64,000 bases of DNA, taken from a virus (taxonomy: Duplodnaviria > Heunggongvirae > Uroviricota > Caudoviricetes). A model generated the notes under the pieces. It saw only the letters and a list, made by a program, of their open reading frames with translations. It did not search any database and had not been told where the DNA came from. Below, one piece after another: positions 1 to 64,000 of the stretch. The first letter of the stretch is position 1; every line of letters starts with the position of its first letter. The position numbers and the translations under genes were made by a program. Location of the stretch: positions 69,683 to 133,682 of the IMG/VR virus record IMGVR_UViG_3300007735_000926. The stretch is one strand, 5' to 3'.

Positions 1-199
1 TAATATTTTTTTCATAATCTTGTTGATTTTTATCTACTATACGATGACATTCTTCTATCACACCCTCTCGTATTGCCATCTCACGAAGACCTGATTTTCT
101 AAATTTTTTCCTACCGCGAATATTTTTCACCAATTTTAATATTTGGTTTTTGTTGTATTTCGGACCACTGTATTGATTGTATCCTATTTTGTTACTCAT
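1..199 (-). CDS. Hypothetical protein, truncated by window edge (MSNKIGYNQYSGPKYNKNQILKLVKN...)
   Basis: Manually translated open frame from ATG at 199 to the window start; TAAATA-N5-ATG late-type motif at 205-210. Confidence 0.6.
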   Translation of the reverse strand, partial: MSNKIGYNQYSGPKYNKNQILKLVKNIRGRKKFRKSGLREMAIREGVIEECHRIVDKNQQDYEKNI

Positions 200-260
200 A
201 ATTATATTTAGTCTATTGGTATCAAGATTGTAAGATTAGGTGTCATACCAAAAAATTATG

Positions 261-294
261 TTGACATCGAACGCGATCCTGCTACTTTTGGTTT
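261..294 (+). promoter_or_regulatory. Sigma70-like promoter TTGACA-N16-TACTTT, 6 nt before the GTG start at 295
   Basis: TTGACA 261-266, TGc extended -10, TACTTT 283-288; spacing compatible with a leaderless transcript. Confidence 0.5.
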
Positions 295-792
295 GTGACT
301 GGTCTTTCATTTGAAAACAAAATAATCATCGACATTGATGAGGTGTTTAAAGATGCCAACGTGAACTTTGCAATCCTTTTAGAAAATCTTGGATTGACCG
401 CCACTTTTGATTTTTCTAAGAGGAATAACAAAAAATTATATACTCACGAGTTCATAAAGACTTTGACTGAATTTTTAAAATATATTCGGCAAGATTTCAT
501 ATTTTTTTCAAATACACTAACAAAAGATAAATTTCGCAATCAGCTTTTAAGCAAAAGTCGTAGAATTTTCAAAATAAATATCATTGAAAAGAATTTTGAT
601 ATGGAGCATTTGGAATATCTTTTAGTGATTCGGAATGCTGAGATTATTTCAGAATTTGAATCTGCATTTCAAAATAGAAAAACACCATCATTTCGCAAGA
701 TTTCCAAATATTTGGAAAAGGAAGGTCTGACATTTCTCAATGAGCAATACTTCCAAGAAGTTATCAATAAGATGGCTATATTTGTTAAATAA
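295..792 (+). CDS. Hypothetical protein
   Basis: 165-aa ORF, GTG start, preceded by a sigma70-like promoter. Confidence 0.6.
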   Translation: MTGLSFENKIIIDIDEVFKDANVNFAILLENLGLTATFDFSKRNNKKLYTHEFIKTLTEFLKYIRQDFIFFSNTLTKDKFRNQLLSKSRRIFKINIIEKNFDMEHLEYLLVIRNAEIISEFESAFQNRKTPSFRKISKYLEKEGLTFLNEQYFQEVINKMAIFVK

Positions 793-796
793 TGCT

Positions 797-1255
797 ATGA
801 GTAAATTTTTGACAATTCTCGAAGAACACGATCCTTCCAATCAATCAAAAATGGATGCTGCTTTCCAAGCAAAGTTCTTCTTGTATGAACAAGAAGTCCC
901 ATTCAGTTCTGAAGGTTCTAAGATCATCTTGCATACAGAAAAAGGAGATATTATCTTGGAAGCAATTGGTATGAGATCTCGACAAGCAGATGCTGAAGAA
1001 GATGAATCTATCAATGCTGACACAGGGACTTATGAAATCGATAAAGAGGTGGAAGGATTGGCGGGTAAAGCTTCTAGCGGCTTAAAAGGTCTTGCTGGTA
1101 AAATGTTCGGCACCAAAGCACAGAAAGCAAAATCGGCTGTAAAAGAAAGAGAAAATCTTGCTGGTCAAGCTGTAGATGCTTATAAAAAAGGTTCTGAAAG
1201 AATTAAAAAAGGATTACAAGCAGTGAAAAGATCCGCAGTTGGCAGAGTATATTAA
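797..1255 (+). CDS. Hypothetical late protein (start revised to MSKFLTILEEH)
   Basis: TAAATA 786-791, N5, ATG 797. Confidence 0.65.
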   Translation: MSKFLTILEEHDPSNQSKMDAAFQAKFFLYEQEVPFSSEGSKIILHTEKGDIILEAIGMRSRQADAEEDESINADTGTYEIDKEVEGLAGKASSGLKGLAGKMFGTKAQKAKSAVKERENLAGQAVDAYKKGSERIKKGLQAVKRSAVGRVY

Positions 1256-1256
1256 T

Positions 1257-1661
1257 ATGAAATCAAAAACATTACAATTAATTGAAAGATATTATCGCAT
1301 TATTGAGCAGGATGAGCAAGATCCTAATGCTGTTATGGAGACTCCGCCAGAGGCTCCTCCAGAAGCGCAAGCACCAGAAGCACCAGCACCAGAACAAGAA
1401 ACTGTTCCATTAAGCTCTCAAGCTGAAATTCGGTATATCGAAGATGTGGTATTAGCAGCATTGATGGAACCTAAACCTTCAGGTGACGACAGAATCGCAT
1501 TGGAAAATTTCTTGGATCTTCTGAAAAGACCAGATGCGATTAAGAGAATAAATGGAACTGGTAAGACTGCTAAAGACATTTATCAAACACAAATCTTACC
1601 AATTATTCGCCCTGCCCAAGAAGGACAGGAATTAAGAGATAATTTAGACTCTATTAGCTAA
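1257..1661 (+). CDS. Hypothetical Pro/Glu/Ala-rich protein
   Basis: ATG at 1257 directly after the previous stop; PPEAPPEAQAPEAPAPE tract. Confidence 0.65.
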   Translation: MKSKTLQLIERYYRIIEQDEQDPNAVMETPPEAPPEAQAPEAPAPEQETVPLSSQAEIRYIEDVVLAALMEPKPSGDDRIALENFLDLLKRPDAIKRINGTGKTAKDIYQTQILPIIRPAQEGQELRDNLDSIS

Positions 1662-1669
1662 ATAATATT

Positions 1670-2125
1670 ATGAAATTCAGAGGAGAAGAGAATGATGTGA
1701 TTTGGGAATCTTTCCGTAAAGGTAAAGTTATCAGCGAAAGATTTGACGACGAGATGGATGAGGACTTTGATGATGAAATGGGTGATGATGCGATGCATGA
1801 TGATCCCGATTTCGGTGATGATGGATTTGATGATGAAGGTCACGATGATGATTTTGATCAACCACATCCACAAGGAATGGTTATGGAAATTGACCCTATT
1901 GGACCTGTCGAAAAACATGAAATTAATGAAGTTCTCGTCTCGGAGTTGAAAAAGCTCGCTGAATACGCTAATCGTTTGTATGAAATGAGAAACGAATGCG
2001 AATTTGAGGACTGGATGGTTTCTGCTATCACGATCTCTTCAACTTATGTTTCTGACGTTTGGCATCGTCTTGATGCTAAGGCCGACTTTGCGAATACCGG
2101 ATTCGAACAGTCCCACGATTATTAA
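1670..2125 (+). CDS. Highly acidic late protein (possible head-core or internal protein)
   Basis: Asp-rich tract DDEMDEDFDDEMGDD...; TAAATA-N5-ATG at 1659-1670. Confidence 0.65.
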   Translation: MKFRGEENDVIWESFRKGKVISERFDDEMDEDFDDEMGDDAMHDDPDFGDDGFDDEGHDDDFDQPHPQGMVMEIDPIGPVEKHEINEVLVSELKKLAEYANRLYEMRNECEFEDWMVSAITISSTYVSDVWHRLDAKADFANTGFEQSHDY

Positions 2126-2141
2126 TAATTTAGATAAATGA

Positions 2142-2600
2142 ATGACAAACTTCAAACAATTCTTCGTGGAAAAAAACATATTCGGATTAATCGAAGACAT
2201 CATTATTGATGGTGTTGGGACTATTTCCGCTAAATTAGATACTGGAAACGGTGCCTTCAATGTTTTACACGGCGAAGATGTTGAATTTGGAAAAGACAAA
2301 AAGACGGGCGAAAAAATAGTAAGATTCACAACCATCAATTCCATGAGATTAGAAAAACCAGTTGAAGACACAATCGTAATTAATATTGGAGAGGGTAATA
2401 CTGTTGAGAGAGCGGTTTGTCTCTTTGATTGCATCATAGGTGATAAAAAATTTAAAAGTATCCCCTTCTCTATTAGTAATCGATCTACCAATGACCACAA
2501 AGTTTTGATTGGAAAAGATTTCATCAAAAATGAGTTGGACGCCCTGATTGATGTGGCATTAAATAACGTAGCAGACAAACAATTATCAGTCAATGTATAA
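2142..2600 (+). CDS. Retropepsin-like aspartic protease (RimK-associated 'ATP-dependent zinc protease' family)
   Basis: ISAKLDTGNGAFNVLH (DTG motif) and C-terminal VLIGKDF (LIGR-like motif). Confidence 0.75.
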   Translation: MTNFKQFFVEKNIFGLIEDIIIDGVGTISAKLDTGNGAFNVLHGEDVEFGKDKKTGEKIVRFTTINSMRLEKPVEDTIVINIGEGNTVERAVCLFDCIIGDKKFKSIPFSISNRSTNDHKVLIGKDFIKNELDALIDVALNNVADKQLSVNV

Positions 2601-3126
2601 GTTATCACAGAGAGAATTATTGGAAGAGGGATTTTGGGATTCTTTTAAAAAAGGATACGGTAAATTAAAAGATAGCAAAGTCGGTAGATTGGCTCAACAA
2701 TTGGGTCAAGGTGTTAAAGAAGTGGCGAATGTGGTCGCACCCAATACCATGTCTCAAGCGGGTAATATGATTAAAAGTGTTAGAAGTGCTGGACAGAGAA
2801 TAAAACAAGCAGGTTTAAAAATAGAAGAACGTATTTTGGATTGGATGGATGAGCAAGGTATAGTCCCAATCCCAAATGATACTGTTAAGTTGGGAAAAAA
2901 TACTCCAAAGGGTCAACATTACGTGGTTAAAGTTGCTCAGAAAGGCATCAACAAGGAAGGTGATACCGTCCCCGGTAAAAAATTTAGATATCCTCAAGCA
3001 ATTGTTCTCTTTGATAGAGAGAAAAATATTTTTGAATGGGTCATCAAACCTAGAAGTGATCAGTTCGTCATCACAAATGGTGAACCTGAATATTGGAATG
3101 ATTCAGCTAGACCAGAAAATCAATAA
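2593..3126 (+). CDS. Hypothetical protein
   Basis: 177-aa ORF overlapping the upstream stop. Confidence 0.6.
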   Translation: MYKLSQRELLEEGFWDSFKKGYGKLKDSKVGRLAQQLGQGVKEVANVVAPNTMSQAGNMIKSVRSAGQRIKQAGLKIEERILDWMDEQGIVPIPNDTVKLGKNTPKGQHYVVKVAQKGINKEGDTVPGKKFRYPQAIVLFDREKNIFEWVIKPRSDQFVITNGEPEYWNDSARPENQ

Positions 3127-3163
3127 TTAACTTGACATTCAATTCTCATTCGTAAATATCACT

Positions 3164-3337
3164 ATGAATATCGAAATCGTAGTGAGTCAAGATGAGAATT
3201 TTAAATTTGTGAATAGTGAAGACGAACAACCTTCACAAATAATCGAAGAACCAATCAAAGAAGAAAAATCACAGCCAACTTTGGAAAATCCAAATGGTCT
3301 TTCTTGGTTCAATGGAACATCTTGGGGGGTGAGGTAA
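3164..3337 (+). CDS. Small hypothetical protein (57 aa, not in ORF track)
   Basis: MNIEIVVSQDENF...SWFNGTSWGVR*; TAAATA-N5-ATG at 3153-3164. Confidence 0.55.
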   Translation: MNIEIVVSQDENFKFVNSEDEQPSQIIEEPIKEEKSQPTLENPNGLSWFNGTSWGVR

Positions 3338-3338
3338 T

Positions 3339-4124
3339 ATGATCAGTCACATTAAAATTTTAAATGGTTTCGCGACTCAACTCCCCAATTTTCATCAGGG
3401 AATTGAATATCATTTTCCAGAAGGTTTGACTATCTTGAGTGGACCAAATGGCTGCGGTAAAACCAGTATATTGAAGATGATCAAAGCTTATTGCGGCATT
3501 CCAAACGGATTTGCTGGGTGGTCTAGGATCTCTTCTGAACTTGCTTTGGGTGCCCAACAGCAGAGTCATTTTCCTTGGGTATACCGAGCTTATTCCCCCG
3601 GTCAATCAGATTGCATTGTGGGATGGGATGGCACCCCAACTTTTTATAACGAAGGGGATGTTAAGATTGATCAATGGGCATGGTTCACGAATAAAGAAAT
3701 TTCATCCGAGGATGGTCTGACAACCGAGGAAGAACATATGGATGCGATGATCGAAAAACCATCATCAGGACAATATCGTTTGAAAAAGTTAAACAAGCTT
3801 TTCAATATGCTTAAAAATCCTCCCGATCTCACCAAGTATATTTCTAGGCATCCAGCCCAGATCGGAGAGGTTGATTATATTCGTTCTCTGCCGCGCACAG
3901 GAAGAGTCACATTGTTACTCGATGAACCCGAAAGAGCATTGTCATTACCCAAGCAAATGGAATTATTTGCACTGTTGAAAACGATGTCCAAAGATTATCA
4001 AATTATTGTCGCGACTCATTCTCCTTTTGTTTGTTTGATGGATTTAGATGCTAAAATCTACGATATAGAAAATGGCTATAGTTCAGAATGTAAAGGAATT
4101 ATAGAAAAATTAGTAAATAAATAA
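3339..4124 (+). CDS. ABC-type (AAA_21-like) ATPase
   Basis: Walker A GPNGCGKT, Walker B LLLDEPE, H-loop IVATHSP. Confidence 0.8.
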   Translation: MISHIKILNGFATQLPNFHQGIEYHFPEGLTILSGPNGCGKTSILKMIKAYCGIPNGFAGWSRISSELALGAQQQSHFPWVYRAYSPGQSDCIVGWDGTPTFYNEGDVKIDQWAWFTNKEISSEDGLTTEEEHMDAMIEKPSSGQYRLKKLNKLFNMLKNPPDLTKYISRHPAQIGEVDYIRSLPRTGRVTLLLDEPERALSLPKQMELFALLKTMSKDYQIIVATHSPFVCLMDLDAKIYDIENGYSSECKGIIEKLVNK

Positions 4125-4358
4125 ATGAAAGATTCTTTCACTAAAAAATATGGTGGCATTGGAAAAATATTTGATGCTTGGGAGCGTAACGATATCAATC
4201 AAGAAATTGGCAACATTTACGAGGAAAATGTTTTTGGTAAAGAAAGTATCGATATGAACGATCTTCTCAATGAGTTCTATGGTAAATCCACTGGGGGTGC
4301 TATCAAATATTCAGATGATTTAGGAGTAGCTAAAACCAAAGGAATTTTTAAAGGTTAA
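4125..4358 (+). CDS. Hypothetical protein
   Basis: 77-aa ORF abutting the previous stop. Confidence 0.55.
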   Translation: MKDSFTKKYGGIGKIFDAWERNDINQEIGNIYEENVFGKESIDMNDLLNEFYGKSTGGAIKYSDDLGVAKTKGIFKG

Positions 4359-4362
4359 TAAT

Positions 4363-4749
4363 ATGCAAAAAGAAAAATATGAATATGTTATGTCAGATGC
4401 TGAAAAGGAAGAATTGACCAGAATTGTTGAAAATTTGGCAAAAAATTATTTGAATGGCATCTGGGATATGAACCCAAATGGTAGACATTTTCGAATCGAA
4501 GATTGTCATGAAATTCAAGAACGATACTCTAAAGTTAAATCAGACCTTGTTCGAGAATACGAAAAAAGTCTGAATGGTAAAATTCTAAAATTCTTCAAAT
4601 TGAAGAAGAAAGATAAAAATGAGAATATTAAATTTAGCGATGTGATTAATATTGTTAGATATAAATTATATGTGAAACCCAAGCGAAAAATTGCTTGTTT
4701 CATGTGGGATATTCCATATGATATTTATCATCTAGTCAATCACAGATGA
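4363..4749 (+). CDS. Hypothetical protein
   Basis: 128-aa ORF in tandem run. Confidence 0.55.
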   Translation: MQKEKYEYVMSDAEKEELTRIVENLAKNYLNGIWDMNPNGRHFRIEDCHEIQERYSKVKSDLVREYEKSLNGKILKFFKLKKKDKNENIKFSDVINIVRYKLYVKPKRKIACFMWDIPYDIYHLVNHR

Positions 4750-4752
4750 CAC

Positions 4753-5490
4753 TTATACCTTGAGCACCTGCGTGATGTGTTTCAATATTTGAGATCTCAC
4801 GATATCGCTCGTATCGAATTTGACACACTGAATATCATTTTTTCTGGAGAATTCAGTATCAAACGCATCATATACTGAAATAAATCCTGAATCTTTAATA
4901 TCTGCTTGTGCAGCATCACCCAAAACAAAATAATGGGAATGTCTACCAAAACGTGTCAAAATGGTCGTCAATTCTCCTTTTGTCATATTCTGAGCTTCAT
5001 CGATAATGACAGCACAGCGATGAAAGGTTAATCCTCTAACGAAATTTACTGGTATTGCTTTGATATATTCATTATCCATCAAATGAGTGATATCTGTTTT
5101 TGTCAAAATCTCGTTTAATTTATCCAACATTGGCATAATGTAAGGTAGAAATTTTTCATTTTCATCACCTTTCAGGTAACCAATCGAACGAGAAGAACTC
5201 TCTACAACTGAACGGATGTAGATGATTTTATCGACACATCCGCTTTTCAGAAGTTCTAGTGCTGAAAATACCGCTAAATGGGTTTTTGCGCTTCCCGCTG
5301 GTCCATTAACAAAAACCATATTATTTCTCGTATTCTGAGACATATAATAAAATTTTTGCTGATTATCAGTCATGGGGTAATTATTTTTTAGATTTATATT
5401 TGATAAATCAAACCCCTTTTTTATGTGTTCAGTGAATTCCTCTGTTACATCCCGCTCTTTCCTCTTACGAGGTGTCTTTTTAACTGACAT
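4753..5490 (-). CDS. phoH: PhoH-like ATPase
   Basis: GPAGSAKT, IGYLKG, VRGLTF..AVIIDEAQNMT..LTTILTRFG, GDAAQAD motifs. Confidence 0.9.
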   Translation of the reverse strand: MSVKKTPRKRKERDVTEEFTEHIKKGFDLSNINLKNNYPMTDNQQKFYYMSQNTRNNMVFVNGPAGSAKTHLAVFSALELLKSGCVDKIIYIRSVVESSSRSIGYLKGDENEKFLPYIMPMLDKLNEILTKTDITHLMDNEYIKAIPVNFVRGLTFHRCAVIIDEAQNMTKGELTTILTRFGRHSHYFVLGDAAQADIKDSGFISVYDAFDTEFSRKNDIQCVKFDTSDIVRSQILKHITQVLKV

Positions 5491-5529
5491 ACATTATTAT
5501 TTAACCAAAACCCACTTGATTTCTCAGAA

Positions 5530-6288
5530 ATGAATGATAAGTTTAATAATATGAAAATCGCGTTCTGTGGTAGTGGAAATGTTGGCAAATCAACTTTAAT
5601 TCAGTCATTTTTGAAGAAATGGCCAATGTATAAAACACCTTTGAAAACATACAGAGATATTATCAAAGAAAATGATTTGAAGCATTCCTCTAATACTACA
5701 GCAGAAACACAATTACTTATTTTAGATTGGATGACTCAGACTTTGGAAATTAATAAGGACGAAAAGTATGTTGTGTATGATCGATGCCCATTGGATAATT
5801 TGGTATACACTCTTCATGCCACTGAAAAAGATTTGGTGTCTGAAGATGTTTTGGGTGTTACTGTCGATGTCGTTCGACGTTCTCTAAAAAATCTTGATAT
5901 TATTTTTTGGATCAAATATGATCCTTCGATTAAAATCGTTGATGATGGATTGCGCGATACCAATCTAAATTATATTAAAGAAATTGATGATATTTTTGCT
6001 GGTTTATATGAACAATATGCAGACCATTTGGAAAATACGCCATTCTTCATCGCAGAAGATTGCCCAGCTATTATTCCAATCGAGAATATCCCAAATCTTG
6101 ACGATAGAATTGCTTGGGTAGGAGAATTCATTGACCAAAAAGGTGAATTGATCGAAACACAAGAAAGTATTCTCGATCCCAAGAATCTCGAAATAATGGA
6201 ACAAATGTTGAGAGAACAAGGACAATGGATTGAGAAAGATAATCAGTTTAAACAATTGACTAATCAGATCAAGAATTTCAAGATTTGA
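5530..6288 (+). CDS. P-loop nucleotide kinase-like protein (AAA_28 / dNMP kinase-like)
   Basis: IAFCGSGNVGKSTL, VVYDRCPLDNLVY, DDGLR lid motif. Confidence 0.7.
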   Translation: MNDKFNNMKIAFCGSGNVGKSTLIQSFLKKWPMYKTPLKTYRDIIKENDLKHSSNTTAETQLLILDWMTQTLEINKDEKYVVYDRCPLDNLVYTLHATEKDLVSEDVLGVTVDVVRRSLKNLDIIFWIKYDPSIKIVDDGLRDTNLNYIKEIDDIFAGLYEQYADHLENTPFFIAEDCPAIIPIENIPNLDDRIAWVGEFIDQKGELIETQESILDPKNLEIMEQMLREQGQWIEKDNQFKQLTNQIKNFKI

Positions 6289-6292
6289 GATA

Positions 6293-7117
6293 ATGAATAA
6301 TGGTAAGATTGGAATTGGTGTTATAACCAAAGATAGAGAAGAGTTTTTCTGGAAATGTTGGAAATCTTTGGAGCTATGCTCTGACCATATCGATGAATAT
6401 GTTGTGGTAAATGATGGTAAACCTTATTCTGTCAACCCCTTGATTTATTCAAATCCTGTAAATTTAATACAACATGAAAAAAATACAGGCGTTGCAATTT
6501 CAAAAAATCAAGCATTACAACATCTACTTGAGGTTGGATGTGATCATATATTTTTGATTGAGGATGATATGATCATCAAAGATCCAAATATATTCCGAGT
6601 ATATATCAATGCTTCCGAGAAAAGTGGTATCCAACATTTGATGTTCGGTTATCACGGACCTGCCAATAAGAATGGCGTCTCCAAGGGTGAACCATGCCCT
6701 CGTTTAGTAGTGAATTATGGAGATTTCTCGTTAGCATTTAACCAGCATTGTGTGGGAGCTTTTTGTTATTATTCCCGTAAGTGTCTCGAAGATGTCGGAT
6801 TGATCGATGAAAAATTCCGCAATGCGTTTGACCACGTTTCCCATAGTTACGATCTTGCTTTGAAAGGATATTCCACACCTTATTGGTGGTGGGCCGATTT
6901 GGCAAATTCTTTGGATTATATCGAAGAGCAAGCATGTTCCGAGGAAAATTCGTCAATCAAGACTCCCGAATCTATGCAACAATGGGAAAATAATATTCGT
7001 AGTTCCATGGAGTATTTCAAAGAAAAATTTGGAGTTTATCCGTTTGGAAGAAAAGGTGTTCCAGACACAGACGAAAAAGAAGTGTTGACCTTTTTGAAAA
7101 GTGTGAGAGTATCATGA
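6293..7117 (+). CDS. Glycosyltransferase, GT2-like
   Basis: IGVITKDR, VVVNDG, NTGVAISKNQAL, FLIEDD motifs. Confidence 0.8.
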   Translation: MNNGKIGIGVITKDREEFFWKCWKSLELCSDHIDEYVVVNDGKPYSVNPLIYSNPVNLIQHEKNTGVAISKNQALQHLLEVGCDHIFLIEDDMIIKDPNIFRVYINASEKSGIQHLMFGYHGPANKNGVSKGEPCPRLVVNYGDFSLAFNQHCVGAFCYYSRKCLEDVGLIDEKFRNAFDHVSHSYDLALKGYSTPYWWWADLANSLDYIEEQACSEENSSIKTPESMQQWENNIRSSMEYFKEKFGVYPFGRKGVPDTDEKEVLTFLKSVRVS

Positions 7118-7263
7118 ATATGAAATATTATTGCTATAGAGAAACTTTAGAACTTGTTACAGAATCTAAAGATGAAGTGAATCAATGGATTGGTGAAGAA
7201 TGGGGATGTTTTGAAATTCTCGATGAAGATGGAAACAGTATTGACGAGTTTATACCTCTTTAA
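7114..7263 (+). CDS. Small hypothetical protein (49 aa, not in ORF track)
   Basis: ATGA overlap with the upstream gene; stop 2 nt before the next ATG. Confidence 0.45.
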   Translation: MNMKYYCYRETLELVTESKDEVNQWIGEEWGCFEILDEDGNSIDEFIPL

Positions 7264-7265
7264 AT

Positions 7266-8081
7266 ATGAAAACAGATTTAAGTGATATAGGATTGATGAT
7301 CCATTTCCGTAGGGATGTGGATGACCGTTTTCGCAATTTGGAAATGGTTGTGAAATTTTATCGCGAGAACTCCGAAAATCTTCAGATTGCAATCGTGAAT
7401 GATGACAAGGAATTGGATAAAGATTTCAAGAGGCTCTGTAATCAATACGATTGTAAAGGATTGTTCATGGAGAATCCTGATATTTATTGGAGAACCAAGG
7501 CATTTAACGAGATGTCCAAGATTCTGGACGTTAAATATCTAATTGCTGGTGATACCGATGTGATTGTCGATCCAGTATTTTTACATGAAGCTAAATATAA
7601 ATTCGAAAAATATGGGAGGGGTAGAATCGTTTACCCGTACAATGGAATGTTTATCCATTTGAAGCAAGCAATGTTTGAAAAATTCATGGAAAATCAATCC
7701 TTGGTTGATCTATTGGAAAAATCTCAATCATTAAAGCCGATTCCTTATGATCAGGACGATAATTTTTTAGTAGCACATCCACATAGCAAAGGTGGCATGG
7801 TGATGTTCAGCAAGGAAACATTCATCGAATGTAATGGTTACAATCCTAATTTTAAAGGATGGGGTTATGAAGACGATGAGATTTTAGCTAGATTCAACAA
7901 AATGGGATGTTTTATCGATAGAGTTGAAGATAAAAATGCAATCGCATGGCATTTACCACATGAAAACACGGTGAGAGAAAAGCATCCATATTATGAAAAT
8001 AATAGAAAACATTCTGATTTCGTCTGTGGAAATACTAAACGGGAGGAGTTGGAGCAATATATTCGTAGTTGGAGTTTGTGA
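7266..8081 (+). CDS. Glycosyltransferase, GT7/GT2-like (galactosyltransferase C-terminal motif)
   Basis: AGDTDVIV (DxD), GGMVMFSKETF...NGYNPNFKGWGYEDDE. Confidence 0.8.
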   Translation: MKTDLSDIGLMIHFRRDVDDRFRNLEMVVKFYRENSENLQIAIVNDDKELDKDFKRLCNQYDCKGLFMENPDIYWRTKAFNEMSKILDVKYLIAGDTDVIVDPVFLHEAKYKFEKYGRGRIVYPYNGMFIHLKQAMFEKFMENQSLVDLLEKSQSLKPIPYDQDDNFLVAHPHSKGGMVMFSKETFIECNGYNPNFKGWGYEDDEILARFNKMGCFIDRVEDKNAIAWHLPHENTVREKHPYYENNRKHSDFVCGNTKREELEQYIRSWSL

Positions 8082-8764
8082 AACCTAGATTTTCCATATG
8101 CATTCCCGTCTGGGAGCAGCACGGTGTCGGTCTTCAATACCTGAAAGACTTAATTTACTCTATTCAAATTCAAACATTTCAGAATTATGAAATTATCATT
8201 TCTGATCATAGTATAAATGATCAAATTTATGAATTTGTGACCACTTTGCATAAAGTTAAATATGTCAGAAATTTGAGCAATCGTGGAAATGGCGTCTACA
8301 ATTTGAATCAAACTCTGATCAGGGCATCTGGAGAAATAATAAAAATCATGTTTCAAGATGATTTCATGTTTGACCGTAGATGTTTGGAAAAATTTGATAA
8401 AGAGTTTCAAAATGAAGATGTGAAATGGGTCGTATGTGGTTGTAACCATACAAGAGATAGTGTGAATTTTGAAAGATTTATGGTTCCTTCTTGGAACGAC
8501 AAATTACTGGAGGGTGTAAACACGATTAGTTCACCATCTGTCCTAGCTTTCAGAAATGAAAACATTGAATTGTTCGATGAGAACTTGACAATGCTGATGG
8601 ATGTGGAATACTACCACCATCTCAAAATGAAATATGGTCAACCAAAAGTAATTGACGATTGTTTGATCACGAATCGTTGCCATGAAAATCAAATCAGTAG
8701 TAGATATTCGGGAATTTTAGAAGAAGAAATAAAATATTGTAGAGAGAAATATGATAGTAACTGA
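8069..8764 (+). CDS. Glycosyltransferase, GT2-like
   Basis: FSICIPVW, YEIIISDHS, IKIMFQDD, MDVEYY. Confidence 0.8.
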   Translation: MEFVKPRFSICIPVWEQHGVGLQYLKDLIYSIQIQTFQNYEIIISDHSINDQIYEFVTTLHKVKYVRNLSNRGNGVYNLNQTLIRASGEIIKIMFQDDFMFDRRCLEKFDKEFQNEDVKWVVCGCNHTRDSVNFERFMVPSWNDKLLEGVNTISSPSVLAFRNENIELFDENLTMLMDVEYYHHLKMKYGQPKVIDDCLITNRCHENQISSRYSGILEEEIKYCREKYDSN

Positions 8765-9647
8765 AATTTATAATGGACAAGGACTCGGCAATCAGCTTGC
8801 TTGTTATGTGACCACGAGAGTGGTCGCGAAGGATAAGGGTTTTGATTTTGGAATCATGAACCCGCAAAAATTCAAATGTTTAGATTTTATGGATTTAGAT
8901 TTTGGGTTGCCTGTTGATGGGGGTTCTGGTCCAGAGGGTGGGCCACCACACACGCTTCCTGATAACATTCAGCATTATTTTAAGGAGAGATGGTTATATC
9001 TTTCTAATGGTTCTAATGTGACTATTGATGATATTAATTTAGAATTGATTCAAGATAATACCAAAATTGATGGAATTTTTCAATCGGAAGATCGTATAAT
9101 TCATCGTAGAAATGAAATTAGACAATGGTTGAAAATCAAAACGGAAAAAGATTGTTATGATTATTCTGATCCAAATATTTGTATCATCAATTATCGTGGT
9201 GGTGAATACGCGAGTGTTACTCATTTCCATTTGAATGGAAAATATTGGGATGATGCGGTTGATAGGATGCGACAAATTAATCCAAATTTTAGATTCGTGG
9301 TTATCACTGATGATGTGGAAAGAGCGAGTAGACAATTTCCTGATTTTGAAGTGAAACATTTTGATATTGCAACTGATTTCACTATTATTAAAAATGCTCA
9401 TTATTTGATTTTATCGAATTCCAGCTTTCCATATTTTGCAACGCTATTGAGCGATACAGTGAAATATATTCTAGCACCCAAGTATTGGGGTAGATATAAT
9501 ATTTCTGATGGATATTGGTCGTGTGGTTATAATATTTTCAGAAATCATAATTATTTAGATAGAGAAGGTAATCTCTTCACATGGGAAGAATGTGTGGCAG
9601 AACACGAAGAATACAAAAAAAGAACAGGACTTTATGCGAATATTTGA
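8751..9647 (+). CDS. GT11 alpha-1,2-fucosyltransferase-like protein
   Basis: GQGLGNQL, INYRGGEY (HxRRGDY-like), ILSNSSF motifs. Confidence 0.75.
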   Translation: MIVTEIYNGQGLGNQLACYVTTRVVAKDKGFDFGIMNPQKFKCLDFMDLDFGLPVDGGSGPEGGPPHTLPDNIQHYFKERWLYLSNGSNVTIDDINLELIQDNTKIDGIFQSEDRIIHRRNEIRQWLKIKTEKDCYDYSDPNICIINYRGGEYASVTHFHLNGKYWDDAVDRMRQINPNFRFVVITDDVERASRQFPDFEVKHFDIATDFTIIKNAHYLILSNSSFPYFATLLSDTVKYILAPKYWGRYNISDGYWSCGYNIFRNHNYLDREGNLFTWEECVAEHEEYKKRTGLYANI

Positions 9648-10398
9648 CGTTTTTTCATTTTACAATGAGTTGGATTTATTAGAAGTTCGTCTGAATATTT
9701 TAGACGAACATGTGGATTATTTTGTAATCGTGGAATCACGACAAACTTTCTGTGGTGATGATAAACCTTTATACTATGAAGAGAATAAAGAAAGATTTTC
9801 AAAATGGCATCACAAAATCATTCACCATGTGATGTTAGATTTCCCACAAGACAATGAGCATTATCAACGAGCACTGAGAAGTCCAAATGTTGGAGATGGT
9901 GCTGATAATTGGTTGCGAGAATTCTATCAAAAAGAGGCACCTATCAGAGCTTTGGAACATGTTTGCAGCGATGATGATATCATTTTTCTTTCAGATTTGG
10001 ATGAGATTTGGAATCCAAAAATTAAATTTGATATTAAAGATGGTGAAGTGTACCGACCAATACAAACTGCATATCCGTATTATCTAAATAATCGTTCGAA
10101 CCAAGACATTGGATGTTGGACGGGAACAAGAGTGGGCACATATAAGACCCTGAAGCACTATGGATGTAATCATTTCAGAACTGAACGAGAGGCTAGAAGT
10201 ATCCCTATTTCAAATGGTGGGTGGCACTTTAGTTGGACAAATAAAGATTCGAAATATGACGCATTCAAATATAATGATGTCCACGCTCGATTTGAAATTG
10301 TATCGAGAGAAATGACTTGGAAAGATGAATCGGATTTACCAGAATATATCATAAAAAATAAAGAAGAATTAGTTAAGAAAGGATTAATGTTACTATGA
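9634..10398 (+). CDS. GT17-like glycosyltransferase (start revised to MRIFD)
   Basis: FYNELDLLEVRLNIL..HVDYFVIVES..TF, SDLDEI, GGWHFSW. Confidence 0.8.
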   Translation: MRIFDVFSFYNELDLLEVRLNILDEHVDYFVIVESRQTFCGDDKPLYYEENKERFSKWHHKIIHHVMLDFPQDNEHYQRALRSPNVGDGADNWLREFYQKEAPIRALEHVCSDDDIIFLSDLDEIWNPKIKFDIKDGEVYRPIQTAYPYYLNNRSNQDIGCWTGTRVGTYKTLKHYGCNHFRTEREARSIPISNGGWHFSWTNKDSKYDAFKYNDVHARFEIVSREMTWKDESDLPEYIIKNKEELVKKGLMLL

Positions 10399-10994
10399 CG
10401 AGAACACAAATTATTAATGGGCTTATTAATAAGCATGGATATCAAGATTATTTGGAAATTGGTGTAAATACACCAGCACAACCCGGATATAATTGGGAAG
10501 GAGTGAAGGTGAAAAACAAAATTGGGGTCGATCCAAATGTTGATCATGAGGGCGTCTATAAGATGACATCCGATGATTTCTTTGAAAAAATTACACCGCA
10601 GCTTAACGACATTGTGTTCGTGGATGGTTTACATATTTTCGAACAAGCCTACCGGGATATCGTGAACTCTTTGAAATGGTTATCGCCAAATGGCACTATC
10701 GTTGTTCATGATTGCAATCCTGTTACAGAAATTACTCAACGTAGAGAACGTGCCTCAGATGCATGGCATGGTGATGTCTGGAAGGCTATCGTGAAGCTTC
10801 GTATGGAGGAGATTGGGCTTACTATTCACACTGTCGATACTGATGAGGGTTGTGCTATTATTCGTCGCGGTAGCCAAATTTTACTTCCTGTTTCTCCTGA
10901 TGAAGATCCATATGATTATTCGTTTTTGGAAAAACGCCGGATTGAGGCATTGAATTTGATTAGCGTAGAAGACTTCAATAGGATATATTTATGA
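10395..10994 (+). CDS. Class I SAM-dependent methyltransferase (Methyltransf_24-like)
   Basis: YLEIGV, DIVFVDGLH, LSPNGTIVVHD. Confidence 0.8.
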   Translation: MTRTQIINGLINKHGYQDYLEIGVNTPAQPGYNWEGVKVKNKIGVDPNVDHEGVYKMTSDDFFEKITPQLNDIVFVDGLHIFEQAYRDIVNSLKWLSPNGTIVVHDCNPVTEITQRRERASDAWHGDVWKAIVKLRMEEIGLTIHTVDTDEGCAIIRRGSQILLPVSPDEDPYDYSFLEKRRIEALNLISVEDFNRIYL

Positions 10995-11728
10995 AAAAAA
11001 TTCATAAAAATTTTGTAGTGGTTAGTGATTACAATTGGTTGCCTGAGAATCTTGAGGATTCTTGGGTAGATCAATGGTGTGAAAATTATCTTATTTATGA
11101 TCGTTATCATAGATTTCCCGAATCTGACAAGGTGAAGCATCAGAAAAATGTTGGGCAAAATCATTATGATATGTTTGATTTCATAATTAATAATTATGAA
11201 AATTTACCAGAATCGATTCTTTTTTGTCGGTCATGTTTAATGTTTCCTAAAGATACTGGAACTCCGAGATATGATGAAAATGGTAAAAGATTATCAACTG
11301 GTAATTGCACGGAAGAATTTTTTCTGAATGTTGCGAATAATACAACATTCACGGAAATACAAGATTTCACTAGCGAACCATGGAGGATCAACGGTATAGC
11401 AAATAGAATTGGACCAGATAATAGTTATTTAGAACAGAATAATTCTTGGTATTTCGGAAAACATCCGGGAAAATATTATTCAAATTTAAATGATTTTTTG
11501 AAAGATGTATATAAAAATCCTCCAGATTTAGAGTATGTTCGTTTTTCCCCCGGTGGGAATTATATTATACCGAGAGAATATATTTTAAAATATAGTAAAA
11601 AATTTTATGAATATATCAGAAGTCTTATGGATTGGACAGTTATCTCAGGAGAAATCCACATGATTGAGAGGATTACATATCATATGTTTGTTGACGATTG
11701 GGAAGTGGTGGATAAATATAAAACATGA
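10991..11728 (+). CDS. DUF3431-like protein
   Basis: NVGQN..D..FIINNYENLPE..LF and FSPGGNYIIPRE.I; HMIER. Confidence 0.6.
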   Translation: MKKIHKNFVVVSDYNWLPENLEDSWVDQWCENYLIYDRYHRFPESDKVKHQKNVGQNHYDMFDFIINNYENLPESILFCRSCLMFPKDTGTPRYDENGKRLSTGNCTEEFFLNVANNTTFTEIQDFTSEPWRINGIANRIGPDNSYLEQNNSWYFGKHPGKYYSNLNDFLKDVYKNPPDLEYVRFSPGGNYIIPREYILKYSKKFYEYIRSLMDWTVISGEIHMIERITYHMFVDDWEVVDKYKT

Positions 11729-12696
11729 AGAGTATTTTAATTACTGGAGGATTAGGATTTATCGGCGCACATTCAATTTTAAAATGGAAAGAATTGGGAT
11801 GGAAAATTAAAGTGATCGATAATTTATCCACAAATACAATTAATTTGGATGATCCTATTCTTGAAAATGTAGAGGTGATCAATTCTGATATTTTAGATGT
11901 TGACTATACAACATTGGATAAAATAGATATGATTCTCCATTTGGCATCCCCAGTTGGCCCAGTGGGTGTTTTGAAACATTCTGGTAAAATGGCTAGAATT
12001 ATCTTAGATGATATTTATTGGGTAATAAATTGCGCAGCGCATCATAAGTCTTCTTTAGTTTTTGTATCGACTTCGGAAATTTATGGTTATCGCGAACAAA
12101 AAAGTTATCTGAAAGAAGATGGTGATAAAGTTCTCAGAGGTGAATTTACAGTGAGAAATGAATACGCAATTGCTAAATTGTTATCTGAAATTGTTTTAGA
12201 TAATTATGGTAAAATGTGTCCAGATTTAAAATATCAAATCGTCCGACCTTTCAATGTAACTGGTGAATATCAATTACCTGACGGCGGATTCGTATTACCC
12301 AGATTTGTCAAACAAGCTTTAGATGGGGATGATATAACTGTTTACTACGATGGTTCGCAAATCAGAGCATTTACTTGGGTAAAGGATATAGTCGATGGTA
12401 TTCATTTGGTGTCTCAAGCACCAGAAAATCTTTGGAATCAAGAATGGAATATTGGTAATGAAAAAAATGAAAACACTATTTTATATCTAGCTGAAAAAGT
12501 GAAGCATATGACAAATAGTAAATCAAATATATCATTTGTAGACCCAACTATATTACACGGAAAATATTTTTCAGAAGCTCCTGAAAAAATCCCTAATAGT
12601 GAAAAAATTAAAAAACTTTTAGGTTGGAATCCTACGAAAAATATTGATGAAATAATTAAAGAAGTCGTGGATTATTATGAGCGTATGTTACGTTAA
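11725..12696 (+). CDS. NAD-dependent nucleotide-sugar epimerase/dehydratase (extended SDR)
   Basis: ITGGLGFIG, STSEIYG, YAIAK (YxxxK), VRPFNVTG. Confidence 0.9.
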   Translation: MKSILITGGLGFIGAHSILKWKELGWKIKVIDNLSTNTINLDDPILENVEVINSDILDVDYTTLDKIDMILHLASPVGPVGVLKHSGKMARIILDDIYWVINCAAHHKSSLVFVSTSEIYGYREQKSYLKEDGDKVLRGEFTVRNEYAIAKLLSEIVLDNYGKMCPDLKYQIVRPFNVTGEYQLPDGGFVLPRFVKQALDGDDITVYYDGSQIRAFTWVKDIVDGIHLVSQAPENLWNQEWNIGNEKNENTILYLAEKVKHMTNSKSNISFVDPTILHGKYFSEAPEKIPNSEKIKKLLGWNPTKNIDEIIKEVVDYYERMLR

Positions 12697-13417
12697 TATT
12701 ATAGGTGGTGTGGGTAACCAGCTATTCCAAATAGCTGCTGGATATGCTTATGCTAAAATACATGGTAAAAAATTGGTCATCAATACGAGCAACTGGTCTG
12801 CTGGCCAAGGCACCAACCCTTCAATATATAAAGATACAATTTTTAAGAATTTTGAATATGGTAATTACGTTACAAGAGATGTAATAGGAATACAAGAGAA
12901 GAGATTTAATTATGATGAATTACCATATTATGAAGGTAGTGTCTCACTGAATGGATATTTTCAGTCTTTAAAATATTTTGAAGAATTCAAAGATGAATTC
13001 ATATCTTTGTTAAATTTACCAAAAATTAAAGATGATTTCAAAATCGATGTCGGATTTCATATTAGAAGAGGTGATTATTTAAAATATCCAGACATTCATT
13101 ACGTTTGTCATACAGAATATTTTAAACATTTCTTTGAGAAATTCAAAGATAGAGACATCAAGGTATTCACTGACGATCCTGATCATGTAGCGAATGAATT
13201 CTCCGATTATAAATTTGATATATTGAAATCAGATTCTGATATCAAAGAACTTGCATGCATGGCAAAGTCTGATACACTCGTTGGTAGTAACTCCACTTTT
13301 TCTTGGTGGGCTGCTTTGATCGGCAATACAACATCCTATTTCCCTTCCAAGTGGTTCGTGAATAATAGTGAAGCTACTGACATCTATCACGAAAAAATTA
13401 TAAAACACGATGTTTAA
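12677..13417 (+). CDS. GT11 alpha-1,2-fucosyltransferase-like protein (second copy)
   Basis: GGVGNQLFQ, LNGYFQS.KYF, FHIRRGDY, SNSTFSWWAA. Confidence 0.85.
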   Translation: MSVCYVNIIGGVGNQLFQIAAGYAYAKIHGKKLVINTSNWSAGQGTNPSIYKDTIFKNFEYGNYVTRDVIGIQEKRFNYDELPYYEGSVSLNGYFQSLKYFEEFKDEFISLLNLPKIKDDFKIDVGFHIRRGDYLKYPDIHYVCHTEYFKHFFEKFKDRDIKVFTDDPDHVANEFSDYKFDILKSDSDIKELACMAKSDTLVGSNSTFSWWAALIGNTTSYFPSKWFVNNSEATDIYHEKIIKHDV

Positions 13418-13682
13418 TGCAATAAACCACATTCTCTTCGAGAAGAAAGGGGAAATGACGAATGAATTACTGGCAGAATTTTCACCATACATGGTGACTC
13501 GATATTTAAGTTTCTACGATGCTGATCTATTGAATTACGCCAATGAGACGATCAACAAGTATTCAGAAATATTCGAAACAGATGAAGAAAAATTTCGTTT
13601 TTTCGAAAACATTGTTCCAAAATTGAAGAGAAAAAATATCAAATATATTTCCAAGAAAAGGAATATCCCAGATAATTCCTGA
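13410..13682 (+). CDS. Putative clamp-loader small subunit (T4 gp62-like)
   Basis: FSPYMVTRYLS....YANE.N....F....VPKLKRKNIKYISK resembles the gp62 pattern of aquatic T4-like phages. Confidence 0.5.
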   Translation: MFNAINHILFEKKGEMTNELLAEFSPYMVTRYLSFYDADLLNYANETINKYSEIFETDEEKFRFFENIVPKLKRKNIKYISKKRNIPDNS

Positions 13683-13691
13683 CATTAAATG

Positions 13692-14444
13692 TCATTTAGG
13701 ATTATTTTTCAGATGATCTTTCAGCAGTTGATTATAATCTGTATTCCATTTTGGAACCAATTCAATATCTCCGATTGGAATTTTTCCCGAATTTTTCAAA
13801 TTATCAATGTGTTTGGAATGTCTCATTACTACATTTTCTCTATCAGGAGTATCTGTCCCTAGACCAGACATGTGATATGATCTTCCACCCCACAGATACA
13901 TCCATGATACCTCATCATCAGGAGGATCAGCATTGACAACCTTGCATTTGTATTGATTTTTTATTTTAATGACGAAAGACATGTCATAGCCAGCATTTTC
14001 CAATTCGTGCTTTCCAGATCTTTCCCAGATTTCTTTGGTATAAATAATGCCAGAATTTCCCAAAGAAGTCAAAGCATCTATTTTTTTATAATTGACGAAC
14101 GCACCTTTTTGCCAATGTAGTAAATCGTGACTTGGGAAATATTTGTTTATATTGCTCAAGTGATTTGATAATGCGATATCATCATCATCCCAAACTGCGA
14201 TGGTATTGTAATTACAATTTTCCACGGCGAAATTTTCCTTTTCTCCAATTGTGTCAAATGTTTTATCTACATTGATTATTTTAACCTTTGGGTGATCAAA
14301 ATATAATTTTTGTTCAGGATAATCATTCACTATCACCATCTCGCTATCACCATCATATTCTTGATTTAAGAAGCTATATAAAGATTCCTCTAATAAATCA
14401 ATTCGCCCATATGTGATACATTTACATGAAATAGGAATTGCCAT
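13692..14444 (-). CDS. Glycosyltransferase, GT2-like
   Basis: CITYGR, MVIVND, IGEKENFAVE, AVWDDDD; perfect TATAAATA upstream. Confidence 0.75.
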   Translation of the reverse strand: MAIPISCKCITYGRIDLLEESLYSFLNQEYDGDSEMVIVNDYPEQKLYFDHPKVKIINVDKTFDTIGEKENFAVENCNYNTIAVWDDDDIALSNHLSNINKYFPSHDLLHWQKGAFVNYKKIDALTSLGNSGIIYTKEIWERSGKHELENAGYDMSFVIKIKNQYKCKVVNADPPDDEVSWMYLWGGRSYHMSGLGTDTPDRENVVMRHSKHIDNLKNSGKIPIGDIELVPKWNTDYNQLLKDHLKNNPK

Positions 14445-14537
14445 ATTTATTTATATAGTAATAATTTAAGATTTATCAACAGATAGAATATTTATTAATA
14501 AATGGTTGACATCCAACATTAATCAATAAATATTTTC

Positions 14538-14966
14538 ATGTCGAATGTATCAATTGATGTTTTAGCTACCCAGAAGTCCCATATTGACCTTAGTGATAAG
14601 GCACTCCCTAGCGATTTCGGGTTGGATGATTATAGCTTATCGAAGCTGTTTGATGATGTGATGCTCCTTGAATATTGTGATTTGGTCACAGGAGAAGAAA
14701 CGGGGGATTATATTTTACGTGGAGGGATTGCAATCCCTGTCGCCCAAGTTCATAATGCTTGGAGGAAAGGAAAGGTTATCCTCAAAGGTCCAAATGTTCG
14801 ATATACCGAAGTCGGTGATATCGTCGTGTTTCCCAATAATATGGGTATCCCGATTACCAATTTAGAAGTGACGGGTCATGGTAAAGTGAAGAACGGACTG
14901 TTCTTGAACGAGCAACGCATGTTTGGCGTTTGTGAAATAAATGCTGAAAAGAATAAAAAGAACTGA
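14538..14966 (+). CDS. GroES/Cpn10-like co-chaperonin (T4 gp31 analogue)
   Basis: LFDDVMLLE, GGIAIP mobile loop, GKVILKGP..TEVGDIVVF; TAAATA-N5-ATG. Confidence 0.65.
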   Translation: MSNVSIDVLATQKSHIDLSDKALPSDFGLDDYSLSKLFDDVMLLEYCDLVTGEETGDYILRGGIAIPVAQVHNAWRKGKVILKGPNVRYTEVGDIVVFPNNMGIPITNLEVTGHGKVKNGLFLNEQRMFGVCEINAEKNKKN

Positions 14967-15354
14967 ATTGCAGAGATTACTGAAAAGTAATGTTTGTGAT
15001 TTATTGGTTGTTCGTAGACGACCTGAACGTGCGCCGGGAAGACCGGAATTGCGTCAGATGTTATGCACGAACAGTATGGAACTTCTTAGATCTGAAAATG
15101 GTCTAAGAGTATTGAATTACTCAGGTTCTTTTGAACCTAAAAAAGTTGACGAACGTAAGCATAATTTAGTCGTTACATGGGACATTTTCATGCAGGATTA
15201 CAGAAACGTCTCAATGGATTTGTGCTATCTCGTTCAAAAAATTCCAGCGGATGACAATTTTTGGAAATTTTTCAATGAAAATATATTCCCAATGAGTCCG
15301 AATGAGAAAATGCGATACATGGATCTTGAACTCAATCTCGACACTTATCAATGA
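14941..15354 (+). CDS. DUF2693/WYL_2-like hypothetical protein
   Basis: LLKSNVC.L...RR...RQMLCT and VVTWDI..QDYRNV pattern. Confidence 0.45.
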   Translation: MLKRIKRTELQRLLKSNVCDLLVVRRRPERAPGRPELRQMLCTNSMELLRSENGLRVLNYSGSFEPKKVDERKHNLVVTWDIFMQDYRNVSMDLCYLVQKIPADDNFWKFFNENIFPMSPNEKMRYMDLELNLDTYQ

Positions 15355-15680
15355 ATAGAATCGAAGAATATCTTAAAAAAATAATTTTCCGCGATGTAAA
15401 ATTTGTGCTGAATTCTCGGACTATCAAATCGGGTAAAATACAAATGTTCAATACCAAGCAAAATTTTGTAAGGTTTAAAATTGAAGAAGACGGAGAAGTG
15501 AAAGAATGGGAACTTTCTTACCCGTATGATGTCAAAGTAACCGACAATGGATTTATTTTTGATTACGCTCTGAGTGCATTTTGTCCAAGAACTGAAGAGG
15601 TTTATTGGAAGATGAAGGCGATCAACAAATCGGAAGCATCCAAATTTTTCGATAATTACCTTTACGTCTTGACATCCTGA
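15351..15680 (+). CDS. Hypothetical protein
   Basis: 109-aa ORF, ATGA overlap. Confidence 0.6.
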   Translation: MNRIEEYLKKIIFRDVKFVLNSRTIKSGKIQMFNTKQNFVRFKIEEDGEVKEWELSYPYDVKVTDNGFIFDYALSAFCPRTEEVYWKMKAINKSEASKFFDNYLYVLTS

Positions 15681-15703
15681 TTGACTCTGATACTCTTTCC
15701 TCC

Positions 15704-15784
15704 ATGGAAGAGAAATTCAATCAACAATATTCAATGCCGCTCAATACGTGGTATTCTCTTTTATGCGGACCCGAGTGGGTCTAA
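15704..15784 (+). CDS. Possible 26-aa peptide behind a sigma70-like promoter
   Basis: TTGACA(15669)-N16-TACTCT-N7-ATG; MEEKFNQQYSMPLNTWYSLLCGPEWV*. Confidence 0.3.
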   Translation: MEEKFNQQYSMPLNTWYSLLCGPEWV

Positions 15785-15804
15785 ATTTGGTATAATATGT
15801 AATC

Positions 15805-17430
15805 ATGAATAATTTAATCTTAAATTTCCCAGAGGGATTTAGTCCTCGTGATAAGCAAGCCCAAGCTCTCAATGCTATTGAAAAAGCATTCGAAAATGGG
15901 AAAAAGTTCGTCATTGTCCATGCTGATACGGGTGTTGGTAAAACACACTTGGCGAAAACTCTTGGTAATGTATCCAAGGATGTGCCCGTCGAATTTGAAC
16001 GACTCGTAAAAAATTACAGCATTTTCGCTGAAAATGGCAGTGAATTGGTGGCTGATATTGAACCATTTGGTTGCTACTCTTTGACGATTACTAAATCGCT
16101 GCAAGACCAATATCAGAATACTTTCGATGATACGGGTGTTCTGAAAGGTAAGAGCAATTACCAGTGTGATGTTGATGATACATTATCAGTTGATGTCGCC
16201 CCTTGTATCTATGTTGCAAATCAAAAGAATGAATGTTGGAAAGCAAATCGTTGTCCATATTACAATTCTCGTAATGACATGCTCACATCGAAATTTTCCG
16301 CATTAAATTATAGCATGTTCTTTTCTCTCCCAAATCATCTTAAGAAGAGGCAAATTATTGTTTGTGATGAGGGTTCCGAGTTGGAGGAACAATTGGTGGG
16401 TCAATTCACCTGCGAAGTGGATATCCCATTTCTAATGAAGACTCAAACTCTTGTAACGCCTTTCCCAAATGATGATAAGAATAAAACGAAAGTGTTGGCA
16501 TGGGTTAGTAAAATTTCTGACAGTGTGACCAATTCTGTAGATGAATATAAAAATTGGTTTGGAGAAAATAGCGGTAAAAAGGATATCATCACCTTCAATA
16601 AAAAGAAGCAAGAATATACTAAACTTACCAATTTACAAAATTCGCTGGCATTGTTGGTCGAAACTTTTTATGACAGTGATTACATCGTGGAGAGATTGGA
16701 GAATAACATTCGATTCATCCCATTGAAAGTCGATATGCTGTCAAAATATTTGTTTCAATATGCAGAGAAGGTTGTTATTCTATCGGCAACGATCATCGAT
16801 CCTAATGCCTATTGCAAGGCTCTCGGTATTACCAATTTCGAATACATCCATATTGGAACTGATTTTAATCCTGAAAAATCCCCGATTCATATTATGGCGA
16901 AGCAGAAATTGAATTTCTCTAATTTGAAGGCCATGCTTCCAACTTTGATGAAACAAATCAAAGGAATCATGGAACATCATTCTAATGAAAAGGGTATTAT
17001 CCACACTCATACTCAGTATTTGGCGGATTACATTCGAGAAAATATAAAATCTGACCGTTTACTTTGCAGAGAAGCAGGTGTGAATAATGAACAATTGTTG
17101 GAAATACATGAATCGTCCGATGAGCCTACCATTCTCGTGTCACCCTCGATGACTTATGGTGTAGACTTGAAAGGTGATCTGTCTCGCTTTCAAATTATCC
17201 TTAAGGCACCATGGCTCCCTACAAAGGATGTGCGGGTGGAGAAATTGATGAAAATTGACAAAGATTGGTATGGGAATGCAATGTTGAAGACTCTTCTTCA
17301 GGCTTGCGGTCGCAGTGTTCGCGCTCATGATGACTGGTGCGAAACATACATACTTGACGGGAGCATTTTCGATGCTATTAATAGAAACAAGAAGAAGCTT
17401 CCGAAGTTTTTCCTAGATAGATTCAACTAA
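15805..17430 (+). CDS. DinG/XPD-family SF2 helicase
   Basis: ADTGVGKT, CDEGSELE, LSATI, GVDLKGD..RFQII.KAP, QACGRSVR..DD.CETYILD; clustered Cys suggest an Fe-S or Zn site. Confidence 0.85.
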   Translation: MNNLILNFPEGFSPRDKQAQALNAIEKAFENGKKFVIVHADTGVGKTHLAKTLGNVSKDVPVEFERLVKNYSIFAENGSELVADIEPFGCYSLTITKSLQDQYQNTFDDTGVLKGKSNYQCDVDDTLSVDVAPCIYVANQKNECWKANRCPYYNSRNDMLTSKFSALNYSMFFSLPNHLKKRQIIVCDEGSELEEQLVGQFTCEVDIPFLMKTQTLVTPFPNDDKNKTKVLAWVSKISDSVTNSVDEYKNWFGENSGKKDIITFNKKKQEYTKLTNLQNSLALLVETFYDSDYIVERLENNIRFIPLKVDMLSKYLFQYAEKVVILSATIIDPNAYCKALGITNFEYIHIGTDFNPEKSPIHIMAKQKLNFSNLKAMLPTLMKQIKGIMEHHSNEKGIIHTHTQYLADYIRENIKSDRLLCREAGVNNEQLLEIHESSDEPTILVSPSMTYGVDLKGDLSRFQIILKAPWLPTKDVRVEKLMKIDKDWYGNAMLKTLLQACGRSVRAHDDWCETYILDGSIFDAINRNKKKLPKFFLDRFN

Positions 17431-17438
17431 AAAATAAA

Positions 17439-18584
17439 ATGAGTAAATTTGCAGAAATCGTCAAGCAATCATTGGCGAAAACATATTGGACCAATTCGAT
17501 TGGTGTATTTAAAAATATTTCCGAATATCCACAAGAATTCGAACAGAAATTTGGAAATACATCCCTGAATACTATCAGCTTGGATGATTATCTGGTCGAT
17601 ATTAAAAAAATTGATGAGACTCATGAATTTCTCAGAAAATGGGGTTTTGATGTCACTAAGCAATATAAAATCAACGATTTCAAATCGTCATTTTATTTTA
17701 ATGAATCTCTCTTCATGATGATTCGCTGTAATTTTGGTTTGCGCCAAAATAAAGTGAATAACAGTGACGATGATGATATGATCAGTATTGATGATAGAAA
17801 TTCATTTTCAATATACTTTTGTCCGCTATTGAAGAATAAAAAGTTGATCGAACAATTTTTAAATGAATTGTCCGATATAGATATTTTGTTTGTCCCAGAA
17901 TCTGAGAAAAATTTCTACATGATTGCTCAAGGAGCACATGGTTTGTATAAACAAAAAACCACTTTCAATAATATTGAAATTAAGGATAATAGATATGATT
18001 TGTATTATGGTGAATCTTTTCCACATGAAAAAATTCTGAATTTTGTCAAGCAAGATCATCCTGAAAGTTTGATGCTTCTTCATGGGGTTCCCGGTAGCGG
18101 AAAATCAAATTTGATTAAAAATCTGATTACTGAATGTGTTGATGATGTCATTTACATTCCACCTTCGATGGTATCGGTCATATCACAGCCATCTTTCGTA
18201 TCTTTCATGTTGGAAAATCGTGGATGTATTTTGCTGATTGAAGATGCTGAAGAAATTTTATCGATTGATAGAAATTCCGGCACCCAGAATATCCTTGGTA
18301 TGACAGATGGATTTCTTCGAGATTGTATGAAAATGCGTATTATCTGCACTTTCAATTGCGACCTGAAGAAGATCGACCCGGCATTGATGCGAAAAGGTAG
18401 ACTTTATTTTGAATATCATTTTGGAAAACTTTCCATCAAAGATGGTCAGAGATTGGCTGATTATTGTGAATTGGATATTAAAATTGAGAATGAGATGACT
18501 TTGGCTGAGGTTTTTAATCATCACAAAGAAAACACATTAAAGAACTCATTTGAAGAAAGAAGTATCGGATTTGGAAATTTTTAA
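17439..18584 (+). CDS. AAA+ ATPase
   Basis: LLHGVPGSGKS, ILLIEDAE, CTFN, DPALMRKGR. Confidence 0.85.
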   Translation: MSKFAEIVKQSLAKTYWTNSIGVFKNISEYPQEFEQKFGNTSLNTISLDDYLVDIKKIDETHEFLRKWGFDVTKQYKINDFKSSFYFNESLFMMIRCNFGLRQNKVNNSDDDDMISIDDRNSFSIYFCPLLKNKKLIEQFLNELSDIDILFVPESEKNFYMIAQGAHGLYKQKTTFNNIEIKDNRYDLYYGESFPHEKILNFVKQDHPESLMLLHGVPGSGKSNLIKNLITECVDDVIYIPPSMVSVISQPSFVSFMLENRGCILLIEDAEEILSIDRNSGTQNILGMTDGFLRDCMKMRIICTFNCDLKKIDPALMRKGRLYFEYHFGKLSIKDGQRLADYCELDIKIENEMTLAEVFNHHKENTLKNSFEERSIGFGNF

Positions 18585-18599
18585 TTAAGTAATACTGTA

Positions 18600-19679
18600 A
18601 TGCGTGATTACAGTTATTTCTTTGAAAATTCCCAACTACTCAATCTGTTCGTAGCAGCATTTGACGATGCTTTCGTGTATCGTTATGATGCCAATACCAG
18701 ACAGGCTAAAGAGAGAATAGATGTTCGGTATGTTAACGGTCCAAAACACCGTGTTCTCCATGATTTGAGTGACCGAGCTAAAACGCTCACGTTGCCTGTA
18801 GTTACGATCGAACAGACAAGTTTATCTCGCGACCCATCCAGAATCTCTAATAAAGACCAATTTTTATACAGAAAACAGTTGGATTCCACCAATAGATTGG
18901 CCAAAATTCCAACACCAATTCCAGTAAATATCACACTGGATGTGAATATCATCTGCTATTTCAAAGAAGATTTGGACCAAATTATCCAAAATTTCGTTGT
19001 AAATTGTAATCCATATATTATTGTTTCTTGGAAAGTTCCTGAAAAATTCAATCTACCGTTCCTTGACGAGATTCGTTCCGAAATCCAATGGTCGGGTGAT
19101 ATCTCTTACGAGAATCCTAAAGATTTATCACCCGAAACCAAATGGCGTATTTCTGCTTCCACTTCCTTCACATTGAAGGGTTGGTTGTTCAAGGATTACA
19201 ATCAGACGCAAGCACCGATTTACGTGGTGAATGCTGATTTCCATGCATTACCAACAAATAACAAATTCTGTGATTATAATTTATTTGATGCTATCAGTGC
19301 TGAAGGTGTTCAAACAGATAGCGTATCCATCAGTGCTTATCCTGAATTTACCAATTATTTCATCAACGGTATTCACCAAGGGGATTCTTTGGTGGTTACA
19401 GAATTGAATGATAGAAATTTCACATTTTATGGTAAACGATTTGGGTATAACAACACTTGGTATCTGTCTGGTGCGTATAATATTCCTCAATTGGTCTATA
19501 CAGAGATTGATACTGCCAAGTTCCCCACAATTTCAGCATATCAATTACCAGAGAATGTTATTACAGTGGTGAACGATAATATTACCACGGTGTCGCTGAG
19601 TTCCAATTATTTAAATAATTTATCTGGTGGTTATGTTTTTGTTACTGCTAATGATGCGGGATGGATAAGTTCTCATTAA
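18600..19679 (+). CDS. gp15: Tail sheath stabiliser/terminator (T4 gp15-like)
   Basis: LFVAAF, VRYVNGPK, TLP, DPSR, PIPVN, DLDQIIQ....NP, FTLKGWLF. Confidence 0.75.
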   Translation: MRDYSYFFENSQLLNLFVAAFDDAFVYRYDANTRQAKERIDVRYVNGPKHRVLHDLSDRAKTLTLPVVTIEQTSLSRDPSRISNKDQFLYRKQLDSTNRLAKIPTPIPVNITLDVNIICYFKEDLDQIIQNFVVNCNPYIIVSWKVPEKFNLPFLDEIRSEIQWSGDISYENPKDLSPETKWRISASTSFTLKGWLFKDYNQTQAPIYVVNADFHALPTNNKFCDYNLFDAISAEGVQTDSVSISAYPEFTNYFINGIHQGDSLVVTELNDRNFTFYGKRFGYNNTWYLSGAYNIPQLVYTEIDTAKFPTISAYQLPENVITVVNDNITTVSLSSNYLNNLSGGYVFVTANDAGWISSH

Positions 19680-19705
19680 AAAAAACATTTCAGATAAATA
19701 ATATT

Positions 19706-19969
19706 ATGACTAAAAATGATCAAATCGCAATCGCTGAATTATACCTTGAAAATTATGAAAACAATGCAGCATCGATGTCTGTGCAAGAAATTGTCAATTC
19801 TAATATGTCAATGGCACTAGACCAACTGAAATCCCCTGATTACAATGGACGTTCTCTTATGTCACACATCCAAAATATTTTCGACACTTTAGATGAAAAT
19901 CGTATTCAATATGATCCATATGAAATCGAGCCATTGGTCATTCAATTTATTAGATCGGGTCGTTCGTAA
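19706..19969 (+). CDS. Hypothetical late protein (start revised to MTKNDQ)
   Basis: TAAATA-N5-ATG at 19695-19706. Confidence 0.55.
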   Translation: MTKNDQIAIAELYLENYENNAASMSVQEIVNSNMSMALDQLKSPDYNGRSLMSHIQNIFDTLDENRIQYDPYEIEPLVIQFIRSGRS

Positions 19970-20011
19970 GATATTAATTGAATAATTGACAAATCCCCCT
20001 AAATAATAAAT

Positions 20012-21841
20012 ATGGCGGGTATCGGCAGTTCAACAACACCATCTTCAAATAAACAGTATCAAGGGAGTGATGGAAAAGGCTCCACTTTTGATAGGAATAT
20101 GCAATCCTATTTGAAGAATCGTGGTAATTTTATTCAGCAAACTCCTGATGAGGCGAAAAATACAAAATATAAATATTTCCAAAAAATTGGATTACGCCGA
20201 CCTGAAGCAATTGCGAAGAACTCCGTAGCTCTCAACAATGACTGGAATGGCACTGCATTCTCTGCCATTTACCAAGACAAATCCTTCACGGATTTGATGT
20301 ATTCTCAAGCTTCCGAAGAAAAACCCGGTCGTCTTAGAGACTATCGTATGATCGCTGCTTATTCAGAAGTGGCCGATGCTTTGGATGAAGTTTGCGATGA
20401 AACCATCAATGTTGATGAAAATGGTGAAATCGTAACACTGGATTTTAGAAATACAGATTTAGATTCGGAGAAAAAGGAAGAGTTGCAAAAAGAATTTTCC
20501 CGTTTCATTTCCATGATGGAAATGGAGGACAATGGTTGGAATTACTTTAGACAATTTCTCGTTGAAGGAGAACTCTTTTTCGAATTGATCCTCAAAGATG
20601 ACTATATCAAACAAGGTGTTGTCGCGATTAAAAATCTTCCTGCTGACCAATTTGATCCTGTTTATGACAACATTCAAACGATGTTGGTCAAAGCATTCAT
20701 TTATAAAAAGCCAATATTTTCGAGTATTGATAATAGAAAAGTTGAACGCTACGAATATATTCCATTTGAAAAGAACCAAGTTCTGTATGTGAATAGCGGA
20801 CAATACAATGAAACTAAAGATTTCATCATTCCTTTTATTGAAAATTGTCGTAGAGCTTATAGGCAGCTTTCAATGATTGAAGATTCTGTGGTTATCCATA
20901 GAATGGTTCACGCCCCTCTTCGATTTTTGTTTAATGTGGATGTTGGTAGATTACCTGTCCCACAAGCTGAAGCATATCTGAGAAAATTACAATCTCAATA
21001 CTGGTCCACGAAGACTTTCGATTTGGATCAAAGTGATATTGTCAAAAAATACGCGCCACAATCCACTTTAGATTCTTTCTGGTTTGCAAAAAGACAAGGA
21101 CAAGAAGCGACAACGGTTGAAACATTTGGTGGTCAACCATCAGATGGTAATATGGATGTGCTGGATTGGTTCATCAAAAAACTTTATCGTTCTTTGAAGA
21201 CTCCTACTTCTCGTTTGAATAACGAGACAGGCTACAATGACGGGACGGAAATGCTTCGTGAAGAACTTAAATTCGCGAAGATGATCATTCGCCAACAACA
21301 AAGATTTGCTCAAGGTATTAAAAGAGCATTTATCACTCATCTCAAATTCAAGGAAATGTTTGATGAGTATGATCTTTTTGAAGATAATATTCGCGTGGAA
21401 TTCAATGTTCCAACGAATTTCTATGACATGAGAGAAAGTCAAAAGCTTCAACTTAAAATTGATACTTTCAGCAGCATCACAAATAGTGAATTTGTCTCCA
21501 AGACCTTCGCCATGAAAAAATATTTGGATTGGAAAGACTCAGATATTCTGGCTAATCGCCATTTCTTGAGAAATGAAGCGGAATTCTTATACGAAATTGA
21601 ACAAATTAAAGCCAATGGTCCTAATTGGAAAGAAATCGCAGCACAACAAGCTGAAGGTGCTGGGGGAGCAGGGAGCGATATGGGTGAATTAGGAGGCGGC
21701 GGTGGTGGCGGTATGCCTCCAGACTTCGGAGGTGCAGGAGCTACCGTAGGAGGTGGAGAAGCCGATATAGGTGGTGGAGAATCCGCTGATTTAGGAGGTG
21801 AAGCAGAAGCACCACCAGAAACAGAAGCTCCCGAAATTTAA
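20012..21841 (+). CDS. gp20: Portal protein (T4 gp20)
   Basis: YR.IA.YSEVADALDE, QLSMIEDSVVIHR..HAP.R.LF.VDVG.LP..AE.YL, FWFAKRQG, LYRSLKTP.SRL, REELKFAK. Confidence 0.95.
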   Translation: MAGIGSSTTPSSNKQYQGSDGKGSTFDRNMQSYLKNRGNFIQQTPDEAKNTKYKYFQKIGLRRPEAIAKNSVALNNDWNGTAFSAIYQDKSFTDLMYSQASEEKPGRLRDYRMIAAYSEVADALDEVCDETINVDENGEIVTLDFRNTDLDSEKKEELQKEFSRFISMMEMEDNGWNYFRQFLVEGELFFELILKDDYIKQGVVAIKNLPADQFDPVYDNIQTMLVKAFIYKKPIFSSIDNRKVERYEYIPFEKNQVLYVNSGQYNETKDFIIPFIENCRRAYRQLSMIEDSVVIHRMVHAPLRFLFNVDVGRLPVPQAEAYLRKLQSQYWSTKTFDLDQSDIVKKYAPQSTLDSFWFAKRQGQEATTVETFGGQPSDGNMDVLDWFIKKLYRSLKTPTSRLNNETGYNDGTEMLREELKFAKMIIRQQQRFAQGIKRAFITHLKFKEMFDEYDLFEDNIRVEFNVPTNFYDMRESQKLQLKIDTFSSITNSEFVSKTFAMKKYLDWKDSDILANRHFLRNEAEFLYEIEQIKANGPNWKEIAAQQAEGAGGAGSDMGELGGGGGGGMPPDFGGAGATVGGGEADIGGGESADLGGEAEAPPETEAPEI

Positions 21842-22512
21842 TTTAACGGGATATTGAAATTTCTGGCATATTCCTTTGATTTTTGATCAAAAGGATAAAT
21901 TGTCCCGTGCCATAAATATTCTTTTCCTTCTTCTATTGATCCAAGAGGGCGAACTTTCACCAACCATTCCCCCATATATTCTCCATGAGAATTTTTGAAT
22001 TTCAATTTACCAGCAAATTGTGAAAATGCGTCAGTCGATTCTTCCCATCTCCGCATGTAATCGTCCAATTGAGATTCATCATCTACAAAATTCTTCCAAT
22101 TCAATCGAAGTAATTCTTCCGATGTGGTAGCACATAAATGACAGTATGCTTCATTTACTTGAATATTCATTCCTCTTGAAGTAGTTCGGAAAGATGGTTT
22201 TGGATTCAACCAGAACATTGCCTCCACTTCAGCTTTTATAATCTTTAAAGAATCCTTCATGGAACCTCCACCATTTGGGGAAATTTCATATTCAACATTT
22301 TTTAAACGTGTATCTAAATTATCAATACCTGATTTGATTTTTTGTAAAATCTCCGGTATTTCATGTTTAGATTTAGAATAAACCTTATGTCGTTGATATC
22401 TGTTAGTAATAAATTTTTTTATTTTTTTGAAAAAAATTAAAAAAGTGCTCACTATTCCAAAAATAATTGAAATAGGTTGAGCGTTTTGTATTATAAAAAA
22501 CCATAAGTCCAT
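21838..22512 (-). CDS. Membrane-anchored PAS-domain protein (holin-like candidate; start revised to MDLWFF)
   Basis: N-terminal hydrophobic helix, coiled coil ending PNGGGSMKD, PAS-like VNEAYCHLCATTSEELLRLNWKNFV. Confidence 0.5.
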   Translation of the reverse strand: MDLWFFIIQNAQPISIIFGIVSTFLIFFKKIKKFITNRYQRHKVYSKSKHEIPEILQKIKSGIDNLDTRLKNVEYEISPNGGGSMKDSLKIIKAEVEAMFWLNPKPSFRTTSRGMNIQVNEAYCHLCATTSEELLRLNWKNFVDDESQLDDYMRRWEESTDAFSQFAGKLKFKNSHGEYMGEWLVKVRPLGSIEEGKEYLWHGTIYPFDQKSKEYARNFNIPLN

Positions 22513-22520
22513 AATATTAT

Positions 22521-22817
22521 TTATCCGCAGAAGCTGACACAATTTAACGCAGAACTATAATAAAATTTAGTGCCGTTATTGGATAATGAGGACCAACCAG
22601 TATCAGTCGATTTATTACACACATAAAAGTAATATTGATTACCATTATTGGCAGATGGTTGCGTGAAAACGGTGCTCTGCCCCCAAAGTATAAAGTCGTT
22701 GGAGGAGATATAATAATATTTAGAACTATTGTTATTATTAGGATTCCAACCTGAAACGGTGGGAACGCCACAAGAAAGTTGATAATAAACAGAACTATTA
22801 TTGGATTCAAATGCCAT
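22521..22817 (-). CDS. Small Asn/Ser/Tyr-rich late protein
   Basis: TAAATA-N5-ATG (22823-22828, minus); back-to-back with the gp13 promoter. Confidence 0.55.
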   Translation of the reverse strand: MAFESNNSSVYYQLSCGVPTVSGWNPNNNNSSKYYYISSNDFILWGQSTVFTQPSANNGNQYYFYVCNKSTDTGWSSLSNNGTKFYYSSALNCVSFCG

Positions 22818-22845
22818 ATTACTATTTAGTATATTAAATAATTCT

Positions 22846-23988
22846 ATGAGTCTTTGTCAAATCGAACCAATTTCAGCTTTCATGTCTACTAATCTCAATT
22901 CAAAAATTGAGTGTTATCAACGTTTAGGTGAAAGAATTTTGAGACTTTTGGGTCATCCAATGATCAATGTGGAATTACATTATGATCAACTTCACGAGGC
23001 GATTTCGATGGCAATAGATTATTTCACGAAATATGCAGGATATTCAAAAGAATATGTTATTTTTGATAGCCGATTGTATGATGGTAATAAAGGTATTCGA
23101 CTTGATACTTTATTCACTGTTGCAAATTCTGGATATACGCCATCTGAAAAATTGAATGATAAAAAAATTGGGCCTAATCCTGATTATGAGATTAAAATAC
23201 CTGAGAGTCTTTATGTATCTCTTTCGACAATTCCAAATTCTTATTTTGCTTCGTCTTCCGCTTTGAGTGCTGTGGTACCATCTGATGGTATATCTTCGAT
23301 GCAAATCATAGATAAAGCAACATACAATTCTTTGATTGCATTTGATGCATCATTAAGCTCTTTATTCCAAGAATCATATCAAAAACCTTTCACTATTCAA
23401 TGTGAACCCAAAGAAGATGTGCAATCATTCAACAATATGTTTGACTATGACATCATGGATTATAGAAAAGTTGTCGATGTCATCTCATTTGAGGAAGGAT
23501 CAACAACTGGTGTCAACACATTATTCTCAGTTGAACAAACAATGGCACAGCAATCATATCATGCATATTCTCTTGGAAATTATGGTTTTGATATATTGTC
23601 TTGGCACACTGTAAAGGATTGGATAGACACAAGAGAAAAAATGTTTGCTACAAGAAGAGACATTTATTTTGATCCGAGAACACAATATTTACGCTTGATA
23701 CCTCAACCAAAAAATACCACATTCTATGGTTTGTTGGAATGTTATGTTGAAAAACCACTTAGAGATTTGGTGAAAGAAAAATGGGTTCTGGATTATTCCA
23801 CTGCTCTTTGCAAAGTTATGTGGGGTAGAATTCTCACAAAAATCACTGGAGTCAGTTTACCCGGTGGTGGATCTATAAATGGTGATGCTATTTTATCAGA
23901 AGGCGTTACAGAGAAGAAGGAACTTGAACAATTCTTAATTGAAGGTGGATATGGCGATTTCGATCCCCTATCTTTCATGGTCATGTAA
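22846..23988 (+). CDS. gp13: Neck protein (T4 gp13-like; start revised to MSLCQ)
   Basis: LGHPMINVEL..DQL.EAI..AIDYF, WG.IL.K..GV.LPGG..ING..I..EG..E...LE. Confidence 0.85.
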   Translation: MSLCQIEPISAFMSTNLNSKIECYQRLGERILRLLGHPMINVELHYDQLHEAISMAIDYFTKYAGYSKEYVIFDSRLYDGNKGIRLDTLFTVANSGYTPSEKLNDKKIGPNPDYEIKIPESLYVSLSTIPNSYFASSSALSAVVPSDGISSMQIIDKATYNSLIAFDASLSSLFQESYQKPFTIQCEPKEDVQSFNNMFDYDIMDYRKVVDVISFEEGSTTGVNTLFSVEQTMAQQSYHAYSLGNYGFDILSWHTVKDWIDTREKMFATRRDIYFDPRTQYLRLIPQPKNTTFYGLLECYVEKPLRDLVKEKWVLDYSTALCKVMWGRILTKITGVSLPGGGSINGDAILSEGVTEKKELEQFLIEGGYGDFDPLSFMVM

Positions 23989-24026
23989 AAAATCTAAATC
24001 ACCTTAACTTTATACTAAATAAATAT

Positions 24027-24749
24027 ATGTTAATTAATGTATATTTAGATATTAATCCAATAACCAAAAAACCTTTCTATGTAGGTATAGGTACAAATGC
24101 GAGAGTTCAGCATATAAAAAGAAATAAATTACACACAGAATTGGTGGAAACTTTTCCAAACAGAGAATTCAAAAGAATAGTAATTTATAAGAATATACCA
24201 GAATATAAAGCATATCGAATAGAAAAACAAATAATAAAAAGATGTGGTAAATTGGTGGATTGTAGTGGATACTTGACAAATATATTAGATGGAGGAGACG
24301 AAGCTAATTTAAGTAAGACTGGTCATTATAGAAGAGGTAAAAGGTGTCCTGAAATATCTACTCGTCAAACAGGAAAATCCATGAAAGAACGGATTGGGAA
24401 CTCTGAATGGGAAGACCCAAGAAAAGGGAAAACTGTGGGTGAAATATATGGTGATGGCTATATTCATCCAAGGAAAGGAAAAAAACTGAAGGAATATAAA
24501 CCAAAAACATATATAGAACCAAAATCGAAACCATTTAAAATTATTATAAATGACAAAGATGTGCTATATTTCACATCAGAGAGTGATTTTATCCAAAGAA
24601 CAAAACTGACATCACCAATGTTGTGTAAAATGAAAAGAATCGGTAATCATGTTATTAAAAAATTATCAAATTCCACACATATATTTGAAAATAATGATTA
24701 TTTGGAATATTTTCCAATTACATTCGAAGAATACAGGAATTGCAATTGA
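24027..24749 (+). mobile_element. Free-standing GIY-YIG-like homing endonuclease
   Basis: INVYLD.NP.TKKPFYVGIG..AR, E..A..IEK.II, LTNI..GG, followed by basic NUMOD-like repeats. Confidence 0.65.
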
Positions 24750-24777
24750 CATAATACACATTTGACTAAATATAAAA

Positions 24778-27700
24778 ATGAGACTGTTTAGCGAAGAGGT
24801 GAAAATTACCTCGTCTAACTCTCCTCGGAATATCCTTCAGGTTAAAGATTTTCAAGAAGTCTTTTTCGGTGTTTTTGAGGTGCAGATAAACGAAAATAAA
24901 TATGTGGCCGAAAAGATTTCTGAGGAAAACGGAAATCCGATTATTTCTGTTGTTGTTGAAGATGGTGACACCATAGCACAATACCCATTCCTACTTTTAA
25001 AGGGAAATCAAGAAATTTATTTCAATTCGGAAAGCGAACCAGTCGAAATTTTTGAATCTAATATCAAAATTGAAGAAGATGACATTGATCAAGAAATAAC
25101 ACAAATTGTTGAACAATCTTTTGATAATGTTGAAGTTATAGAGGATAGAAAACAAGAAATTATCGAAGAAATAAAGAGAGTAAAGAGAGATGCTATTAAG
25201 AAGTCTCTGGAAATTCTTGAAGAGAGTAAATCTAGGAAAATTCAAAATATCAAAAACGAGACCAAGAAAAAGGAAAAAGCTCTCGCAAAATATTTGGAAT
25301 CAGCTAGAGAAAATTTGGTGGATGAATTCACGAATATATCTGAAAAAATTAAAAAGGAATTAATTTTTAATAATGATGATAAATTGGATGAAATTCGTGA
25401 AAGTGTCGATCTCAAAATTAAAGATATTGCCGATCAATTAAATGAATCACTCAAAAATAATTTCAAAAATTCTTCCAAGCTGATCGATAAATCTGTCAAA
25501 CAATTGGTAAAAGAATTGTATGAAAGCAATATCAATCCAAAGGTTGATAAAGAATTAAAAAATATTGCAGAAGAAATTGTTGATAAAGTATCAGAAATTG
25601 ATAAAAATCTCAATGATAAATTAAACGAAAAGGCGAATGTTTCTCTAATTGAAAGTGTCAATAAGGAATTGGATGCAATTCGTGACGCAAATATCGAATT
25701 GAACAATTCTTTGAACAAAGGTGTTCAAAAAGCATTGTCCAGAGTTGGTAATATTGATAAGAAAATCATAGATATTTCTGAAAAATTTGATGAAAAATTA
25801 TCAAATGCTGAACAAGAAATTACGCAATATTTTGATGAAAGGATATCCTTAATCAAGGAAGAAACCCTCGATATCACAGATGAAGCGAGAAATTATTTTC
25901 ACAATCTTATTCAAGAAAGTAAACAAAATTTACTGTCTGAAATAAGAAAAATTAAAAATGAAAAACCTGTCGAATATATTTTAGAATCTAAAAAAGGTGA
26001 GCCAATTGTTAAAGATTGGACGACCATTGAAAAAGATTGGGATAAAAAAATTCACGATAAATTCGAAAATTATAAAACAGATTTAAGAAAATATATCTCC
26101 GTTTATGCTTCTGGTGGTGGAACAAATGCCACTCAATATCAAAATGGTGGTGTAATGAACGGTAATCTCACTGTGCTGGGTTCTATTTCAGCTAGTCAAT
26201 ATCTTGGTATTCAAGGTGGACTAACAGGAGATTATCTACCACTATCTGGTGGAACTGTTTCTGGTAATTTAGCAGTATCTGGATTGCTGTCCGCTAACCG
26301 TATCGCATTTAACACTGGCGCAAATTTAACAGCGGGAGTTGGTCAATTAACTTGGAATAATTCAGATGGCACTCTCGATCTTGGTCTTAAAGGTGGTAGC
26401 GTCATCTTACAAATTGGACAAGATACGGTTGCTAGAGTTGTTAACAAAACGGGAGGTGATGTTCTCAAATCACAATATCAGGTTGTTCGTATTCGTTCAA
26501 CAGCTGAAGGTGGTTCTCAAGGTCAACGGTTGGCTATTGTTTTAGCTCAAGGAAATAATGATCCCAACAGCATCGATACAATAGGTCTTGTGGCTGAAGA
26601 TATTTCAACCAATCAAGAAGGATTTGTCACAACAAATGGCGTTGTTCATAACATCAACACTACCGGTTCTCTTCAAGGTGAAACTTGGAGTGATGGTGAT
26701 GTTCTTTATGTTTCACCTACAACTGCTGGTGTTTTAACGAATGTTAAGCCACAAGCTCCAAATCATACCATCGTTGTTGGTTTTGTTATTTATGCTCATC
26801 AAAACCAAGGTAAGATTTTCGTCAAAGTTGATAATGGATATGAACTGAACGAACTTCACAATGTCAGAATCAACGGAGTGGCCAATAATGATGTATTGGT
26901 ATACGATAGCTTGTCTTCCGTATGGAAAAATTCCAACAGTCTCAACGTCAATGGACTATCTGCAAATAGAATTTTTACTACTCAGTTGGATGCTATTTCC
27001 GCGAACATCTCAATTATCGACATCAAGCAATATGAGCTTTCTGGTTTCAATGTTACTGGAAATTGCACAGTTCAGGGTAGTGTTAGCTCTAACGATGCCA
27101 TCTATGGTACAAATCTTGTTTATACATCAACATTAGCTGCTCTATCAACAAATTGGGATAATACATTCAATACTGTATCAAGCCTTTCTTCAAATTGGCA
27201 AACTTCCTATACTACACTTTCCACAAAAGCTAACTTAATAGGAGGTAATTTATTCTCTGGAACACAAACACTTAACGGGATGTTAAGTTCTAACAATGCC
27301 ATGTATGGCACAAATCTTGTTTATAATACTGGTGATCAGACAATTTCTGGAGCAAAAACATTTACTGATACTATATCTGGAGGCTCGTCACTTAGAGTTT
27401 ATGGTGCTATTCAGACTACTAATGGTAATTTATATCTACCAAATACTGGATCGACATTCTTTGGTATAAGATCAAAAATTTCAGCTGCTGCTGACGGGAC
27501 CATCAATTTTAGAAACTTTGCTGATACAGCATATGTCCCGCTTTCAGCTTCAAACTTAGTTTATCTCAATGGCAATACACTAGGATCTGATCTCACTATC
27601 GGAACCAATGACAATTACAACTTGAATCTTGAGACTGGTAATGTGACTAGAATGACCATTTTGAGTTCAGGAGATGTAACTATCAATAACAATGCTACGA

Positions 27701-28614
27701 TTGTTGGAAATTTAAGCACTAGTTCAGTATTGTTAAGTACAAAAGATGCTTCAAATCCGGGTATATACTTTGTAGGTAGATCAGCACAAAATTCACCACC
27801 ATCAATCACTCAAAACTCTAGTGATAACTTACTTATAACAGCAGCATTAGGTACAGGTAAAACAATAGATATTGGCTCCGCTAGTAATATACTTAGTATG
27901 AGAGCTGTTGGTCTTATCATAACGTTTGCAAACGGATCTACTGGCATTACTACAGATGGTGTTAATAACGTTTTAGCTTTAAGAAATCCTCAGAGTACTA
28001 CAACTAATTTAGTTTCCCAAGAATTTAGAATTTACAACACTTACACTTCAGCTACATCAGCTGAACGAACAGCATTCAAGTATATTAACAATGATTTTGT
28101 AATCAGCACAGAATCATTACCACTATCTGCTCCACAGCGTAACATGCTGTTCCAGACAGCTAGTGCTACGAGAATGACTATCTTGAGTTCTGGTGAAGTT
28201 GGTATTGGTTCCAATACATTACCCTCATCTATTTTAGACATAAATGACAGTTCAGCCTCATCTAAAAATGTGGTATTGACTTTACGTAATGGTAATTTTG
28301 GTTGGTGGAAACTTATATCGTCTAATAGTAATAATTCAGGTAAATTATCATTTTCAAGTGGAAATACAGCACAGACACCTCTAGTTTTAGATGGTGGGGG
28401 TAACGTTGGTATTGGAACATCCACACCTAATGAAAAGCTTACTGTAGCTGGTAATCTTAGTGCTACAGGAACTGTAATAGCTGCTGGACTGAGTTCAACA
28501 AGTGATATTGAAATTACAGATTTCACTAAAGGTGTAATCTTAAAATCACCTGATAACTCTCGTTGGAGACTTACAGTTACCAACACAGGAGCTTTATCAA
28601 CAACCAAGCTATAA
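24778..28614 (+). CDS. Large fibre/structural protein (charged coiled-coil N-terminus, SGGG hinge, Gly/Ser/Thr-rich fibre C-terminus)
   Basis: 1278 aa; NVGIGTSTPNEKLTVAGN and MTILSSG.VGIG repeats typical of phage fibres; TAAATA-N5-ATG. Confidence 0.7.
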   Translation: MRLFSEEVKITSSNSPRNILQVKDFQEVFFGVFEVQINENKYVAEKISEENGNPIISVVVEDGDTIAQYPFLLLKGNQEIYFNSESEPVEIFESNIKIEEDDIDQEITQIVEQSFDNVEVIEDRKQEIIEEIKRVKRDAIKKSLEILEESKSRKIQNIKNETKKKEKALAKYLESARENLVDEFTNISEKIKKELIFNNDDKLDEIRESVDLKIKDIADQLNESLKNNFKNSSKLIDKSVKQLVKELYESNINPKVDKELKNIAEEIVDKVSEIDKNLNDKLNEKANVSLIESVNKELDAIRDANIELNNSLNKGVQKALSRVGNIDKKIIDISEKFDEKLSNAEQEITQYFDERISLIKEETLDITDEARNYFHNLIQESKQNLLSEIRKIKNEKPVEYILESKKGEPIVKDWTTIEKDWDKKIHDKFENYKTDLRKYISVYASGGGTNATQYQNGGVMNGNLTVLGSISASQYLGIQGGLTGDYLPLSGGTVSGNLAVSGLLSANRIAFNTGANLTAGVGQLTWNNSDGTLDLGLKGGSVILQIGQDTVARVVNKTGGDVLKSQYQVVRIRSTAEGGSQGQRLAIVLAQGNNDPNSIDTIGLVAEDISTNQEGFVTTNGVVHNINTTGSLQGETWSDGDVLYVSPTTAGVLTNVKPQAPNHTIVVGFVIYAHQNQGKIFVKVDNGYELNELHNVRINGVANNDVLVYDSLSSVWKNSNSLNVNGLSANRIFTTQLDAISANISIIDIKQYELSGFNVTGNCTVQGSVSSNDAIYGTNLVYTSTLAALSTNWDNTFNTVSSLSSNWQTSYTTLSTKANLIGGNLFSGTQTLNGMLSSNNAMYGTNLVYNTGDQTISGAKTFTDTISGGSSLRVYGAIQTTNGNLYLPNTGSTFFGIRSKISAAADGTINFRNFADTAYVPLSASNLVYLNGNTLGSDLTIGTNDNYNLNLETGNVTRMTILSSGDVTINNNATIVGNLSTSSVLLSTKDASNPGIYFVGRSAQNSPPSITQNSSDNLLITAALGTGKTIDIGSASNILSMRAVGLIITFANGSTGITTDGVNNVLALRNPQSTTTNLVSQEFRIYNTYTSATSAERTAFKYINNDFVISTESLPLSAPQRNMLFQTASATRMTILSSGEVGIGSNTLPSSILDINDSSASSKNVVLTLRNGNFGWWKLISSNSNNSGKLSFSSGNTAQTPLVLDGGGNVGIGTSTPNEKLTVAGNLSATGTVIAAGLSSTSDIEITDFTKGVILKSPDNSRWRLTVTNTGALSTTKL

Positions 28615-28617
28615 TTT

Positions 28618-29457
28618 ATGCCATTAACAGCATTAACATCGAATACATACGACTTCTTTTATACAACCACAACAGCTACAGATGCTGTATCAGCTGGTGT
28701 TGGTGTGTGGACATGGAATATTCCCGCTGGAGCTAAACTATTGAATATCGAAATGGTTGGTGGTGGAGGAGGTGGAGGCTCTGGTATGAAGGGTATTATT
28801 GGCACTGCTCGATATGGAGGAGGTGGTGGAGCAGGTAGTGCTAGATTAATCAAAGATGTAGTAGTTGCTTCTTTATCATCAACAACTTTAACAATAACAG
28901 TTGGTTTAGGAGGCGCTGGTGGTGCTGCTAGAACTGTAAATAGTATTGGCAGTAATGGTAGTCCGGGCACTGCTAGTGAAATATCAGCAGGTGCTACTAT
29001 TATTGCTCGTTCTGGTTGGACTAATAACGGAACGACTGTAACAGCTGTTGGTGGACAAAACGGAAGTGCTGGCCAGTCTGGAAGCGGCACCGGCGGTGCC
29101 GCTCGATCTGGTCAATATGTAGCTAACACAGCAGGAATTAATGCAGCGATTCCAAATGCTAATGCTCCAGCAACTACATTTGCTTGTGCTGGGGGAGCAT
29201 CTGGTGGAGGTATTGATGCTTTGGATGTAGCTTATGTCGGTGGTATTGGTTATGGTGGGGGAGGGACTGGCGGAGCAGCAAGCACAACAGGAAATGCTGG
29301 GAACGGTGGAGATGCTACTGCTACATTGATTGGAAATGGAAATATACTAGGCAATTACGGAAATGGTGGTGGAGGGGGAGGAGCCAGTTCAATTGGCAAC
29401 TCAGGAGCGGGTGGTAAAGGTGGAGACGGAGCAGTCCGTATCAGAGTATACTATTAA
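28618..29457 (+). CDS. Glycine-rich domain protein, paralogue 1 (adhesin-like)
   Basis: W.W.IP.GA....IEMVGGGGGGGSG ... GAGG.GGDGAVRIRVYY. Confidence 0.7.
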   Translation: MPLTALTSNTYDFFYTTTTATDAVSAGVGVWTWNIPAGAKLLNIEMVGGGGGGGSGMKGIIGTARYGGGGGAGSARLIKDVVVASLSSTTLTITVGLGGAGGAARTVNSIGSNGSPGTASEISAGATIIARSGWTNNGTTVTAVGGQNGSAGQSGSGTGGAARSGQYVANTAGINAAIPNANAPATTFACAGGASGGGIDALDVAYVGGIGYGGGGTGGAASTTGNAGNGGDATATLIGNGNILGNYGNGGGGGGASSIGNSGAGGKGGDGAVRIRVYY

Positions 29458-29465
29458 ATATTTTT

Positions 29466-30302
29466 ATGCCATTACAAGCACTATCAGTAGAATCATACGA
29501 TTTTTATTATACTACGACAACCTCAAATGCTGTATCAGCAGGAGCAGGTGTGTGGACGTGGACTATACCAAGTGGAGCAGCTAGCATTATGATAGAAGCT
29601 GTCGCTGGTGGTGGAGGTGGAGGTTCAGGTAAAAGAGGTGGTTCTGGAGATAGATATGGTGGTGGAGGTGGAGCAGGAAGTGCTAGAACATTTAAGAGTG
29701 TTGTTGTAAATAGCTTATCATCTACCGTCTTAACTATCAGAGTCGGAAAAGGTGGAACAGGCGGTGCTGCCGTTACAATTAATGATACAGACGGAAATGC
29801 TGGTCAACAAGGAGGAGCCACATCAATACTAGCAGGAGCGACCCCTGTATGTTACGCTCAATGGAACCAAGCAGGCACTTCGATAGGATCTCTTGGCGGA
29901 TCTGGTGGAACAGCTACAGCAGGAACAGGTGGATATTTTTCAATTGGACAATTTGCTGGACAAGCAGGGTTAAATGCTAGTTTAGTTGGTGGCAACATAT
30001 CTTCATCTTCAGCTACAGTTGCATGTGCTGGTGGAGCATCTGGTGGTTGTATTAACGCTGCTAACACTATTATCGCTGCTGGTATTGGATATGGAAAAAG
30101 CGGTTCAGGTGGAGCAGCAAGCACAACAACAAATGCTGTTAGTGGTGGTTCTGGAAACGGCCCAACTGGTGGTATTACATTTGGAATAGGTGGGTCGTAT
30201 GGCACAGGTGGCGGTGGAGGAGGAGCTAGTGTCAATGGCTTTAACTCAGGAGCAGGTGGGGACGGTTTTGATGGAGCCGTTAGAATAACAGTTTTTTATT
30301 AA
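29466..30302 (+). CDS. Glycine-rich domain protein, paralogue 2
   Basis: Same N- and C-terminal blocks as paralogues 1 and 3; own TAAATA-N5-ATG. Confidence 0.7.
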   Translation: MPLQALSVESYDFYYTTTTSNAVSAGAGVWTWTIPSGAASIMIEAVAGGGGGGSGKRGGSGDRYGGGGGAGSARTFKSVVVNSLSSTVLTIRVGKGGTGGAAVTINDTDGNAGQQGGATSILAGATPVCYAQWNQAGTSIGSLGGSGGTATAGTGGYFSIGQFAGQAGLNASLVGGNISSSSATVACAGGASGGCINAANTIIAAGIGYGKSGSGGAASTTTNAVSGGSGNGPTGGITFGIGGSYGTGGGGGGASVNGFNSGAGGDGFDGAVRITVFY

Positions 30303-30310
30303 TTACACAT

Positions 30311-31159
30311 ATGGCATTACACGGTTTTACAGTTGATATTTTTGATTTCTTTTACACAACGACAACTTCAAATGCTGTATCAGCAGGAGCAGGTGTATGG
30401 ACGTGGACTTTACCTTCAAATGCTGACATGCTTCGTATTGAAGCTGTTGGTGGTGGAGGTGGAGGTGGTTCTGGTAGAAGAGGCGCTGCTGGAACTAATA
30501 GATCTGGTGGAGGTGGTGGAGCAGGTAGCTCAAGAACTATTATAGATGTGCCAGTTGCTTCATTGCCTTCAACTACATTAACAATTACTGTTGGCAAAGG
30601 AGGCACAGGAGCACCAGCTGTTACAGCAAATGACACCAACGGGAGCGTTGGTGGAGCAGGAACACCTAGCACTATACTTGTCGGAACCACACCAATATGT
30701 TACTCGTATTGGAATCAAGGGGGTGCTACTTCAACTACTGCCGTAGGAACAGCTGGAACGACAGTTGCTGCTGGGGGAACAGGAAACAATAGTGTAACTT
30801 CTATGTTTAACGGTGGCAATGGTAGTGCCAGTAATCTAGCTGGCAATACTATCAATACTACTGTAGTATATGCTAGTATGGGTGGAATAGGTGGCAGTAG
30901 CATCAGTAATACTGATGTAGTTTATACAGCTGGTATCGGTATTGGCGGCGGTGGTTCTGGTGGTAATGCCAGTATAACAGGACCAGCGGGTGCTGGAACC
31001 AAAGGTGTAGCTGACAGTCTTACCTCATGGATAGGTGGAGGTATTGGCGGTGCTTATGGCTGTGGTGGTGGAGGTGGTGGCGCTAGTGTCAATGGTTTTA
31101 ACTCTGGTGCTGGAGGAGATGGTAATGACGGGGCTGTAAGAATCATTGTTTTTTATTAA
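30311..31159 (+). CDS. Glycine-rich domain protein, paralogue 3
   Basis: Same blocks; TAATTA-N5-ATG variant motif. Confidence 0.7.
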   Translation: MALHGFTVDIFDFFYTTTTSNAVSAGAGVWTWTLPSNADMLRIEAVGGGGGGGSGRRGAAGTNRSGGGGGAGSSRTIIDVPVASLPSTTLTITVGKGGTGAPAVTANDTNGSVGGAGTPSTILVGTTPICYSYWNQGGATSTTAVGTAGTTVAAGGTGNNSVTSMFNGGNGSASNLAGNTINTTVVYASMGGIGGSSISNTDVVYTAGIGIGGGGSGGNASITGPAGAGTKGVADSLTSWIGGGIGGAYGCGGGGGGASVNGFNSGAGGDGNDGAVRIIVFY

Positions 31160-31174
31160 AAGGAACTCGCACAA

Positions 31175-31639
31175 ATGGGAAATCTAGGTTTATCAAAACG
31201 AAATAGCAAATTCCATCAAGGATTTTATCACCCAAAAAATCCCCAAAAATATATAGGCAAGCTTGATAATATCATATATCGCTCTGGTTTAGAATTAAAA
31301 TTATTTCGATGGGCTGATAATAATATAAATGTTTTGGAATGGAACAGCGAAGAAGTGACTATTCCATACTTTGATAGTGTGCAAAAGAAAAATAGAAAAT
31401 ATTTCATCGATGCTTATGTGAAAATAAAGGAAGGTGATAATATTAAAAAATATCTTATAGAAGTTAAACCTTGGAAACAGACACAAGAACCAAAAGCCAC
31501 TAAAGGAAAAAAGAAATCTAATTTACTCTATGAGCAAGTAATGTGGAAAAATAATTGTGATAAATGGGATTTCGCTAGGAAATTTGCAAATAAACATGGT
31601 ATGGACTTCATTATTATCACTGAAAAAGAGTTAAATTGA
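31175..31639 (+). CDS. gp4: Head completion nuclease (T4 gp4-like, TnsA-N fold)
   Basis: F.PKNP.KY.G....IIYRSGLE, W.SEE..IPY, YF.D, LIEVKP.KQT. Confidence 0.85.
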   Translation: MGNLGLSKRNSKFHQGFYHPKNPQKYIGKLDNIIYRSGLELKLFRWADNNINVLEWNSEEVTIPYFDSVQKKNRKYFIDAYVKIKEGDNIKKYLIEVKPWKQTQEPKATKGKKKSNLLYEQVMWKNNCDKWDFARKFANKHGMDFIIITEKELN

Positions 31640-31674
31640 TAGATTTTGTAATCATTAAACATAAATAATATCAT

Positions 31675-32337
31675 ATGCTAAAATTAAAGTTGATCGCAGA
31701 AAATCCCGATATTTTCGATAACTTCGAAGTTATTGAAGAACAATCAAATCGAAACAGTTCATCTAATCTTTATGTGAAAGGTCCATTCATTGGATGTAAT
31801 AGCGTGAATAAAAATAAGAGAATGTATCGTCTTGATGAAACTAGAACGGAAGTTCAGAGATACATCAATGAGATGGTTGTTCCGGGTAGAGCGATGGGCG
31901 AATTGAATCACCCCACTAGCGCAGATGTCAATTTGGAAAGAGCTTGTCATTTGGTCACCGAATTGACTGAAGTTAATGATTATTTTGTCGGTAAAGCAAA
32001 GGTTTTATCAACTCCAACTGGTCAGATTCTCCGTGCTCTTATCAACGATGGTGTAAAAGTCGGAATGTCCACCCGTGCATTGGGTCAATTGATGGAAAAT
32101 CGTGACTATAATTTGGTTCAAAATATGCATTTGGTCGCTATTGATGCTGTTGCAGATCCATCTTATCCAAAAGCATTTGTCAATGGTATTCTGGAAAGTA
32201 AAACATATGTGGTTGAACAAGATGGTTCTTTCGGAGAAGTATATGAAAATTTTGAAAAGTCTCTCAAAGTTCTCCCAAAACATGATGTCGAGTATTATCT
32301 TCGCCAGCAAATCATAAAATTTATCAATAGCATCTAA
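31675..32337 (+). CDS. gp21: Prohead core protease (T4 gp21)
   Basis: N.NKRMY, RAMGELNHP, GKAKVL.TP.GQI, GMSTRALG, DAVADPS. Confidence 0.95.
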   Translation: MLKLKLIAENPDIFDNFEVIEEQSNRNSSSNLYVKGPFIGCNSVNKNKRMYRLDETRTEVQRYINEMVVPGRAMGELNHPTSADVNLERACHLVTELTEVNDYFVGKAKVLSTPTGQILRALINDGVKVGMSTRALGQLMENRDYNLVQNMHLVAIDAVADPSYPKAFVNGILESKTYVVEQDGSFGEVYENFEKSLKVLPKHDVEYYLRQQIIKFINSI

Positions 32338-32345
32338 ATAATAAT

Positions 32346-32765
32346 ATGCCATCTAAAACGGAAAAACAAAAAAGATTCTTTGGCGCTGTTATGGGTGCTA
32401 AAAAAGGACAAAAAAAGGTTTCGGGCGAAGCTAAAAAAGTAGCTAAAGAAATGCCTAAAAAGAAAATTGAAGAATTTCTCAAGACTGAGGGTGAGGAAGA
32501 TGAACAATCCAAAAAGAAAATCACTCTCAAGGGTCCAAAAGTTAAAGAGCGTAAACATTTTGCACCACCCACCAAACCGCACAATAACGATAAAAAATAT
32601 AAGCGCGATAAAAAAGTGGATCTTCAAGAATCAGCATCAGTTATCAAATTTATCGAAGCGATCATGACAAAAAATCATGCAGAGGCTCACTCACACTTGA
32701 AGAATATGATCAATCAAAAGATTCAACAAAAAATTTCGCAAGAAATTGAAAAACCTTTGTTCTAA
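32346..32765 (+). CDS. Hypothetical late protein; C-terminus resembles T4 gp67 prohead core
   Basis: MPSKTEKQKRFFGAV N-terminus; FIEAIMTKNHAEA...M..K...I C-terminus; position between gp21 and gp22. Confidence 0.45.
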   Translation: MPSKTEKQKRFFGAVMGAKKGQKKVSGEAKKVAKEMPKKKIEEFLKTEGEEDEQSKKKITLKGPKVKERKHFAPPTKPHNNDKKYKRDKKVDLQESASVIKFIEAIMTKNHAEAHSHLKNMINQKIQQKISQEIEKPLF

Positions 32766-32801
32766 ATCATAAAAAAATATATCAAATCTCTAAATAATAT
32801 T

Positions 32802-33686
32802 ATGAAGAAAAACAAACAGAATCTTTTCTCTGAAGACGTTCAAAAAAGTCTCGGTCTTTCCGACGAGTCCGTCAATGCCATCCAAGAAGCTTTGGAAGCT
32901 AAGGTTGATCTGGCAGTTGAAGCTGCATTGGTCGAACAGGATGAAGTGTATGCAATCAAATTGAAATCTCTCATGGAGTCAGTCGATAAGGATCGCACCA
33001 TTAAAATGAAAAAATTGATGGAAGCTTTTGATAGAGATAAGACTGCTAAACTTGTTAAGGTTGTTAAGAAATACGAAAGAGAGCAGCAATTTGATCTTCT
33101 CAATTTCAAAAAGCAACTTACAGAATCTGTTAGCGTCTTTTTGGATGAATTTTTAAACGAGTCGTTCCCGAAAAAGGATATGGAAGCTGCGGTTAAGAAT
33201 AAGACCGCATACAATGTTTTGGAAAATCTCCGCAGAGTGTTAGCAATCGATTCTGCTGTCATGAAAGAATCCGTTTCGGATGCGATCATGCAAGGTAAAA
33301 ATGAATTGGACAATCTTCGCAATGAAAATGCCAAGTTGAAGAATAATCTCAAAGTTATCACTGAAGAGAAGAATTCGACACAAACCAAATTGTTCCTCGA
33401 AGCTAAGACTTCAAAATATCCAGAAACCAAGAAGAACTTCATTAAAAAGGCTCTTGGAGATAAATCTCTGAAGTTTATTCAAGAAAATTTCGATTATACT
33501 GTTCGTCTCTTTGAAAAACAAGAGAAGAAACAACTCGAAGTGATTAAGGAAGAAGCTATCCAAAATCGCAAATATAAGCCCGACTTCGTGAAAAATGAAA
33601 AAATTATCGAAGAACAGGTAAATAATGATGTAGAGGAGAATGATCCTTATTTGAGTGTCCTTCAAACGATGGAATTCAAAAGATAA
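32802..33686 (+). CDS. gp22: Prohead core scaffold (T4 gp22-like)
   Basis: Charged helical protein between protease and MCP; DPYLSVL C-terminus. Confidence 0.8.
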   Translation: MKKNKQNLFSEDVQKSLGLSDESVNAIQEALEAKVDLAVEAALVEQDEVYAIKLKSLMESVDKDRTIKMKKLMEAFDRDKTAKLVKVVKKYEREQQFDLLNFKKQLTESVSVFLDEFLNESFPKKDMEAAVKNKTAYNVLENLRRVLAIDSAVMKESVSDAIMQGKNELDNLRNENAKLKNNLKVITEEKNSTQTKLFLEAKTSKYPETKKNFIKKALGDKSLKFIQENFDYTVRLFEKQEKKQLEVIKEEAIQNRKYKPDFVKNEKIIEEQVNNDVEENDPYLSVLQTMEFKR

Positions 33687-33748
33687 TTTCCACCCCGCAC
33701 AATGAGGAAGTAATTCCTGAACAAATGTGAATAGAAAGTCAAATATAT

Positions 33749-35224
33749 ATGAATATCCCACAAAATGATCTGAATGGCTCAAAGATGCAACGCGCAGTCG
33801 CTAAATGGCGTAAGGTGCTGGACTATAGCTCGAACTCGATTCCTGCTATCCAGAACGAACACGTTTACAAGACTACCGCTATGCTTCTTGAGAACCAAGA
33901 ACAGTGGTGCTTCCAAGAAGCAAACACCGCTTCTAGCGGTGGTGTTTTCGGCGCTTTGCAAGGCACTAGCACTCCGGGTATCGCTAACAGCGACTCGTAT
34001 GCTCAGGGCGATGCTCGTCTGCCGAAGATTCTTATTCCTATGATTCGACGCACTTTCCCCGAATTGATCTCCAATGAAATCGTTGGTGTTCAGCCTATGG
34101 GCGGACCTGTTGGTCTTGCTTTCGCTCTTCGTTATGCCTACCAAGGTGATACTTTGAGCGATGGTGGTATCGACGGCAAAACCACTGCTGGCGGATCTGG
34201 TTCTTCTTTTGGTAATCAGCTTAAAGCTGCTTATCAAGGCGGTACTAATCTCCCCAACTCTGAACTTGGTTATCAACTTCTGGACACACGTTTCACTGGC
34301 ACATCTGCTGGATTCCTTTCGGGTAACACCGATCACTGGACATTCGCAGATCAAGATCGTGGTATTGCCGAACTTCTGACCAATTACGAATTGACGGGTA
34401 AAATCCCTCAAATCGAACTCAAGTTTGACAAGACCGCTGTTGAAGCTGGTACACGTAGATTGGCTACACGTTGGTCGGTCGAGTTGGAACAAGACATCAA
34501 GAACATGAATGGCATCGATATCGATGGAGAACTTACGAACGCAATGTCGTATGAGATCCAAGCCGAAATCGACCGTGAAGTTGTGATGCGTATGATCCAA
34601 ACCGCCTTCAATGCGCAGCTTGGTGCAGGTTACTCCATCTGGAGTCCTGTCAGTGCGGATGGTCGTTGGACTGCTGAAAGGAATATTACCTTCTATCAAC
34701 GCTTGCTTATCGAAAGTGGCCGTATGGCTGCTCGTAACCGTAGAGGTGCCGCTAACTTTGTTATCGCAACTCCTCGCGTTTGCAGCATCCTTGAGATGCT
34801 TCCTGACTTCAAAGTTTTTGAAGTTAATGGATCTGTCTCCACTGCTGGTGTCGGTATTGCTAAAGTTGGTACTGTTGGTAGCCGCTGGACTGTTTATCGT
34901 GATACTCGGACTGAAGTTCAGAATTCCACACTCTACTCGCCTAACTACTACACTAATGCTCCCAATTCTGGTGGCGGTGTTGAGTATGCGCTGTTGGGTT
35001 ACAAGGGTTCTGAATACTATGACACAGGTATTATTTACTGCCCATACATCCCGATCATGGTGCAACGCACAATTGGACCGAATGATTTCGCTCCTCGCGT
35101 TGGCCTCATGACCCGTTATGGTATCGTCAATAATATCTTCGGTGCTAATCTTTATTATCACCTGATTATTGTCAAAGGTCTTGGTACTGCGTTTACTCCC
35201 GGTTCGATTAGCACTTATCTGTAA
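33749..35224 (+). CDS. gp23: Major capsid protein (T4 gp23)
   Basis: TAMLLENQ, LIPMIRRTFP.LI..EIVGVQPM.GP.GL.FALR, ELEQD, EIQAEIDRE, YCPYIP, F.PR.G.MTRYG. Confidence 0.97.
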   Translation: MNIPQNDLNGSKMQRAVAKWRKVLDYSSNSIPAIQNEHVYKTTAMLLENQEQWCFQEANTASSGGVFGALQGTSTPGIANSDSYAQGDARLPKILIPMIRRTFPELISNEIVGVQPMGGPVGLAFALRYAYQGDTLSDGGIDGKTTAGGSGSSFGNQLKAAYQGGTNLPNSELGYQLLDTRFTGTSAGFLSGNTDHWTFADQDRGIAELLTNYELTGKIPQIELKFDKTAVEAGTRRLATRWSVELEQDIKNMNGIDIDGELTNAMSYEIQAEIDREVVMRMIQTAFNAQLGAGYSIWSPVSADGRWTAERNITFYQRLLIESGRMAARNRRGAANFVIATPRVCSILEMLPDFKVFEVNGSVSTAGVGIAKVGTVGSRWTVYRDTRTEVQNSTLYSPNYYTNAPNSGGGVEYALLGYKGSEYYDTGIIYCPYIPIMVQRTIGPNDFAPRVGLMTRYGIVNNIFGANLYYHLIIVKGLGTAFTPGSISTYL

Positions 35225-35256
35225 GTCTAACTAAGCAACACGCTAAATCAAAATCT

Positions 35257-35296
35257 GAAACCCGAGGTGCCGAAGAGCCTCGGGTTTCTTCTTTTT
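35257..35296 (+). terminator. Intrinsic terminator after gp23
   Basis: gaaacccgagg...cctcgggtttc stem followed by T-rich tail. Confidence 0.8.
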
Positions 35297-35346
35297 ATAG
35301 TGATCGCAAATTTTCTAAAAATTGAGCGATTTTACTAAATAATAAC

Positions 35347-35799
35347 ATGAGCATTTATACGTTCCAATCAAACATTCTTTCTGCCCAAAAAACTGGTAGT
35401 CCAAATCTCACCAATACTACACTTTCCTCGACAGGTGTTACATATATTTCTGGTGCTAACGTCGTGGTTACAAGTAGACAACTTGGTATGGTGTCTCTGT
35501 CCACAACTGATGTTGGACTTGCATTCAATCCAATTCAATTCTCGGTAGGTTCCACTGTCAATACCGCATCAGCATTCTCGATCACCAATTATCCAAGTGT
35601 CACAGTGAATGTTCTCGGTTCAATCTTTAACATTCCAAATTCTCTCCACAATACCCCAATGGCTGTTGTTAATACGGATGGTTCATATTCAGTGTTCACT
35701 TTCCTGAGTTCTGTCACAACTGTCCCCACAGCATCCATCACAGAAGAATATACAGTGTCCACTCCAGATACTCGTAGAAAGAGATTGTTAGGATACTAA
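35347..35799 (+). CDS. Ser/Thr/Val-rich late (probably structural) protein
   Basis: TAAATA-N5-ATG; lies right after the MCP terminator. Confidence 0.6.
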   Translation: MSIYTFQSNILSAQKTGSPNLTNTTLSSTGVTYISGANVVVTSRQLGMVSLSTTDVGLAFNPIQFSVGSTVNTASAFSITNYPSVTVNVLGSIFNIPNSLHNTPMAVVNTDGSYSVFTFLSSVTTVPTASITEEYTVSTPDTRRKRLLGY

Positions 35800-35826
35800 T
35801 ATAAAATATATCCATTACTGTTATAC

Positions 35827-35857
35827 AAAAAGCACACGAACCAATCGTGTGCTTTTT
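35827..35857. terminator. Bidirectional intrinsic terminator
   Basis: Perfect 13-bp inverted repeat aaaaagcacacga / tcgtgtgcttttt. Confidence 0.75.
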
Positions 35858-35871
35858 GCTTAAATAATATT

Positions 35872-36597
35872 ATGTTTAATAGGGGAAGTGGTTCTGGAAT
35901 AGAATCTAAAAGAACTGATGAATCATTTTATAGCGGCATTGTTGTAAAAAATGATGATCCCTTAAAATTGAATAGAATTAAAATTTATATTCCAGAATTA
36001 TCGAATCAACCATTTGATGATTGGTTTGGAAAATATGATGAGATTGATATAAAAATTGGCGGGATCAACAATCCAACTGATAATTGGAGTGATACTTCAA
36101 TTTTTAAAGAGATAGTGAATAATATTCCATGGGCCGAACCATGTTATCCTATAATTGGTGAATCTGGAAATGGACGATATTATCAAAATGATGAAGATAG
36201 CATCTCCACCATTTCCGATTGTAATTACGACGAAGGCTTCAGAACAAATGATGAAAATCCTCCAACTCTACAAAAAGGTTCATTCTCACCTTCGTTTATT
36301 TATGAAAACAAAGATACCATTATGGGGGATGCTTTCAATAATCCGATTGATGCATTTTCCGTGAGATGCAATACGTATTCTTTTGGTTATAAATCTGAAA
36401 AATTTGCTAATAAAACAAAGGGATTGATGGGAATTCCAGAAGTTGGTTCAAAAGTGTGGGTATTTCATTATTTGGGAGATTTGAATTTCCCTGTTTATTT
36501 TGGTGTCACTCAAGATTATAGAAGTCTCACACTGATAAATAGAACTGATAACCAATCCAACATTTCGCCTTATTATCCATCTAATTTTGAAAATTAA
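35872..36597 (+). CDS. gp5: Baseplate hub gp5-like N-terminal OB-fold protein
   Basis: YSGIVV.NDDPLKLNRIKI.IP, IPWAEP, IPEVGSKVWVF...GD.N.PVYFG. Confidence 0.7.
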   Translation: MFNRGSGSGIESKRTDESFYSGIVVKNDDPLKLNRIKIYIPELSNQPFDDWFGKYDEIDIKIGGINNPTDNWSDTSIFKEIVNNIPWAEPCYPIIGESGNGRYYQNDEDSISTISDCNYDEGFRTNDENPPTLQKGSFSPSFIYENKDTIMGDAFNNPIDAFSVRCNTYSFGYKSEKFANKTKGLMGIPEVGSKVWVFHYLGDLNFPVYFGVTQDYRSLTLINRTDNQSNISPYYPSNFEN

Positions 36598-36599
36598 AT

Positions 36600-38237
36600 A
36601 TGTCCAAAAAGAAATATAGAAATCGAACAGTATTAAACCAAAGAGGTGGATCAATCGTTATCAACAATACGAGTGACAACGAATCACTTCATATTTCACA
36701 AAGATCAGGAAGTAATATTTTATTAAACAATGTAACTAATTCTGAATTAGCCACCAATAATAAACAGACAATGGTTTTGAATGATAAATTTGATACCATT
36801 AAAGGAGACTCTAGTGAATTTGTCGTCGGTGGCAAAAATGAAAGAATAGGTGGAACTGTTTATAATTATAAAGGTTTCATAGATGAAAATGAAATAAATG
36901 CATTTCAAGAATGGAAAGACTTGATCAAACCGATTGCAGATAATAATTCAAAATTTAAAATAAAAAGAGGCGGATTATCATTACCAAACGGTGTAACTAA
37001 CGAACCAAGCGGAACTCGTGATGGTAATCCAGTGATAGATTCAAAAGTATTTGTCGTTGAAAATAAATTCTCAGGTTATATTAAAACACCTTATCGAACA
37101 TCAAAAGGTGATGAAGTGGCTGCTTATGCGCCAGTATTGTTTAGAACAGGACAGTCTGCGAAAGAAGCATCAATCACTGTTGAAAATATTGAGAAAAGTG
37201 CTGGATCGTCTGGTTCTCAAGCTCCGGGTGTTTTAGAATTTGGCGCTTCCAAATCTGCCGCCACTGAAAATGGTGAATGGGGAGGTGATCAAGATGCATT
37301 GGATATCGATAAGCAATTTTTAGATATCCAAGAAACATTGACTGATGTTGAGAAAAAAATGGGCGATGGTGGTGACGAACATCTTATCACTAAAAGAAAT
37401 AAAGTTGAAACGATTGGCGCGATTTTCAATGATTTCCCATCTGTGAGGATTGATGAAAAAGGCAGAAGTCAACCATTTGAAATGTTGGTATCTGATACAG
37501 GTATCTTCAAAAATCATGATTATGCCCCTCTCATCGAAGAAGTTGACAATGCCTCTAATTTCCCCTGTGGAAAAGATCACGCAATTGTTGGAAATACTTT
37601 CAGTAGGATTGTTGGATCTGGTGGTATTTCTTTGAAAACCACTGGTTCTTTTGAGATGGGTGGAACTGTTTTAAGAGGAGGATTCAAACAAATAAATTTA
37701 AATGCTTCTCATGGTATCAATATTGGATCAGAAAATGGTATTGAATTACAATCTGTGAAGACAATTGTTTTAAGAACCAATAGACAAGTATACGTCGAAT
37801 CTTCCATGGGGATTAAAAATAATTTAATTGTAGGAGGTGGTCTAGCAGTTGAAGGCGAAACCTATCTACAGCACGTTACAGCACCTCTGGAGGTCCAACA
37901 AACGGAGGATACAATTGTTATGGGTAAATTCGCCACAGATCAAGACCGACGATTAATTATCGGTGAATGTTATATCGGTGGTGATTTTTACCCTGTTTAT
38001 GCTAAAGCATCTGATGATTTAATTGTATCATATCCACATAGTCACCATTTTAATAATATTCCTTTGAAACTTGTCGAATCTAATAGTGATGTTCGAAAAG
38101 ATGCACAGAATAATAAAATAAATGCGCATAACACTGTGGCCCAGTCTTATGCGCAGTTACATGAGAAGAAAACTCCTTCTAAGATTGAGAAAGCTTCTTG
38201 GATGGAATATATTAAATCTCTAATTACTTCATTGTGA
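36600..38237 (+). CDS. gp5-like C-terminal (beta-helix) baseplate spike protein
   Basis: Follows the OB-fold gene; E.LHISQRSGSNI segment and short beta-strand repeats. Confidence 0.55.
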   Translation: MSKKKYRNRTVLNQRGGSIVINNTSDNESLHISQRSGSNILLNNVTNSELATNNKQTMVLNDKFDTIKGDSSEFVVGGKNERIGGTVYNYKGFIDENEINAFQEWKDLIKPIADNNSKFKIKRGGLSLPNGVTNEPSGTRDGNPVIDSKVFVVENKFSGYIKTPYRTSKGDEVAAYAPVLFRTGQSAKEASITVENIEKSAGSSGSQAPGVLEFGASKSAATENGEWGGDQDALDIDKQFLDIQETLTDVEKKMGDGGDEHLITKRNKVETIGAIFNDFPSVRIDEKGRSQPFEMLVSDTGIFKNHDYAPLIEEVDNASNFPCGKDHAIVGNTFSRIVGSGGISLKTTGSFEMGGTVLRGGFKQINLNASHGINIGSENGIELQSVKTIVLRTNRQVYVESSMGIKNNLIVGGGLAVEGETYLQHVTAPLEVQQTEDTIVMGKFATDQDRRLIIGECYIGGDFYPVYAKASDDLIVSYPHSHHFNNIPLKLVESNSDVRKDAQNNKINAHNTVAQSYAQLHEKKTPSKIEKASWMEYIKSLITSL

Positions 38238-38248
38238 TTTGATCACGC

Positions 38249-39901
38249 TCAACCCTCGCATGATTTGCATGTGAGGATCGATCTGGACAATTCCTGACTT
38301 GGATTTGATGAACGTTGGTAATACAATGACTTGATGCCCATTTCCCAAGCAAAAATCATTAATTCATTAATTTCCTTCGGCTTCGTCCCGGCAGGAATCA
38401 TCAAATTGAGAGATTGTCCTTGGTCAATATGGGGTTGTCTTTGAGCAGCATGAATTACAACTTCTTTCTGTGAAAGTTCTGCAAATGTTTTGAAAACATC
38501 TTTCTCGTGCTCTGTGAGGAAATCGAGATGTTGGACACTACCACCATGAACCAAAATGCTTTTCCAAATTTCTTTATCATCCTTATCTTTAGATTTCAAC
38601 AATTCTTCAAACTTTGGATTACGGTAAATAAATTGACCTTTCGCGAGATTCTTGACAAAATAATTACTATTGAGCGGTTCGATACTGGGGCTAACTTGTC
38701 CTAAGATAAAGCTGGAACTGGTTGTAGGCGCAATCGCGAGAGTGGTAGTATTACGACGACCATAGCCTTTTAATACTATAGGTTCGCCAAACATTTCAGC
38801 GAGTTCTTTGGTTGCTTTATCAGCACGTTTACGGATTTCGAAAAAGATAGAGATGTTCTCAAAATGAGCATCCATGCTTTCCCATGCAATCATTTTAGAT
38901 TGGAGATAGCTATGATAGCCAAGAACACCCATACCCAATGCTCTGTGGTTCTTGGCGAAATTGTGAGCAGCTTCCATCAAACGAACATTCTTAGTCTTAT
39001 CGATAAATTCTGACATCACGGCATCCAAGAACATAACCAATGTTTCCACTGCGTCCGTTTCTTTAATTTCATCCCACCAAAGCAAATTCAAAGAAGAAAG
39101 GCAACAGACAAACGACTCATCTTTAGTAGATGGTAGAAAAATCTCGGAACAAAGATTACTCGCATTGATTACATATCCCTTGTCTTTATAGACGGCAGGT
39201 GCATTTTTATTCGCATTATCTGTGAAGAAAACATATGGATATCCAGTTTCCGAACGTTTTTTAATCACAGCTGCCCATCGGCGTCTCTTTTCTTTATCGC
39301 CATCTATCATCGATTGCATCCATCCTTCAGGAATCGTGACTCCAATAGACATTTCTTGAATGGAATGACCTTCTGAGCGAATCTTCATAAATTCGTCAAA
39401 GTCTCCATGATCGATTGGTAGATACGCTGCAAAGCTTCCTCTACGTGCGCTACCTTGGCTGATAATTTTAGCCACGTTGTCGAATAATTCCATACATCTA
39501 ACAGCACCTTCAGCGACACCACCAGTGGAAATCTCAGAACCTCGGGGACGAATATCTCCAAAATATCCAGATGTTCCACCGCCAACCTTGGTCATCATCC
39601 CGACTTCAGCTTGTTTGGTCAAAAAATCTTCAACGCTATCACCAATATGAGAATTAAAACAAGAAATTGGATTGCCTCTTTCATTCCCAAAGTTCATCCA
39701 CACAGGTGTAGAGAGGCTATAGAAGCCACGGGACATATAATCAACAAATTTATCGGCAAAACCTTCGATACCGAGAATTTTTTGAGCGGTATTCGCAATT
39801 TCTTGGATTCTGTCGATGGCTGATTGTCCCTTTCGGAGATAACCTTGTTCTAAAAATTTAATTGAATCTTCGTTTAACCAGTAGTATTTTTCTCTTGTCA
39901 T
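38249..39901 (-). CDS. nrdA: Ribonucleotide reductase class I, large subunit
   Basis: STPVWMNFG...ISCF, SNLCSEI, VCCLSSLN, LAIAPT.SSS, DQGQSLNL, KSLYY, C-terminal CKSCEG. Confidence 0.95.
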   Translation of the reverse strand: MTREKYYWLNEDSIKFLEQGYLRKGQSAIDRIQEIANTAQKILGIEGFADKFVDYMSRGFYSLSTPVWMNFGNERGNPISCFNSHIGDSVEDFLTKQAEVGMMTKVGGGTSGYFGDIRPRGSEISTGGVAEGAVRCMELFDNVAKIISQGSARRGSFAAYLPIDHGDFDEFMKIRSEGHSIQEMSIGVTIPEGWMQSMIDGDKEKRRRWAAVIKKRSETGYPYVFFTDNANKNAPAVYKDKGYVINASNLCSEIFLPSTKDESFVCCLSSLNLLWWDEIKETDAVETLVMFLDAVMSEFIDKTKNVRLMEAAHNFAKNHRALGMGVLGYHSYLQSKMIAWESMDAHFENISIFFEIRKRADKATKELAEMFGEPIVLKGYGRRNTTTLAIAPTTSSSFILGQVSPSIEPLNSNYFVKNLAKGQFIYRNPKFEELLKSKDKDDKEIWKSILVHGGSVQHLDFLTEHEKDVFKTFAELSQKEVVIHAAQRQPHIDQGQSLNLMIPAGTKPKEINELMIFAWEMGIKSLYYQRSSNPSQELSRSILTCKSCEG

Positions 39902-39904
39902 ATA

Positions 39905-40879
39905 TTAAAATAAATCGTCTTCGTCGTAGGATTGTGTGTTTTTAGCGTATTCAACAGGTCTGGAATGGAAAAAATCTGTCATGTTTGGGGCAAGCATTTG
40001 TTCATCAAACCAAAAAGTCTCATCCAGAATGCTTGTGTTGGTATCGAATACTTTTGGGAATCCGATACCCACCAAAGATTCATTTATTCTATTTTTGATA
40101 AATTCCTTCAAAATTGGTGCCGACAAACCTTGTTCCTCGATACCGTTGACCATCCAATCAATAATTTTACTTTCTGAAATGAAAGCTTGTTCTGCTTCAT
40201 GGAGAATACGCTCTTCCAATTCTTTGTCAAATAATTCGGGGTGTTCTTCGCGAATCGTATTAATAATTTTCATACCAACCATCGCGTGAATTGCTTCTTC
40301 ATTACGGGTATAACGGACTTGTTGATCGGTATCTTTAAGAACATTCTTGTTCTTGGCAAACCAATTGATTACATAGAATTGGCTGAATAGAGAAACATTT
40401 TCAACAAATAATGTGAAAAGGATCAATGCATAAAGATATTGTTTTTTAGAATCTTTATAAAATCGATGAGTATATTTTTTAAGATATTTCACGCGACCTT
40501 GAATCCATTCGAGTTTGAGATTTTCCTCGAAAATATCTTCCATGTTCAATTCATCCAAAAGACGCTCATATGCATTATTATGGATAACCTCAACATTTGC
40601 CATAACAAAACCAAGATCCGACAATGCTGGGTGAGGAAGATTTTCCCCAAGCTTTGACCAAAATGTTTTAACTGCGACTTCAATTTGACCAATTGCTGAC
40701 AAAGTTCGAACGATGATTTCTCGCTCAACATCACTCAAAACCGTTTTAAATTGGTGATAATCCGCTTTAAAACTGAACTCTTTGTCTGTCCAAAAACCCT
40801 GATGCATGGCTTCGATAAATTTTGTCGTCCATGGATATTTGTTAGGTTTCCTACTAATTTGTTCATCAAAAATACTCAT
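39905..40879 (-). CDS. nrdB: Ribonucleotide reductase class I, small subunit
   Basis: FWT..E, EVIH..AY, VENVSLFSQF, RNEE.IH, DFF..RP.EY. Confidence 0.95.
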   Translation of the reverse strand: MSIFDEQISRKPNKYPWTTKFIEAMHQGFWTDKEFSFKADYHQFKTVLSDVEREIIVRTLSAIGQIEVAVKTFWSKLGENLPHPALSDLGFVMANVEVIHNNAYERLLDELNMEDIFEENLKLEWIQGRVKYLKKYTHRFYKDSKKQYLYALILFTLFVENVSLFSQFYVINWFAKNKNVLKDTDQQVRYTRNEEAIHAMVGMKIINTIREEHPELFDKELEERILHEAEQAFISESKIIDWMVNGIEEQGLSAPILKEFIKNRINESLVGIGFPKVFDTNTSILDETFWFDEQMLAPNMTDFFHSRPVEYAKNTQSYDEDDLF

Positions 40880-40985
40880 AATTGTCTATTACTTACCCCC
40901 AAATTCACCTCATTCATGTTTAAATTTTTTGTCATTCGTTTAGCTAAATATGCCACGAAGCTACAAAAAATCAACCCCTATTTTC

Positions 40986-41630
40986 TCAAATAATTTCGTC
41001 AATTATTCCATATTCAAGACACTCCTGAGCATCCAACCAAATGTCACGTTTCATGAGTTCATCCATCTTTTTCATTGGGACTTTGGTATGTTTTTTATAA
41101 AAATCTTTCAACAATTTCATCAATTTATTGCAAATGACCATCTCATCTTCCATTTCAGAAAATTTACCATAGACACCAGAACTCAATTGATGGATCAACA
41201 GATGTGCATGTTGTCCCATGTATCTCTTGGCTCCAATGCAAGTGATCAAGGTTCCAGCAGAAGCGACATTACCATCCACATAGGTATAGACCTTCGATTT
41301 CAATCTACGGATCGTATCCACGGTAGAAAATGCTGAAAACACGACACCGCCATTAGTGTTGACATGCAAATGGATAACGGGATCAAAATTATCATCAAAT
41401 CCCATGCTTTTGATACTTTGTAATTTATTATCCAATTCAAAAAGAATGCGATTTAATTCCAAAACAGAACCTTCATCAATATCAGAATAAAATAAAATTT
41501 TATTATTTACCACTCTGATACCATTAGCAATCGTGTTCAAATCTTCACTTGGAGATGCTATGATGATATTTGGAAAATTATTAGTATTGGCTTCCGATTC
41601 TTCCTCATTACGATACCCCCATCTTTTCAT
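40986..41630 (-). CDS. clpP: ClpP-like serine protease (start revised to MKRWGY)
   Basis: LHVNTNGG, G.VASAG.LI, LLIHQLSSG, RDIWLDA.ECLEYGIIDEII; TAAATA-N5-ATG. Confidence 0.85.
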   Translation of the reverse strand: MKRWGYRNEEESEANTNNFPNIIIASPSEDLNTIANGIRVVNNKILFYSDIDEGSVLELNRILFELDNKLQSIKSMGFDDNFDPVIHLHVNTNGGVVFSAFSTVDTIRRLKSKVYTYVDGNVASAGTLITCIGAKRYMGQHAHLLIHQLSSGVYGKFSEMEDEMVICNKLMKLLKDFYKKHTKVPMKKMDELMKRDIWLDAQECLEYGIIDEII

Positions 41631-41677
41631 ATTAGTATTTAACCACAAAAGATGGCGTTATCAAATTAAATAATATC

Positions 41678-41986
41678 GTGGACAAAAATTTACAAAACCT
41701 TTATTCTGATTTAATTTTGGAATATCAATCGGGATTCAATCCTCCTCAAAGAGTGCCCAATCAAGTGGTGCCCAAAGAAGCAGGGACTAAATTATCTCAT
41801 AATAAACAGGTAATTGGGATAGCACCACCAATGGTGACTTCCCATGTTTATGGGGAACAAGAAGAAGAACCTTCCGATATTTTAGAAATTATTCAAAATA
41901 TTGAACGCGAATATGAAGGAGATTCGCCTATCAACAATGCAGTGAGATTGGCATTTGGAAAATTGAAACAACAATTGAATAAATAA
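41678..41986 (+). CDS. Hypothetical late protein
   Basis: TAAATA-N5-GTG. Confidence 0.55.
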   Translation: MDKNLQNLYSDLILEYQSGFNPPQRVPNQVVPKEAGTKLSHNKQVIGIAPPMVTSHVYGEQEEEPSDILEIIQNIEREYEGDSPINNAVRLAFGKLKQQLNK

Positions 41987-41993
41987 TTTCACT

Positions 41994-42155
41994 ATGAAAA
42001 AATTAATCACAGTATTGATTGCAACATTTTTATTAAATTCTTGCCAAGTTCCTTTTAAAATAGAAACTCTCAATGGATCATTTGGTAGAAATGCGGATGG
42101 CTCCTTATTTTTAGGATATTCTCCAAAAAAGCCAGTGATTATTGATGGAAAATAA
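41994..42155 (+). CDS. Small lipoprotein (53 aa, not in ORF track; o-spanin-like candidate)
   Basis: MKKLITVLIATFLLNSC: signal peptide with lipobox-like Cys; converges on the amidase gene. Confidence 0.5.
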   Translation: MKKLITVLIATFLLNSCQVPFKIETLNGSFGRNADGSLFLGYSPKKPVIIDGK

Positions 42156-42169
42156 TCACTGGTGATAGA

Positions 42170-42745
42170 TTAGAATCCGCAATATTTGCGAAATTCTTCC
42201 ATAGGGAATGCTGGACCCGGATCAACTTTACGATCAGGTGCAATATCATCATGACCCAAGATGGCGTCCAGATTGTAACGTTGTGTGAGAACTTTACTCA
42301 ATTCTTTACCAGTTGCGATCTGTTCTGGAGTGTATTGTTCCCAATCACAAAGTGGGCCACCATTTTTATGTTTAGCTCTTAAAGGTGGCAATTTGGAATA
42401 ACGTCTAATTAAATTTGTAGAATCTCCACCATTAGCATATTCGATACCAATCGAGCAGGAATTTAATCCTGTATAAGTTTTACCTTCAAAAGTCCATTCT
42501 GATTTACCAGCGTGTCCACACGTAACATTGCAAGGGCGGCATTGATACAATGTCCCGTCTCTATCAATTATAAAATGTGCGCATGCTCCTTTAGCCTCTG
42601 GACTTTTCCAAAATTCAATCGATGACATCGCACTCGCACCACTTGTGAAGTGTTGAATAAGGAATCTGCGAACATACATTTTACTTCCACCTTCCAATGG
42701 AACTCTTTTTGCTGTATCAACCCAATGATCTTCTAAAACTTTCAT
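42170..42745 (-). CDS. N-acetylmuramoyl-L-alanine amidase (Amidase_2) endolysin
   Basis: LIQHFT, AHFIIDRDG, HAGKS, N..SIGIE, GHDDIAP.RKVDPGP.F. Confidence 0.9.
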   Translation of the reverse strand: MKVLEDHWVDTAKRVPLEGGSKMYVRRFLIQHFTSGASAMSSIEFWKSPEAKGACAHFIIDRDGTLYQCRPCNVTCGHAGKSEWTFEGKTYTGLNSCSIGIEYANGGDSTNLIRRYSKLPPLRAKHKNGGPLCDWEQYTPEQIATGKELSKVLTQRYNLDAILGHDDIAPDRKVDPGPAFPMEEFRKYCGF

Positions 42746-42753
42746 AATATTAT

Positions 42754-43158
42754 TTAGTGTCCGTAGCTTTCAATTCTTTTAATCCACAATGGATAAGATC
42801 CAATCACAACCGCAGAATAGATGGTCCATCTCATGGCCAATCCGACACCAGCTTCTTTCATCAATTTTAAAAATAACCAATTGGTTTCTTTCCAAGAGTA
42901 TTCTTTATTAAAAGGAGAAAAGCACCAATCATGAACCAAAGCAGCTGGGAAAGCTGGCCCATATGGTCCAACAATCGGCCATGCAAATTTGGGGGCAGAA
43001 ATACCATCGGTGATAAATCCTTTTTGAACTGTTATTAATTTTCCTTCAAAGAAACAACGAAAATCCTGTAAAAGTTTAAATTTTCTAGTTCCATTGATAA
43101 TACCCAGATCCTCCAATTGGATGGTATCTGGAAAAACATTTTTATTTAATTCGCCCAT
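42754..43158 (-). CDS. DUF1353 family protein
   Basis: V.KGF.TDG.S.P, AALVHDW, N.LF..LM...GV. Confidence 0.75.
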   Translation of the reverse strand: MGELNKNVFPDTIQLEDLGIINGTRKFKLLQDFRCFFEGKLITVQKGFITDGISAPKFAWPIVGPYGPAFPAALVHDWCFSPFNKEYSWKETNWLFLKLMKEAGVGLAMRWTIYSAVVIGSYPLWIKRIESYGH

Positions 43159-43222
43159 ACTATTATTTAGTACTTGACAAATTCAAAAGTTGGATTAAAT
43201 TGGAAAATATCTGAATAAAATG

Positions 43223-43296
43223 TGGACCATAGCTTAATGGTAAAGCCGACGATTGTGATTCGTCCTATGAGAGTTCGATTCTCTCTGGTCCAACCA
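43223..43296 (+). tRNA. trnH: tRNA-His(GTG), discriminator A73, genomic G at position -1
   Basis: Full cloverleaf tggacca/tggtcca, anticodon loop tt-GTG-at, CCA encoded. Confidence 0.9.
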
Positions 43297-43331
43297 TCTT
43301 CTATTTTTGAGAAAAAAAAAATAATATTTAT

Positions 43332-43426
43332 GGAGAGTAATGCAGCCTCGGTGGTTGTCGCTGTTTGCTAAACAGAGGGAGGTCATGAACAATGGCCTTT
43401 CGGTTCGATCCCGATGCTCTCCTCCA
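43332..43426 (+). tRNA. trnS: tRNA-Ser(GCT), long variable arm
   Basis: ggagagt/gctctcc acceptor stem, loop tt-GCT-aa, CCA encoded; U73 is atypical. Confidence 0.75.
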
Positions 43427-43469
43427 TTAGGGTTGACAAACTGAATTTCTGTGCTTAAATACACACCGT

Positions 43470-43862
43470 ATGAAGACATTACTGACAACAGCATTACTTC
43501 TTATTTTCTCGGTCAGCTGCTCCGCTGTAAAGCCAGCAAGCAATCCGTTGAAATCAAGCAACCCAACAAAAGTCCAAACCGGAAAAGCATCATGGTATAG
43601 CACCTTCTGCAACAAAGGAAGCAAGACAGCCAGCGGTGAACGTTTGAACAATAACAGTTCGACAGCAGCCCACAAAACGCTTCCCTTGGGAACCAAGGTG
43701 AAAGTTATTAACGTGAGCAATGGTAAAAGCGAAATTGTTAAAATCTCTGATCGTGGTCCTTACGTAAAGGGTCGAATCATTGATGTGACTGTCGGGGTTG
43801 CGTCCCGCCTTGGATTCAAATCTCAAGGTGTCGCAGATGTTAGAATCGAAGTCCTTCAATAA
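43470..43862 (+). CDS. rlpA: RlpA-like DPBB lytic transglycosylase (lipoprotein signal)
   Basis: QTGKASWY, TASGE, TAAHKTLPLGTKVKV.N..NGKS.IV.I.DRGP...GRIID. Confidence 0.9.
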   Translation: MKTLLTTALLLIFSVSCSAVKPASNPLKSSNPTKVQTGKASWYSTFCNKGSKTASGERLNNNSSTAAHKTLPLGTKVKVINVSNGKSEIVKISDRGPYVKGRIIDVTVGVASRLGFKSQGVADVRIEVLQ

Positions 43863-43863
43863 T

Positions 43864-44553
43864 ATGGCAACACAAGATAATCTAGGTGATAGGTGTAAAA
43901 AATACGAAAGTACATTTGAAAATTATTTTCTAAGAAAAACACCAATCATAGTTCGAGTCGATGGTAAAGGATTTAGCAAATGGACAAAAGGATGTGCCCG
44001 TCCATATGACCAATCTTTGATCGACACCATGTTTAAATCAGCAAAACAAGTTGCTTCGTCAATGCAGGGTTGCAAAGCATTGTATGCTCAAAGTGATGAA
44101 GTAACTTTCTTGCTTCTTGATGACGGAGATGAAAATACCCAACAATGGTTTGGTGGTCGCCAGAATAAAATCGAGAGCATTACATCTGCTATGATGACTG
44201 CATTCTTCAATAGGAATTGGTTTGGTGAGAACCCAACATCTACAAAAAACCCTGCTATATTTGACGCTAGAGCATTTCAATGCCCGCGTGAAGATGTAAG
44301 CAATGTGTTTCTTTGGAGAGCAAAAGATTGGCAACGAAACAGCTTGAACATGTATTGCATGCAGCATTTTTCTCACAAGGAATTGCAAGGAAAAAGCAGA
44401 GATGACAGACATAACATGCTTGCTGCTATTGGTAAAAATTGGTCTGATGATGTAACACCACAGCAAAAGTTCGGATCTTTCTGGACATTAGCTGGTGATC
44501 ATCTAAATGTTGAACCAACTTACAGTTCTATCAATTCTATTATTTTCCCATGA
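43864..44553 (+). CDS. thg1: tRNA-His guanylyltransferase Thg1-like protein (start revised to MATQD)
   Basis: DR.K.YE, IIVRVDGKGFSK, YAQSDEV, WF.GR..KI.S, FDARAF, F.WR..D..RNS. Confidence 0.9.
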   Translation: MATQDNLGDRCKKYESTFENYFLRKTPIIVRVDGKGFSKWTKGCARPYDQSLIDTMFKSAKQVASSMQGCKALYAQSDEVTFLLLDDGDENTQQWFGGRQNKIESITSAMMTAFFNRNWFGENPTSTKNPAIFDARAFQCPREDVSNVFLWRAKDWQRNSLNMYCMQHFSHKELQGKSRDDRHNMLAAIGKNWSDDVTPQQKFGSFWTLAGDHLNVEPTYSSINSIIFP

Positions 44554-45215
44554 CTAATACAGTAAAACTACTCGGACATTACGGCTCAGATGAAATTATA
44601 GCTTGTTCAGCTTGGACTAGCACTTCTCGCGATTTGGATGAAGATAAGAAATCACGCATTCCCAATTTGATCAACATGCTTTGGTCAAATGGACATGAAA
44701 CACCTTTTGAAAAGGGCGTTGTGCATTTCCTTGTTGATACCGATATCGCTTCACATATTCATTTGCTGAAGCATCGAATATCAAATATGAACGCTGAAAG
44801 TGCTCGATACAAAGAACTTAAGGAAGATAAATTTTATCTGCCTAATGATTGGATTGGTGTTAAAGCCAACACCAAAGCATTAATAATTGAAGATGAGGAG
44901 GATCATGATTGGTATGATATATTGGAACAATACACCAAGATTGGCAATGCTCTATATCACGATGCTCTAAAAGACTTGACAGAAGCAATTGGACGTAAAC
45001 GCGCAAAAGAATCTGCTCGATTCTTCAAGACTTACAATTCCCAAATTCAAGGCGATGTAATGTTTAATATGCGATCCTTTGCCAATTTCCTCAAGCTTCG
45101 AAACAGCGAGCATGCTCAATTAGAAATCCGAGAAGTAGCCGCTGAAATGCTAGAGTTGGTTAAGAATATTGAAGGTAATCCTTTTGAACATACTTTAAAA
45201 GCTTGGGGGTATTAA
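44550..45215 (+). CDS. thyX: Flavin-dependent thymidylate synthase
   Basis: GHETPFE, HLLKHR..NMNAESARY, E.ARF, N.RSF..FL.LR....AQLEIR. Confidence 0.9.
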   Translation: MTNTVKLLGHYGSDEIIACSAWTSTSRDLDEDKKSRIPNLINMLWSNGHETPFEKGVVHFLVDTDIASHIHLLKHRISNMNAESARYKELKEDKFYLPNDWIGVKANTKALIIEDEEDHDWYDILEQYTKIGNALYHDALKDLTEAIGRKRAKESARFFKTYNSQIQGDVMFNMRSFANFLKLRNSEHAQLEIREVAAEMLELVKNIEGNPFEHTLKAWGY

Positions 45216-45536
45216 ATGAATATTGGTGTCCATACATCTCATTGTTGCGCGCTCCACGGTTGTAAATATGGAGACGAAGATTGTCCTGTTGTTTTAAAGA
45301 CTCATAAACAAAAATACGATTGCGAATCCTGTGATTATGATAAAGAATTTCCCCATATCGATACAGAACGATTAGACTTTTTTGAAAATAATACGGGGTG
45401 GTTTCGTTACTCAGGAATCTCGACTTTAACAATGGATGGAAAATATCCCTGTTGGTCTGTTTGGACTCCCAAAGAAGGACACACCACTCGAAAAACTTTG
45501 CGCGAAGCAATCGATGCTGCAATGGAAATATCTTAA
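45216..45536 (+). CDS. Hypothetical protein (Cys/His-rich N-terminus)
   Basis: H.SHCC..HGCKYG...CP motif. Confidence 0.6.
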   Translation: MNIGVHTSHCCALHGCKYGDEDCPVVLKTHKQKYDCESCDYDKEFPHIDTERLDFFENNTGWFRYSGISTLTMDGKYPCWSVWTPKEGHTTRKTLREAIDAAMEIS

Positions 45537-45587
45537 AATAAAATTATATTTTATTGATTTTCCTATAATTCAGATAAATAAATTAGT

Positions 45588-45785
45588 ATGATCAAAGTAT
45601 TATCAAACAATAGTGTAAAGTTATGTTGCAAAGGAAAAGGTTGCCCAGTGGTCACTGAACTCGCCGATGGAAATGTGGAAATTACCGATGATTTCGGCAA
45701 CAAGATTGTTGTAAAGAAGGAAGAAGCACTTCTGATTTCAGATGGTGTGAAGACGATTGACGACCAGAAACTTATCTTAGGATGA
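45588..45785 (+). CDS. Small hypothetical protein
   Basis: 65 aa, CCKGKGCP motif. Confidence 0.55.
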   Translation: MIKVLSNNSVKLCCKGKGCPVVTELADGNVEITDDFGNKIVVKKEEALLISDGVKTIDDQKLILG

Positions 45786-46075
45786 ACCTCTGGTTTCAAT
45801 CTTTTGTTTTAATCGGCACTTGCTTGATTCTGAAATACGGATCAATCTTGAATCCTATTCGTGAACATTTGTCTGAAAATGATTTCTTCAAAAAATTATT
45901 TAAATGTTGTATGTGTCTAGGATTTTGGGTTGGATCTTTCTACGGTATGTTTTGGAGTGGAACCCCTTGGATGATTCCTTTGTGGGGGTTCTACGCATCC
46001 TCCATCTGTTGGTTTGCTGATTACCTGACCATGGTGATTGACAAATATTTGGATGGTGGTAAAGTAGATCCATGA
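45782..46075 (+). CDS. DUF1360-like membrane protein
   Basis: KLF.CCMCLGFWVG plus hydrophobic segments. Confidence 0.55.
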   Translation: MNLWFQSFVLIGTCLILKYGSILNPIREHLSENDFFKKLFKCCMCLGFWVGSFYGMFWSGTPWMIPLWGFYASSICWFADYLTMVIDKYLDGGKVDP

Positions 46076-46359
46076 ACAGAACACCCGATGATTTTATTCA
46101 AAAAACGATAGAAGAAAAATCGAAAATTATTCATTCTATGACCAATGAAGAGGTTTGGAATTTAATTCCAAATTCCTCTTTTATTTTTTATTATACTAAA
46201 AAAAGTGATGGCGAAATAATCAAAGAGAGCTACACACTAAACAAAAATTTTAAAGGAATTAAAAATCATATCAAAATGATTGAAAATTGGTATGGTTTTA
46301 TCGAATGGGATAATATCTTGGGTTCAAAGAAAATAGTTGATCATATTAAATCACTATGA
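46072..46359 (+). CDS. Hypothetical protein
   Basis: 95-aa ORF, ATGA overlap. Confidence 0.55.
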   Translation: MNRTPDDFIQKTIEEKSKIIHSMTNEEVWNLIPNSSFIFYYTKKSDGEIIKESYTLNKNFKGIKNHIKMIENWYGFIEWDNILGSKKIVDHIKSL

Positions 46360-46385
46360 ATAAACACTTAAAGATAAATAATAAA

Positions 46386-46988
46386 ATGAAGACATTCTAT
46401 CAATTCTTTTGGGAAGCATTCTCAGACATTGGAAAATTATCACCTGAGCAATTAAAAATCAGTAGAAGGCTCACCGCAGATGATTCTGAAAAATTTAAAA
46501 AAGTTGATTGGAGATCATTTTATAAAATTATCAATGCTTACATGAAAGCTGATGCTGCTCGTTCAGCCAATCCCGAACTTTTTAAAGATATTAAAAATAA
46601 TATAACCATTTACAAACCAGAAGAATATTCGAAAATGGAATGTTTCGTTGGTCCAAATAATACTAGCGGATACTGCATCAAAGGAGGGGATGAATTGGTC
46701 TCAGTTTTCTCTGCTGGAGAATCTTCGGGTGATGCTATTGTGAAAAGCGCCATTAAAAATGGTGCAAGACGTTTGGATTGCTTTGCGGATCAAGATGAAA
46801 ATGGTAATATTAAACCTACTAAATTATTCAAACTTTACAGTAGGAACGGTTTCGTGATTGACACTGACAAAAATGATGATAGCATGCCTTACCCCATTTT
46901 CAATGGTATTTCTTATTACGTTGACGAAAGTGGTAAGATTCACAAAGATGCTGAAACAGTGGTGGTTTACATGAAATTAAATAAATGA
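46386..46988 (+). CDS. GNAT-like acetyltransferase domain protein of polyvalent-protein type (start revised to MKTFYQFFWE)
   Basis: GYCIKG.DELVSVFS, AIKNGARRLDCF, LY.R.GF; TAAATA-N5-ATG. Confidence 0.55.
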   Translation: MKTFYQFFWEAFSDIGKLSPEQLKISRRLTADDSEKFKKVDWRSFYKIINAYMKADAARSANPELFKDIKNNITIYKPEEYSKMECFVGPNNTSGYCIKGGDELVSVFSAGESSGDAIVKSAIKNGARRLDCFADQDENGNIKPTKLFKLYSRNGFVIDTDKNDDSMPYPIFNGISYYVDESGKIHKDAETVVVYMKLNK

Positions 46989-47278
46989 CGATAATTTATC
47001 CAAAAAAATATATTGAAAATGCCACGAACAATTATTCGGAAGTGGAATTTATTTCCTCAGAAGATGCGATCCCGCATCCATCAGGAATGTATGATACATT
47101 CCTGATGATTGTCGAACATATGTCTGGGATGGCTGATTTAAATTACGAATTGTCATTCTGTAATAAAAATAATAGGCATATTGTGAAAACTGTAATCGAC
47201 TGTAATTTTTATTCTGGAAATTTGGAATTTTTAATAAAAAAATTTAACGCAATAGAAAATATTTGGAACTATGAATGA
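46985..47278 (+). CDS. Hypothetical protein
   Basis: 97-aa ORF, ATGA overlap. Confidence 0.55.
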   Translation: MTIIYPKKYIENATNNYSEVEFISSEDAIPHPSGMYDTFLMIVEHMSGMADLNYELSFCNKNNRHIVKTVIDCNFYSGNLEFLIKKFNAIENIWNYE

Positions 47279-48185
47279 TGATTTAAAAATTAGGAATTTG
47301 TATAATCAAATTATAAATGAAAGAGCAAATGCAAGAGGCGTTGTTTTGTTGGAAAATGTGAATATTCCGGTAACACGAACAAGTCCTGATAAACTTGAAT
47401 TCGATGGAGTCGTTAAGAATTTTGACGACAATACTAGACCATTTTGTTTTATCGGGCAAGATTCTGAATTAATCGGTACCATCAATCATAGAAAGGGGAC
47501 ACACCCATACATATTCACCGCTTTTACCAAATTGGCAGCAGCATTGAATATCATCCCATTTCCAGCAACGATGAGTTATTTGAAATCTATGTATTCCAAT
47601 ACAAAAATTAAAGACGCTAAAAAGATTCTTAAAGATGATGACGTATCATTTTTAGGTAAGTTGGATATTAAAAATTTGGAATATTTTGCTAAACATCAAA
47701 AGTCTGGAATGACCACCGATACTAGAAGAAATACCAGAGCAGGTAGAATATGGTTTTCAGTTCCATCCAAAACATTGAAAAAGGATGTGCAAGTTGTCGT
47801 TTTCTGGTGTAGAGAAAAAGATTTGAAACCAGATGATCTTAAAAATTTGAAAAAGTATTTTAAATTGGGTGACTTTTTCTGGTCAGCTACAGATTCGAGT
47901 CGATTTAATCATTTTGGCGATGACTATCGAGAAACTGAATCGGGTGAAATCAAAGAATTGAAAAGTAAAATCTATCCAGAATTATCACATGATGATATTG
48001 TGGATATTTTGATGAGGGCGCACACTGGATTCAAGATGACACCATATGAAAAGAAAGTCGTGTGGGAATTTAGAGGATTCGACCCATCAGAAATTAAACA
48101 CGTTACAGGTGGTTATCCTTCTGTGGCTGAATATAGACATCGTGAAAAATTTAGTGAGAGTGCGAACAGTGGTGCAAATCACTAA
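47271..48185 (+). CDS. Hypothetical protein
   Basis: 304-aa ORF. Confidence 0.65.
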   Translation: MNDDLKIRNLYNQIINERANARGVVLLENVNIPVTRTSPDKLEFDGVVKNFDDNTRPFCFIGQDSELIGTINHRKGTHPYIFTAFTKLAAALNIIPFPATMSYLKSMYSNTKIKDAKKILKDDDVSFLGKLDIKNLEYFAKHQKSGMTTDTRRNTRAGRIWFSVPSKTLKKDVQVVVFWCREKDLKPDDLKNLKKYFKLGDFFWSATDSSRFNHFGDDYRETESGEIKELKSKIYPELSHDDIVDILMRAHTGFKMTPYEKKVVWEFRGFDPSEIKHVTGGYPSVAEYRHREKFSESANSGANH

Positions 48186-48193
48186 ATAATAAC

Positions 48194-49015
48194 ATGTTCA
48201 AGCAGAAAGATTTAATAAATCTTGAAAATTTTTTAAGAATAATTTATGAACGACACGAAAAATACACTCCTGACAGAATCCCATCTGGAGCGGAACAAGG
48301 CTATTCTGGAAGAGGTGGAAAAAAACTCAAAGCTGCCACCGCTGTCGCTTACAGAAGCCATGAATCAATACGAGATGATTCGATCCCAGAGTTCACAGCG
48401 GAAAAAGAATACAAGAAAAAGGTCGCTGGTAGAAATGTGATGTCGCAACGGGTAAAGCCCGTGGAAGAAAAATGGCTAACCCATTGGGCAAATCAAGTCG
48501 GCCTAATGATGGACAATGACGAATTTGATCGCGAATGGAGAAAGCAAGGTGAAAAAGGAGAAGCGGAGAACAATGTGTATTTTGATGAAGCATCACAAAG
48601 ATGGTTCAAAAGAAATAATCTGTCTTATCACACCACATTTTTAGAGTTCTTTTACAGACTTGCATTGCACAATGCGTCTTTTCCTGAAGCTCCCTATGCA
48701 TTGGAAGGTTTTGTCATAAATGATGGAGAATTGCAACCAGTTATTTCACAACCTCATGTTCGAGCCACAAAAGGCGCATCTCCTGTAGATGTCGAACGAT
48801 TAATGAATAAATTGGGTTATTCAAAAATTCCGGGCACTCAGCACGATTACATCAATCAAGAAAAAGGAATTCGTGTGGAAGACATGCACGATGAGAATGT
48901 CTTGATGGATGATGATGGGAATATCTTTGTGGTTGATCCTGTAATCTATTTGGATGATGAGGGAAAGAAACATCGCATCACATCCAAAGATCCTTTGTTA
49001 CACGAGCTTAAATAA
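48194..49015 (+). CDS. Kinase-PolyVal-like Ser/Thr/Tyr kinase
   Basis: G.AENNVY, FF.RL.LHN..FPE.PY.L.GF, V.SQP.V, V.DMHDENVL...G.I.V.DP; TAAATA-N5-ATG. Confidence 0.7.
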   Translation: MFKQKDLINLENFLRIIYERHEKYTPDRIPSGAEQGYSGRGGKKLKAATAVAYRSHESIRDDSIPEFTAEKEYKKKVAGRNVMSQRVKPVEEKWLTHWANQVGLMMDNDEFDREWRKQGEKGEAENNVYFDEASQRWFKRNNLSYHTTFLEFFYRLALHNASFPEAPYALEGFVINDGELQPVISQPHVRATKGASPVDVERLMNKLGYSKIPGTQHDYINQEKGIRVEDMHDENVLMDDDGNIFVVDPVIYLDDEGKKHRITSKDPLLHELK

Positions 49016-49019
49016 TATT

Positions 49020-49244
49020 ATGAAAAAATTCTCCGATTTCTTTGACGAATACTTCAAAAAAGTTAAAAAGACCAATCTCCCTAAGAAAGAAGTATCAAAG
49101 GGAGAAAAGGTTGAGCAAGAACATGTTGCGCCATCCAAGCGCAAATCTAAACAAGGAAAGAAAATCGCAAGAACGATTTCCAAACAGCATGTCGAAGAAG
49201 ATCCCAAGTATTACTCTAAAATGGAGAAATGGCACAAGGATTAA
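49020..49244 (+). CDS. Small late protein, DUF5661-like (start revised to MKKFSDFFDE)
   Basis: I...H..EDP.YYSKM motif; TAAATA-N5-ATG. Confidence 0.5.
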   Translation: MKKFSDFFDEYFKKVKKTNLPKKEVSKGEKVEQEHVAPSKRKSKQGKKIARTISKQHVEEDPKYYSKMEKWHKD

Positions 49245-55031: not shown

Positions 55032-55304
55032 TTAGGCGGGCTTGAATTCAACCATGCCGTGAAGCGTGTCCTTGAAGGTGAACCAATCCCCGTTCGTTTT
55101 GATTTCCCTCGCATCGAACAGCAGGGCCGGATTGCCACCGCTTTCATCTACGAGAGCGAGGTGGTCTTGCACTGGTCCGAAGCAAGGGTTGACTTCAGCC
55201 TTCACGAAGTGGAAGCGTGCGGGATATTCCCGCATCACCCCGTCCACTTCGAAACGGGTGATGAGCGGGATGGAACGAAGGAGTGTGGCGAGCGTGTCGT
55301 TCAT
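55032..55304 (-). CDS. Array ORF, hypothetical (90 aa)
   Basis: Box + TAAACT + 9 nt + ATG; followed by terminator A. Confidence 0.7.
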   Translation of the reverse strand: MNDTLATLLRSIPLITRFEVDGVMREYPARFHFVKAEVNPCFGPVQDHLALVDESGGNPALLFDAREIKTNGDWFTFKDTLHGMVEFKPA

Positions 55305-55334
55305 GTCGTGGTCAGTTTATGCTAGTTTTTTAAA

Positions 55335-55562
55335 TCAGTAAAAGCCTCCGGGATAGCGTTCTGCCAGTTCCTCCCATGCTTTTTCGCATGCCGCTGCCTT
55401 GTCTTCGGCTTCCCTCGCCCACTTGGCGAGGATTGCATGGGCATTGGGAGTGGCCTTCATCCCACGCACGAAGAGGTCAAGGACTTTGTCACAGCTGTGG
55501 CCACAGCTGCCGTTGACAGTGAAATACCCGGCGTGGAAGGTGGTGGTGATGTGGTCGATCAT
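55335..55562 (-). CDS. Array ORF, hypothetical (75 aa)
   Basis: Box + TAGAAT + 11 nt + ATG. Confidence 0.7.
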   Translation of the reverse strand: MIDHITTTFHAGYFTVNGSCGHSCDKVLDLFVRGMKATPNAHAILAKWAREAEDKAAACEKAWEELAERYPGGFY

Positions 55563-55645
55563 GGTGTGCTAGGATTCTACCCTAGTTTTTAAACAGAAAA
55601 AGCCCCCGGCGTCCACCGTTCAGGTGAACACCGGGGGCGATTGAA

Positions 55646-55915
55646 TCAGAAGGTGCAGCAGCCGCAGCAGGGGGCATCCTCGCACCGCCCGTTGCGGTTG
55701 CGGTAGAAAGTCCCGCCGCTTGTCTTGAACACGTCAGAGACGTATCGGGAGCGCCGTGCAGAGGGCGTGGAGGGTGCAGACTCCACAAGGCTGCGGGCTT
55801 CGTCAGCCTTGTCCGCAGGGACTTCCCAACCCTTGCGGACAGAGTTCCAGCGGCCCCCCAGAGCCTTGATCTGTTCCTTGACGGGGTAGGTGTTGCCAGT
55901 AATGAGCGTGGTCAT
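55646..55915 (-). CDS. Array ORF, hypothetical (89 aa; GNTYPVKEQIKALGGRW motif, C-terminal CEDAPCCGCC)
   Basis: Box + CAAAAT + 9 nt + ATG. Confidence 0.75.
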   Translation of the reverse strand: MTTLITGNTYPVKEQIKALGGRWNSVRKGWEVPADKADEARSLVESAPSTPSARRSRYVSDVFKTSGGTFYRNRNGRCEDAPCCGCCTF

Positions 55916-55974
55916 GGTGCAGCTATTTTGGTGTAGTTTTTAAGCGTGTAGGATGCGCTTCCCCCCTTGTTGAA

Positions 55975-56340
55975 TCAAAGCTCGATCACCGTTGGCTCGT
56001 AATAGTAGTCGAGTGAACCGTTGAATTCGAAGCGGGTCCACTTCCCGTTCTCGTTGAGGCGGGTGTTGAGGATGGCGAGGACTTCCACATCACTGTGGGA
56101 TTCTGCCGTTGTGAGGTGGATGATGAAATCCTGCCCACCCTTGGCCTTGTAGCGACCGAAGGCCGGATCTCCAACGTGGTTTTCATCGCCATACCACTCC
56201 CAAATCTGGGCGCGGGTGATGTAGGGATTCAGGATTTCCACCTTGTCGGTTGGAACGATCACACCGTTGATCAAAAATCCCGCGTCGGTGTAAGTTGCGG
56301 TGACTTGCTTTCCTTCGTATCGCACTTGATAGGTCTTCAT
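55975..56340 (-). CDS. Array ORF, hypothetical (121 aa)
   Basis: Box + CAAAAT + 9 nt + ATG. Confidence 0.7.
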   Translation of the reverse strand: MKTYQVRYEGKQVTATYTDAGFLINGVIVPTDKVEILNPYITRAQIWEWYGDENHVGDPAFGRYKAKGGQDFIIHLTTAESHSDVEVLAILNTRLNENGKWTRFEFNGSLDYYYEPTVIEL

Positions 56341-56419
56341 GGCGTAGCTATTTTGCTCTAGTTTTTAAATAGAAAAAGCCCGGTGCTCACCGTTCAGGTG
56401 AACACCGGGCTGATGGCGA

Positions 56420-56761
56420 TCAGCCCTTGAGCTTGGCAAGGGCAATCTCGTTGAGTTGCCGGGAATACTTGGCGATCCGGGGATAGCCCTTGGCACCCTG
56501 TGGAGCGAGCCACGGCTCAATCTGCCAGTCCTGAAGCGTCCCGTGCTTCAGGAAATACTTCGCGGTAATGCTGCCGCGCTTTGCATCCGCGTGTTGGAAC
56601 CCGACATCATTGTCGTGGTTGGTGCGGTTGGCGTCCTTCTCGTCCTCCGTTTGACGCAGGAAGAGAGCGACGAGAGCGCGACCCACGACCTGAGCTTGAC
56701 GCTCGCGGGAGGCATTGAGCATTTCGAGGAGGGACTGCTTGGTGACGATGGTGGTCTTCAT
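56420..56761 (-). CDS. Array ORF, phage hypothetical (113 aa)
   Basis: Box + CAAACT + 9 nt + ATG; ALVAL..RQT.DE......N.VGF...DA motif. Confidence 0.75.
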   Translation of the reverse strand: MKTTIVTKQSLLEMLNASRERQAQVVGRALVALFLRQTEDEKDANRTNHDNDVGFQHADAKRGSITAKYFLKHGTLQDWQIEPWLAPQGAKGYPRIAKYSRQLNEIALAKLKG

Positions 56762-56835
56762 GGCGAGATCAGTTTGCTCTAGTTTTTAAATGAAAAAAAG
56801 CCCCCAGTGCTCAGGCGAACACTGGGGGCGATGAA

Positions 56836-57060
56836 TCACCAACCGAAACGGGGATGAGTGCGAGCTTTCAGAATGCGAAGGCGGCAATGGCGCAGCGCAG
56901 CGATGAGATTGGCCACTGGCATGTCGTAGATGTTTCCGGTTCTCGCGTTTCTCACGTTCAGCCAGAAGTGGATATTGTTGAATATCGTGGCTTTTGCACG
57001 ATACTCAGGAGTCGTTGGGGTGATTTCGATGATCGCGCCCTTGTAATGGATGGTCTTCAT
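56836..57060 (-). CDS. Array ORF, hypothetical (74 aa)
   Basis: Box + CAAAAT + 9 nt + ATG. Confidence 0.7.
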   Translation of the reverse strand: MKTIHYKGAIIEITPTTPEYRAKATIFNNIHFWLNVRNARTGNIYDMPVANLIAALRHCRLRILKARTHPRFGW

Positions 57061-57098
57061 GGTGCTGCGATTTTGGTGTAGTTTTTAACAAAGAGATG

Positions 57099-57131
57099 CC
57101 CCCTCTCCGAACCACCGGAGAGGGGGACTTT
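57099..57131. terminator. Hairpin type B (related copy at 61267-61303)
   Basis: 11-bp stem ccccctctccg/cggagaggggg. Confidence 0.65.
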
Positions 57132-57140
57132 TGCCATGAC

Positions 57141-57422
57141 TTACACCGAGACCTTGATCCACTCGCGGGAGTCGATGGCGACACCGTTGAGCATGGGGGT
57201 GAAATCTTTTTGGTGGAAACGGGCACCCGTGATGCCGTTGACACGCTCCCGAGTGGTGGGAGTGTTCCACCCGGCGAGGGTGGCGTAGATGCCATCCTCA
57301 CGGCGTTCCACGATCTTGTTGCCGTGGAGCCAGACGGCGTTGCCATCGGTGCGGGTGTTGCCAATGGTGCGGGCCTTGTTGGCGTGGAAGGCGGCGGCGA
57401 TGTTCTTGGTGACAGTTCTCAT
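57141..57422 (-). CDS. Array ORF, phage hypothetical (93 aa)
   Basis: Box + CAAAAT + 9 nt + ATG; WLHGNKI...AGW.TPTTRER.N motif. Confidence 0.75.
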   Translation of the reverse strand: MRTVTKNIAAAFHANKARTIGNTRTDGNAVWLHGNKIVERREDGIYATLAGWNTPTTRERVNGITGARFHQKDFTPMLNGVAIDSREWIKVSV

Positions 57423-57449
57423 GGTGCAGCTATTTTGGTGTAGTTTTTA

Positions 57450-57482
57450 AGCGTGTAGGATGCGCTTCCCCCTTACGTGTAG
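57450..57482. repeat. Type C intergenic element agcgtgtaggatgcgcttcccccttacgtgtag (copies at 59445 and 60863; shorter copies at 55943 and 58493)
   Basis: 33-nt identical in three copies, always abutting the 9-bp box. Confidence 0.85.
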
Positions 57483-57489
57483 TTCAGAA

Positions 57490-57765
57490 TTATTCCCGTC
57501 CGAAAAGCGGCTGGATTTCGTAATCCTGCAATTTTCCATTCTGATCGGGCGCTTTGATGACGAAAACTCCCGTCATGATTTCGTGGCATTCCACGGGGTT
57601 GTTGCGGTCGATCAAAAGAAAGTGGTCGCCATCGTTGATCTCCAGATGTAGCTGATCCCCGTGTTCATCGAATTCAGCGGGAAAGGTGAGTTGTTCACCA
57701 TCCACTTTTGCGGCAACGCAATCGTAGAGTTCAGACCAGAGTTTTTCGTATGTGTCGTTCGTCAT
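57490..57765 (-). CDS. Array ORF, acidic hypothetical (91 aa)
   Basis: Box + CAAAAT + 9 nt + ATG. Confidence 0.7.
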   Translation of the reverse strand: MTNDTYEKLWSELYDCVAAKVDGEQLTFPAEFDEHGDQLHLEINDGDHFLLIDRNNPVECHEIMTGVFVIKAPDQNGKLQDYEIQPLFGRE

Positions 57766-57792
57766 GGTGCAGCTATTTTGGTGTAGTTTTTA

Positions 57793-57960
57793 TCAGTGGG
57801 CGAAGGCAGTGAAGATGATTGCAGCGGCGTAAAGCATGGAGAAAAAAGTCACTCCGAAGGTGCCACCCACGATGGCTTCCCAGAGGGAAGCACCACCCCC
57901 GAGGAGGGCGAGTGCAGGAAGCAAAAAGGTCAGGGCCGCGATGAGGATCAGAGGATTCAT
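57793..57960 (-). CDS. Array ORF, 55-aa two-helix membrane peptide (not in ORF track)
   Basis: MNPLILIAALTFLLPALALLGGGASLWEAIVGGTFGVTFFSMLYAAAIIFTAFAH*; lacks its own box but keeps GCACC-ATG. Confidence 0.6.
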   Translation of the reverse strand: MNPLILIAALTFLLPALALLGGGASLWEAIVGGTFGVTFFSMLYAAAIIFTAFAH

Positions 57961-57971
57961 GGTGCAGTGAG

Positions 57972-58097
57972 TCAGGGGTGCTCGAATGCCTTGATTACCA
58001 ACGCGATGAAGATTAGTCCGATCCAGCCTAGTGGGGTGCAGAGGACGATGAGGACTGTGGTGAACAGTCCATCAAGGATTTGAGCAAGGTATTTCAT
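57972..58097 (-). CDS. Array ORF, 41-aa membrane peptide (not in ORF track)
   Basis: MKYLAQILDGLFTTVLIVLCTPLGWIGLIFIALVIKAFEHP*; box + 9 nt. Confidence 0.65.
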   Translation of the reverse strand: MKYLAQILDGLFTTVLIVLCTPLGWIGLIFIALVIKAFEHP

Positions 58098-58121
58098 GGT
58101 GCCGTGATTTTGGTGTAGTTT

Positions 58122-58352
58122 TTAAGCGTGTGAGGTCGATGGGGAACCCATCCATGCTTCAAACATTTCGCGCCGTTTTTTCTCAGCGTCTTCGAGTTTC
58201 AAGAACAAGTATTCGGACTCGGATTTCGAAAATAACATGCCACTGTCAGCTATGTAATCGCCATAGCGAGGACAATAATTCAGATTTACCTCCTCGATAA
58301 TTGGCAAAATGTAGCTCCCAAATCTTTTCGGTATGATGGCGAATCTCTTCAT
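58122..58352 (-). CDS. Array ORF, hypothetical (76 aa)
   Basis: Box + 9 nt; stop TAA is the first 3 nt of the next box. Confidence 0.7.
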   Translation of the reverse strand: MKRFAIIPKRFGSYILPIIEEVNLNYCPRYGDYIADSGMLFSKSESEYLFLKLEDAEKKRREMFEAWMGSPSTSHA

Positions 58353-58393
58353 GGTGCCGTGATTTTGGTGTAGTTTTTACAGATCTCGGTGTG

Positions 58394-58468
58394 TCATTTT
58401 GTCACACCTTGCAGGAAGTCGATGAGATCTTGGATGTCGTGCTCGGTCATGGTGGCGATGTCAGGCAT
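58394..58468 (-). CDS. Array ORF, 24-aa peptide (not in ORF track)
   Basis: MPDIATMTEHDIQDLIDFLQGVTK*; box + 6 nt. Confidence 0.5.
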   Translation of the reverse strand: MPDIATMTEHDIQDLIDFLQGVTK

Positions 58469-58523
58469 GGCACGATTTTGGTGTAGTTTTTAAGCGTGTA
58501 GGATGCGCTTCCCCCTTGTTGAT

Positions 58524-58811
58524 TCAGATCCAACCACAGACCAGCAGCCACGAGGGGCTTCCGTCCTCACCGTAGCCATCAGGCTCAACACGCTTGCCCG
58601 TAGGGGTCAGGCAGATAGCCTCGTATCCCCAGCGTTCCAGCAATGCGTCGGATGGCACCTTGAAGGCCGAAGTGATGCGCACTTGCAACGGTTCCGGGTG
58701 TAGTGGCGAATGCACAAGGCATCGGCTGTCTTTTCCCGGAATGAACGAGACGGGGAGACCCTTTGGGAGTGTGGAACCGTCCTTGAGCTTGATTTCCTTT
58801 TTGGTTTTCAT
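58524..58811 (-). CDS. Array ORF, phage hypothetical (95 aa)
   Basis: Box + 9 nt; C.TP.G..VEPDG....G.PSWL motif. Confidence 0.75.
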   Translation of the reverse strand: MKTKKEIKLKDGSTLPKGLPVSFIPGKDSRCLVHSPLHPEPLQVRITSAFKVPSDALLERWGYEAICLTPTGKRVEPDGYGEDGSPSWLLVCGWI

Positions 58812-58838
58812 GGCGAGAGTATTTTGCCGTAGTTTTTA

Positions 58839-58979
58839 TCAGGCGTATTGCGCTCCGATCAATTCATTTCCCCAGTAAACGGGACGGCGAGCGAAATCCG
58901 AGATGGCGATGGCGGCGTCCCGCGTGACAGCATAGGCGAGAACGCCGCCAGAGAAGGTGAATAGCATGTCGGTCTTCAT
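58839..58979 (-). CDS. Array ORF, 46 aa (not in ORF track)
   Basis: MKTDMLFTFSGGVLAYAVTRDAAIAISDFARRPVYWGNELIGAQYA*; TGA abuts the next box. Confidence 0.6.
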   Translation of the reverse strand: MKTDMLFTFSGGVLAYAVTRDAAIAISDFARRPVYWGNELIGAQYA

Positions 58980-59003
58980 GGTGCTGCGATTTTATTGTAG
59001 TTT

Positions 59004-59417
59004 TTACGAGATTCTGTCAATTTGATCCTCAATCATTTCGATTGGAATCTCTGGCATTTGCTCGCAGATATTATTCAACATGTTTTCACGCCGCCATTCA
59101 TCATCCGCTTGTCCATCATCTGAAAAGTCATTTCGCCAAGGATCAGACATGGAGCAATCATAAGAGCGGTATTCCTGATAAATGATGTCTTTTTGCTTAT
59201 CAGTAAGCTCAATTTCAACAATCGAATCAGGTTCTTGCATAAAAACAAAAGAATCAAAATCTGCGGTATTACCATTATTATCAATTGCAGGCTGCTGCAA
59301 AGCGTGATAGCCTTTGATGCCATAAGCATCCGCTCGCACCATTTTAAGAATCATACCGTCGAAATTGCGGTTGAATGCTAGACCATCAGATGATAAGACT
59401 TTGAAGAAACGGCTCAT
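59004..59417 (-). CDS. Array ORF, acidic hypothetical (137 aa), lower GC than its neighbours
   Basis: Box + TAAAAT + 9 nt; TAA within the next box. Confidence 0.7.
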   Translation of the reverse strand: MSRFFKVLSSDGLAFNRNFDGMILKMVRADAYGIKGYHALQQPAIDNNGNTADFDSFVFMQEPDSIVEIELTDKQKDIIYQEYRSYDCSMSDPWRNDFSDDGQADDEWRRENMLNNICEQMPEIPIEMIEDQIDRIS

Positions 59418-59478
59418 GGTGCTGCGATTTTATTGTAGTTTTTAAGCGTGTAGGATGCGCTTCCCCCTTACGTGTAGA

Positions 59479-59619
59479 TCAGTCGAGATTGAAAGCCCTT
59501 TTGTATTGAGCTTCAGCGACTTGCTTCGACAACCAACTTTGCTGTTGGAAGATTCGAGCGCCATAGATTGGTTTGCGCGCCCGAGTGAACAGTAATGTGA
59601 TCCAATTGATGATCTTCAT
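59479..59619 (-). CDS. Array ORF, 46 aa (not in ORF track)
   Basis: MKIINWITLLFTRARKPIYGARIFQQQSWLSKQVAEAQYKRAFNLD*; box + TAGAAT + 9 nt. Confidence 0.6.
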   Translation of the reverse strand: MKIINWITLLFTRARKPIYGARIFQQQSWLSKQVAEAQYKRAFNLD

Positions 59620-59643
59620 GGTGCTGCAATTCTACTGTAGTTT

Positions 59644-59778
59644 TTATTCGTTTGGAATTGTCCAACGATGGTTGATGAACCCGGTCACTTTATTGAAGTT
59701 GCGGGTGATCTCGTGGATGATGATCATTTCACCACCATCCACGAGAGCGAGATTCCAGAGGAAGAAGCGTTGTCGCAT
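59644..59778 (-). CDS. Array ORF, 44 aa (not in ORF track)
   Basis: MRQRFFLWNLALVDGGEMIIIHEITRNFNKVTGFINHRWTIPNE*; box + 6 nt; TAA within the next box. Confidence 0.6.
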   Translation of the reverse strand: MRQRFFLWNLALVDGGEMIIIHEITRNFNKVTGFINHRWTIPNE

Positions 59779-59799
59779 GTCCTCATTCTACTGTAGTTT

Positions 59800-60270
59800 T
59801 TATTCCTCCTTGTCTTCCTCTTCGTCCTCTTCGTCATCCCAAGGCTCGAATCCCATTTCGTTTTGAATGAAATCCCGGAATGCTTTTCGATCCCCATCGA
59901 TGAACACCCTTTCCTCCTCATCCCCAGCTTCGAAAACGGTCTCCCCGCAGAATTGCATACCTTCCTCGCAATAGCGCAGAGTAAACCCGTCATCAGGAAA
60001 CTGTTCACTCAGCTTGCGAATCGCTTCGATGGGAGGAGACCATGCGGTGTCGAATCCACAGGCACCTTCAGCGATCAATTCGTTGGCAGCTTCGCGCTGA
60101 TCTTCATCGCACAGATCCCACTTTGTGGACCACGCTTCGTTCTGCGCTTCCACAGTGTCGTCACACGGTGCGATCTTCTTGAAAGAAAGACCATGCACGC
60201 GCAGATAATTTACAAGCTCATTGGACATTGGAGAGTCCACCGTCAGTTGGTTTTGGCACCAGTTGGGCAT
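59800..60270 (-). CDS. Array ORF, DUF1281/YubB ferredoxin-like fold protein
   Basis: MPNWC.N.L, WSTKWD, FDTAWSPP...I.KLSEQFP, L.Y.EEGM.FCG. Confidence 0.75.
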   Translation of the reverse strand: MPNWCQNQLTVDSPMSNELVNYLRVHGLSFKKIAPCDDTVEAQNEAWSTKWDLCDEDQREAANELIAEGACGFDTAWSPPIEAIRKLSEQFPDDGFTLRYCEEGMQFCGETVFEAGDEEERVFIDGDRKAFRDFIQNEMGFEPWDDEEDEEEDKEE

Positions 60271-60296
60271 GTCAGTATTTTGGTGTAGTTTTTAAA

Positions 60297-60626
60297 TCAA
60301 ATTTGTTCAATCTTGATCCAGAACGAGTCTCCGATGTTTATGTTCATCTGTTCAAGAAATGTTCGTTCTTCGACACACAACACGAATTCGAGACTTCCGA
60401 ATTTCACATAATTCCTGTCGGAATAAGAAATTCTTTTCCAACCCTTTCGCTTTGGATTGTTGCGACTGAAAAATCCACGAACATCAGACGGCGCTTCATA
60501 AACGGGGATGCCCAGAATTGCAGTTGCGAATTTTCGACAAATGGCAATATCTTTTCCTTTCACATAATAAAAGGCTCCCAACCGCAGGTTCATCAAAAAG
60601 GTCATTCGGCTTTTGTTCGGTGTCAT
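60297..60626 (-). CDS. Array ORF, hypothetical (109 aa)
   Basis: Box + TAGAAT + 9 nt. Confidence 0.7.
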   Translation of the reverse strand: MTPNKSRMTFLMNLRLGAFYYVKGKDIAICRKFATAILGIPVYEAPSDVRGFFSRNNPKRKGWKRISYSDRNYVKFGSLEFVLCVEERTFLEQMNINIGDSFWIKIEQI

Positions 60627-60655
60627 GGTGCTGCAATTCTACTGTAGTTTTTAAA

Positions 60656-60838
60656 TCAAGCGAAGTAGTAGACACCACAGGCTTGAATGAATTTGTCACG
60701 ATCAAACCGTGGGAACTCCTTGGCAAAGGCATCCGCGAAAGTGTTTGCAACGGACAGCTTCTGTGCCCTCAGAGAGGCAGAGAACGATGGCATGGAGTTG
60801 ATGGTGGCGGCGACAAGTTCGAAGTGCTTCTTGGTCAT
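60656..60838 (-). CDS. Array ORF, phage hypothetical (60 aa)
   Basis: MTKKHF..A.........NPRFD..KF..ACG-type motif; box + 6 nt. Confidence 0.7.
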   Translation of the reverse strand: MTKKHFELVAATINSMPSFSASLRAQKLSVANTFADAFAKEFPRFDRDKFIQACGVYYFA

Positions 60839-60896
60839 GGCGTTATTTTGGTGTAGTTTTTAAGCGTGTAGGATGCGCTTCCCCCTTACGTGTAGA

Positions 60897-61109
60897 TCAG
60901 TCGAACAGATTTTCAACGTGGCGAACGATCCAAGGCTGATTGTGCCCCTTCTCGATTGCTGTGAAGATTTCGTGGGTGCCATAGAACGCTCGAACAGTTC
61001 CGGCACTGTTGTCGCGAACGACATTCAAACCAGCTTGTTTCATGGCCTTGACCATACCATCCACATGGTCCTTGGTGAGCAGAAACGACTTGAATTTTGG
61101 TTTGGTCAT
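60897..61109 (-). CDS. Array ORF, 70 aa (start revised to MTKPKF)
   Basis: Box at 61125 + 6 nt defines the ATG at 61109. Confidence 0.7.
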   Translation of the reverse strand: MTKPKFKSFLLTKDHVDGMVKAMKQAGLNVVRDNSAGTVRAFYGTHEIFTAIEKGHNQPWIVRHVENLFD

Positions 61110-61131
61110 GGCGTTATTTTGGTGTAGTTTT

Positions 61132-61236
61132 TTAAAACAGAACGAGATACCAGAGAATGACAGCAATGCCATAGAAAAGTAAACTTCGGGTTCCGACAGC
61201 AATGAGCGATACGATGATGGCGAGTAGGAATTGCAT
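61132..61236 (-). CDS. Array ORF, 34-aa membrane peptide (not in ORF track)
   Basis: MQFLLAIIVSLIAVGTRSLLFYGIAVILWYLVLF*; TAA within the next box. Confidence 0.6.
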   Translation of the reverse strand: MQFLLAIIVSLIAVGTRSLLFYGIAVILWYLVLF

Positions 61237-61317
61237 GCAGCGATTTTGGTGTAGTTTTTAAAATTTGCCTCCCCTCTCCGACCACCAGAGAGAGGAGGGC
61301 TTTACCATGAACAAATT

Positions 61318-61542
61318 TCAGTATTGTTTGAACTCTCCGGTCGCTGTCTGCGCATTGTATCCCGCAGCATATTCAGCGACTTCTTCGGGAGTCAGATCGA
61401 TGATCTTCTCACCCTTGTAGGTTCCATCAGGATACCAATGGGGATCGAAAGCCCGCAGGTAGTAGCTATCGGCACCACCACGGTCGAAGAGAGAGCCATG
61501 ACGTTTGCGGTCGAATTGAGGAAGCGTTGCAGTATCAGACAT
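61318..61542 (-). CDS. Array ORF, phage hypothetical (74 aa)
   Basis: HG..FDRG.ADSYY.R..DPH....E..EY.AGY motif; box + 6 nt. Confidence 0.75.
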   Translation of the reverse strand: MSDTATLPQFDRKRHGSLFDRGGADSYYLRAFDPHWYPDGTYKGEKIIDLTPEEVAEYAAGYNAQTATGEFKQY

Positions 61543-61566
61543 GCCAGTATTTTGGTGTAGTTTTTA

Positions 61567-61722
61567 TCAAGGGAAGTAGAGGATTGGGAAGGAGTATTCC
61601 ACATCAAAATCCGATTGGGAATAAGTCTCAAGAACTTCCAATTCTTGGAGCTTTTCCACCCACTTGCGAATGCGCTCGGGATCGATTCCTTCTTTGAAGA
61701 CCAGTAGAGTAGCGACTTGCAT
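61567..61722 (-). CDS. Array ORF, 51 aa (not in ORF track)
   Basis: MQVATLLVFKEGIDPERIRKWVEKLQELEVLETYSQSDFDVEYSFPILYFP*; TGA abuts the next box. Confidence 0.6.
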   Translation of the reverse strand: MQVATLLVFKEGIDPERIRKWVEKLQELEVLETYSQSDFDVEYSFPILYFP

Positions 61723-61743
61723 GCCAGTATTTTGGTGTAGTTT

Positions 61744-62001
61744 TTATGCGAAGCGGGCCACCACCGTCGAACTTCCCACCACCGAATTTACTTTCAATTC
61801 TTCTTTGAAGAAGCAATCGTTGCGATCAGAATTCCAACCGCTGTAGAGAAACTTGCGCCCGTCATAAGTCAGGACTTTGTTTCGGATCTTTTCCACATCA
61901 TCCCATCCATTAGGAACTGAGAGATACAACCATCCGCGCCCATCGGTGGCAAGACGGTATTCTGCTTTGATTTCCTTCGGATCGATTGTGGCGGTGATCA
62001 T
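61744..62001 (-). CDS. Array ORF, hypothetical (85 aa)
   Basis: Box + TAGAAT + 6 nt; TAA within the next box. Confidence 0.7.
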   Translation of the reverse strand: MITATIDPKEIKAEYRLATDGRGWLYLSVPNGWDDVEKIRNKVLTYDGRKFLYSGWNSDRNDCFFKEELKVNSVVGSSTVVARFA

Positions 62002-62022
62002 GTCGAAATTCTACTGTAGTTT

Positions 62023-62211
62023 TTAAACGAATTCGTATTCTCCCTTTTCGAGAACAATGGCAGGACCATCTTCATCTTCGAAAACAAAGATCTTGCCTTT
62101 CTCTTCCCAATCCGGCAGATTGGTGGCATGAATGAATTCGTAATTCTTTGTATTGTCGAGAACGAAATTGGTTCCCATCAGCGAGTAATTCTCAAGCGGT
62201 CGAACTTGCAT
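62023..62211 (-). CDS. Array ORF, hypothetical (62 aa)
   Basis: Box + 6 nt; TAA within the next box. Confidence 0.7.
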   Translation of the reverse strand: MQVRPLENYSLMGTNFVLDNTKNYEFIHATNLPDWEEKGKIFVFEDEDGPAIVLEKGEYEFV

Positions 62212-62235
62212 GCCAGTATTTTGGTGTAGTTTTTA

Positions 62236-62796
62236 TCAGGAAATTCCCTGCCACAGTTTCACTTCCCAATTCCTGCGGATGACCAGCCCGCGCAATGTCT
62301 TGCCAGCTGCTTTACAATAAAGTGGCAGCAACTTGGGCACACTATCATAATTGCCAGAGTTGAGTCTATTCTTCCCATTGATCAGAGCATCAAGACAATC
62401 CTCATTTGTGTTGTGAGTAAAGCTAACAAGTGCTGCAAGCTGATACTCTGTCAACTTAACCTTAACTTTAGACAGAACCAATTTCTTCGTTTCAATCAAT
62501 TCTTGCTTGAGGATAGACTCTGCTGTGGACATGCTCATACTATTGCCAGCGTATTTACCAGTGTGTCCATATCCAACAGTCAAAACACCAGCAGGACAAC
62601 GATATGGATTGGCACGATATGACTCGAAACTCTTAACTTTCTCTGTCATCTTGTCAGTCCATGCGATCTTATGTTTTGGTGTGACAAGCACAGGATAGCT
62701 TTTCAGATGTTTAACTATCGAAATACTTGGCACTGTCTGCACAGATAACGCGACAATTGCACATGTTAGAGATGCAACGATCATGATTGTTTTCAT
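62236..62796 (-). CDS. GH24 phage lysozyme with N-terminal hydrophobic anchor (start revised to MKTIM)
   Basis: FESYRANPYRCPAGVLTVGYGHT (E-x8-C-x5-T), QLAALVSF..N, AGK.L.GLV.RR..E. Confidence 0.85.
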   Translation of the reverse strand: MKTIMIVASLTCAIVALSVQTVPSISIVKHLKSYPVLVTPKHKIAWTDKMTEKVKSFESYRANPYRCPAGVLTVGYGHTGKYAGNSMSMSTAESILKQELIETKKLVLSKVKVKLTEYQLAALVSFTHNTNEDCLDALINGKNRLNSGNYDSVPKLLPLYCKAAGKTLRGLVIRRNWEVKLWQGIS

Positions 62797-62825
62797 TTGA
62801 ATATGCCACAATTTTGGTGTAGTTT

Positions 62826-63230
62826 TTATTCGCTGTCAACCACCCTATCAAATGGAATCTCGACAAAGTGATCCATCTCTTGCACCATAGCAATCGACTG
62901 ACGATCAGAATCAAATCGATTTATGACAGAGTATCGTCGGATAACCATATCATATTCCGCACAGAAATCATAAAACCTTTTGCTTGTTCCAAACCACTTG
63001 CGCAGTTTGTTCAGTGAACAAAAGCCATAACGCGATGAGTCACAATGATAATCACCCAAGCCATTTTGATACGGGGACTTATGATACGCGTCAGAAAAAC
63101 ATAAGTCTAGTCGAACTCTTACCAGAGAACAAAAATACCACCAGCTATTCGTGTCTTTCGATTTACAACGGTGATTGTAAAAACCGATTTGAGTTTCTTT
63201 GTTTTCAAGGCGATACAAGAACTTCGGCAT
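62826..63230 (-). CDS. Array ORF, hypothetical (134 aa)
   Basis: Box + 6 nt; TAA within the next box. Confidence 0.7.
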   Translation of the reverse strand: MPKFLYRLENKETQIGFYNHRCKSKDTNSWWYFCSLVRVRLDLCFSDAYHKSPYQNGLGDYHCDSSRYGFCSLNKLRKWFGTSKRFYDFCAEYDMVIRRYSVINRFDSDRQSIAMVQEMDHFVEIPFDRVVDSE

Positions 63231-63253
63231 GCCATGATTTTGGTTTAGTTTTT

Positions 63254-63427
63254 TTAGTCTGTAAAGTGAACCCAGACATTCCCATGGTCTGTATTTACAT
63301 GGTAAGTGCCATCCATCAGATCGCGCAACTCATCATTGCGAATTGCAGAAGCCAAAGTATCCAGAACTTCGGCAACGGAATTGTCATTCAGACGATCCTT
63401 TTCCAATTCAATAATGATTTTCTGCAT
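63254..63427 (-). CDS. Array ORF, 57 aa (not in ORF track)
   Basis: MQKIIIELEKDRLNDNSVAEVLDTLASAIRN...WVHFTD*; TAA within the next box. Confidence 0.6.
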   Translation of the reverse strand: MQKIIIELEKDRLNDNSVAEVLDTLASAIRNDELRDLMDGTYHVNTDHGNVWVHFTD

Positions 63428-63449
63428 GCGATGATTTTGGCGTAGTTTT

Positions 63450-63842
63450 TTACATGCAAATTACGCGGAGAGCATTATGCCCATTTTTACTCAATCCATT
63501 TGCATCCCAATTTTTATCATCGTCATGCAAACGCTGGACTTTCCTCCATTCTTCCAGAGTAATATCAGAATACTCATCTTTTACAACATCCGAAATTTTC
63601 AAACCTTCCAAAGCAGGAGCTTCGAAAATTTCATCGATTGCTGTTCCGTGTCCCATATTCAATGTTCCAAATTCAATCTTATGAAAGATTTCCAGATACT
63701 CAGGTTTCAAACACCTGCCGACAGCACACATGCGACCGTCATTCGAAAGATAGCTACACATGCCAGAAGCAGTTGCAGAACGATTTCCCGAGTGATAGTG
63801 ATTGATGGTTTCTTTGACGAGAGAAGTGAATGTGTGTTTCAT
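63450..63842 (-). CDS. Array ORF, phage hypothetical (130 aa)
   Basis: C.YL..DGRMCAVG.C...Q.LHD...W motif; box + 6 nt. Confidence 0.7.
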   Translation of the reverse strand: MKHTFTSLVKETINHYHSGNRSATASGMCSYLSNDGRMCAVGRCLKPEYLEIFHKIEFGTLNMGHGTAIDEIFEAPALEGLKISDVVKDEYSDITLEEWRKVQRLHDDDKNWDANGLSKNGHNALRVICM

Positions 63843-63843
63843 G

Positions 63844-64000
63844 TCAGTATTTTGGTGTAGTTTTTAAAGCGTGTTGTTCTTCAGTCAATTCAATTCCATT
63901 GAGGAACCAACCTGTGCGACCATTTGAATACTCCAGAGCAGGACCATCCTCACGATGCAGCTTGTTGTTGATGCGCCATTCGGTGCTACCATCAGCATGG
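63844..64000 (-). CDS. 3' end of an LHREDGPA-repeat protein (starts beyond the window)
   Basis: HADGSTEWRINNKLHREDGPALEYSNGRTGWFLNG...; frame reads through the box. Confidence 0.65.
   Translation of the reverse strand, partial: HADGSTEWRINNKLHREDGPALEYSNGRTGWFLNGIELTEEQHALKTTPKY

Follow-up and report, generated by a model that had tools for sequence, protein, structure and literature searches.

A probable -35-less early promoter and gene-shuffling module in the early arm of a far-T4-like phage

The 18-base motif repeated along the 64-kb stretch of phage DNA analysed here (the window) is probably an early promoter of the phage, and would at the same time be a PeSL-like promoter/recombination module, shuffled by the phage's own homologous recombination. 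The window is part of the 197.7-kb genome of an uncultured far-T4-like phage, best explained as a myovirus (198 kb), and would lie in its early arm. An earlier note had described a separate array of about 30 cassettes, continuing past the window. The continuation is borne out (the array runs on for a further ~58 kb), but there is no discrete 30-cassette array: the 29 copies in the window (all on the minus strand, 55314-63866) are the densest stretch of some 80 putative early promoters genome-wide, which lie on one strand (none on the other), are spread over 68 kb, and also head conserved genes and tRNA operons.

A genome-wide scan with a 25-nt PWM (cut-off at least 15 bits) gave 79 matches on one strand, none on the other and none in a shuffled genome, and a looser pattern gave 39 matches in the window vs. 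3.5 +/- 1.9 after shuffling (shuffle maximum 10). The motif stands before ORFans, RNA-repair genes, metabolic genes and tRNA operons, among them genes for RNA ligase, RlaP, PspA, a PRPP-synthetase-like protein and a KaiC-like ATPase. Such a scan, extended to related contigs, had been proposed in the earlier note, and it finds the motif strand-biased and abundant in both: 112 related viral loci contain 688 matches, vs. two on the opposite strand, with at least five copies in 45 of the loci and a hexamer-to-ATG distance of 6 nt in 543 matches and 9 nt in 70.

Each copy comprises a box, three variable bases and a hexamer. On recount, the hexamers (CAAAAT in 20, TAGAAT in five, TAAAAT in two, TAAACT and CAAACT in one each) and the spacings from hexamer to ATG (6 nt in 13 copies, 9 nt in 14, 11 nt and 14 nt in one each) agree exactly with those first described, as do the lengths of the ORFs (24-186 aa, on one strand) and their lack of mutual relationship (no blastp match among them in the window at E<1e-4). 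In the sequence logo, the box is invariant at -24 to -16; the hexamer reads (T/C)AnAAT, with A-11 and T-7 invariant and AA at -9/-8; and C at -1 (73/77) precedes A at +1 (68/77), which is usually the A of the ATG. Two absences claimed at the outset also stand. Information is close to zero at -35 to -30, with no -35 element, and a two-hexamer sigma-70 scan found 15 sites vs. 12.4 expected; and since the hexamer lies only 6-9 nt from the ATG, there is no room for a ribosome-binding site. The following features accompany the promoters.

54953..54991, minus: Rho-independent terminator closing the array (repeat family D7); identical 42-nt copy at 55597-55638
55602..55638, minus: terminator hairpin directly upstream of the A41 box (-35.9 kcal/mol, z -7.05)
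56377..56411, minus: terminator hairpin upstream of the A39 box, a diverged copy of the array-end terminator repeat
56800..56829, minus: terminator hairpin upstream of the A38 box
57099..57126, minus: GC-rich hairpin upstream of the A37 box, with a poor T tail
61267..61300, minus: hairpin upstream of the A22 box (-24.3 kcal/mol, z -4.29)
57418..57487, minus: 70-nt composite repeat, reference copy (family D4, 63-100% identity)
55911-55980, 58461-58530, 59413-59482, 60831-60900: further copies of this repeat; diverged copy 58093-58162
54677..54694, minus: box+TATAAT promoter heading the tRNA-Met/Gly operon, with a non-coding leader of ~96 nt
54146..54163, minus: box+TATAAT promoter upstream of a 12-tRNA cluster

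The unit's anatomy is supported, on sequence grounds, as that of a -35-less promoter starting on the ATG, by the -10-like hexamer with A-11/T-7, the fixed C-1/A+1, the strand bias, the upstream terminators and the use of the motif ahead of tRNA operons, much as the earlier note had supposed in calling it a non-canonical leaderless promoter. As a general early promoter, TAAAAACTA-N3-(T/C)AnAAT-N5-C-A would be bound at its hexamer by host RNA polymerase holoenzyme, the invariant box standing in for the absent -35 contact, either by direct polymerase/sigma contacts or via a phage factor. The first base transcribed would be the conserved A, seven bases past the hexamer. This would be the A of the ATG in the 6-nt class, and would give a 3-nt leader (ACC or GCC) in the 9-nt class, the leaderless messages being translated from a 5'-terminal AUG. 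In a transcript with several ORFs, translation from a 5'-terminal AUG extends to the first of them alone; every small gene would thus need a promoter of its own, which may explain both the one-promoter-per-ORF layout and the fusion of stop codons to the next box. Leaderless expression looks phage-wide, to judge from late-type motifs abutting ATGs (motif, exactly 5 nt, then ATG: 23 and 19 on the two strands vs. one in a shuffle) and from SD-like motifs, which are not enriched (24 vs. 25 in a control window). For a host in the Bacteroidota (no SD use, A at -3/-6), reading of TAnAAT by the main sigma is not known, a point that we count against the main explanation.

Could the motif be no promoter at all, but a signal in the RNA, by which long polycistronic transcripts are processed or translated? 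Its fixed distance from the ATG would fit, as would the many cassettes without a terminator between them. We nevertheless think this very improbable: the sigma-70-family -10 signature and, at the canonical distance from it, the pyrimidine-purine start persist even where there is no ATG, the motif precedes tRNA genes (tRNA-Ile starts at most 1 nt from the predicted transcription start) and matches no Rfam family, and the placing of strong terminators directly upstream of several boxes implies re-initiation.

A sub-hypothesis, compatible with the promoter explanation, concerns the reader of the box. By analogy with the MotA/AsiA-dependent middle promoters of T4, the box may be bound by a protein, encoded by the phage or delivered with the virion, that brings in host polymerase without a -35 contact. 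The box is invariant across hundreds of copies in many contigs, and host-like -35 information is absent; the bacterial genomes searched gave single matches only, never clusters; three orphan boxes without a hexamer, in alternating orientation (54871-54939), are as expected of a protein-binding site; and the box contains the half-palindrome AAAAACTAG. There is also a precedent in phage P23-45, which uses -35-less promoters favoured by its gp39 (PMC7403470). However, a search of the genome detected no AsiA, no MotA C-domain and no second sigma-70 r2/r4 protein besides the gp55-like late sigma that it encodes; no candidate was identified, and a phage protein needed at every early promoter would have to be injected. 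Activator dependence is a tentative possibility.

For the comparison of cassettes, we used one relative (G001, B numbers; this phage is G000, A numbers). Listed for each cassette are the box, the distance to the ATG, the ORF, and any G001 orthologue with its amino acid identity.

A14, 63450..63866, minus: box+CAAAAT 63849-63866, 6 nt, 130 aa; B11, 68%
A15, 63254..63451, minus: box 63434-63451, 6 nt, 57 aa; B10, 50%
A16, 62826..63254, minus: box 63237-63254, 6 nt, 134 aa; no G001 orthologue; stop codon (TAA) shared with the next box
A17, 62236..62828, minus: box 62811-62828, 14 nt, 186 aa; B12, 85%, starting three codons earlier at a 6-nt ATG
A18, 62023..62235, minus: box 62218-62235, 6 nt, 62 aa; B15, 79%; also L048, L077, L098
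A19, 61744..62025, minus: box+TAGAAT 62008-62025, 6 nt, 85 aa; B18, 70%
A20, 61567..61746, minus: box 61729-61746, 6 nt, 51 aa; B14, 76%
A21, 61318..61566, minus: box 61549-61566, 6 nt, 74 aa, then hairpin 61267-61300
A22, 61132..61260, minus: box 61243-61260, 6 nt, 34 aa; B20, 65%
A23, 60897..61133, minus: box 61116-61133, 6 nt, 70 aa; B22, 82%; also L048, L077, L079
A24, 60656..60862, minus: box 60845-60862, 6 nt, 60 aa; B23, 88%
A25, 60297..60653, minus: box+TAGAAT 60636-60653, 9 nt, 109 aa; none in G001
A26, 59800..60294, minus: box 60277-60294, 6 nt, 156 aa; none in G001
A27, 59644..59802, minus: box+TAGAAT 59785-59802, 6 nt, 44 aa; B25, 81%
A28, 59479..59646, minus: box+TAGAAT 59629-59646, 9 nt, 46 aa; unrelated B26 instead in G001
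A29, 59004..59444, minus: box+TAAAAT 59427-59444, 9 nt, 137 aa
A30, 58839..59006, minus: box+TAAAAT 58989-59006, 9 nt, 46 aa; B28, 77%
A31, 58524..58838, minus: box 58821-58838, 9 nt, 95 aa; B29, 74%; also L048, L024
A32, 58394..58492, minus: box 58475-58492, 6 nt, 24 aa; B30, 62%, likewise 24 aa
A33, 58122..58379, minus: box 58362-58379, 9 nt, 76 aa
A34, 57793..58124, minus: box 58107-58124, 9 nt, 41 aa (57972-58097); second ORF of 55 aa (57793-57960) without its own box
A35, 57490..57792, minus: box 57775-57792, 9 nt, 91 aa
A36, 57141..57449, minus: box 57432-57449, 9 nt, 93 aa, GC 61%; B32, 75%
A37, 56836..57087, minus: box 57070-57087, 9 nt, 74 aa
A38, 56420..56788, minus: box+CAAACT 56771-56788, 9 nt, 113 aa, GC 59%; B36, 94%
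A39, 55975..56367, minus: box 56350-56367, 9 nt, 121 aa; B37, 70%
A40, 55646..55942, minus: box 55925-55942, 9 nt, 89 aa, GC 63%; B34, 82%
A41, 55335..55591, minus: box+TAGAAT 55574-55591, 11 nt, 75 aa; B38, 57%
A42, 55032..55331, minus: box+TAAACT 55314-55331, 9 nt, 90 aa; the array's final cassette

One correction concerns A16, whose ORF begins with the ATG lying 6 nt past the hexamer (134 aa, 62826-63230).

The two phages, 70-87% identical in nucleotide sequence, have about 22 of 45 cassettes in common, and differ by four cassette replacements and several transpositions. The place of A25 and A26 is taken in G001 by the unrelated B24, and that of A33-A35 by the unrelated B31; A14 and A15 are in reverse order; B18 is displaced relative to A18/A20, and B34 relative to A38/A39; the DNA homologous to A42 sits elsewhere in the G001 array; and A21 has a single G001 homologue (65% aa), which lies 20 kb away within a gene of 141 aa. 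Blastn homology blocks have their start between -6 and +1 relative to a box in 12 of 22 cases, and their end between +7 and +35 relative to the next one in 13 of 22, about 40% of block ends lying away from the box. At cassette A12 there is a clean indel of 329 nt between identical 18-mers. The comparison of cassette order and content suggested in the earlier note has shown about half in common, changed order, and junctions at the box. The box itself differs at 8 of 189 positions between orthologous cassettes, and third codon positions at 38%.

Promoters also resemble their neighbours. Adjacent ones are alike at 19.3 of 24 positions, vs. 18.0 when permuted (none of 5000 permutations reached the observed value), and are as similar to each other as to the promoters of their orthologues. 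Identical full units stand before unrelated adjacent ORFs, as in A29 and A30. Nine consecutive G001 cassettes (B32-B40), and also B23, have the box variant CTT, their counterparts in G000, where an orthologue exists, having CTA. Between A20 and B14 the unit is identical (24/24); A27 and B25 differ in hexamer and discriminator, and A41 and B38 in their upstream element. Regulation, and not gene conversion, could account for regional subtypes of promoter.

The 70-nt composite repeat combines the start-codon region and promoter with a 35-40-nt upstream spacer element beginning GGGGGAAGCGC, all of these parts of A24 lying within the copy at 60831-60900. The spacer element folds no better than shuffled sequence (z -0.6 to +0.9), and it also occurs in G001, there before partly different ORFs. 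Dozens of near-identical direct repeats of 25-70 bp, consisting of the promoter and in some cases including a shared terminator or spacer element, would be substrates for the phage's homologous recombination, by which whole promoter+ORF units could be deleted, inserted, replaced or moved and adjacent promoters homogenised. Among the genes of the phage are those for a UvsX/RecA-like protein and gp47; a dedicated recombinase is not needed, and none was found.

It could be argued that the motif is an early promoter with no special role in gene flux, that the turnover of cassettes is due to illegitimate or general recombination of the ordinary kind, and that junctions fall at the box because there is no other intergenic DNA. 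The stop codon is at most 3 nt from the next box at 17 of 29 borders, so that whole-gene events must end there, and with nearly every gene border in the array being a box, junctions at boxes are indistinguishable from junctions at gene borders. Moreover, A29 matches B27 (71 aa) only in its C-terminal half (88% aa), placing that junction within the ORF and not at the box; and the lysozyme encoded by A17 has an 84% aa orthologue in an unrelated contig (L246) that has no box, the homology being confined to the ORF, so that box homology cannot serve for genes taken up from outside the lineage. Set against these points are the clean A12 indel, the homogenised promoters before unrelated ORFs, a box variant common to nine consecutive cassettes in one genome only, the 70-nt repeats together with the phage's own recombination genes, and the experimental recombination of PeSL repeats (PMC2839356), and on these grounds we consider a promoter-only role unlikely.

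Single-gene, same-strand, unrelated cassettes, each bounded by a conserved site, also recall integrons, in which case a dedicated recombinase would cut the box as an attC/attI-like site. This is scarcely credible and close to refuted: the complete genome contains no tyrosine integrase, the box lacks an imperfect inverted-repeat structure, a -10 hexamer lies at a fixed distance from each ATG, and over 68 kb the motif stands before conserved non-cassette genes and tRNA operons as well.

The PeSL elements of T4-type phages are repeats of an early promoter and a stem-loop that mediate shuffling in hyperplastic regions (PMC2839356; PMC4122927), and the shuffling seen here resembles that associated with them in RB49/phi1, T4/PST and KVP40/nt-1. 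The phage motif matches this concept, differing in promoter type and in the absent SD, and is best read as a variant of PeSL promoter cassettes. The proposal that one unit serves as both promoter and shuffling joint thus finds support in the junctions of gain, loss, replacement and transposition at the box; the further proposal of a distinct system does not hold.

Finally, we draw attention to some of the cassette products. The A17 lysozyme is signal-anchored (Pfam PF00959, E 5.5e-27), the A26 ORF has an Api92-like ferredoxin-like domain (PF18406, E 3.9e-14), and that of A36 is Kyanoviridae Gp96-like (PF23790, E 6.7e-8). The nearest ESM Atlas clusters to the A38 product are mostly or wholly viral proteins, and both ORFs of A34 appear, by eye, to be hydrophobic.

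The 29 copies of the box in the window (cassettes A14–A42 of the full record, G000), together with their hexamers, their spacings of 6, 9, 11 or 14 nt to the ATG and the sizes of the ORFs that they precede, were all as the earlier note had listed them, and the genes concerned lie without exception on the minus strand of the window. A loose form of the motif pattern matches the window 39 times, where 3.5 matches would be expected, and the genome scan that the note had proposed, made with a 25-nt weight matrix, gave 79 matches on one strand, none on the other and none in shuffled sequence. In a logo of 77 copies, the box, TAAAAACTA, is invariant at -24 to -16, the bases at -15 and -14 are C/G and A, the hexamer is (T/C)A-n-A-A-T, and there is a C at -1 in 73 copies and an A at +1 in 68. 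The claimed lack of a -35 element was borne out twice, as the logo holds no information at -35 to -30 and a two-hexamer sigma-70 scan of the region found 15 sites against 12.4, which is chance level; so was the lack of a ribosome-binding site, the ATG being 6 or 9 nt past the hexamer, so that there is no Shine–Dalgarno (SD) sequence. The units are bordered by direct repeats that include the -10 hexamer, every cassette having a promoter to itself.

The notion of a discrete array did not survive the genome scan: the box copies make up a genome-wide promoter class, extending from 123.8 kb to 191.7 kb of the genome. They are densest among ORFans; elsewhere they stand before the genes of a T4-type RNA ligase, RlaP and PspA, and also of a PRPP-synthetase-like protein, a KaiC-like ATPase and a DUF7275 protein. 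The tRNA operons in the window are headed by two box copies with perfect TATAAT hexamers, and outside the window tRNA-Ile(tat) (G000:C1:141397-141494) starts at base 6 after its hexamer, at most one base from the predicted start. (The predicted 5' leader of this tRNA transcript, 0 or 1 nt, would leave little for RNase P to remove.) Several boxes have strong hairpin-plus-T-run terminators directly upstream. From this anatomy we infer that the motif is a promoter and that its messages are leaderless. The distance from the hexamer to an A is the canonical distance from -10 element to start, and the predicted start is therefore that A, which in the 6-nt class belongs to the ATG itself and in the 9-nt class precedes the ATG by three bases (nnnnGC-ACC-ATG). 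A 5'-terminal AUG would serve only the first ORF of a transcript, which would account for the layout of one promoter per ORF. The sole bicistronic unit of the array (window 57793-58097, minus strand) has ORFs of 41 and 55 aa, 11 nt apart, behind one promoter, and both look very hydrophobic by eye.

A second motif extends the leaderless prediction to late genes. In the genome, the plus strand has 23 and the minus strand 19 sites at which exactly 5 nt separate the late-type motif (C/A/T)TAAATA from an ATG, where a shuffle has one, and these sites include the portal gene and further structural genes:

Window 1657, 19998, 24014, 24765, 32789, 35334, 35859, 48181 and others, plus strand: late-type motif sites before structural genes.

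T4 geometry, applied to this motif and its 5 nt, likewise puts the start on the A of the ATG, and the late messages are predicted to be leaderless as well. Among the remaining ORFs, SD-like words showed no enrichment, numbering 24 where a control window had 25. The phage as a whole appears to use leaderless expression.

How might a polymerase engage the box promoters? Neither AsiA, nor the MotA C-domain (MotCF), nor any sigma-70-family protein other than gp55 was detected in the phage genome. We favour a reading in which host holoenzyme binds the hexamer and the box compensates for the -35 element, with or without a phage factor; the -35-less promoters used by phage P23-45 provide a precedent (PMC7403470), and by dispensing with the -35 element that phage can shut off -35-dependent host transcription. 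The likeness to its extended -10 middle and late promoters, which work with gp39 (PMC7403470), lies in their being phage promoters without a -35 element, but the box promoters have no TG at -15/-14, their upstream element is longer and farther upstream, and no gp39-like factor was identified. The middle promoters of T4 that depend on MotA and AsiA have a MotA box, TGCTT, centred at -30, whereas the element here has another sequence and lies at -24 to -16. T4 late promoters, TATAAATA, are read by gp55/gp33 with the gp45 clamp. They too lack a -35 element, and the present phage encodes a homologue of gp55 and has a late motif of its own; the box promoters, however, are unlike them in sequence and stand in the early arm, where they serve tRNAs and small ORFans, forming a class separate from the late motif. 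In the leaderless promoters of Actinobacteria and Deinococcus-Thermus, TAnnnT stands about 6–7 nt before the start codon (see also Cortes 2013; Shell 2015). Shared with these are a -10 hexamer 6 nt before the ATG, poor conservation at -35 and an AUG at the 5' end (here predicted), the differences being that here such promoters are used by a phage, for nearly all its early and late genes, and with an extra invariant 9-nt box upstream.

Two more distant readings were rejected. That of an archaeal virus, with a TATA-like box before leaderless genes, conflicts with the gp55-type bacterial late sigma and the hairpin-plus-T-run terminators; the box is also 4–5 bp too near the start for an archaeal TATA box. 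A sigma-54 promoter, suggested by the -24/-12 geometry, would have the GG and GC dinucleotides that are absent here.

Taken jointly, these observations can be read as a clade-wide system of leaderless early and late messages, with a promoter for each ORF and an invariant box that replaces -35 recognition and is read by a phage factor (possibly injected) or through an unrecognised polymerase contact, a combination that we put forward tentatively and consider rather unlikely in its entirety. If it were true, the promoter would be at once a transcription unit, an enabler of translation and a piece of portable homology for gene exchange, and such coupling would explain how hyperplastic ORFan arrays form.

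Evidence on the exchange of cassettes comes from a relative, G001 (IMGVR_UViG_3300012663_000801, loci L006–L010), which is 70–87% identical to our record and largely collinear with it. In 21 orthologous pairs, differences at codon positions 1, 2 and 3 amount to 17.5%, 12.9% and 38.0%, a pattern by which the array ORFs are judged to be real genes; in the boxes of the same pairs, 8 of 189 positions differ. The comparison of cassettes between strains that the earlier note had called for revealed changes in both order and content. About 22 of 45 array cassettes are common to both phages, and their order differs in three places: A14 and A15 are swapped, A18-A19-A20 correspond to B15-B18-B14 (B numbers being cassettes of G001), and A40 has moved relative to A38/A39. 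The sole G001 homologue of A21 is 20 kb away. A12 is a clean 329-nt indel between identical 18-mers (box plus hexamer), G001 having a single box there, and among four replacements, A25+A26, A28 and A33–A35 have unrelated G001 cassettes in their place, with conserved neighbours on either side. Of 22 blocks of blastn similarity, 12 have their start between -6 and +1 of a box, and 13 have their end between +7 and +35 of the next one. Promoters of unrelated ORFs that lie side by side resemble each other more than they do after permutation (none of 5000 permutations reached the observed value) and, at 20.6–21.0 of 24 positions, are as similar as those of orthologues (19.4 of 24); identical full promoter units occur mainly in adjacent cassettes. 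The box variant CTT is found in nine consecutive G001 cassettes (B32–B40) and in B23, and the G000 orthologues, where present, have CTA.

Further repetition is seen upstream of the boxes, where composite repeats are up to 70 nt long and a 42-nt terminator is present as two identical copies. A stable hairpin stands upstream in 6 of the 29 window units, a further 6 of the 29 share a non-folding spacer element, and 17 have no spacer whatever. The spacer element, which starts GGGGGAAGCGC, holds two additional CTACACG words and in G001 lies beside partly different ORFs, was considered as a stem-loop and rejected as such, as it folds no better than shuffles:

Window 55911-55980, 57418-57487, 58461-58530, 59413-59482 and 60831-60900: spacer element of 35–40 nt directly upstream of some boxes.

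The junctions, the indel, the promoter homogeneity and the repeats match what recombination between repeated promoters predicts. Boxes coincide with gene borders, and the junction statistic is thus also compatible with their being promoters only; moreover, about 40% of block ends are away from a box, and the A29/B27 junction falls within an ORF. A dedicated recombinase, which the earlier note had thought worth seeking, did not come to light as a tyrosine integrase (PF00589 had no match in the complete genome); a UvsX/RecA-like recombinase is encoded there.

Box copies of another kind lie at the edge of the array:

Window 54871-54939: three orphan boxes without a -10 hexamer, in alternating orientation.

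The spacer that holds them, 330 nt long, AT-rich and with about 84% conservation in G001, separates the array's last terminator from a tRNA-operon promoter. The three boxes may form a protein-binding site; alternatively, they may be half-units in decay, comparable to the 'half PeSLs' of Comeau 2014 (PMC4122927).

PeSL elements are known from RB49/phi1, T4/PST and KVP40/nt-1 (Arbiol 2010, PMC2839356; Comeau 2014, PMC4122927), and crossovers between their -10 element and the ATG have been sequenced in mini-circles, which arise when flanking units recombine (PMC2839356, PMC4122927). Like them, the units described here are composite early-promoter elements, some with a terminator stem-loop, between small ORFans in hyperplastic T4-like regions; units mark the limits of the indels, replacements and displacements seen between relatives; and in both, the presumed driver is homologous recombination by the phage itself. 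PeSLs, however, have sigma-70 -35 and -10 hexamers 17 nt apart, whereas here a box at -24 to -16 takes the place of the -35 element; they carry an SD sequence and start codon at the 3' end, whereas the box units have no SD sequence, their start codon being at the predicted start site; a stem-loop, which in PeSLs lies just upstream of the promoter, accompanies only about a quarter of the units here; and the density here is far higher, at one unit per 200–450 bp and about 80 per genome. Integron cassettes resemble the array in being single ORFs of promoterless size, in one orientation, between conserved sites, but here each unit has its own promoter, and an integrase, attC imperfect inverted repeats and a common Pc promoter are all absent. 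The earlier proposal of a distinct system in which one unit is both promoter and shuffling joint thus stands in part: the double role has support, and the claim to distinctness gives way to a likeness to PeSLs. Our best reading of the sequences is that of a promoter/recombination module akin to PeSLs, whose promoter architecture is new and whose output is predicted to be leaderless.

The concept of shuffling by regulatory repeats is not itself new, and the functional steps here are predictions from sequence. What is added is the extension of the PeSL idea, that regulatory repeats drive gene shuffling, from T4 relatives among coliphages, Yersinia phages and vibriophages to a distant uncultured clade, and its association with an unusual expression logic of -35-less promoters and messages predicted, early and late, to begin on AUG. 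So stereotyped a promoter should also help in annotation, by marking start codons and genes as small as 24 aa, and would be a clean substrate for learning how bacterial polymerase initiates without -35 contacts.

Judged from its genes, the virus is a distant T4-like myovirus. The record, of 197,682 bp with direct terminal repeats (the window being its bases 69683-133682), has a GC content of 36.7% and 20 tRNA genes, 16 of them inside the window. T4-like core genes co-occur in it with the repeated box promoter: a gp23-like major capsid protein (MCP), the portal protein, a gp55-like late sigma (at genome 65.4 kb) adjoining a gp47/SbcD-like nuclease, and the UvsX-like protein. Other genes encode a helicase, ribonucleotide reductase and a CCA-adding enzyme. 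Identity between the MCP and cyanophage gp23 is only about 32%, and megablast of the array against cultured phage records gave zero matches, which left no cultured relative with mapped promoters to draw on. Relatives were retrieved from IMG/VR with the exact 18-mer and a degenerate pattern, which matched many contigs. Over 112 loci, the matrix had 688 matches on one strand and two on the other; 45 of the loci had at least five motif copies, with arrays of up to 45 copies in 14.6 kb. Across the clade, the consensus reads TTAAAAACTAGA-n-TA-n-AAT, and the CACCAAAAT form is confined to this array and its G001 counterpart. A scan of bacterial genomes returned single, chance-like matches in many phyla, giving no clue to the host and no host promoter class. 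The phage clade that carries the motif, distant and uncultured, is apparently abundant: five copies or more are present in at least 45 of the fetched IMG/VR stretches.

The array ORFs are mostly ORFans, the exceptions being a signal-anchored lysozyme, an Api92-like domain and a Kyanoviridae-Gp96-like protein; an Rfam search of window 54500-64000 found nothing relevant. Synteny anchored on the lysozyme gene (window 62236-62796, minus strand) yielded only one extra locus, from an unrelated phage: an orthologue at L246:6001-6558 (84% identical in amino acids, about 82% in nucleotides), with homology limited to the ORF, on a viral contig from which the box is absent throughout. Since this ORF is shared with a box-less contig, import from outside the lineage must take another route. 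By eye, the genes of L246 have a TTGACA-like -35 separated by 17 nt from a weak -10, with the ATG 7–9 nt further on, and also look leaderless. In the ESM Atlas, one GC-rich cassette fell in clusters mostly or wholly of viral proteins, again with no clue to the host. Towards the tRNA-proximal end of the array (window 55000-61000), cassette GC climbs to 50–63%, against 36.7% for the genome, which suggests import from higher-GC phages or hosts; in most of the GC-rich cassettes the spacing is 9 nt and the ATG follows ACC or GCC, and the same GC gradient is seen in G001.

Follow-up and report, generated by a model that had tools for sequence, protein, structure and literature searches.

Why the stop codon of one gene should so often coincide with the start of the signal that precedes the next is the question raised by a gene array in the genome of an uncultured phage. 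The genome is T4-like and complete (197,682 bp), with matches to the gp20 portal, gp23 capsid and gp15 proteins. In the window (the whole 64,000-nt stretch analyzed), the exact 9-mer TAAAAACTA, the core of a repeated box, is present in 30 copies against 0.98 expected. Boxes and genes share the minus strand (28 of the 30 copies), so the junction positions listed by the earlier note are the low ends of minus-strand ORFs. Genome-wide, AAAACTA cores number 88 on one strand vs 5 on the other. Motif counts and the junction table delimit an array of 29 single-gene cassettes (55032..63866, minus strand), part of a run of about 70–80 such promoters over some 70 kb of the same strand; promoter copies number about 70–80 in the 198-kb genome and hundreds in relatives. 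A Pfam family was assigned to only two of the 29 small ORFs (ten families scanned). The array genes are real, as judged from dN/dS values of 0.07–0.41 in 20 of 21 orthologue pairs.

The layout of the box is (T/A)TAAAAACTA, 3 nt, a -10 hexamer of the form (T/C)AnAAT, 6 nt (sometimes 9) and ATG. The whole unit has 24 bases, opens with TAA and closes at the next ATG, and this architecture identifies the box as the 5′ half of a compact, presumably active phage promoter, one per gene. Across 601 non-redundant boxes of the family, CATG was found at fixed positions 23–26, and the ATG followed the hexamer by exactly 6 nt in 417 boxes and by 9 nt in 71. The hexamer variants (TATAAT, TACAAT, TAGAAT, and TAAAAT) match the bacterial -10 consensus. 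Judged by this geometry, transcription would begin on the A of the ATG or 3 nt before it, at the canonical 7th nucleotide past the hexamer with a C before it, which would give leaderless mRNAs lacking a ribosome-binding site. Copies ahead of tRNA clusters carry a perfect TATAAT, and the 5′ end of tRNA-Ile lies within 1 nt of the usual place of the ATG. In orthologous cassettes the boxes were 86% identical vs only about 49% at synonymous sites, and adjacent boxes resembled each other more closely than did boxes paired at random (p < 0.0002). The box is asymmetric and direction-specific, without dyad symmetry or inverted-repeat arms. No -35 signal above chance was detected (13 sites vs 10.1 expected in a -35/-10 scan), and in the family, positions -6 to -2 upstream of the box showed no conservation, and an AT-rich upstream region is lacking. 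No purine-rich Shine-Dalgarno core was found between box and ATG, and genome-wide an SD-like tetramer preceded only 9 of 66 long ORFs. The box-driven genes are presumably early. The AAAAACTA element of the box is presumed to be read by some factor.

It had been noted earlier that at ten junctions the upstream TAA forms the first three bases of the box. This is exact at seven of the 29 junctions (62826, 62023, 61744, 59800, 59644, 59004, and 58122). At the other three the TAA still opens the A-run, yet the boxes are not exact 9-mers: one extra A is present at 63450 and 61132 (TAAAAAACTA) and two at 63254. The seven junctions reported with a nearby TGA were recovered, four with 0 nt to the box (62236, 61567, 58839, and 57793) and three with 2 nt (60656, 60297, and 55335), and the junction table bears out the count of 17 compact cassettes among 29. 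Spacers of 14–122 nt occupy the other 12 junctions. Five of these hold an unstructured element of about 30 nt ending in GGGGGAAGCGCATCCTACACGCT, six hold a strong hairpin (four with a T-run, two without; one T-run hairpin sits after a partial copy of the unstructured element), and the remaining one is 14 nt long. A strong hairpin thus occurs at 6 of the 29 junctions; another 17 are too short to hold one. Terminators are confined to the 54.9–57.1 kb end of the array.

The cassettes, all on the minus strand and each opening with a box, are described here from high to low coordinate and compared with their counterparts in relatives B and C (this phage being A). The array starts with a 130-aa ORF (63450..63866) whose TAA opens the next box with one extra A; its orthologue B32821 has 141 aa and a different tail. 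The 57-aa ORF that follows (63254..63451) ends on a TAA opening a box with two extra A; in B the same last residue is followed by TGA, 2 nt and the box. Next are a 134-aa ORF with fused TAA (62826..63254), missing in B, and a 186-aa phage lysozyme (PF00959; 62236..62828) whose TGA adjoins the next box. In the lysozyme cassette ATA has replaced the flush ATG, and an ATG 8 nt downstream serves as the start. Cassettes X (62 aa, 62023..62235) and Y (85 aa, 61744..62025) have fused TAA codons; for Y the fusion was seen in each of the five relatives examined, with no fewer than three different neighbourhoods among them. In cassette Z (51 aa, 61567..61746) a TGA adjoins the next box; its box matches that of X, as do the first 8 nt of the ORF, and Z lies upstream of X in B and C. 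A 74-aa ORF (61318..61566), missing in B, ends with TGA and a 57-nt hairpin spacer. Cassette V (34 aa, 61132..61260) has a TAA that opens the next box with one extra A, and its orthologue in B continues into the box to end in ...KN at CTAA. Cassette U (70 aa, 60897..61133) stops at a TGA, after which comes a 34-nt unstructured element as spacer; two other relatives have this protein end fused to the box TAA, and C has a hairpin as its spacer. A 60-aa ORF (60656..60862) ends with TGA plus 2 nt, and a 5-nt insertion in its counterpart in C extends the ORF across the entire box to TGAcATG. The 109-aa ORF after it (60297..60653), also with TGA plus 2 nt, is missing in B and C.

Fused TAA codons recur in a 156-aa DUF1281_C (Api92-like) protein (59800..60294), missing in B and placed behind a different neighbour in C, and in a 44-aa ORF (59644..59802). 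A 46-aa ORF with TGA and a 34-nt unstructured element (59479..59646) is skipped box to box in a metagenome relative. The next ORF (137 aa, 59004..59444) has a fused TAA; in B the same last residue is followed by TGA, 10 nt and the box. Another 46-aa ORF (58839..59006) has a TGA adjoining the box; in the B orthologue this TGA is gone, and the protein is 4 aa longer, ending at the box TAA. A 95-aa ORF (58524..58838) ends with TGA and an unstructured element, replaced by a hairpin in two relatives. The 24-aa ORF that follows (58394..58492; TGA plus 14 nt) is putatively coding (dN/dS ~1). In the 76-aa ORF with fused TAA (58122..58379), the last codons seem similar to the final part of the unstructured spacer element. 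The cassette at 57793..58124 holds two ORFs, of 41 aa (57972–58097) and 55 aa (57793–57960), the latter with a TGA adjoining the next box; the box of ORF 57793–57960 is mostly lost, only a 3′ remnant, CTGCACC, being kept. The rest of the array consists of a 91-aa ORF with TAA and a 40-nt unstructured element (57490..57792), a 93-aa ORF with TAA and a hairpin spacer (57141..57449), a 74-aa ORF with TGA and an intrinsic terminator (56836..57087; skipped box to box in a metagenome relative), a 113-aa ORF with TGA and a terminator (56420..56788), a 121-aa ORF with TGA and an unstructured element (55975..56367), an 89-aa ORF with TGA and a terminator (55646..55942), a 75-aa ORF with TGA plus 2 nt (55335..55591) and a last, 90-aa ORF whose TAA is followed by 122 nt of spacer with a strong terminator at its end (55032..55331). 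In relative L022 the protein end encoded by 55646..55942 runs onto a TAA opening the box A-run (one extra A).

The same regularity was found in a survey of this genome and related phage contigs, which gave 586 non-redundant junctions. The upstream stop lay at box position 0 in 188 (32%), at position 7 (CTAG/CTAA) in 146 (25%) and 1–10 nt ahead of the box in 105; only 116 had a spacer longer than 10 nt. This pile-up of stops at the box is not due to chance. The T of the TAA belongs to the box itself, because T at position 0 is kept in 318 of the 398 boxes (80%) where it does not serve as a stop. Position -1 is T or A, never C. Frame use was uneven (253/214/119); random compaction on its own would not give this unless selection also acted against frames lacking an in-box stop. 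In the rest of the genome, 32% of adjacent ORFs are at most 5 nt apart or overlap. Orthologous junctions differ by small indels (1–13 nt). As to whether protein ends are truncated or extended to use the box TAA, a check suggested in the earlier note, some orthologues have the same last residue before a fused TAA, TGA plus 0–2 nt, TGA plus 10 nt or a spacer, and others are 1–4 aa longer or read into the box, with ends such as ...KN or ...LKTTPKY.

It had also been proposed that genes are inserted as exact units bounded by the box, and the comparison of relatives agrees with this. The three phages show three gene orders, with gains and losses of whole cassettes and one mosaic, and the breakpoints are at boxes, each located to within a box and not to a base. 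A and B have 22 reciprocal-best cassettes in common, with four breaks in order, and about 25 cassettes are unique to one or the other; long similarity blocks start and finish in boxes. Relative C is B-like and then A-like, the switch falling at a spacer/box boundary. Indels, replacements and exchanges between A, B, and C have crossovers inside the elements. Metagenome contigs skip single cassettes box to box, and the gene order of C is repeated among them. The promoter variant travels with its downstream ORF: both A and B show cassettes P, Q, and Z with their -10 hexamer and discriminator retained. Neighbouring cassettes differ significantly in divergence (p = 0.0015 and 3e-5), differences that could partly reflect selective constraint rather than separate histories. 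The relatives are metagenome assemblies, in which repeats can mislead assemblers; against assembly error, reads are much longer than a box, and two data sets share one alternative gene order. The cassettes are real units of rearrangement.

We consider it probable that compaction onto promoters that open with TAA, together with shuffling of promoter-bounded cassettes, is the explanation. Since each promoter spans a conserved TAA to the next ATG and compaction is strong, the shortest possible junction is one in which the upstream ORF ends on the box TAA. ORFs in frame with this TAA stop on it, tightly packed genes borrowing the codon, and second-frame ORFs continue past the start of the box for 7 nt to CTAG/CTAA if the variant permits it or else use their own TGA 0–2 nt before the box. 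The box TAA is also a backstop for ORFs whose own stop is lost. The earlier note suggested deletion pressure down to the box as one possible origin; it is favoured by the T kept in non-stop boxes, by other-frame ORFs, which reach CTAG/CTAA just as often, by orthologous junctions that switch between fused TAA, gapless TGA and TGA plus spacer with the protein end unchanged, and by the loss of most of the box of ORF 57793–57960. The rearrangement unit is the promoter and ORF with an optional terminator or spacer, and near-identical promoters could recombine homologously, so that cassettes are permuted, deleted, inserted and exchanged among related phages. The T4-type machinery of the phage itself probably carries out this recombination; the genome contains a RecA/UvsX-like gene. 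The invariant core of 9–10 nt and near-identity over 24–27 nt are short for efficient homologous recombination. On this model a fused ORF would regain a TAA wherever it lands, and related phages exchange, lose and reorder genes at promoters without an integron-like enzyme.

The stop position might be selected for function too, termination at the box TAA or 7 nt into the box, 17–24 nt from the next AUG, on read-through transcripts of several cassettes allowing internal genes without a ribosome-binding site to be expressed by 70S scanning and re-initiation. The RNA between stop and AUG is A/C-rich, unstructured and AUG-free, about 80% of the 586 junctions place the stop within some 35 nt of the next ATG, the Shine-Dalgarno motif is lacking throughout the genome, and the promoterless ORF 57793–57960 has been kept 9 nt behind the previous stop. 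Because terminators occur only at one end of the array, read-through is likely elsewhere in it. Compaction alone predicts the same pile-up of stops, however, and 12 of 29 junctions tolerate spacers of 14–122 nt, so that we regard this addition as rather unlikely. It is very unlikely that the box is instead an RNA processing site or translation signal, with cleavage just before the AUGs yielding leaderless mRNAs: the fixed distance from box to ATG could be set by a ruler-type nuclease as readily as by a polymerase and the coincidence with the tRNA 5′ end fits processing too, but the variable part of the box matches the -10 consensus, the start falls at the canonical 7th nucleotide preceded by C, the best TATAAT is on copies heading tRNA operons, and terminator hairpins lie immediately upstream of boxes as in promoter-terminator composites.

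The two precise capture routes raised in the earlier note fare worse. Site-specific capture, with the box serving as an attC/attI analogue for the precise insertion of circular ORF cassettes by a dedicated recombinase, would explain near-bare ORFs bounded by one repeated element and the gain, loss and permutation of whole cassettes at boxes. It is highly improbable: neither a tyrosine integrase (Phage_integrase, PF00589; control positive in 14/14 genomes) nor a serine recombinase (Resolvase; control positive in 12/14) was matched in the complete 198-kb genome, the box is a direction-specific promoter without inverted-repeat arms, each cassette, in contrast to the promoterless cassettes of integrons, has its own -10 at a constant distance from the ATG, and junctions vary by 1–13 nt between orthologues. 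To the reverse transcription of leaderless mRNAs, with cDNA insertion leaving inserts flush with the ATG, we give almost no credence. Only the flush ATG and bare ORFs speak for it, whereas no RVT_1 match was found in the complete genome, cDNA of a leaderless transcript could not carry the promoter variant that travels with the ORF, and transcripts would end at terminators, which most compact cassettes lack, and not at stop codons.

Compaction and promoter-bounded shuffling can be set beside several known systems. Integrons (intI, attI, attC, Pc) also have near-bare single ORFs in a one-directional array with a repeated element as boundary, and gain, loss and reordering at the level of the cassette. 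The phage array differs in having no integrase, a repeat that is a promoter and not a folded attC, cassettes that would each be self-expressed rather than served by a common Pc promoter, and junctions that are not base-precise. Leaderless genes with a -10 element directly upstream include lambda cI transcribed from pRM and genes of Actinobacteria and Deinococcus-Thermus; the middle and late promoters of Thermus phages are further examples. In mycobacterial leaderless transcripts the -10 element is directly upstream of the ORF (PMC4633059). The phage genes resemble these in the -10 hexamer 6–7 nt before the ATG and the lack of a ribosome-binding site, but here the arrangement would apply to nearly every early gene, and apparently to late genes too, of a T4-like phage, with an extra conserved upstream block and promoters in tandem arrays.

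The system is a variant, predicted to be leaderless, of the PeSL (promoter-early stem-loop) cassettes of T4-type phages. PeSL cassettes have been described in the hyperplastic regions of RB49/phi1, T4/PST, and KVP40/nt-1; their promoters are of the sigma-70 early type, with -35 and -10 boxes and an upstream AT-rich region, and recombination between flanking elements gives rise to mini-circles (Arbiol et al., 2010, PMC2839356; Comeau et al., 2014, PMC4122927). As there, the elements flank small orphan genes in a variable (hyperplastic) region of a T4-like genome, insertions, deletions and replacements between relatives cross over inside the elements, no dedicated integrase is involved, and some elements pair a terminator hairpin with a promoter. 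The phage studied here differs in lacking a -35 box and an AT-rich UP region, in place of which it has a conserved block, (T/A)TAAAAACTA, spanning about -25 to -16. It also lacks a Shine-Dalgarno sequence and, because the ATG is at the predicted +1, would have no 5′ leader. Its element is 24–27 nt long vs the longer PeSL composite, only 6 of 29 junctions have a stem-loop, and the stop codon is itself part of the conserved motif.

The repeated box is recognised by its left half, the 9-mer TAAAAACTA, which has 30 copies in the window against about one expected. Twenty-eight of these copies lie on the minus strand, as do the genes of the 55-64 kb region. The full junction table comprises 29 cassettes, each made of a box and its ORF. 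In seven of them the next box opens with the TAA stop of the ORF upstream (62826, 62023, 61744, 59800, 59644, 59004, 58122), and in three the stop is the same TAA with an A-run one or two bases longer (63450, 61132, 63254). TGA touches the box at four junctions (62236, 61567, 58839, 57793) and lies 2 nt from it at three (60656, 60297, 55335), while a spacer is present at the remaining 12: four hairpins with a T-run, two strong hairpins without a T-run, five copies of an unstructured element of about 30 nt, and one spacer of 14 nt. A T precedes the A-run at the end of all 12 spacers. The claim of the earlier note that stop codons are fused or nearly fused to the box is borne out by this table. 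Its junction and spacer classes also stand, but the strand had to be corrected to minus and three junctions proved to have the longer A-run.

The unstructured element (...AAGGGGGAAGCGCATCCTACACGCT) is conserved and lies directly upstream of its five boxes (60863-60896, 59445-59478, 58493-58523, 57450-57489, 55943-55974). It is also found in a related metagenome-derived phage (phage B, G001) and has no match in Rfam; a search of the whole array against that database returned no family apart from tRNA-related matches at 54.4-54.5 kb. At the array end (54871-54930) three box cores alternate in orientation (plus at 54871, minus at 54901, plus at 54922); they form AT-rich inverted repeats, and neither a -10 element nor an ATG follows them. 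This arrangement is conserved at the end of the array in phage B (G001 ~42,130-42,200).

The viral record containing the window (phage A) is 197,682 bp long, has direct terminal repeats and is rated complete. It encodes T4-type portal, major capsid and gp15 proteins, ribonucleotide reductase and a CCA-adding/poly(A) polymerase-like enzyme. The capsid protein is at most 33% identical to that of any cultured phage, the nearest being cyanomyophages; together with the T4-type proteins, this makes phage A an uncultured and distant member of the T4-like phages. Drinking-water and freshwater metagenomes yielded contigs about 90% alike to it. An 815-aa protein with a poly(A) polymerase/CCA-adding head and HD domains (49241-51688, minus strand) adjoins a cluster of 14 tRNAs at 52.2-54.6 kb. 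The GC3 of the cassettes is about 0.40 at 64 kb and climbs steadily along the array (55032-64683, minus strand) to reach 0.70-0.83 at 55-57 kb, against a genome GC of 35%. Phage B has the same gradient, with 58% GC at 40-42 kb of G001 followed by a fall to 35%. Foreign origin and codon-matching of the earliest genes to a GC-richer host are both possibilities.

When all copies were aligned, the 9-mer was found to be only the left half of a longer element, consisting of (T/A)TAAAAACTA, 3 nt, the hexamer (T/C)AnAAT, 6 nt and ATG. Genome-wide, AAAACTA cores number 88 on the minus strand versus five on the plus strand, and nearly all fall within genome positions 123.8-191.7 kb. A pattern scan of other uncultured viral contigs turned up the identical architecture in over 110 stretches. 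Among 601 non-redundant boxes the hexamer fits the bacterial -10 consensus, CATG occupies fixed positions 23-26, and the distance from hexamer to ATG is exactly 6 nt in 417 and 9 nt in 71. No conserved positions were detected in the -35 region of these boxes, and a classical -35/-10 promoter scan stayed at background, not above shuffled controls. Comparing orthologous cassettes from two phages gives 86% identity for the box against about 49% for synonymous sites. The ratio dN/dS was 0.07-0.41 in 20 of 21 orthologue pairs, the exception being a 24-codon ORF; the ORFs are therefore real genes.

The tRNA clusters are also headed by box copies, with a perfect TATAAT. One copy outside the window (genome ~141,400-141,492, minus strand) has tRNA-Ile(tat) and then tRNA-Leu(caa) behind it, the tRNA-Ile 5' end falling within 1 nt of the usual ATG position. 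This tRNA is predicted to be made practically without a 5' leader, and its position argues that the box sets an RNA 5' end and is not a translation signal. Based on this geometry, we infer that the box is an early promoter which would place +1 on the start codon and yield leaderless mRNAs; a 3-nt leader is predicted for boxes of the ...GCACCATG class. In the lysozyme cassette (62797-62828) the flush ATG is ATG in phage B and ATA in phage A, where an ATG 8 nt downstream opens the ORF, with a predicted short leader lacking a ribosome-binding site. Profile searches gave no match to Sigma70_r2, by which a divergent gp55-type factor could be missed; the MotA_activ profile matched in none of the controls either and is uninformative here.

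The plus-strand structural (late) genes at 1-50000 of the window have another motif, (C)TAAATAAT, for example ahead of the ORFs that begin at 1670, 6293, 17439 and 28618. Its TAAATA hexamer begins 11 nt before the ATG in 15 late-gene cases, and a Shine-Dalgarno-like tetramer precedes only nine of 66 long ORFs; late genes may thus be leaderless too, from a T4-late-like promoter. In a phage of another lineage with a DUF1281_C homologue (L128, a JGI contig of 202,121 bp; 751-5035) a different repeated element occurs, TAAACACTGCG.. followed by GATACT or GTAGTCT, 5-6 nt and ATG. The TAA of the upstream gene again forms its first bases, so the design recurs with a different promoter sequence.

The T of the TAA is a property of the box itself. 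It is kept in 318 of 398 boxes whose upstream ORF ends elsewhere, nearly all of the remainder having an A-run one base longer, and position -1 is T or A, never C. We counted frames and stop positions over 586 non-redundant junctions of the box family, a permutation of stop-to-box distances against a uniform null being trivial. Stops begin at box position 0 in 188 junctions and at position 7 (an in-box CTAG or CTAA) in 146, with 31 more elsewhere in the box; 105 junctions have the stop 1-10 nt upstream and 116 at a greater distance. In each main frame about 70% of ORFs use the first stop offered by the box (188/253 and 146/214). The sub-array in the window mostly has the CTAC variant without a stop at position 7, and ORFs in that frame accordingly end at a TGA 2 nt before the box.

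Phage B (97 kb) has 22 cassettes in common with phage A, at 50-95% amino-acid identity, and further relatives have individual cassettes in common with it. In most families the last residue of the protein keeps its alignment column, regardless of what follows. A 137-aa protein ending in ...DRIS has a fused TAA in phage A and TGA, 10 nt and the box in phage B; a 57-aa protein has a fused TAA in A and TGA plus 2 nt in B. TGA and a spacer follow a 70-aa protein in both A and B, with a fused TAA in two other phages, and an 89-aa protein has a terminator after it in A and a fused TAA elsewhere. In other cases the box serves as a backstop. The phage B copy of a 46-aa protein has lost its TGA and extends four codons to the box TAA, and that of a 34-aa protein reads into the box and ends in ...KN. 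Two ORFs traverse the entire box, ending in ...LKTTPKY at a TGA just before the next ATG. At the ORF 57793-57960 the last 7 nt of the box alone remain, where a metagenome relative has it intact.

Two explanations had been offered for the fused stops, precise capture of start-to-stop units (site-specific, or through an mRNA/cDNA intermediate) and deletion pressure down to the box. Junctions change in place by small indels and point mutations, which fits deletion pressure halting at a promoter and does not fit base-precise insertion. In the rest of the genome, 32% of adjacent ORFs are at most 5 nt apart or overlap. Together with the in-box stop counts, the in-place changes among orthologues support deletion pressure, and a fused stop is as far as compaction can go against a promoter whose first bases are TAA. 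RVT_1, Phage_integrase and Resolvase profiles matched nothing in the complete genome. Integron-like capture was rejected for lack of a tyrosine integrase or serine recombinase and of inverted-repeat arms on the box, and retro-capture for lack of a reverse transcriptase. Moreover, the cDNA of a leaderless message cannot carry a promoter that travels with the ORF, and it would end at terminators, not at stop codons. Precise capture is therefore not supported. As a separate approach to cassette origin, distant DUF1281_C homologues were ordinary and uninformative on capture, since all start at MPNWC and vary in their acidic tails alone.

That genes behave as exact box-bounded units is supported by permuted, gained and lost whole cassettes with breaks at boxes. 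Phages A and B arrange their shared cassettes differently at four points; P-Q in A, for instance, reads Q-P in B, and X-Y-Z reads Z-X...Y (X, 62023..62235; Y, 61744..62025; Z, 61567..61746; all minus strand). Eleven cassettes are unique to phage A and about 14 to B. Long nucleotide matches run from one box, or a few bases away from it, into the next, and the variable part of the promoter mostly travels with the downstream ORF (P, Q, Z). Cassette X of phage A carries the box and first eight coding bases of Z, which indicates a crossover shortly after the gene start. A third relative (phage C) is a mosaic with yet another gene order, in which eight cassettes are 93-99% nucleotide-identical to B and the next eight 82-96% identical to A, the switch falling at the spacer/box between two cassettes. 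Part of its order (58468, 55915, 56340) recurs in a contig of an independent metagenome run, where single cassettes are also skipped box to box. Neighbouring cassettes have diverged to significantly different degrees (p = 0.0015 and 3e-5), and neighbouring boxes resemble each other beyond random pairs (p < 0.0002 genome-wide, 0.005 in the window). The spacer itself behaves as a replaceable module: behind one and the same ORF, one phage has the unstructured element and another a hairpin. The array cassettes are true recombination modules. Twelve consecutive boxes of phage B (G001 38,640-41,760) have AAAAACTT instead of AAAAACTA, so that box variants are homogenised locally and not by gene orthology. 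Contigs of near-identical strains from two metagenome runs (X2, X3) are uninformative on variants, as their breaks at boxes are an effect of repeat assembly.

We favour homologous recombination between the repeated 24-27-nt promoters as the probable mechanism, given the missing integrase and reverse transcriptase, the objections to cDNA and the precedent of the promoter-early stem-loop (PeSL) cassettes. The genome encodes a RecA/UvsX-like protein. Recombination between near-identical boxes would exchange segments of box plus ORF among phages. Because every box begins with TAA and ends at ATG, a crossover in the box would leave both neighbouring ORFs intact, making fused cassettes fully portable.

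It is possible, if rather doubtful, that the 24-nt element serves at once as stop codon, promoter, start-codon setter and recombination site, and that box plus ORF, perhaps as a mini-circle, re-enters any box of a co-infecting relative and is expressed at once, having spread through a large clade of freshwater T4-like phages with most genes leaderless. On read-through transcripts the fixed stop-to-start stretch, which is short, unstructured and AUG-free, might also permit ribosome re-initiation. If this tentative reading is true, re-entering segments bring no non-coding baggage, and the system is an integrase-free functional analogue of the integron running on homologous recombination.

Box cassettes explain how dozens of accessory genes, each with its own promoter, are packed with almost no non-coding DNA. 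For annotation they give exact starts and ends for hundreds of orphan genes, with the warning that C-terminal ...KN or ...LKTTPKY residues are promoter-encoded. If transcription starts are confirmed, the clade offers a natural system for leaderless translation and short portable promoters.

In the literature we came across no account of T4-like phages with leaderless early promoters or of stop codons overlapping promoters. The arrangement is not an integron. Homologous recombination between elements has been shown for the PeSLs of T4-type phages; the authors of that work likewise saw no integrase, and in their description the elements begin at the upstream stop codon (PMC2839356, PMC4122927). 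The box cassettes work similarly and in the same kind of genome. Unlike PeSLs as defined, however, the box has no -35 box and no AT-rich upstream region; a stem-loop is present at a minority of junctions, and the box system lacks both a Shine-Dalgarno sequence and a leader. Promoter-mediated shuffling, the idea behind PeSLs, is hereby extended to a distant, uncultured T4-like branch that appears to dispense with -35 boxes, leaders and ribosome-binding sites.
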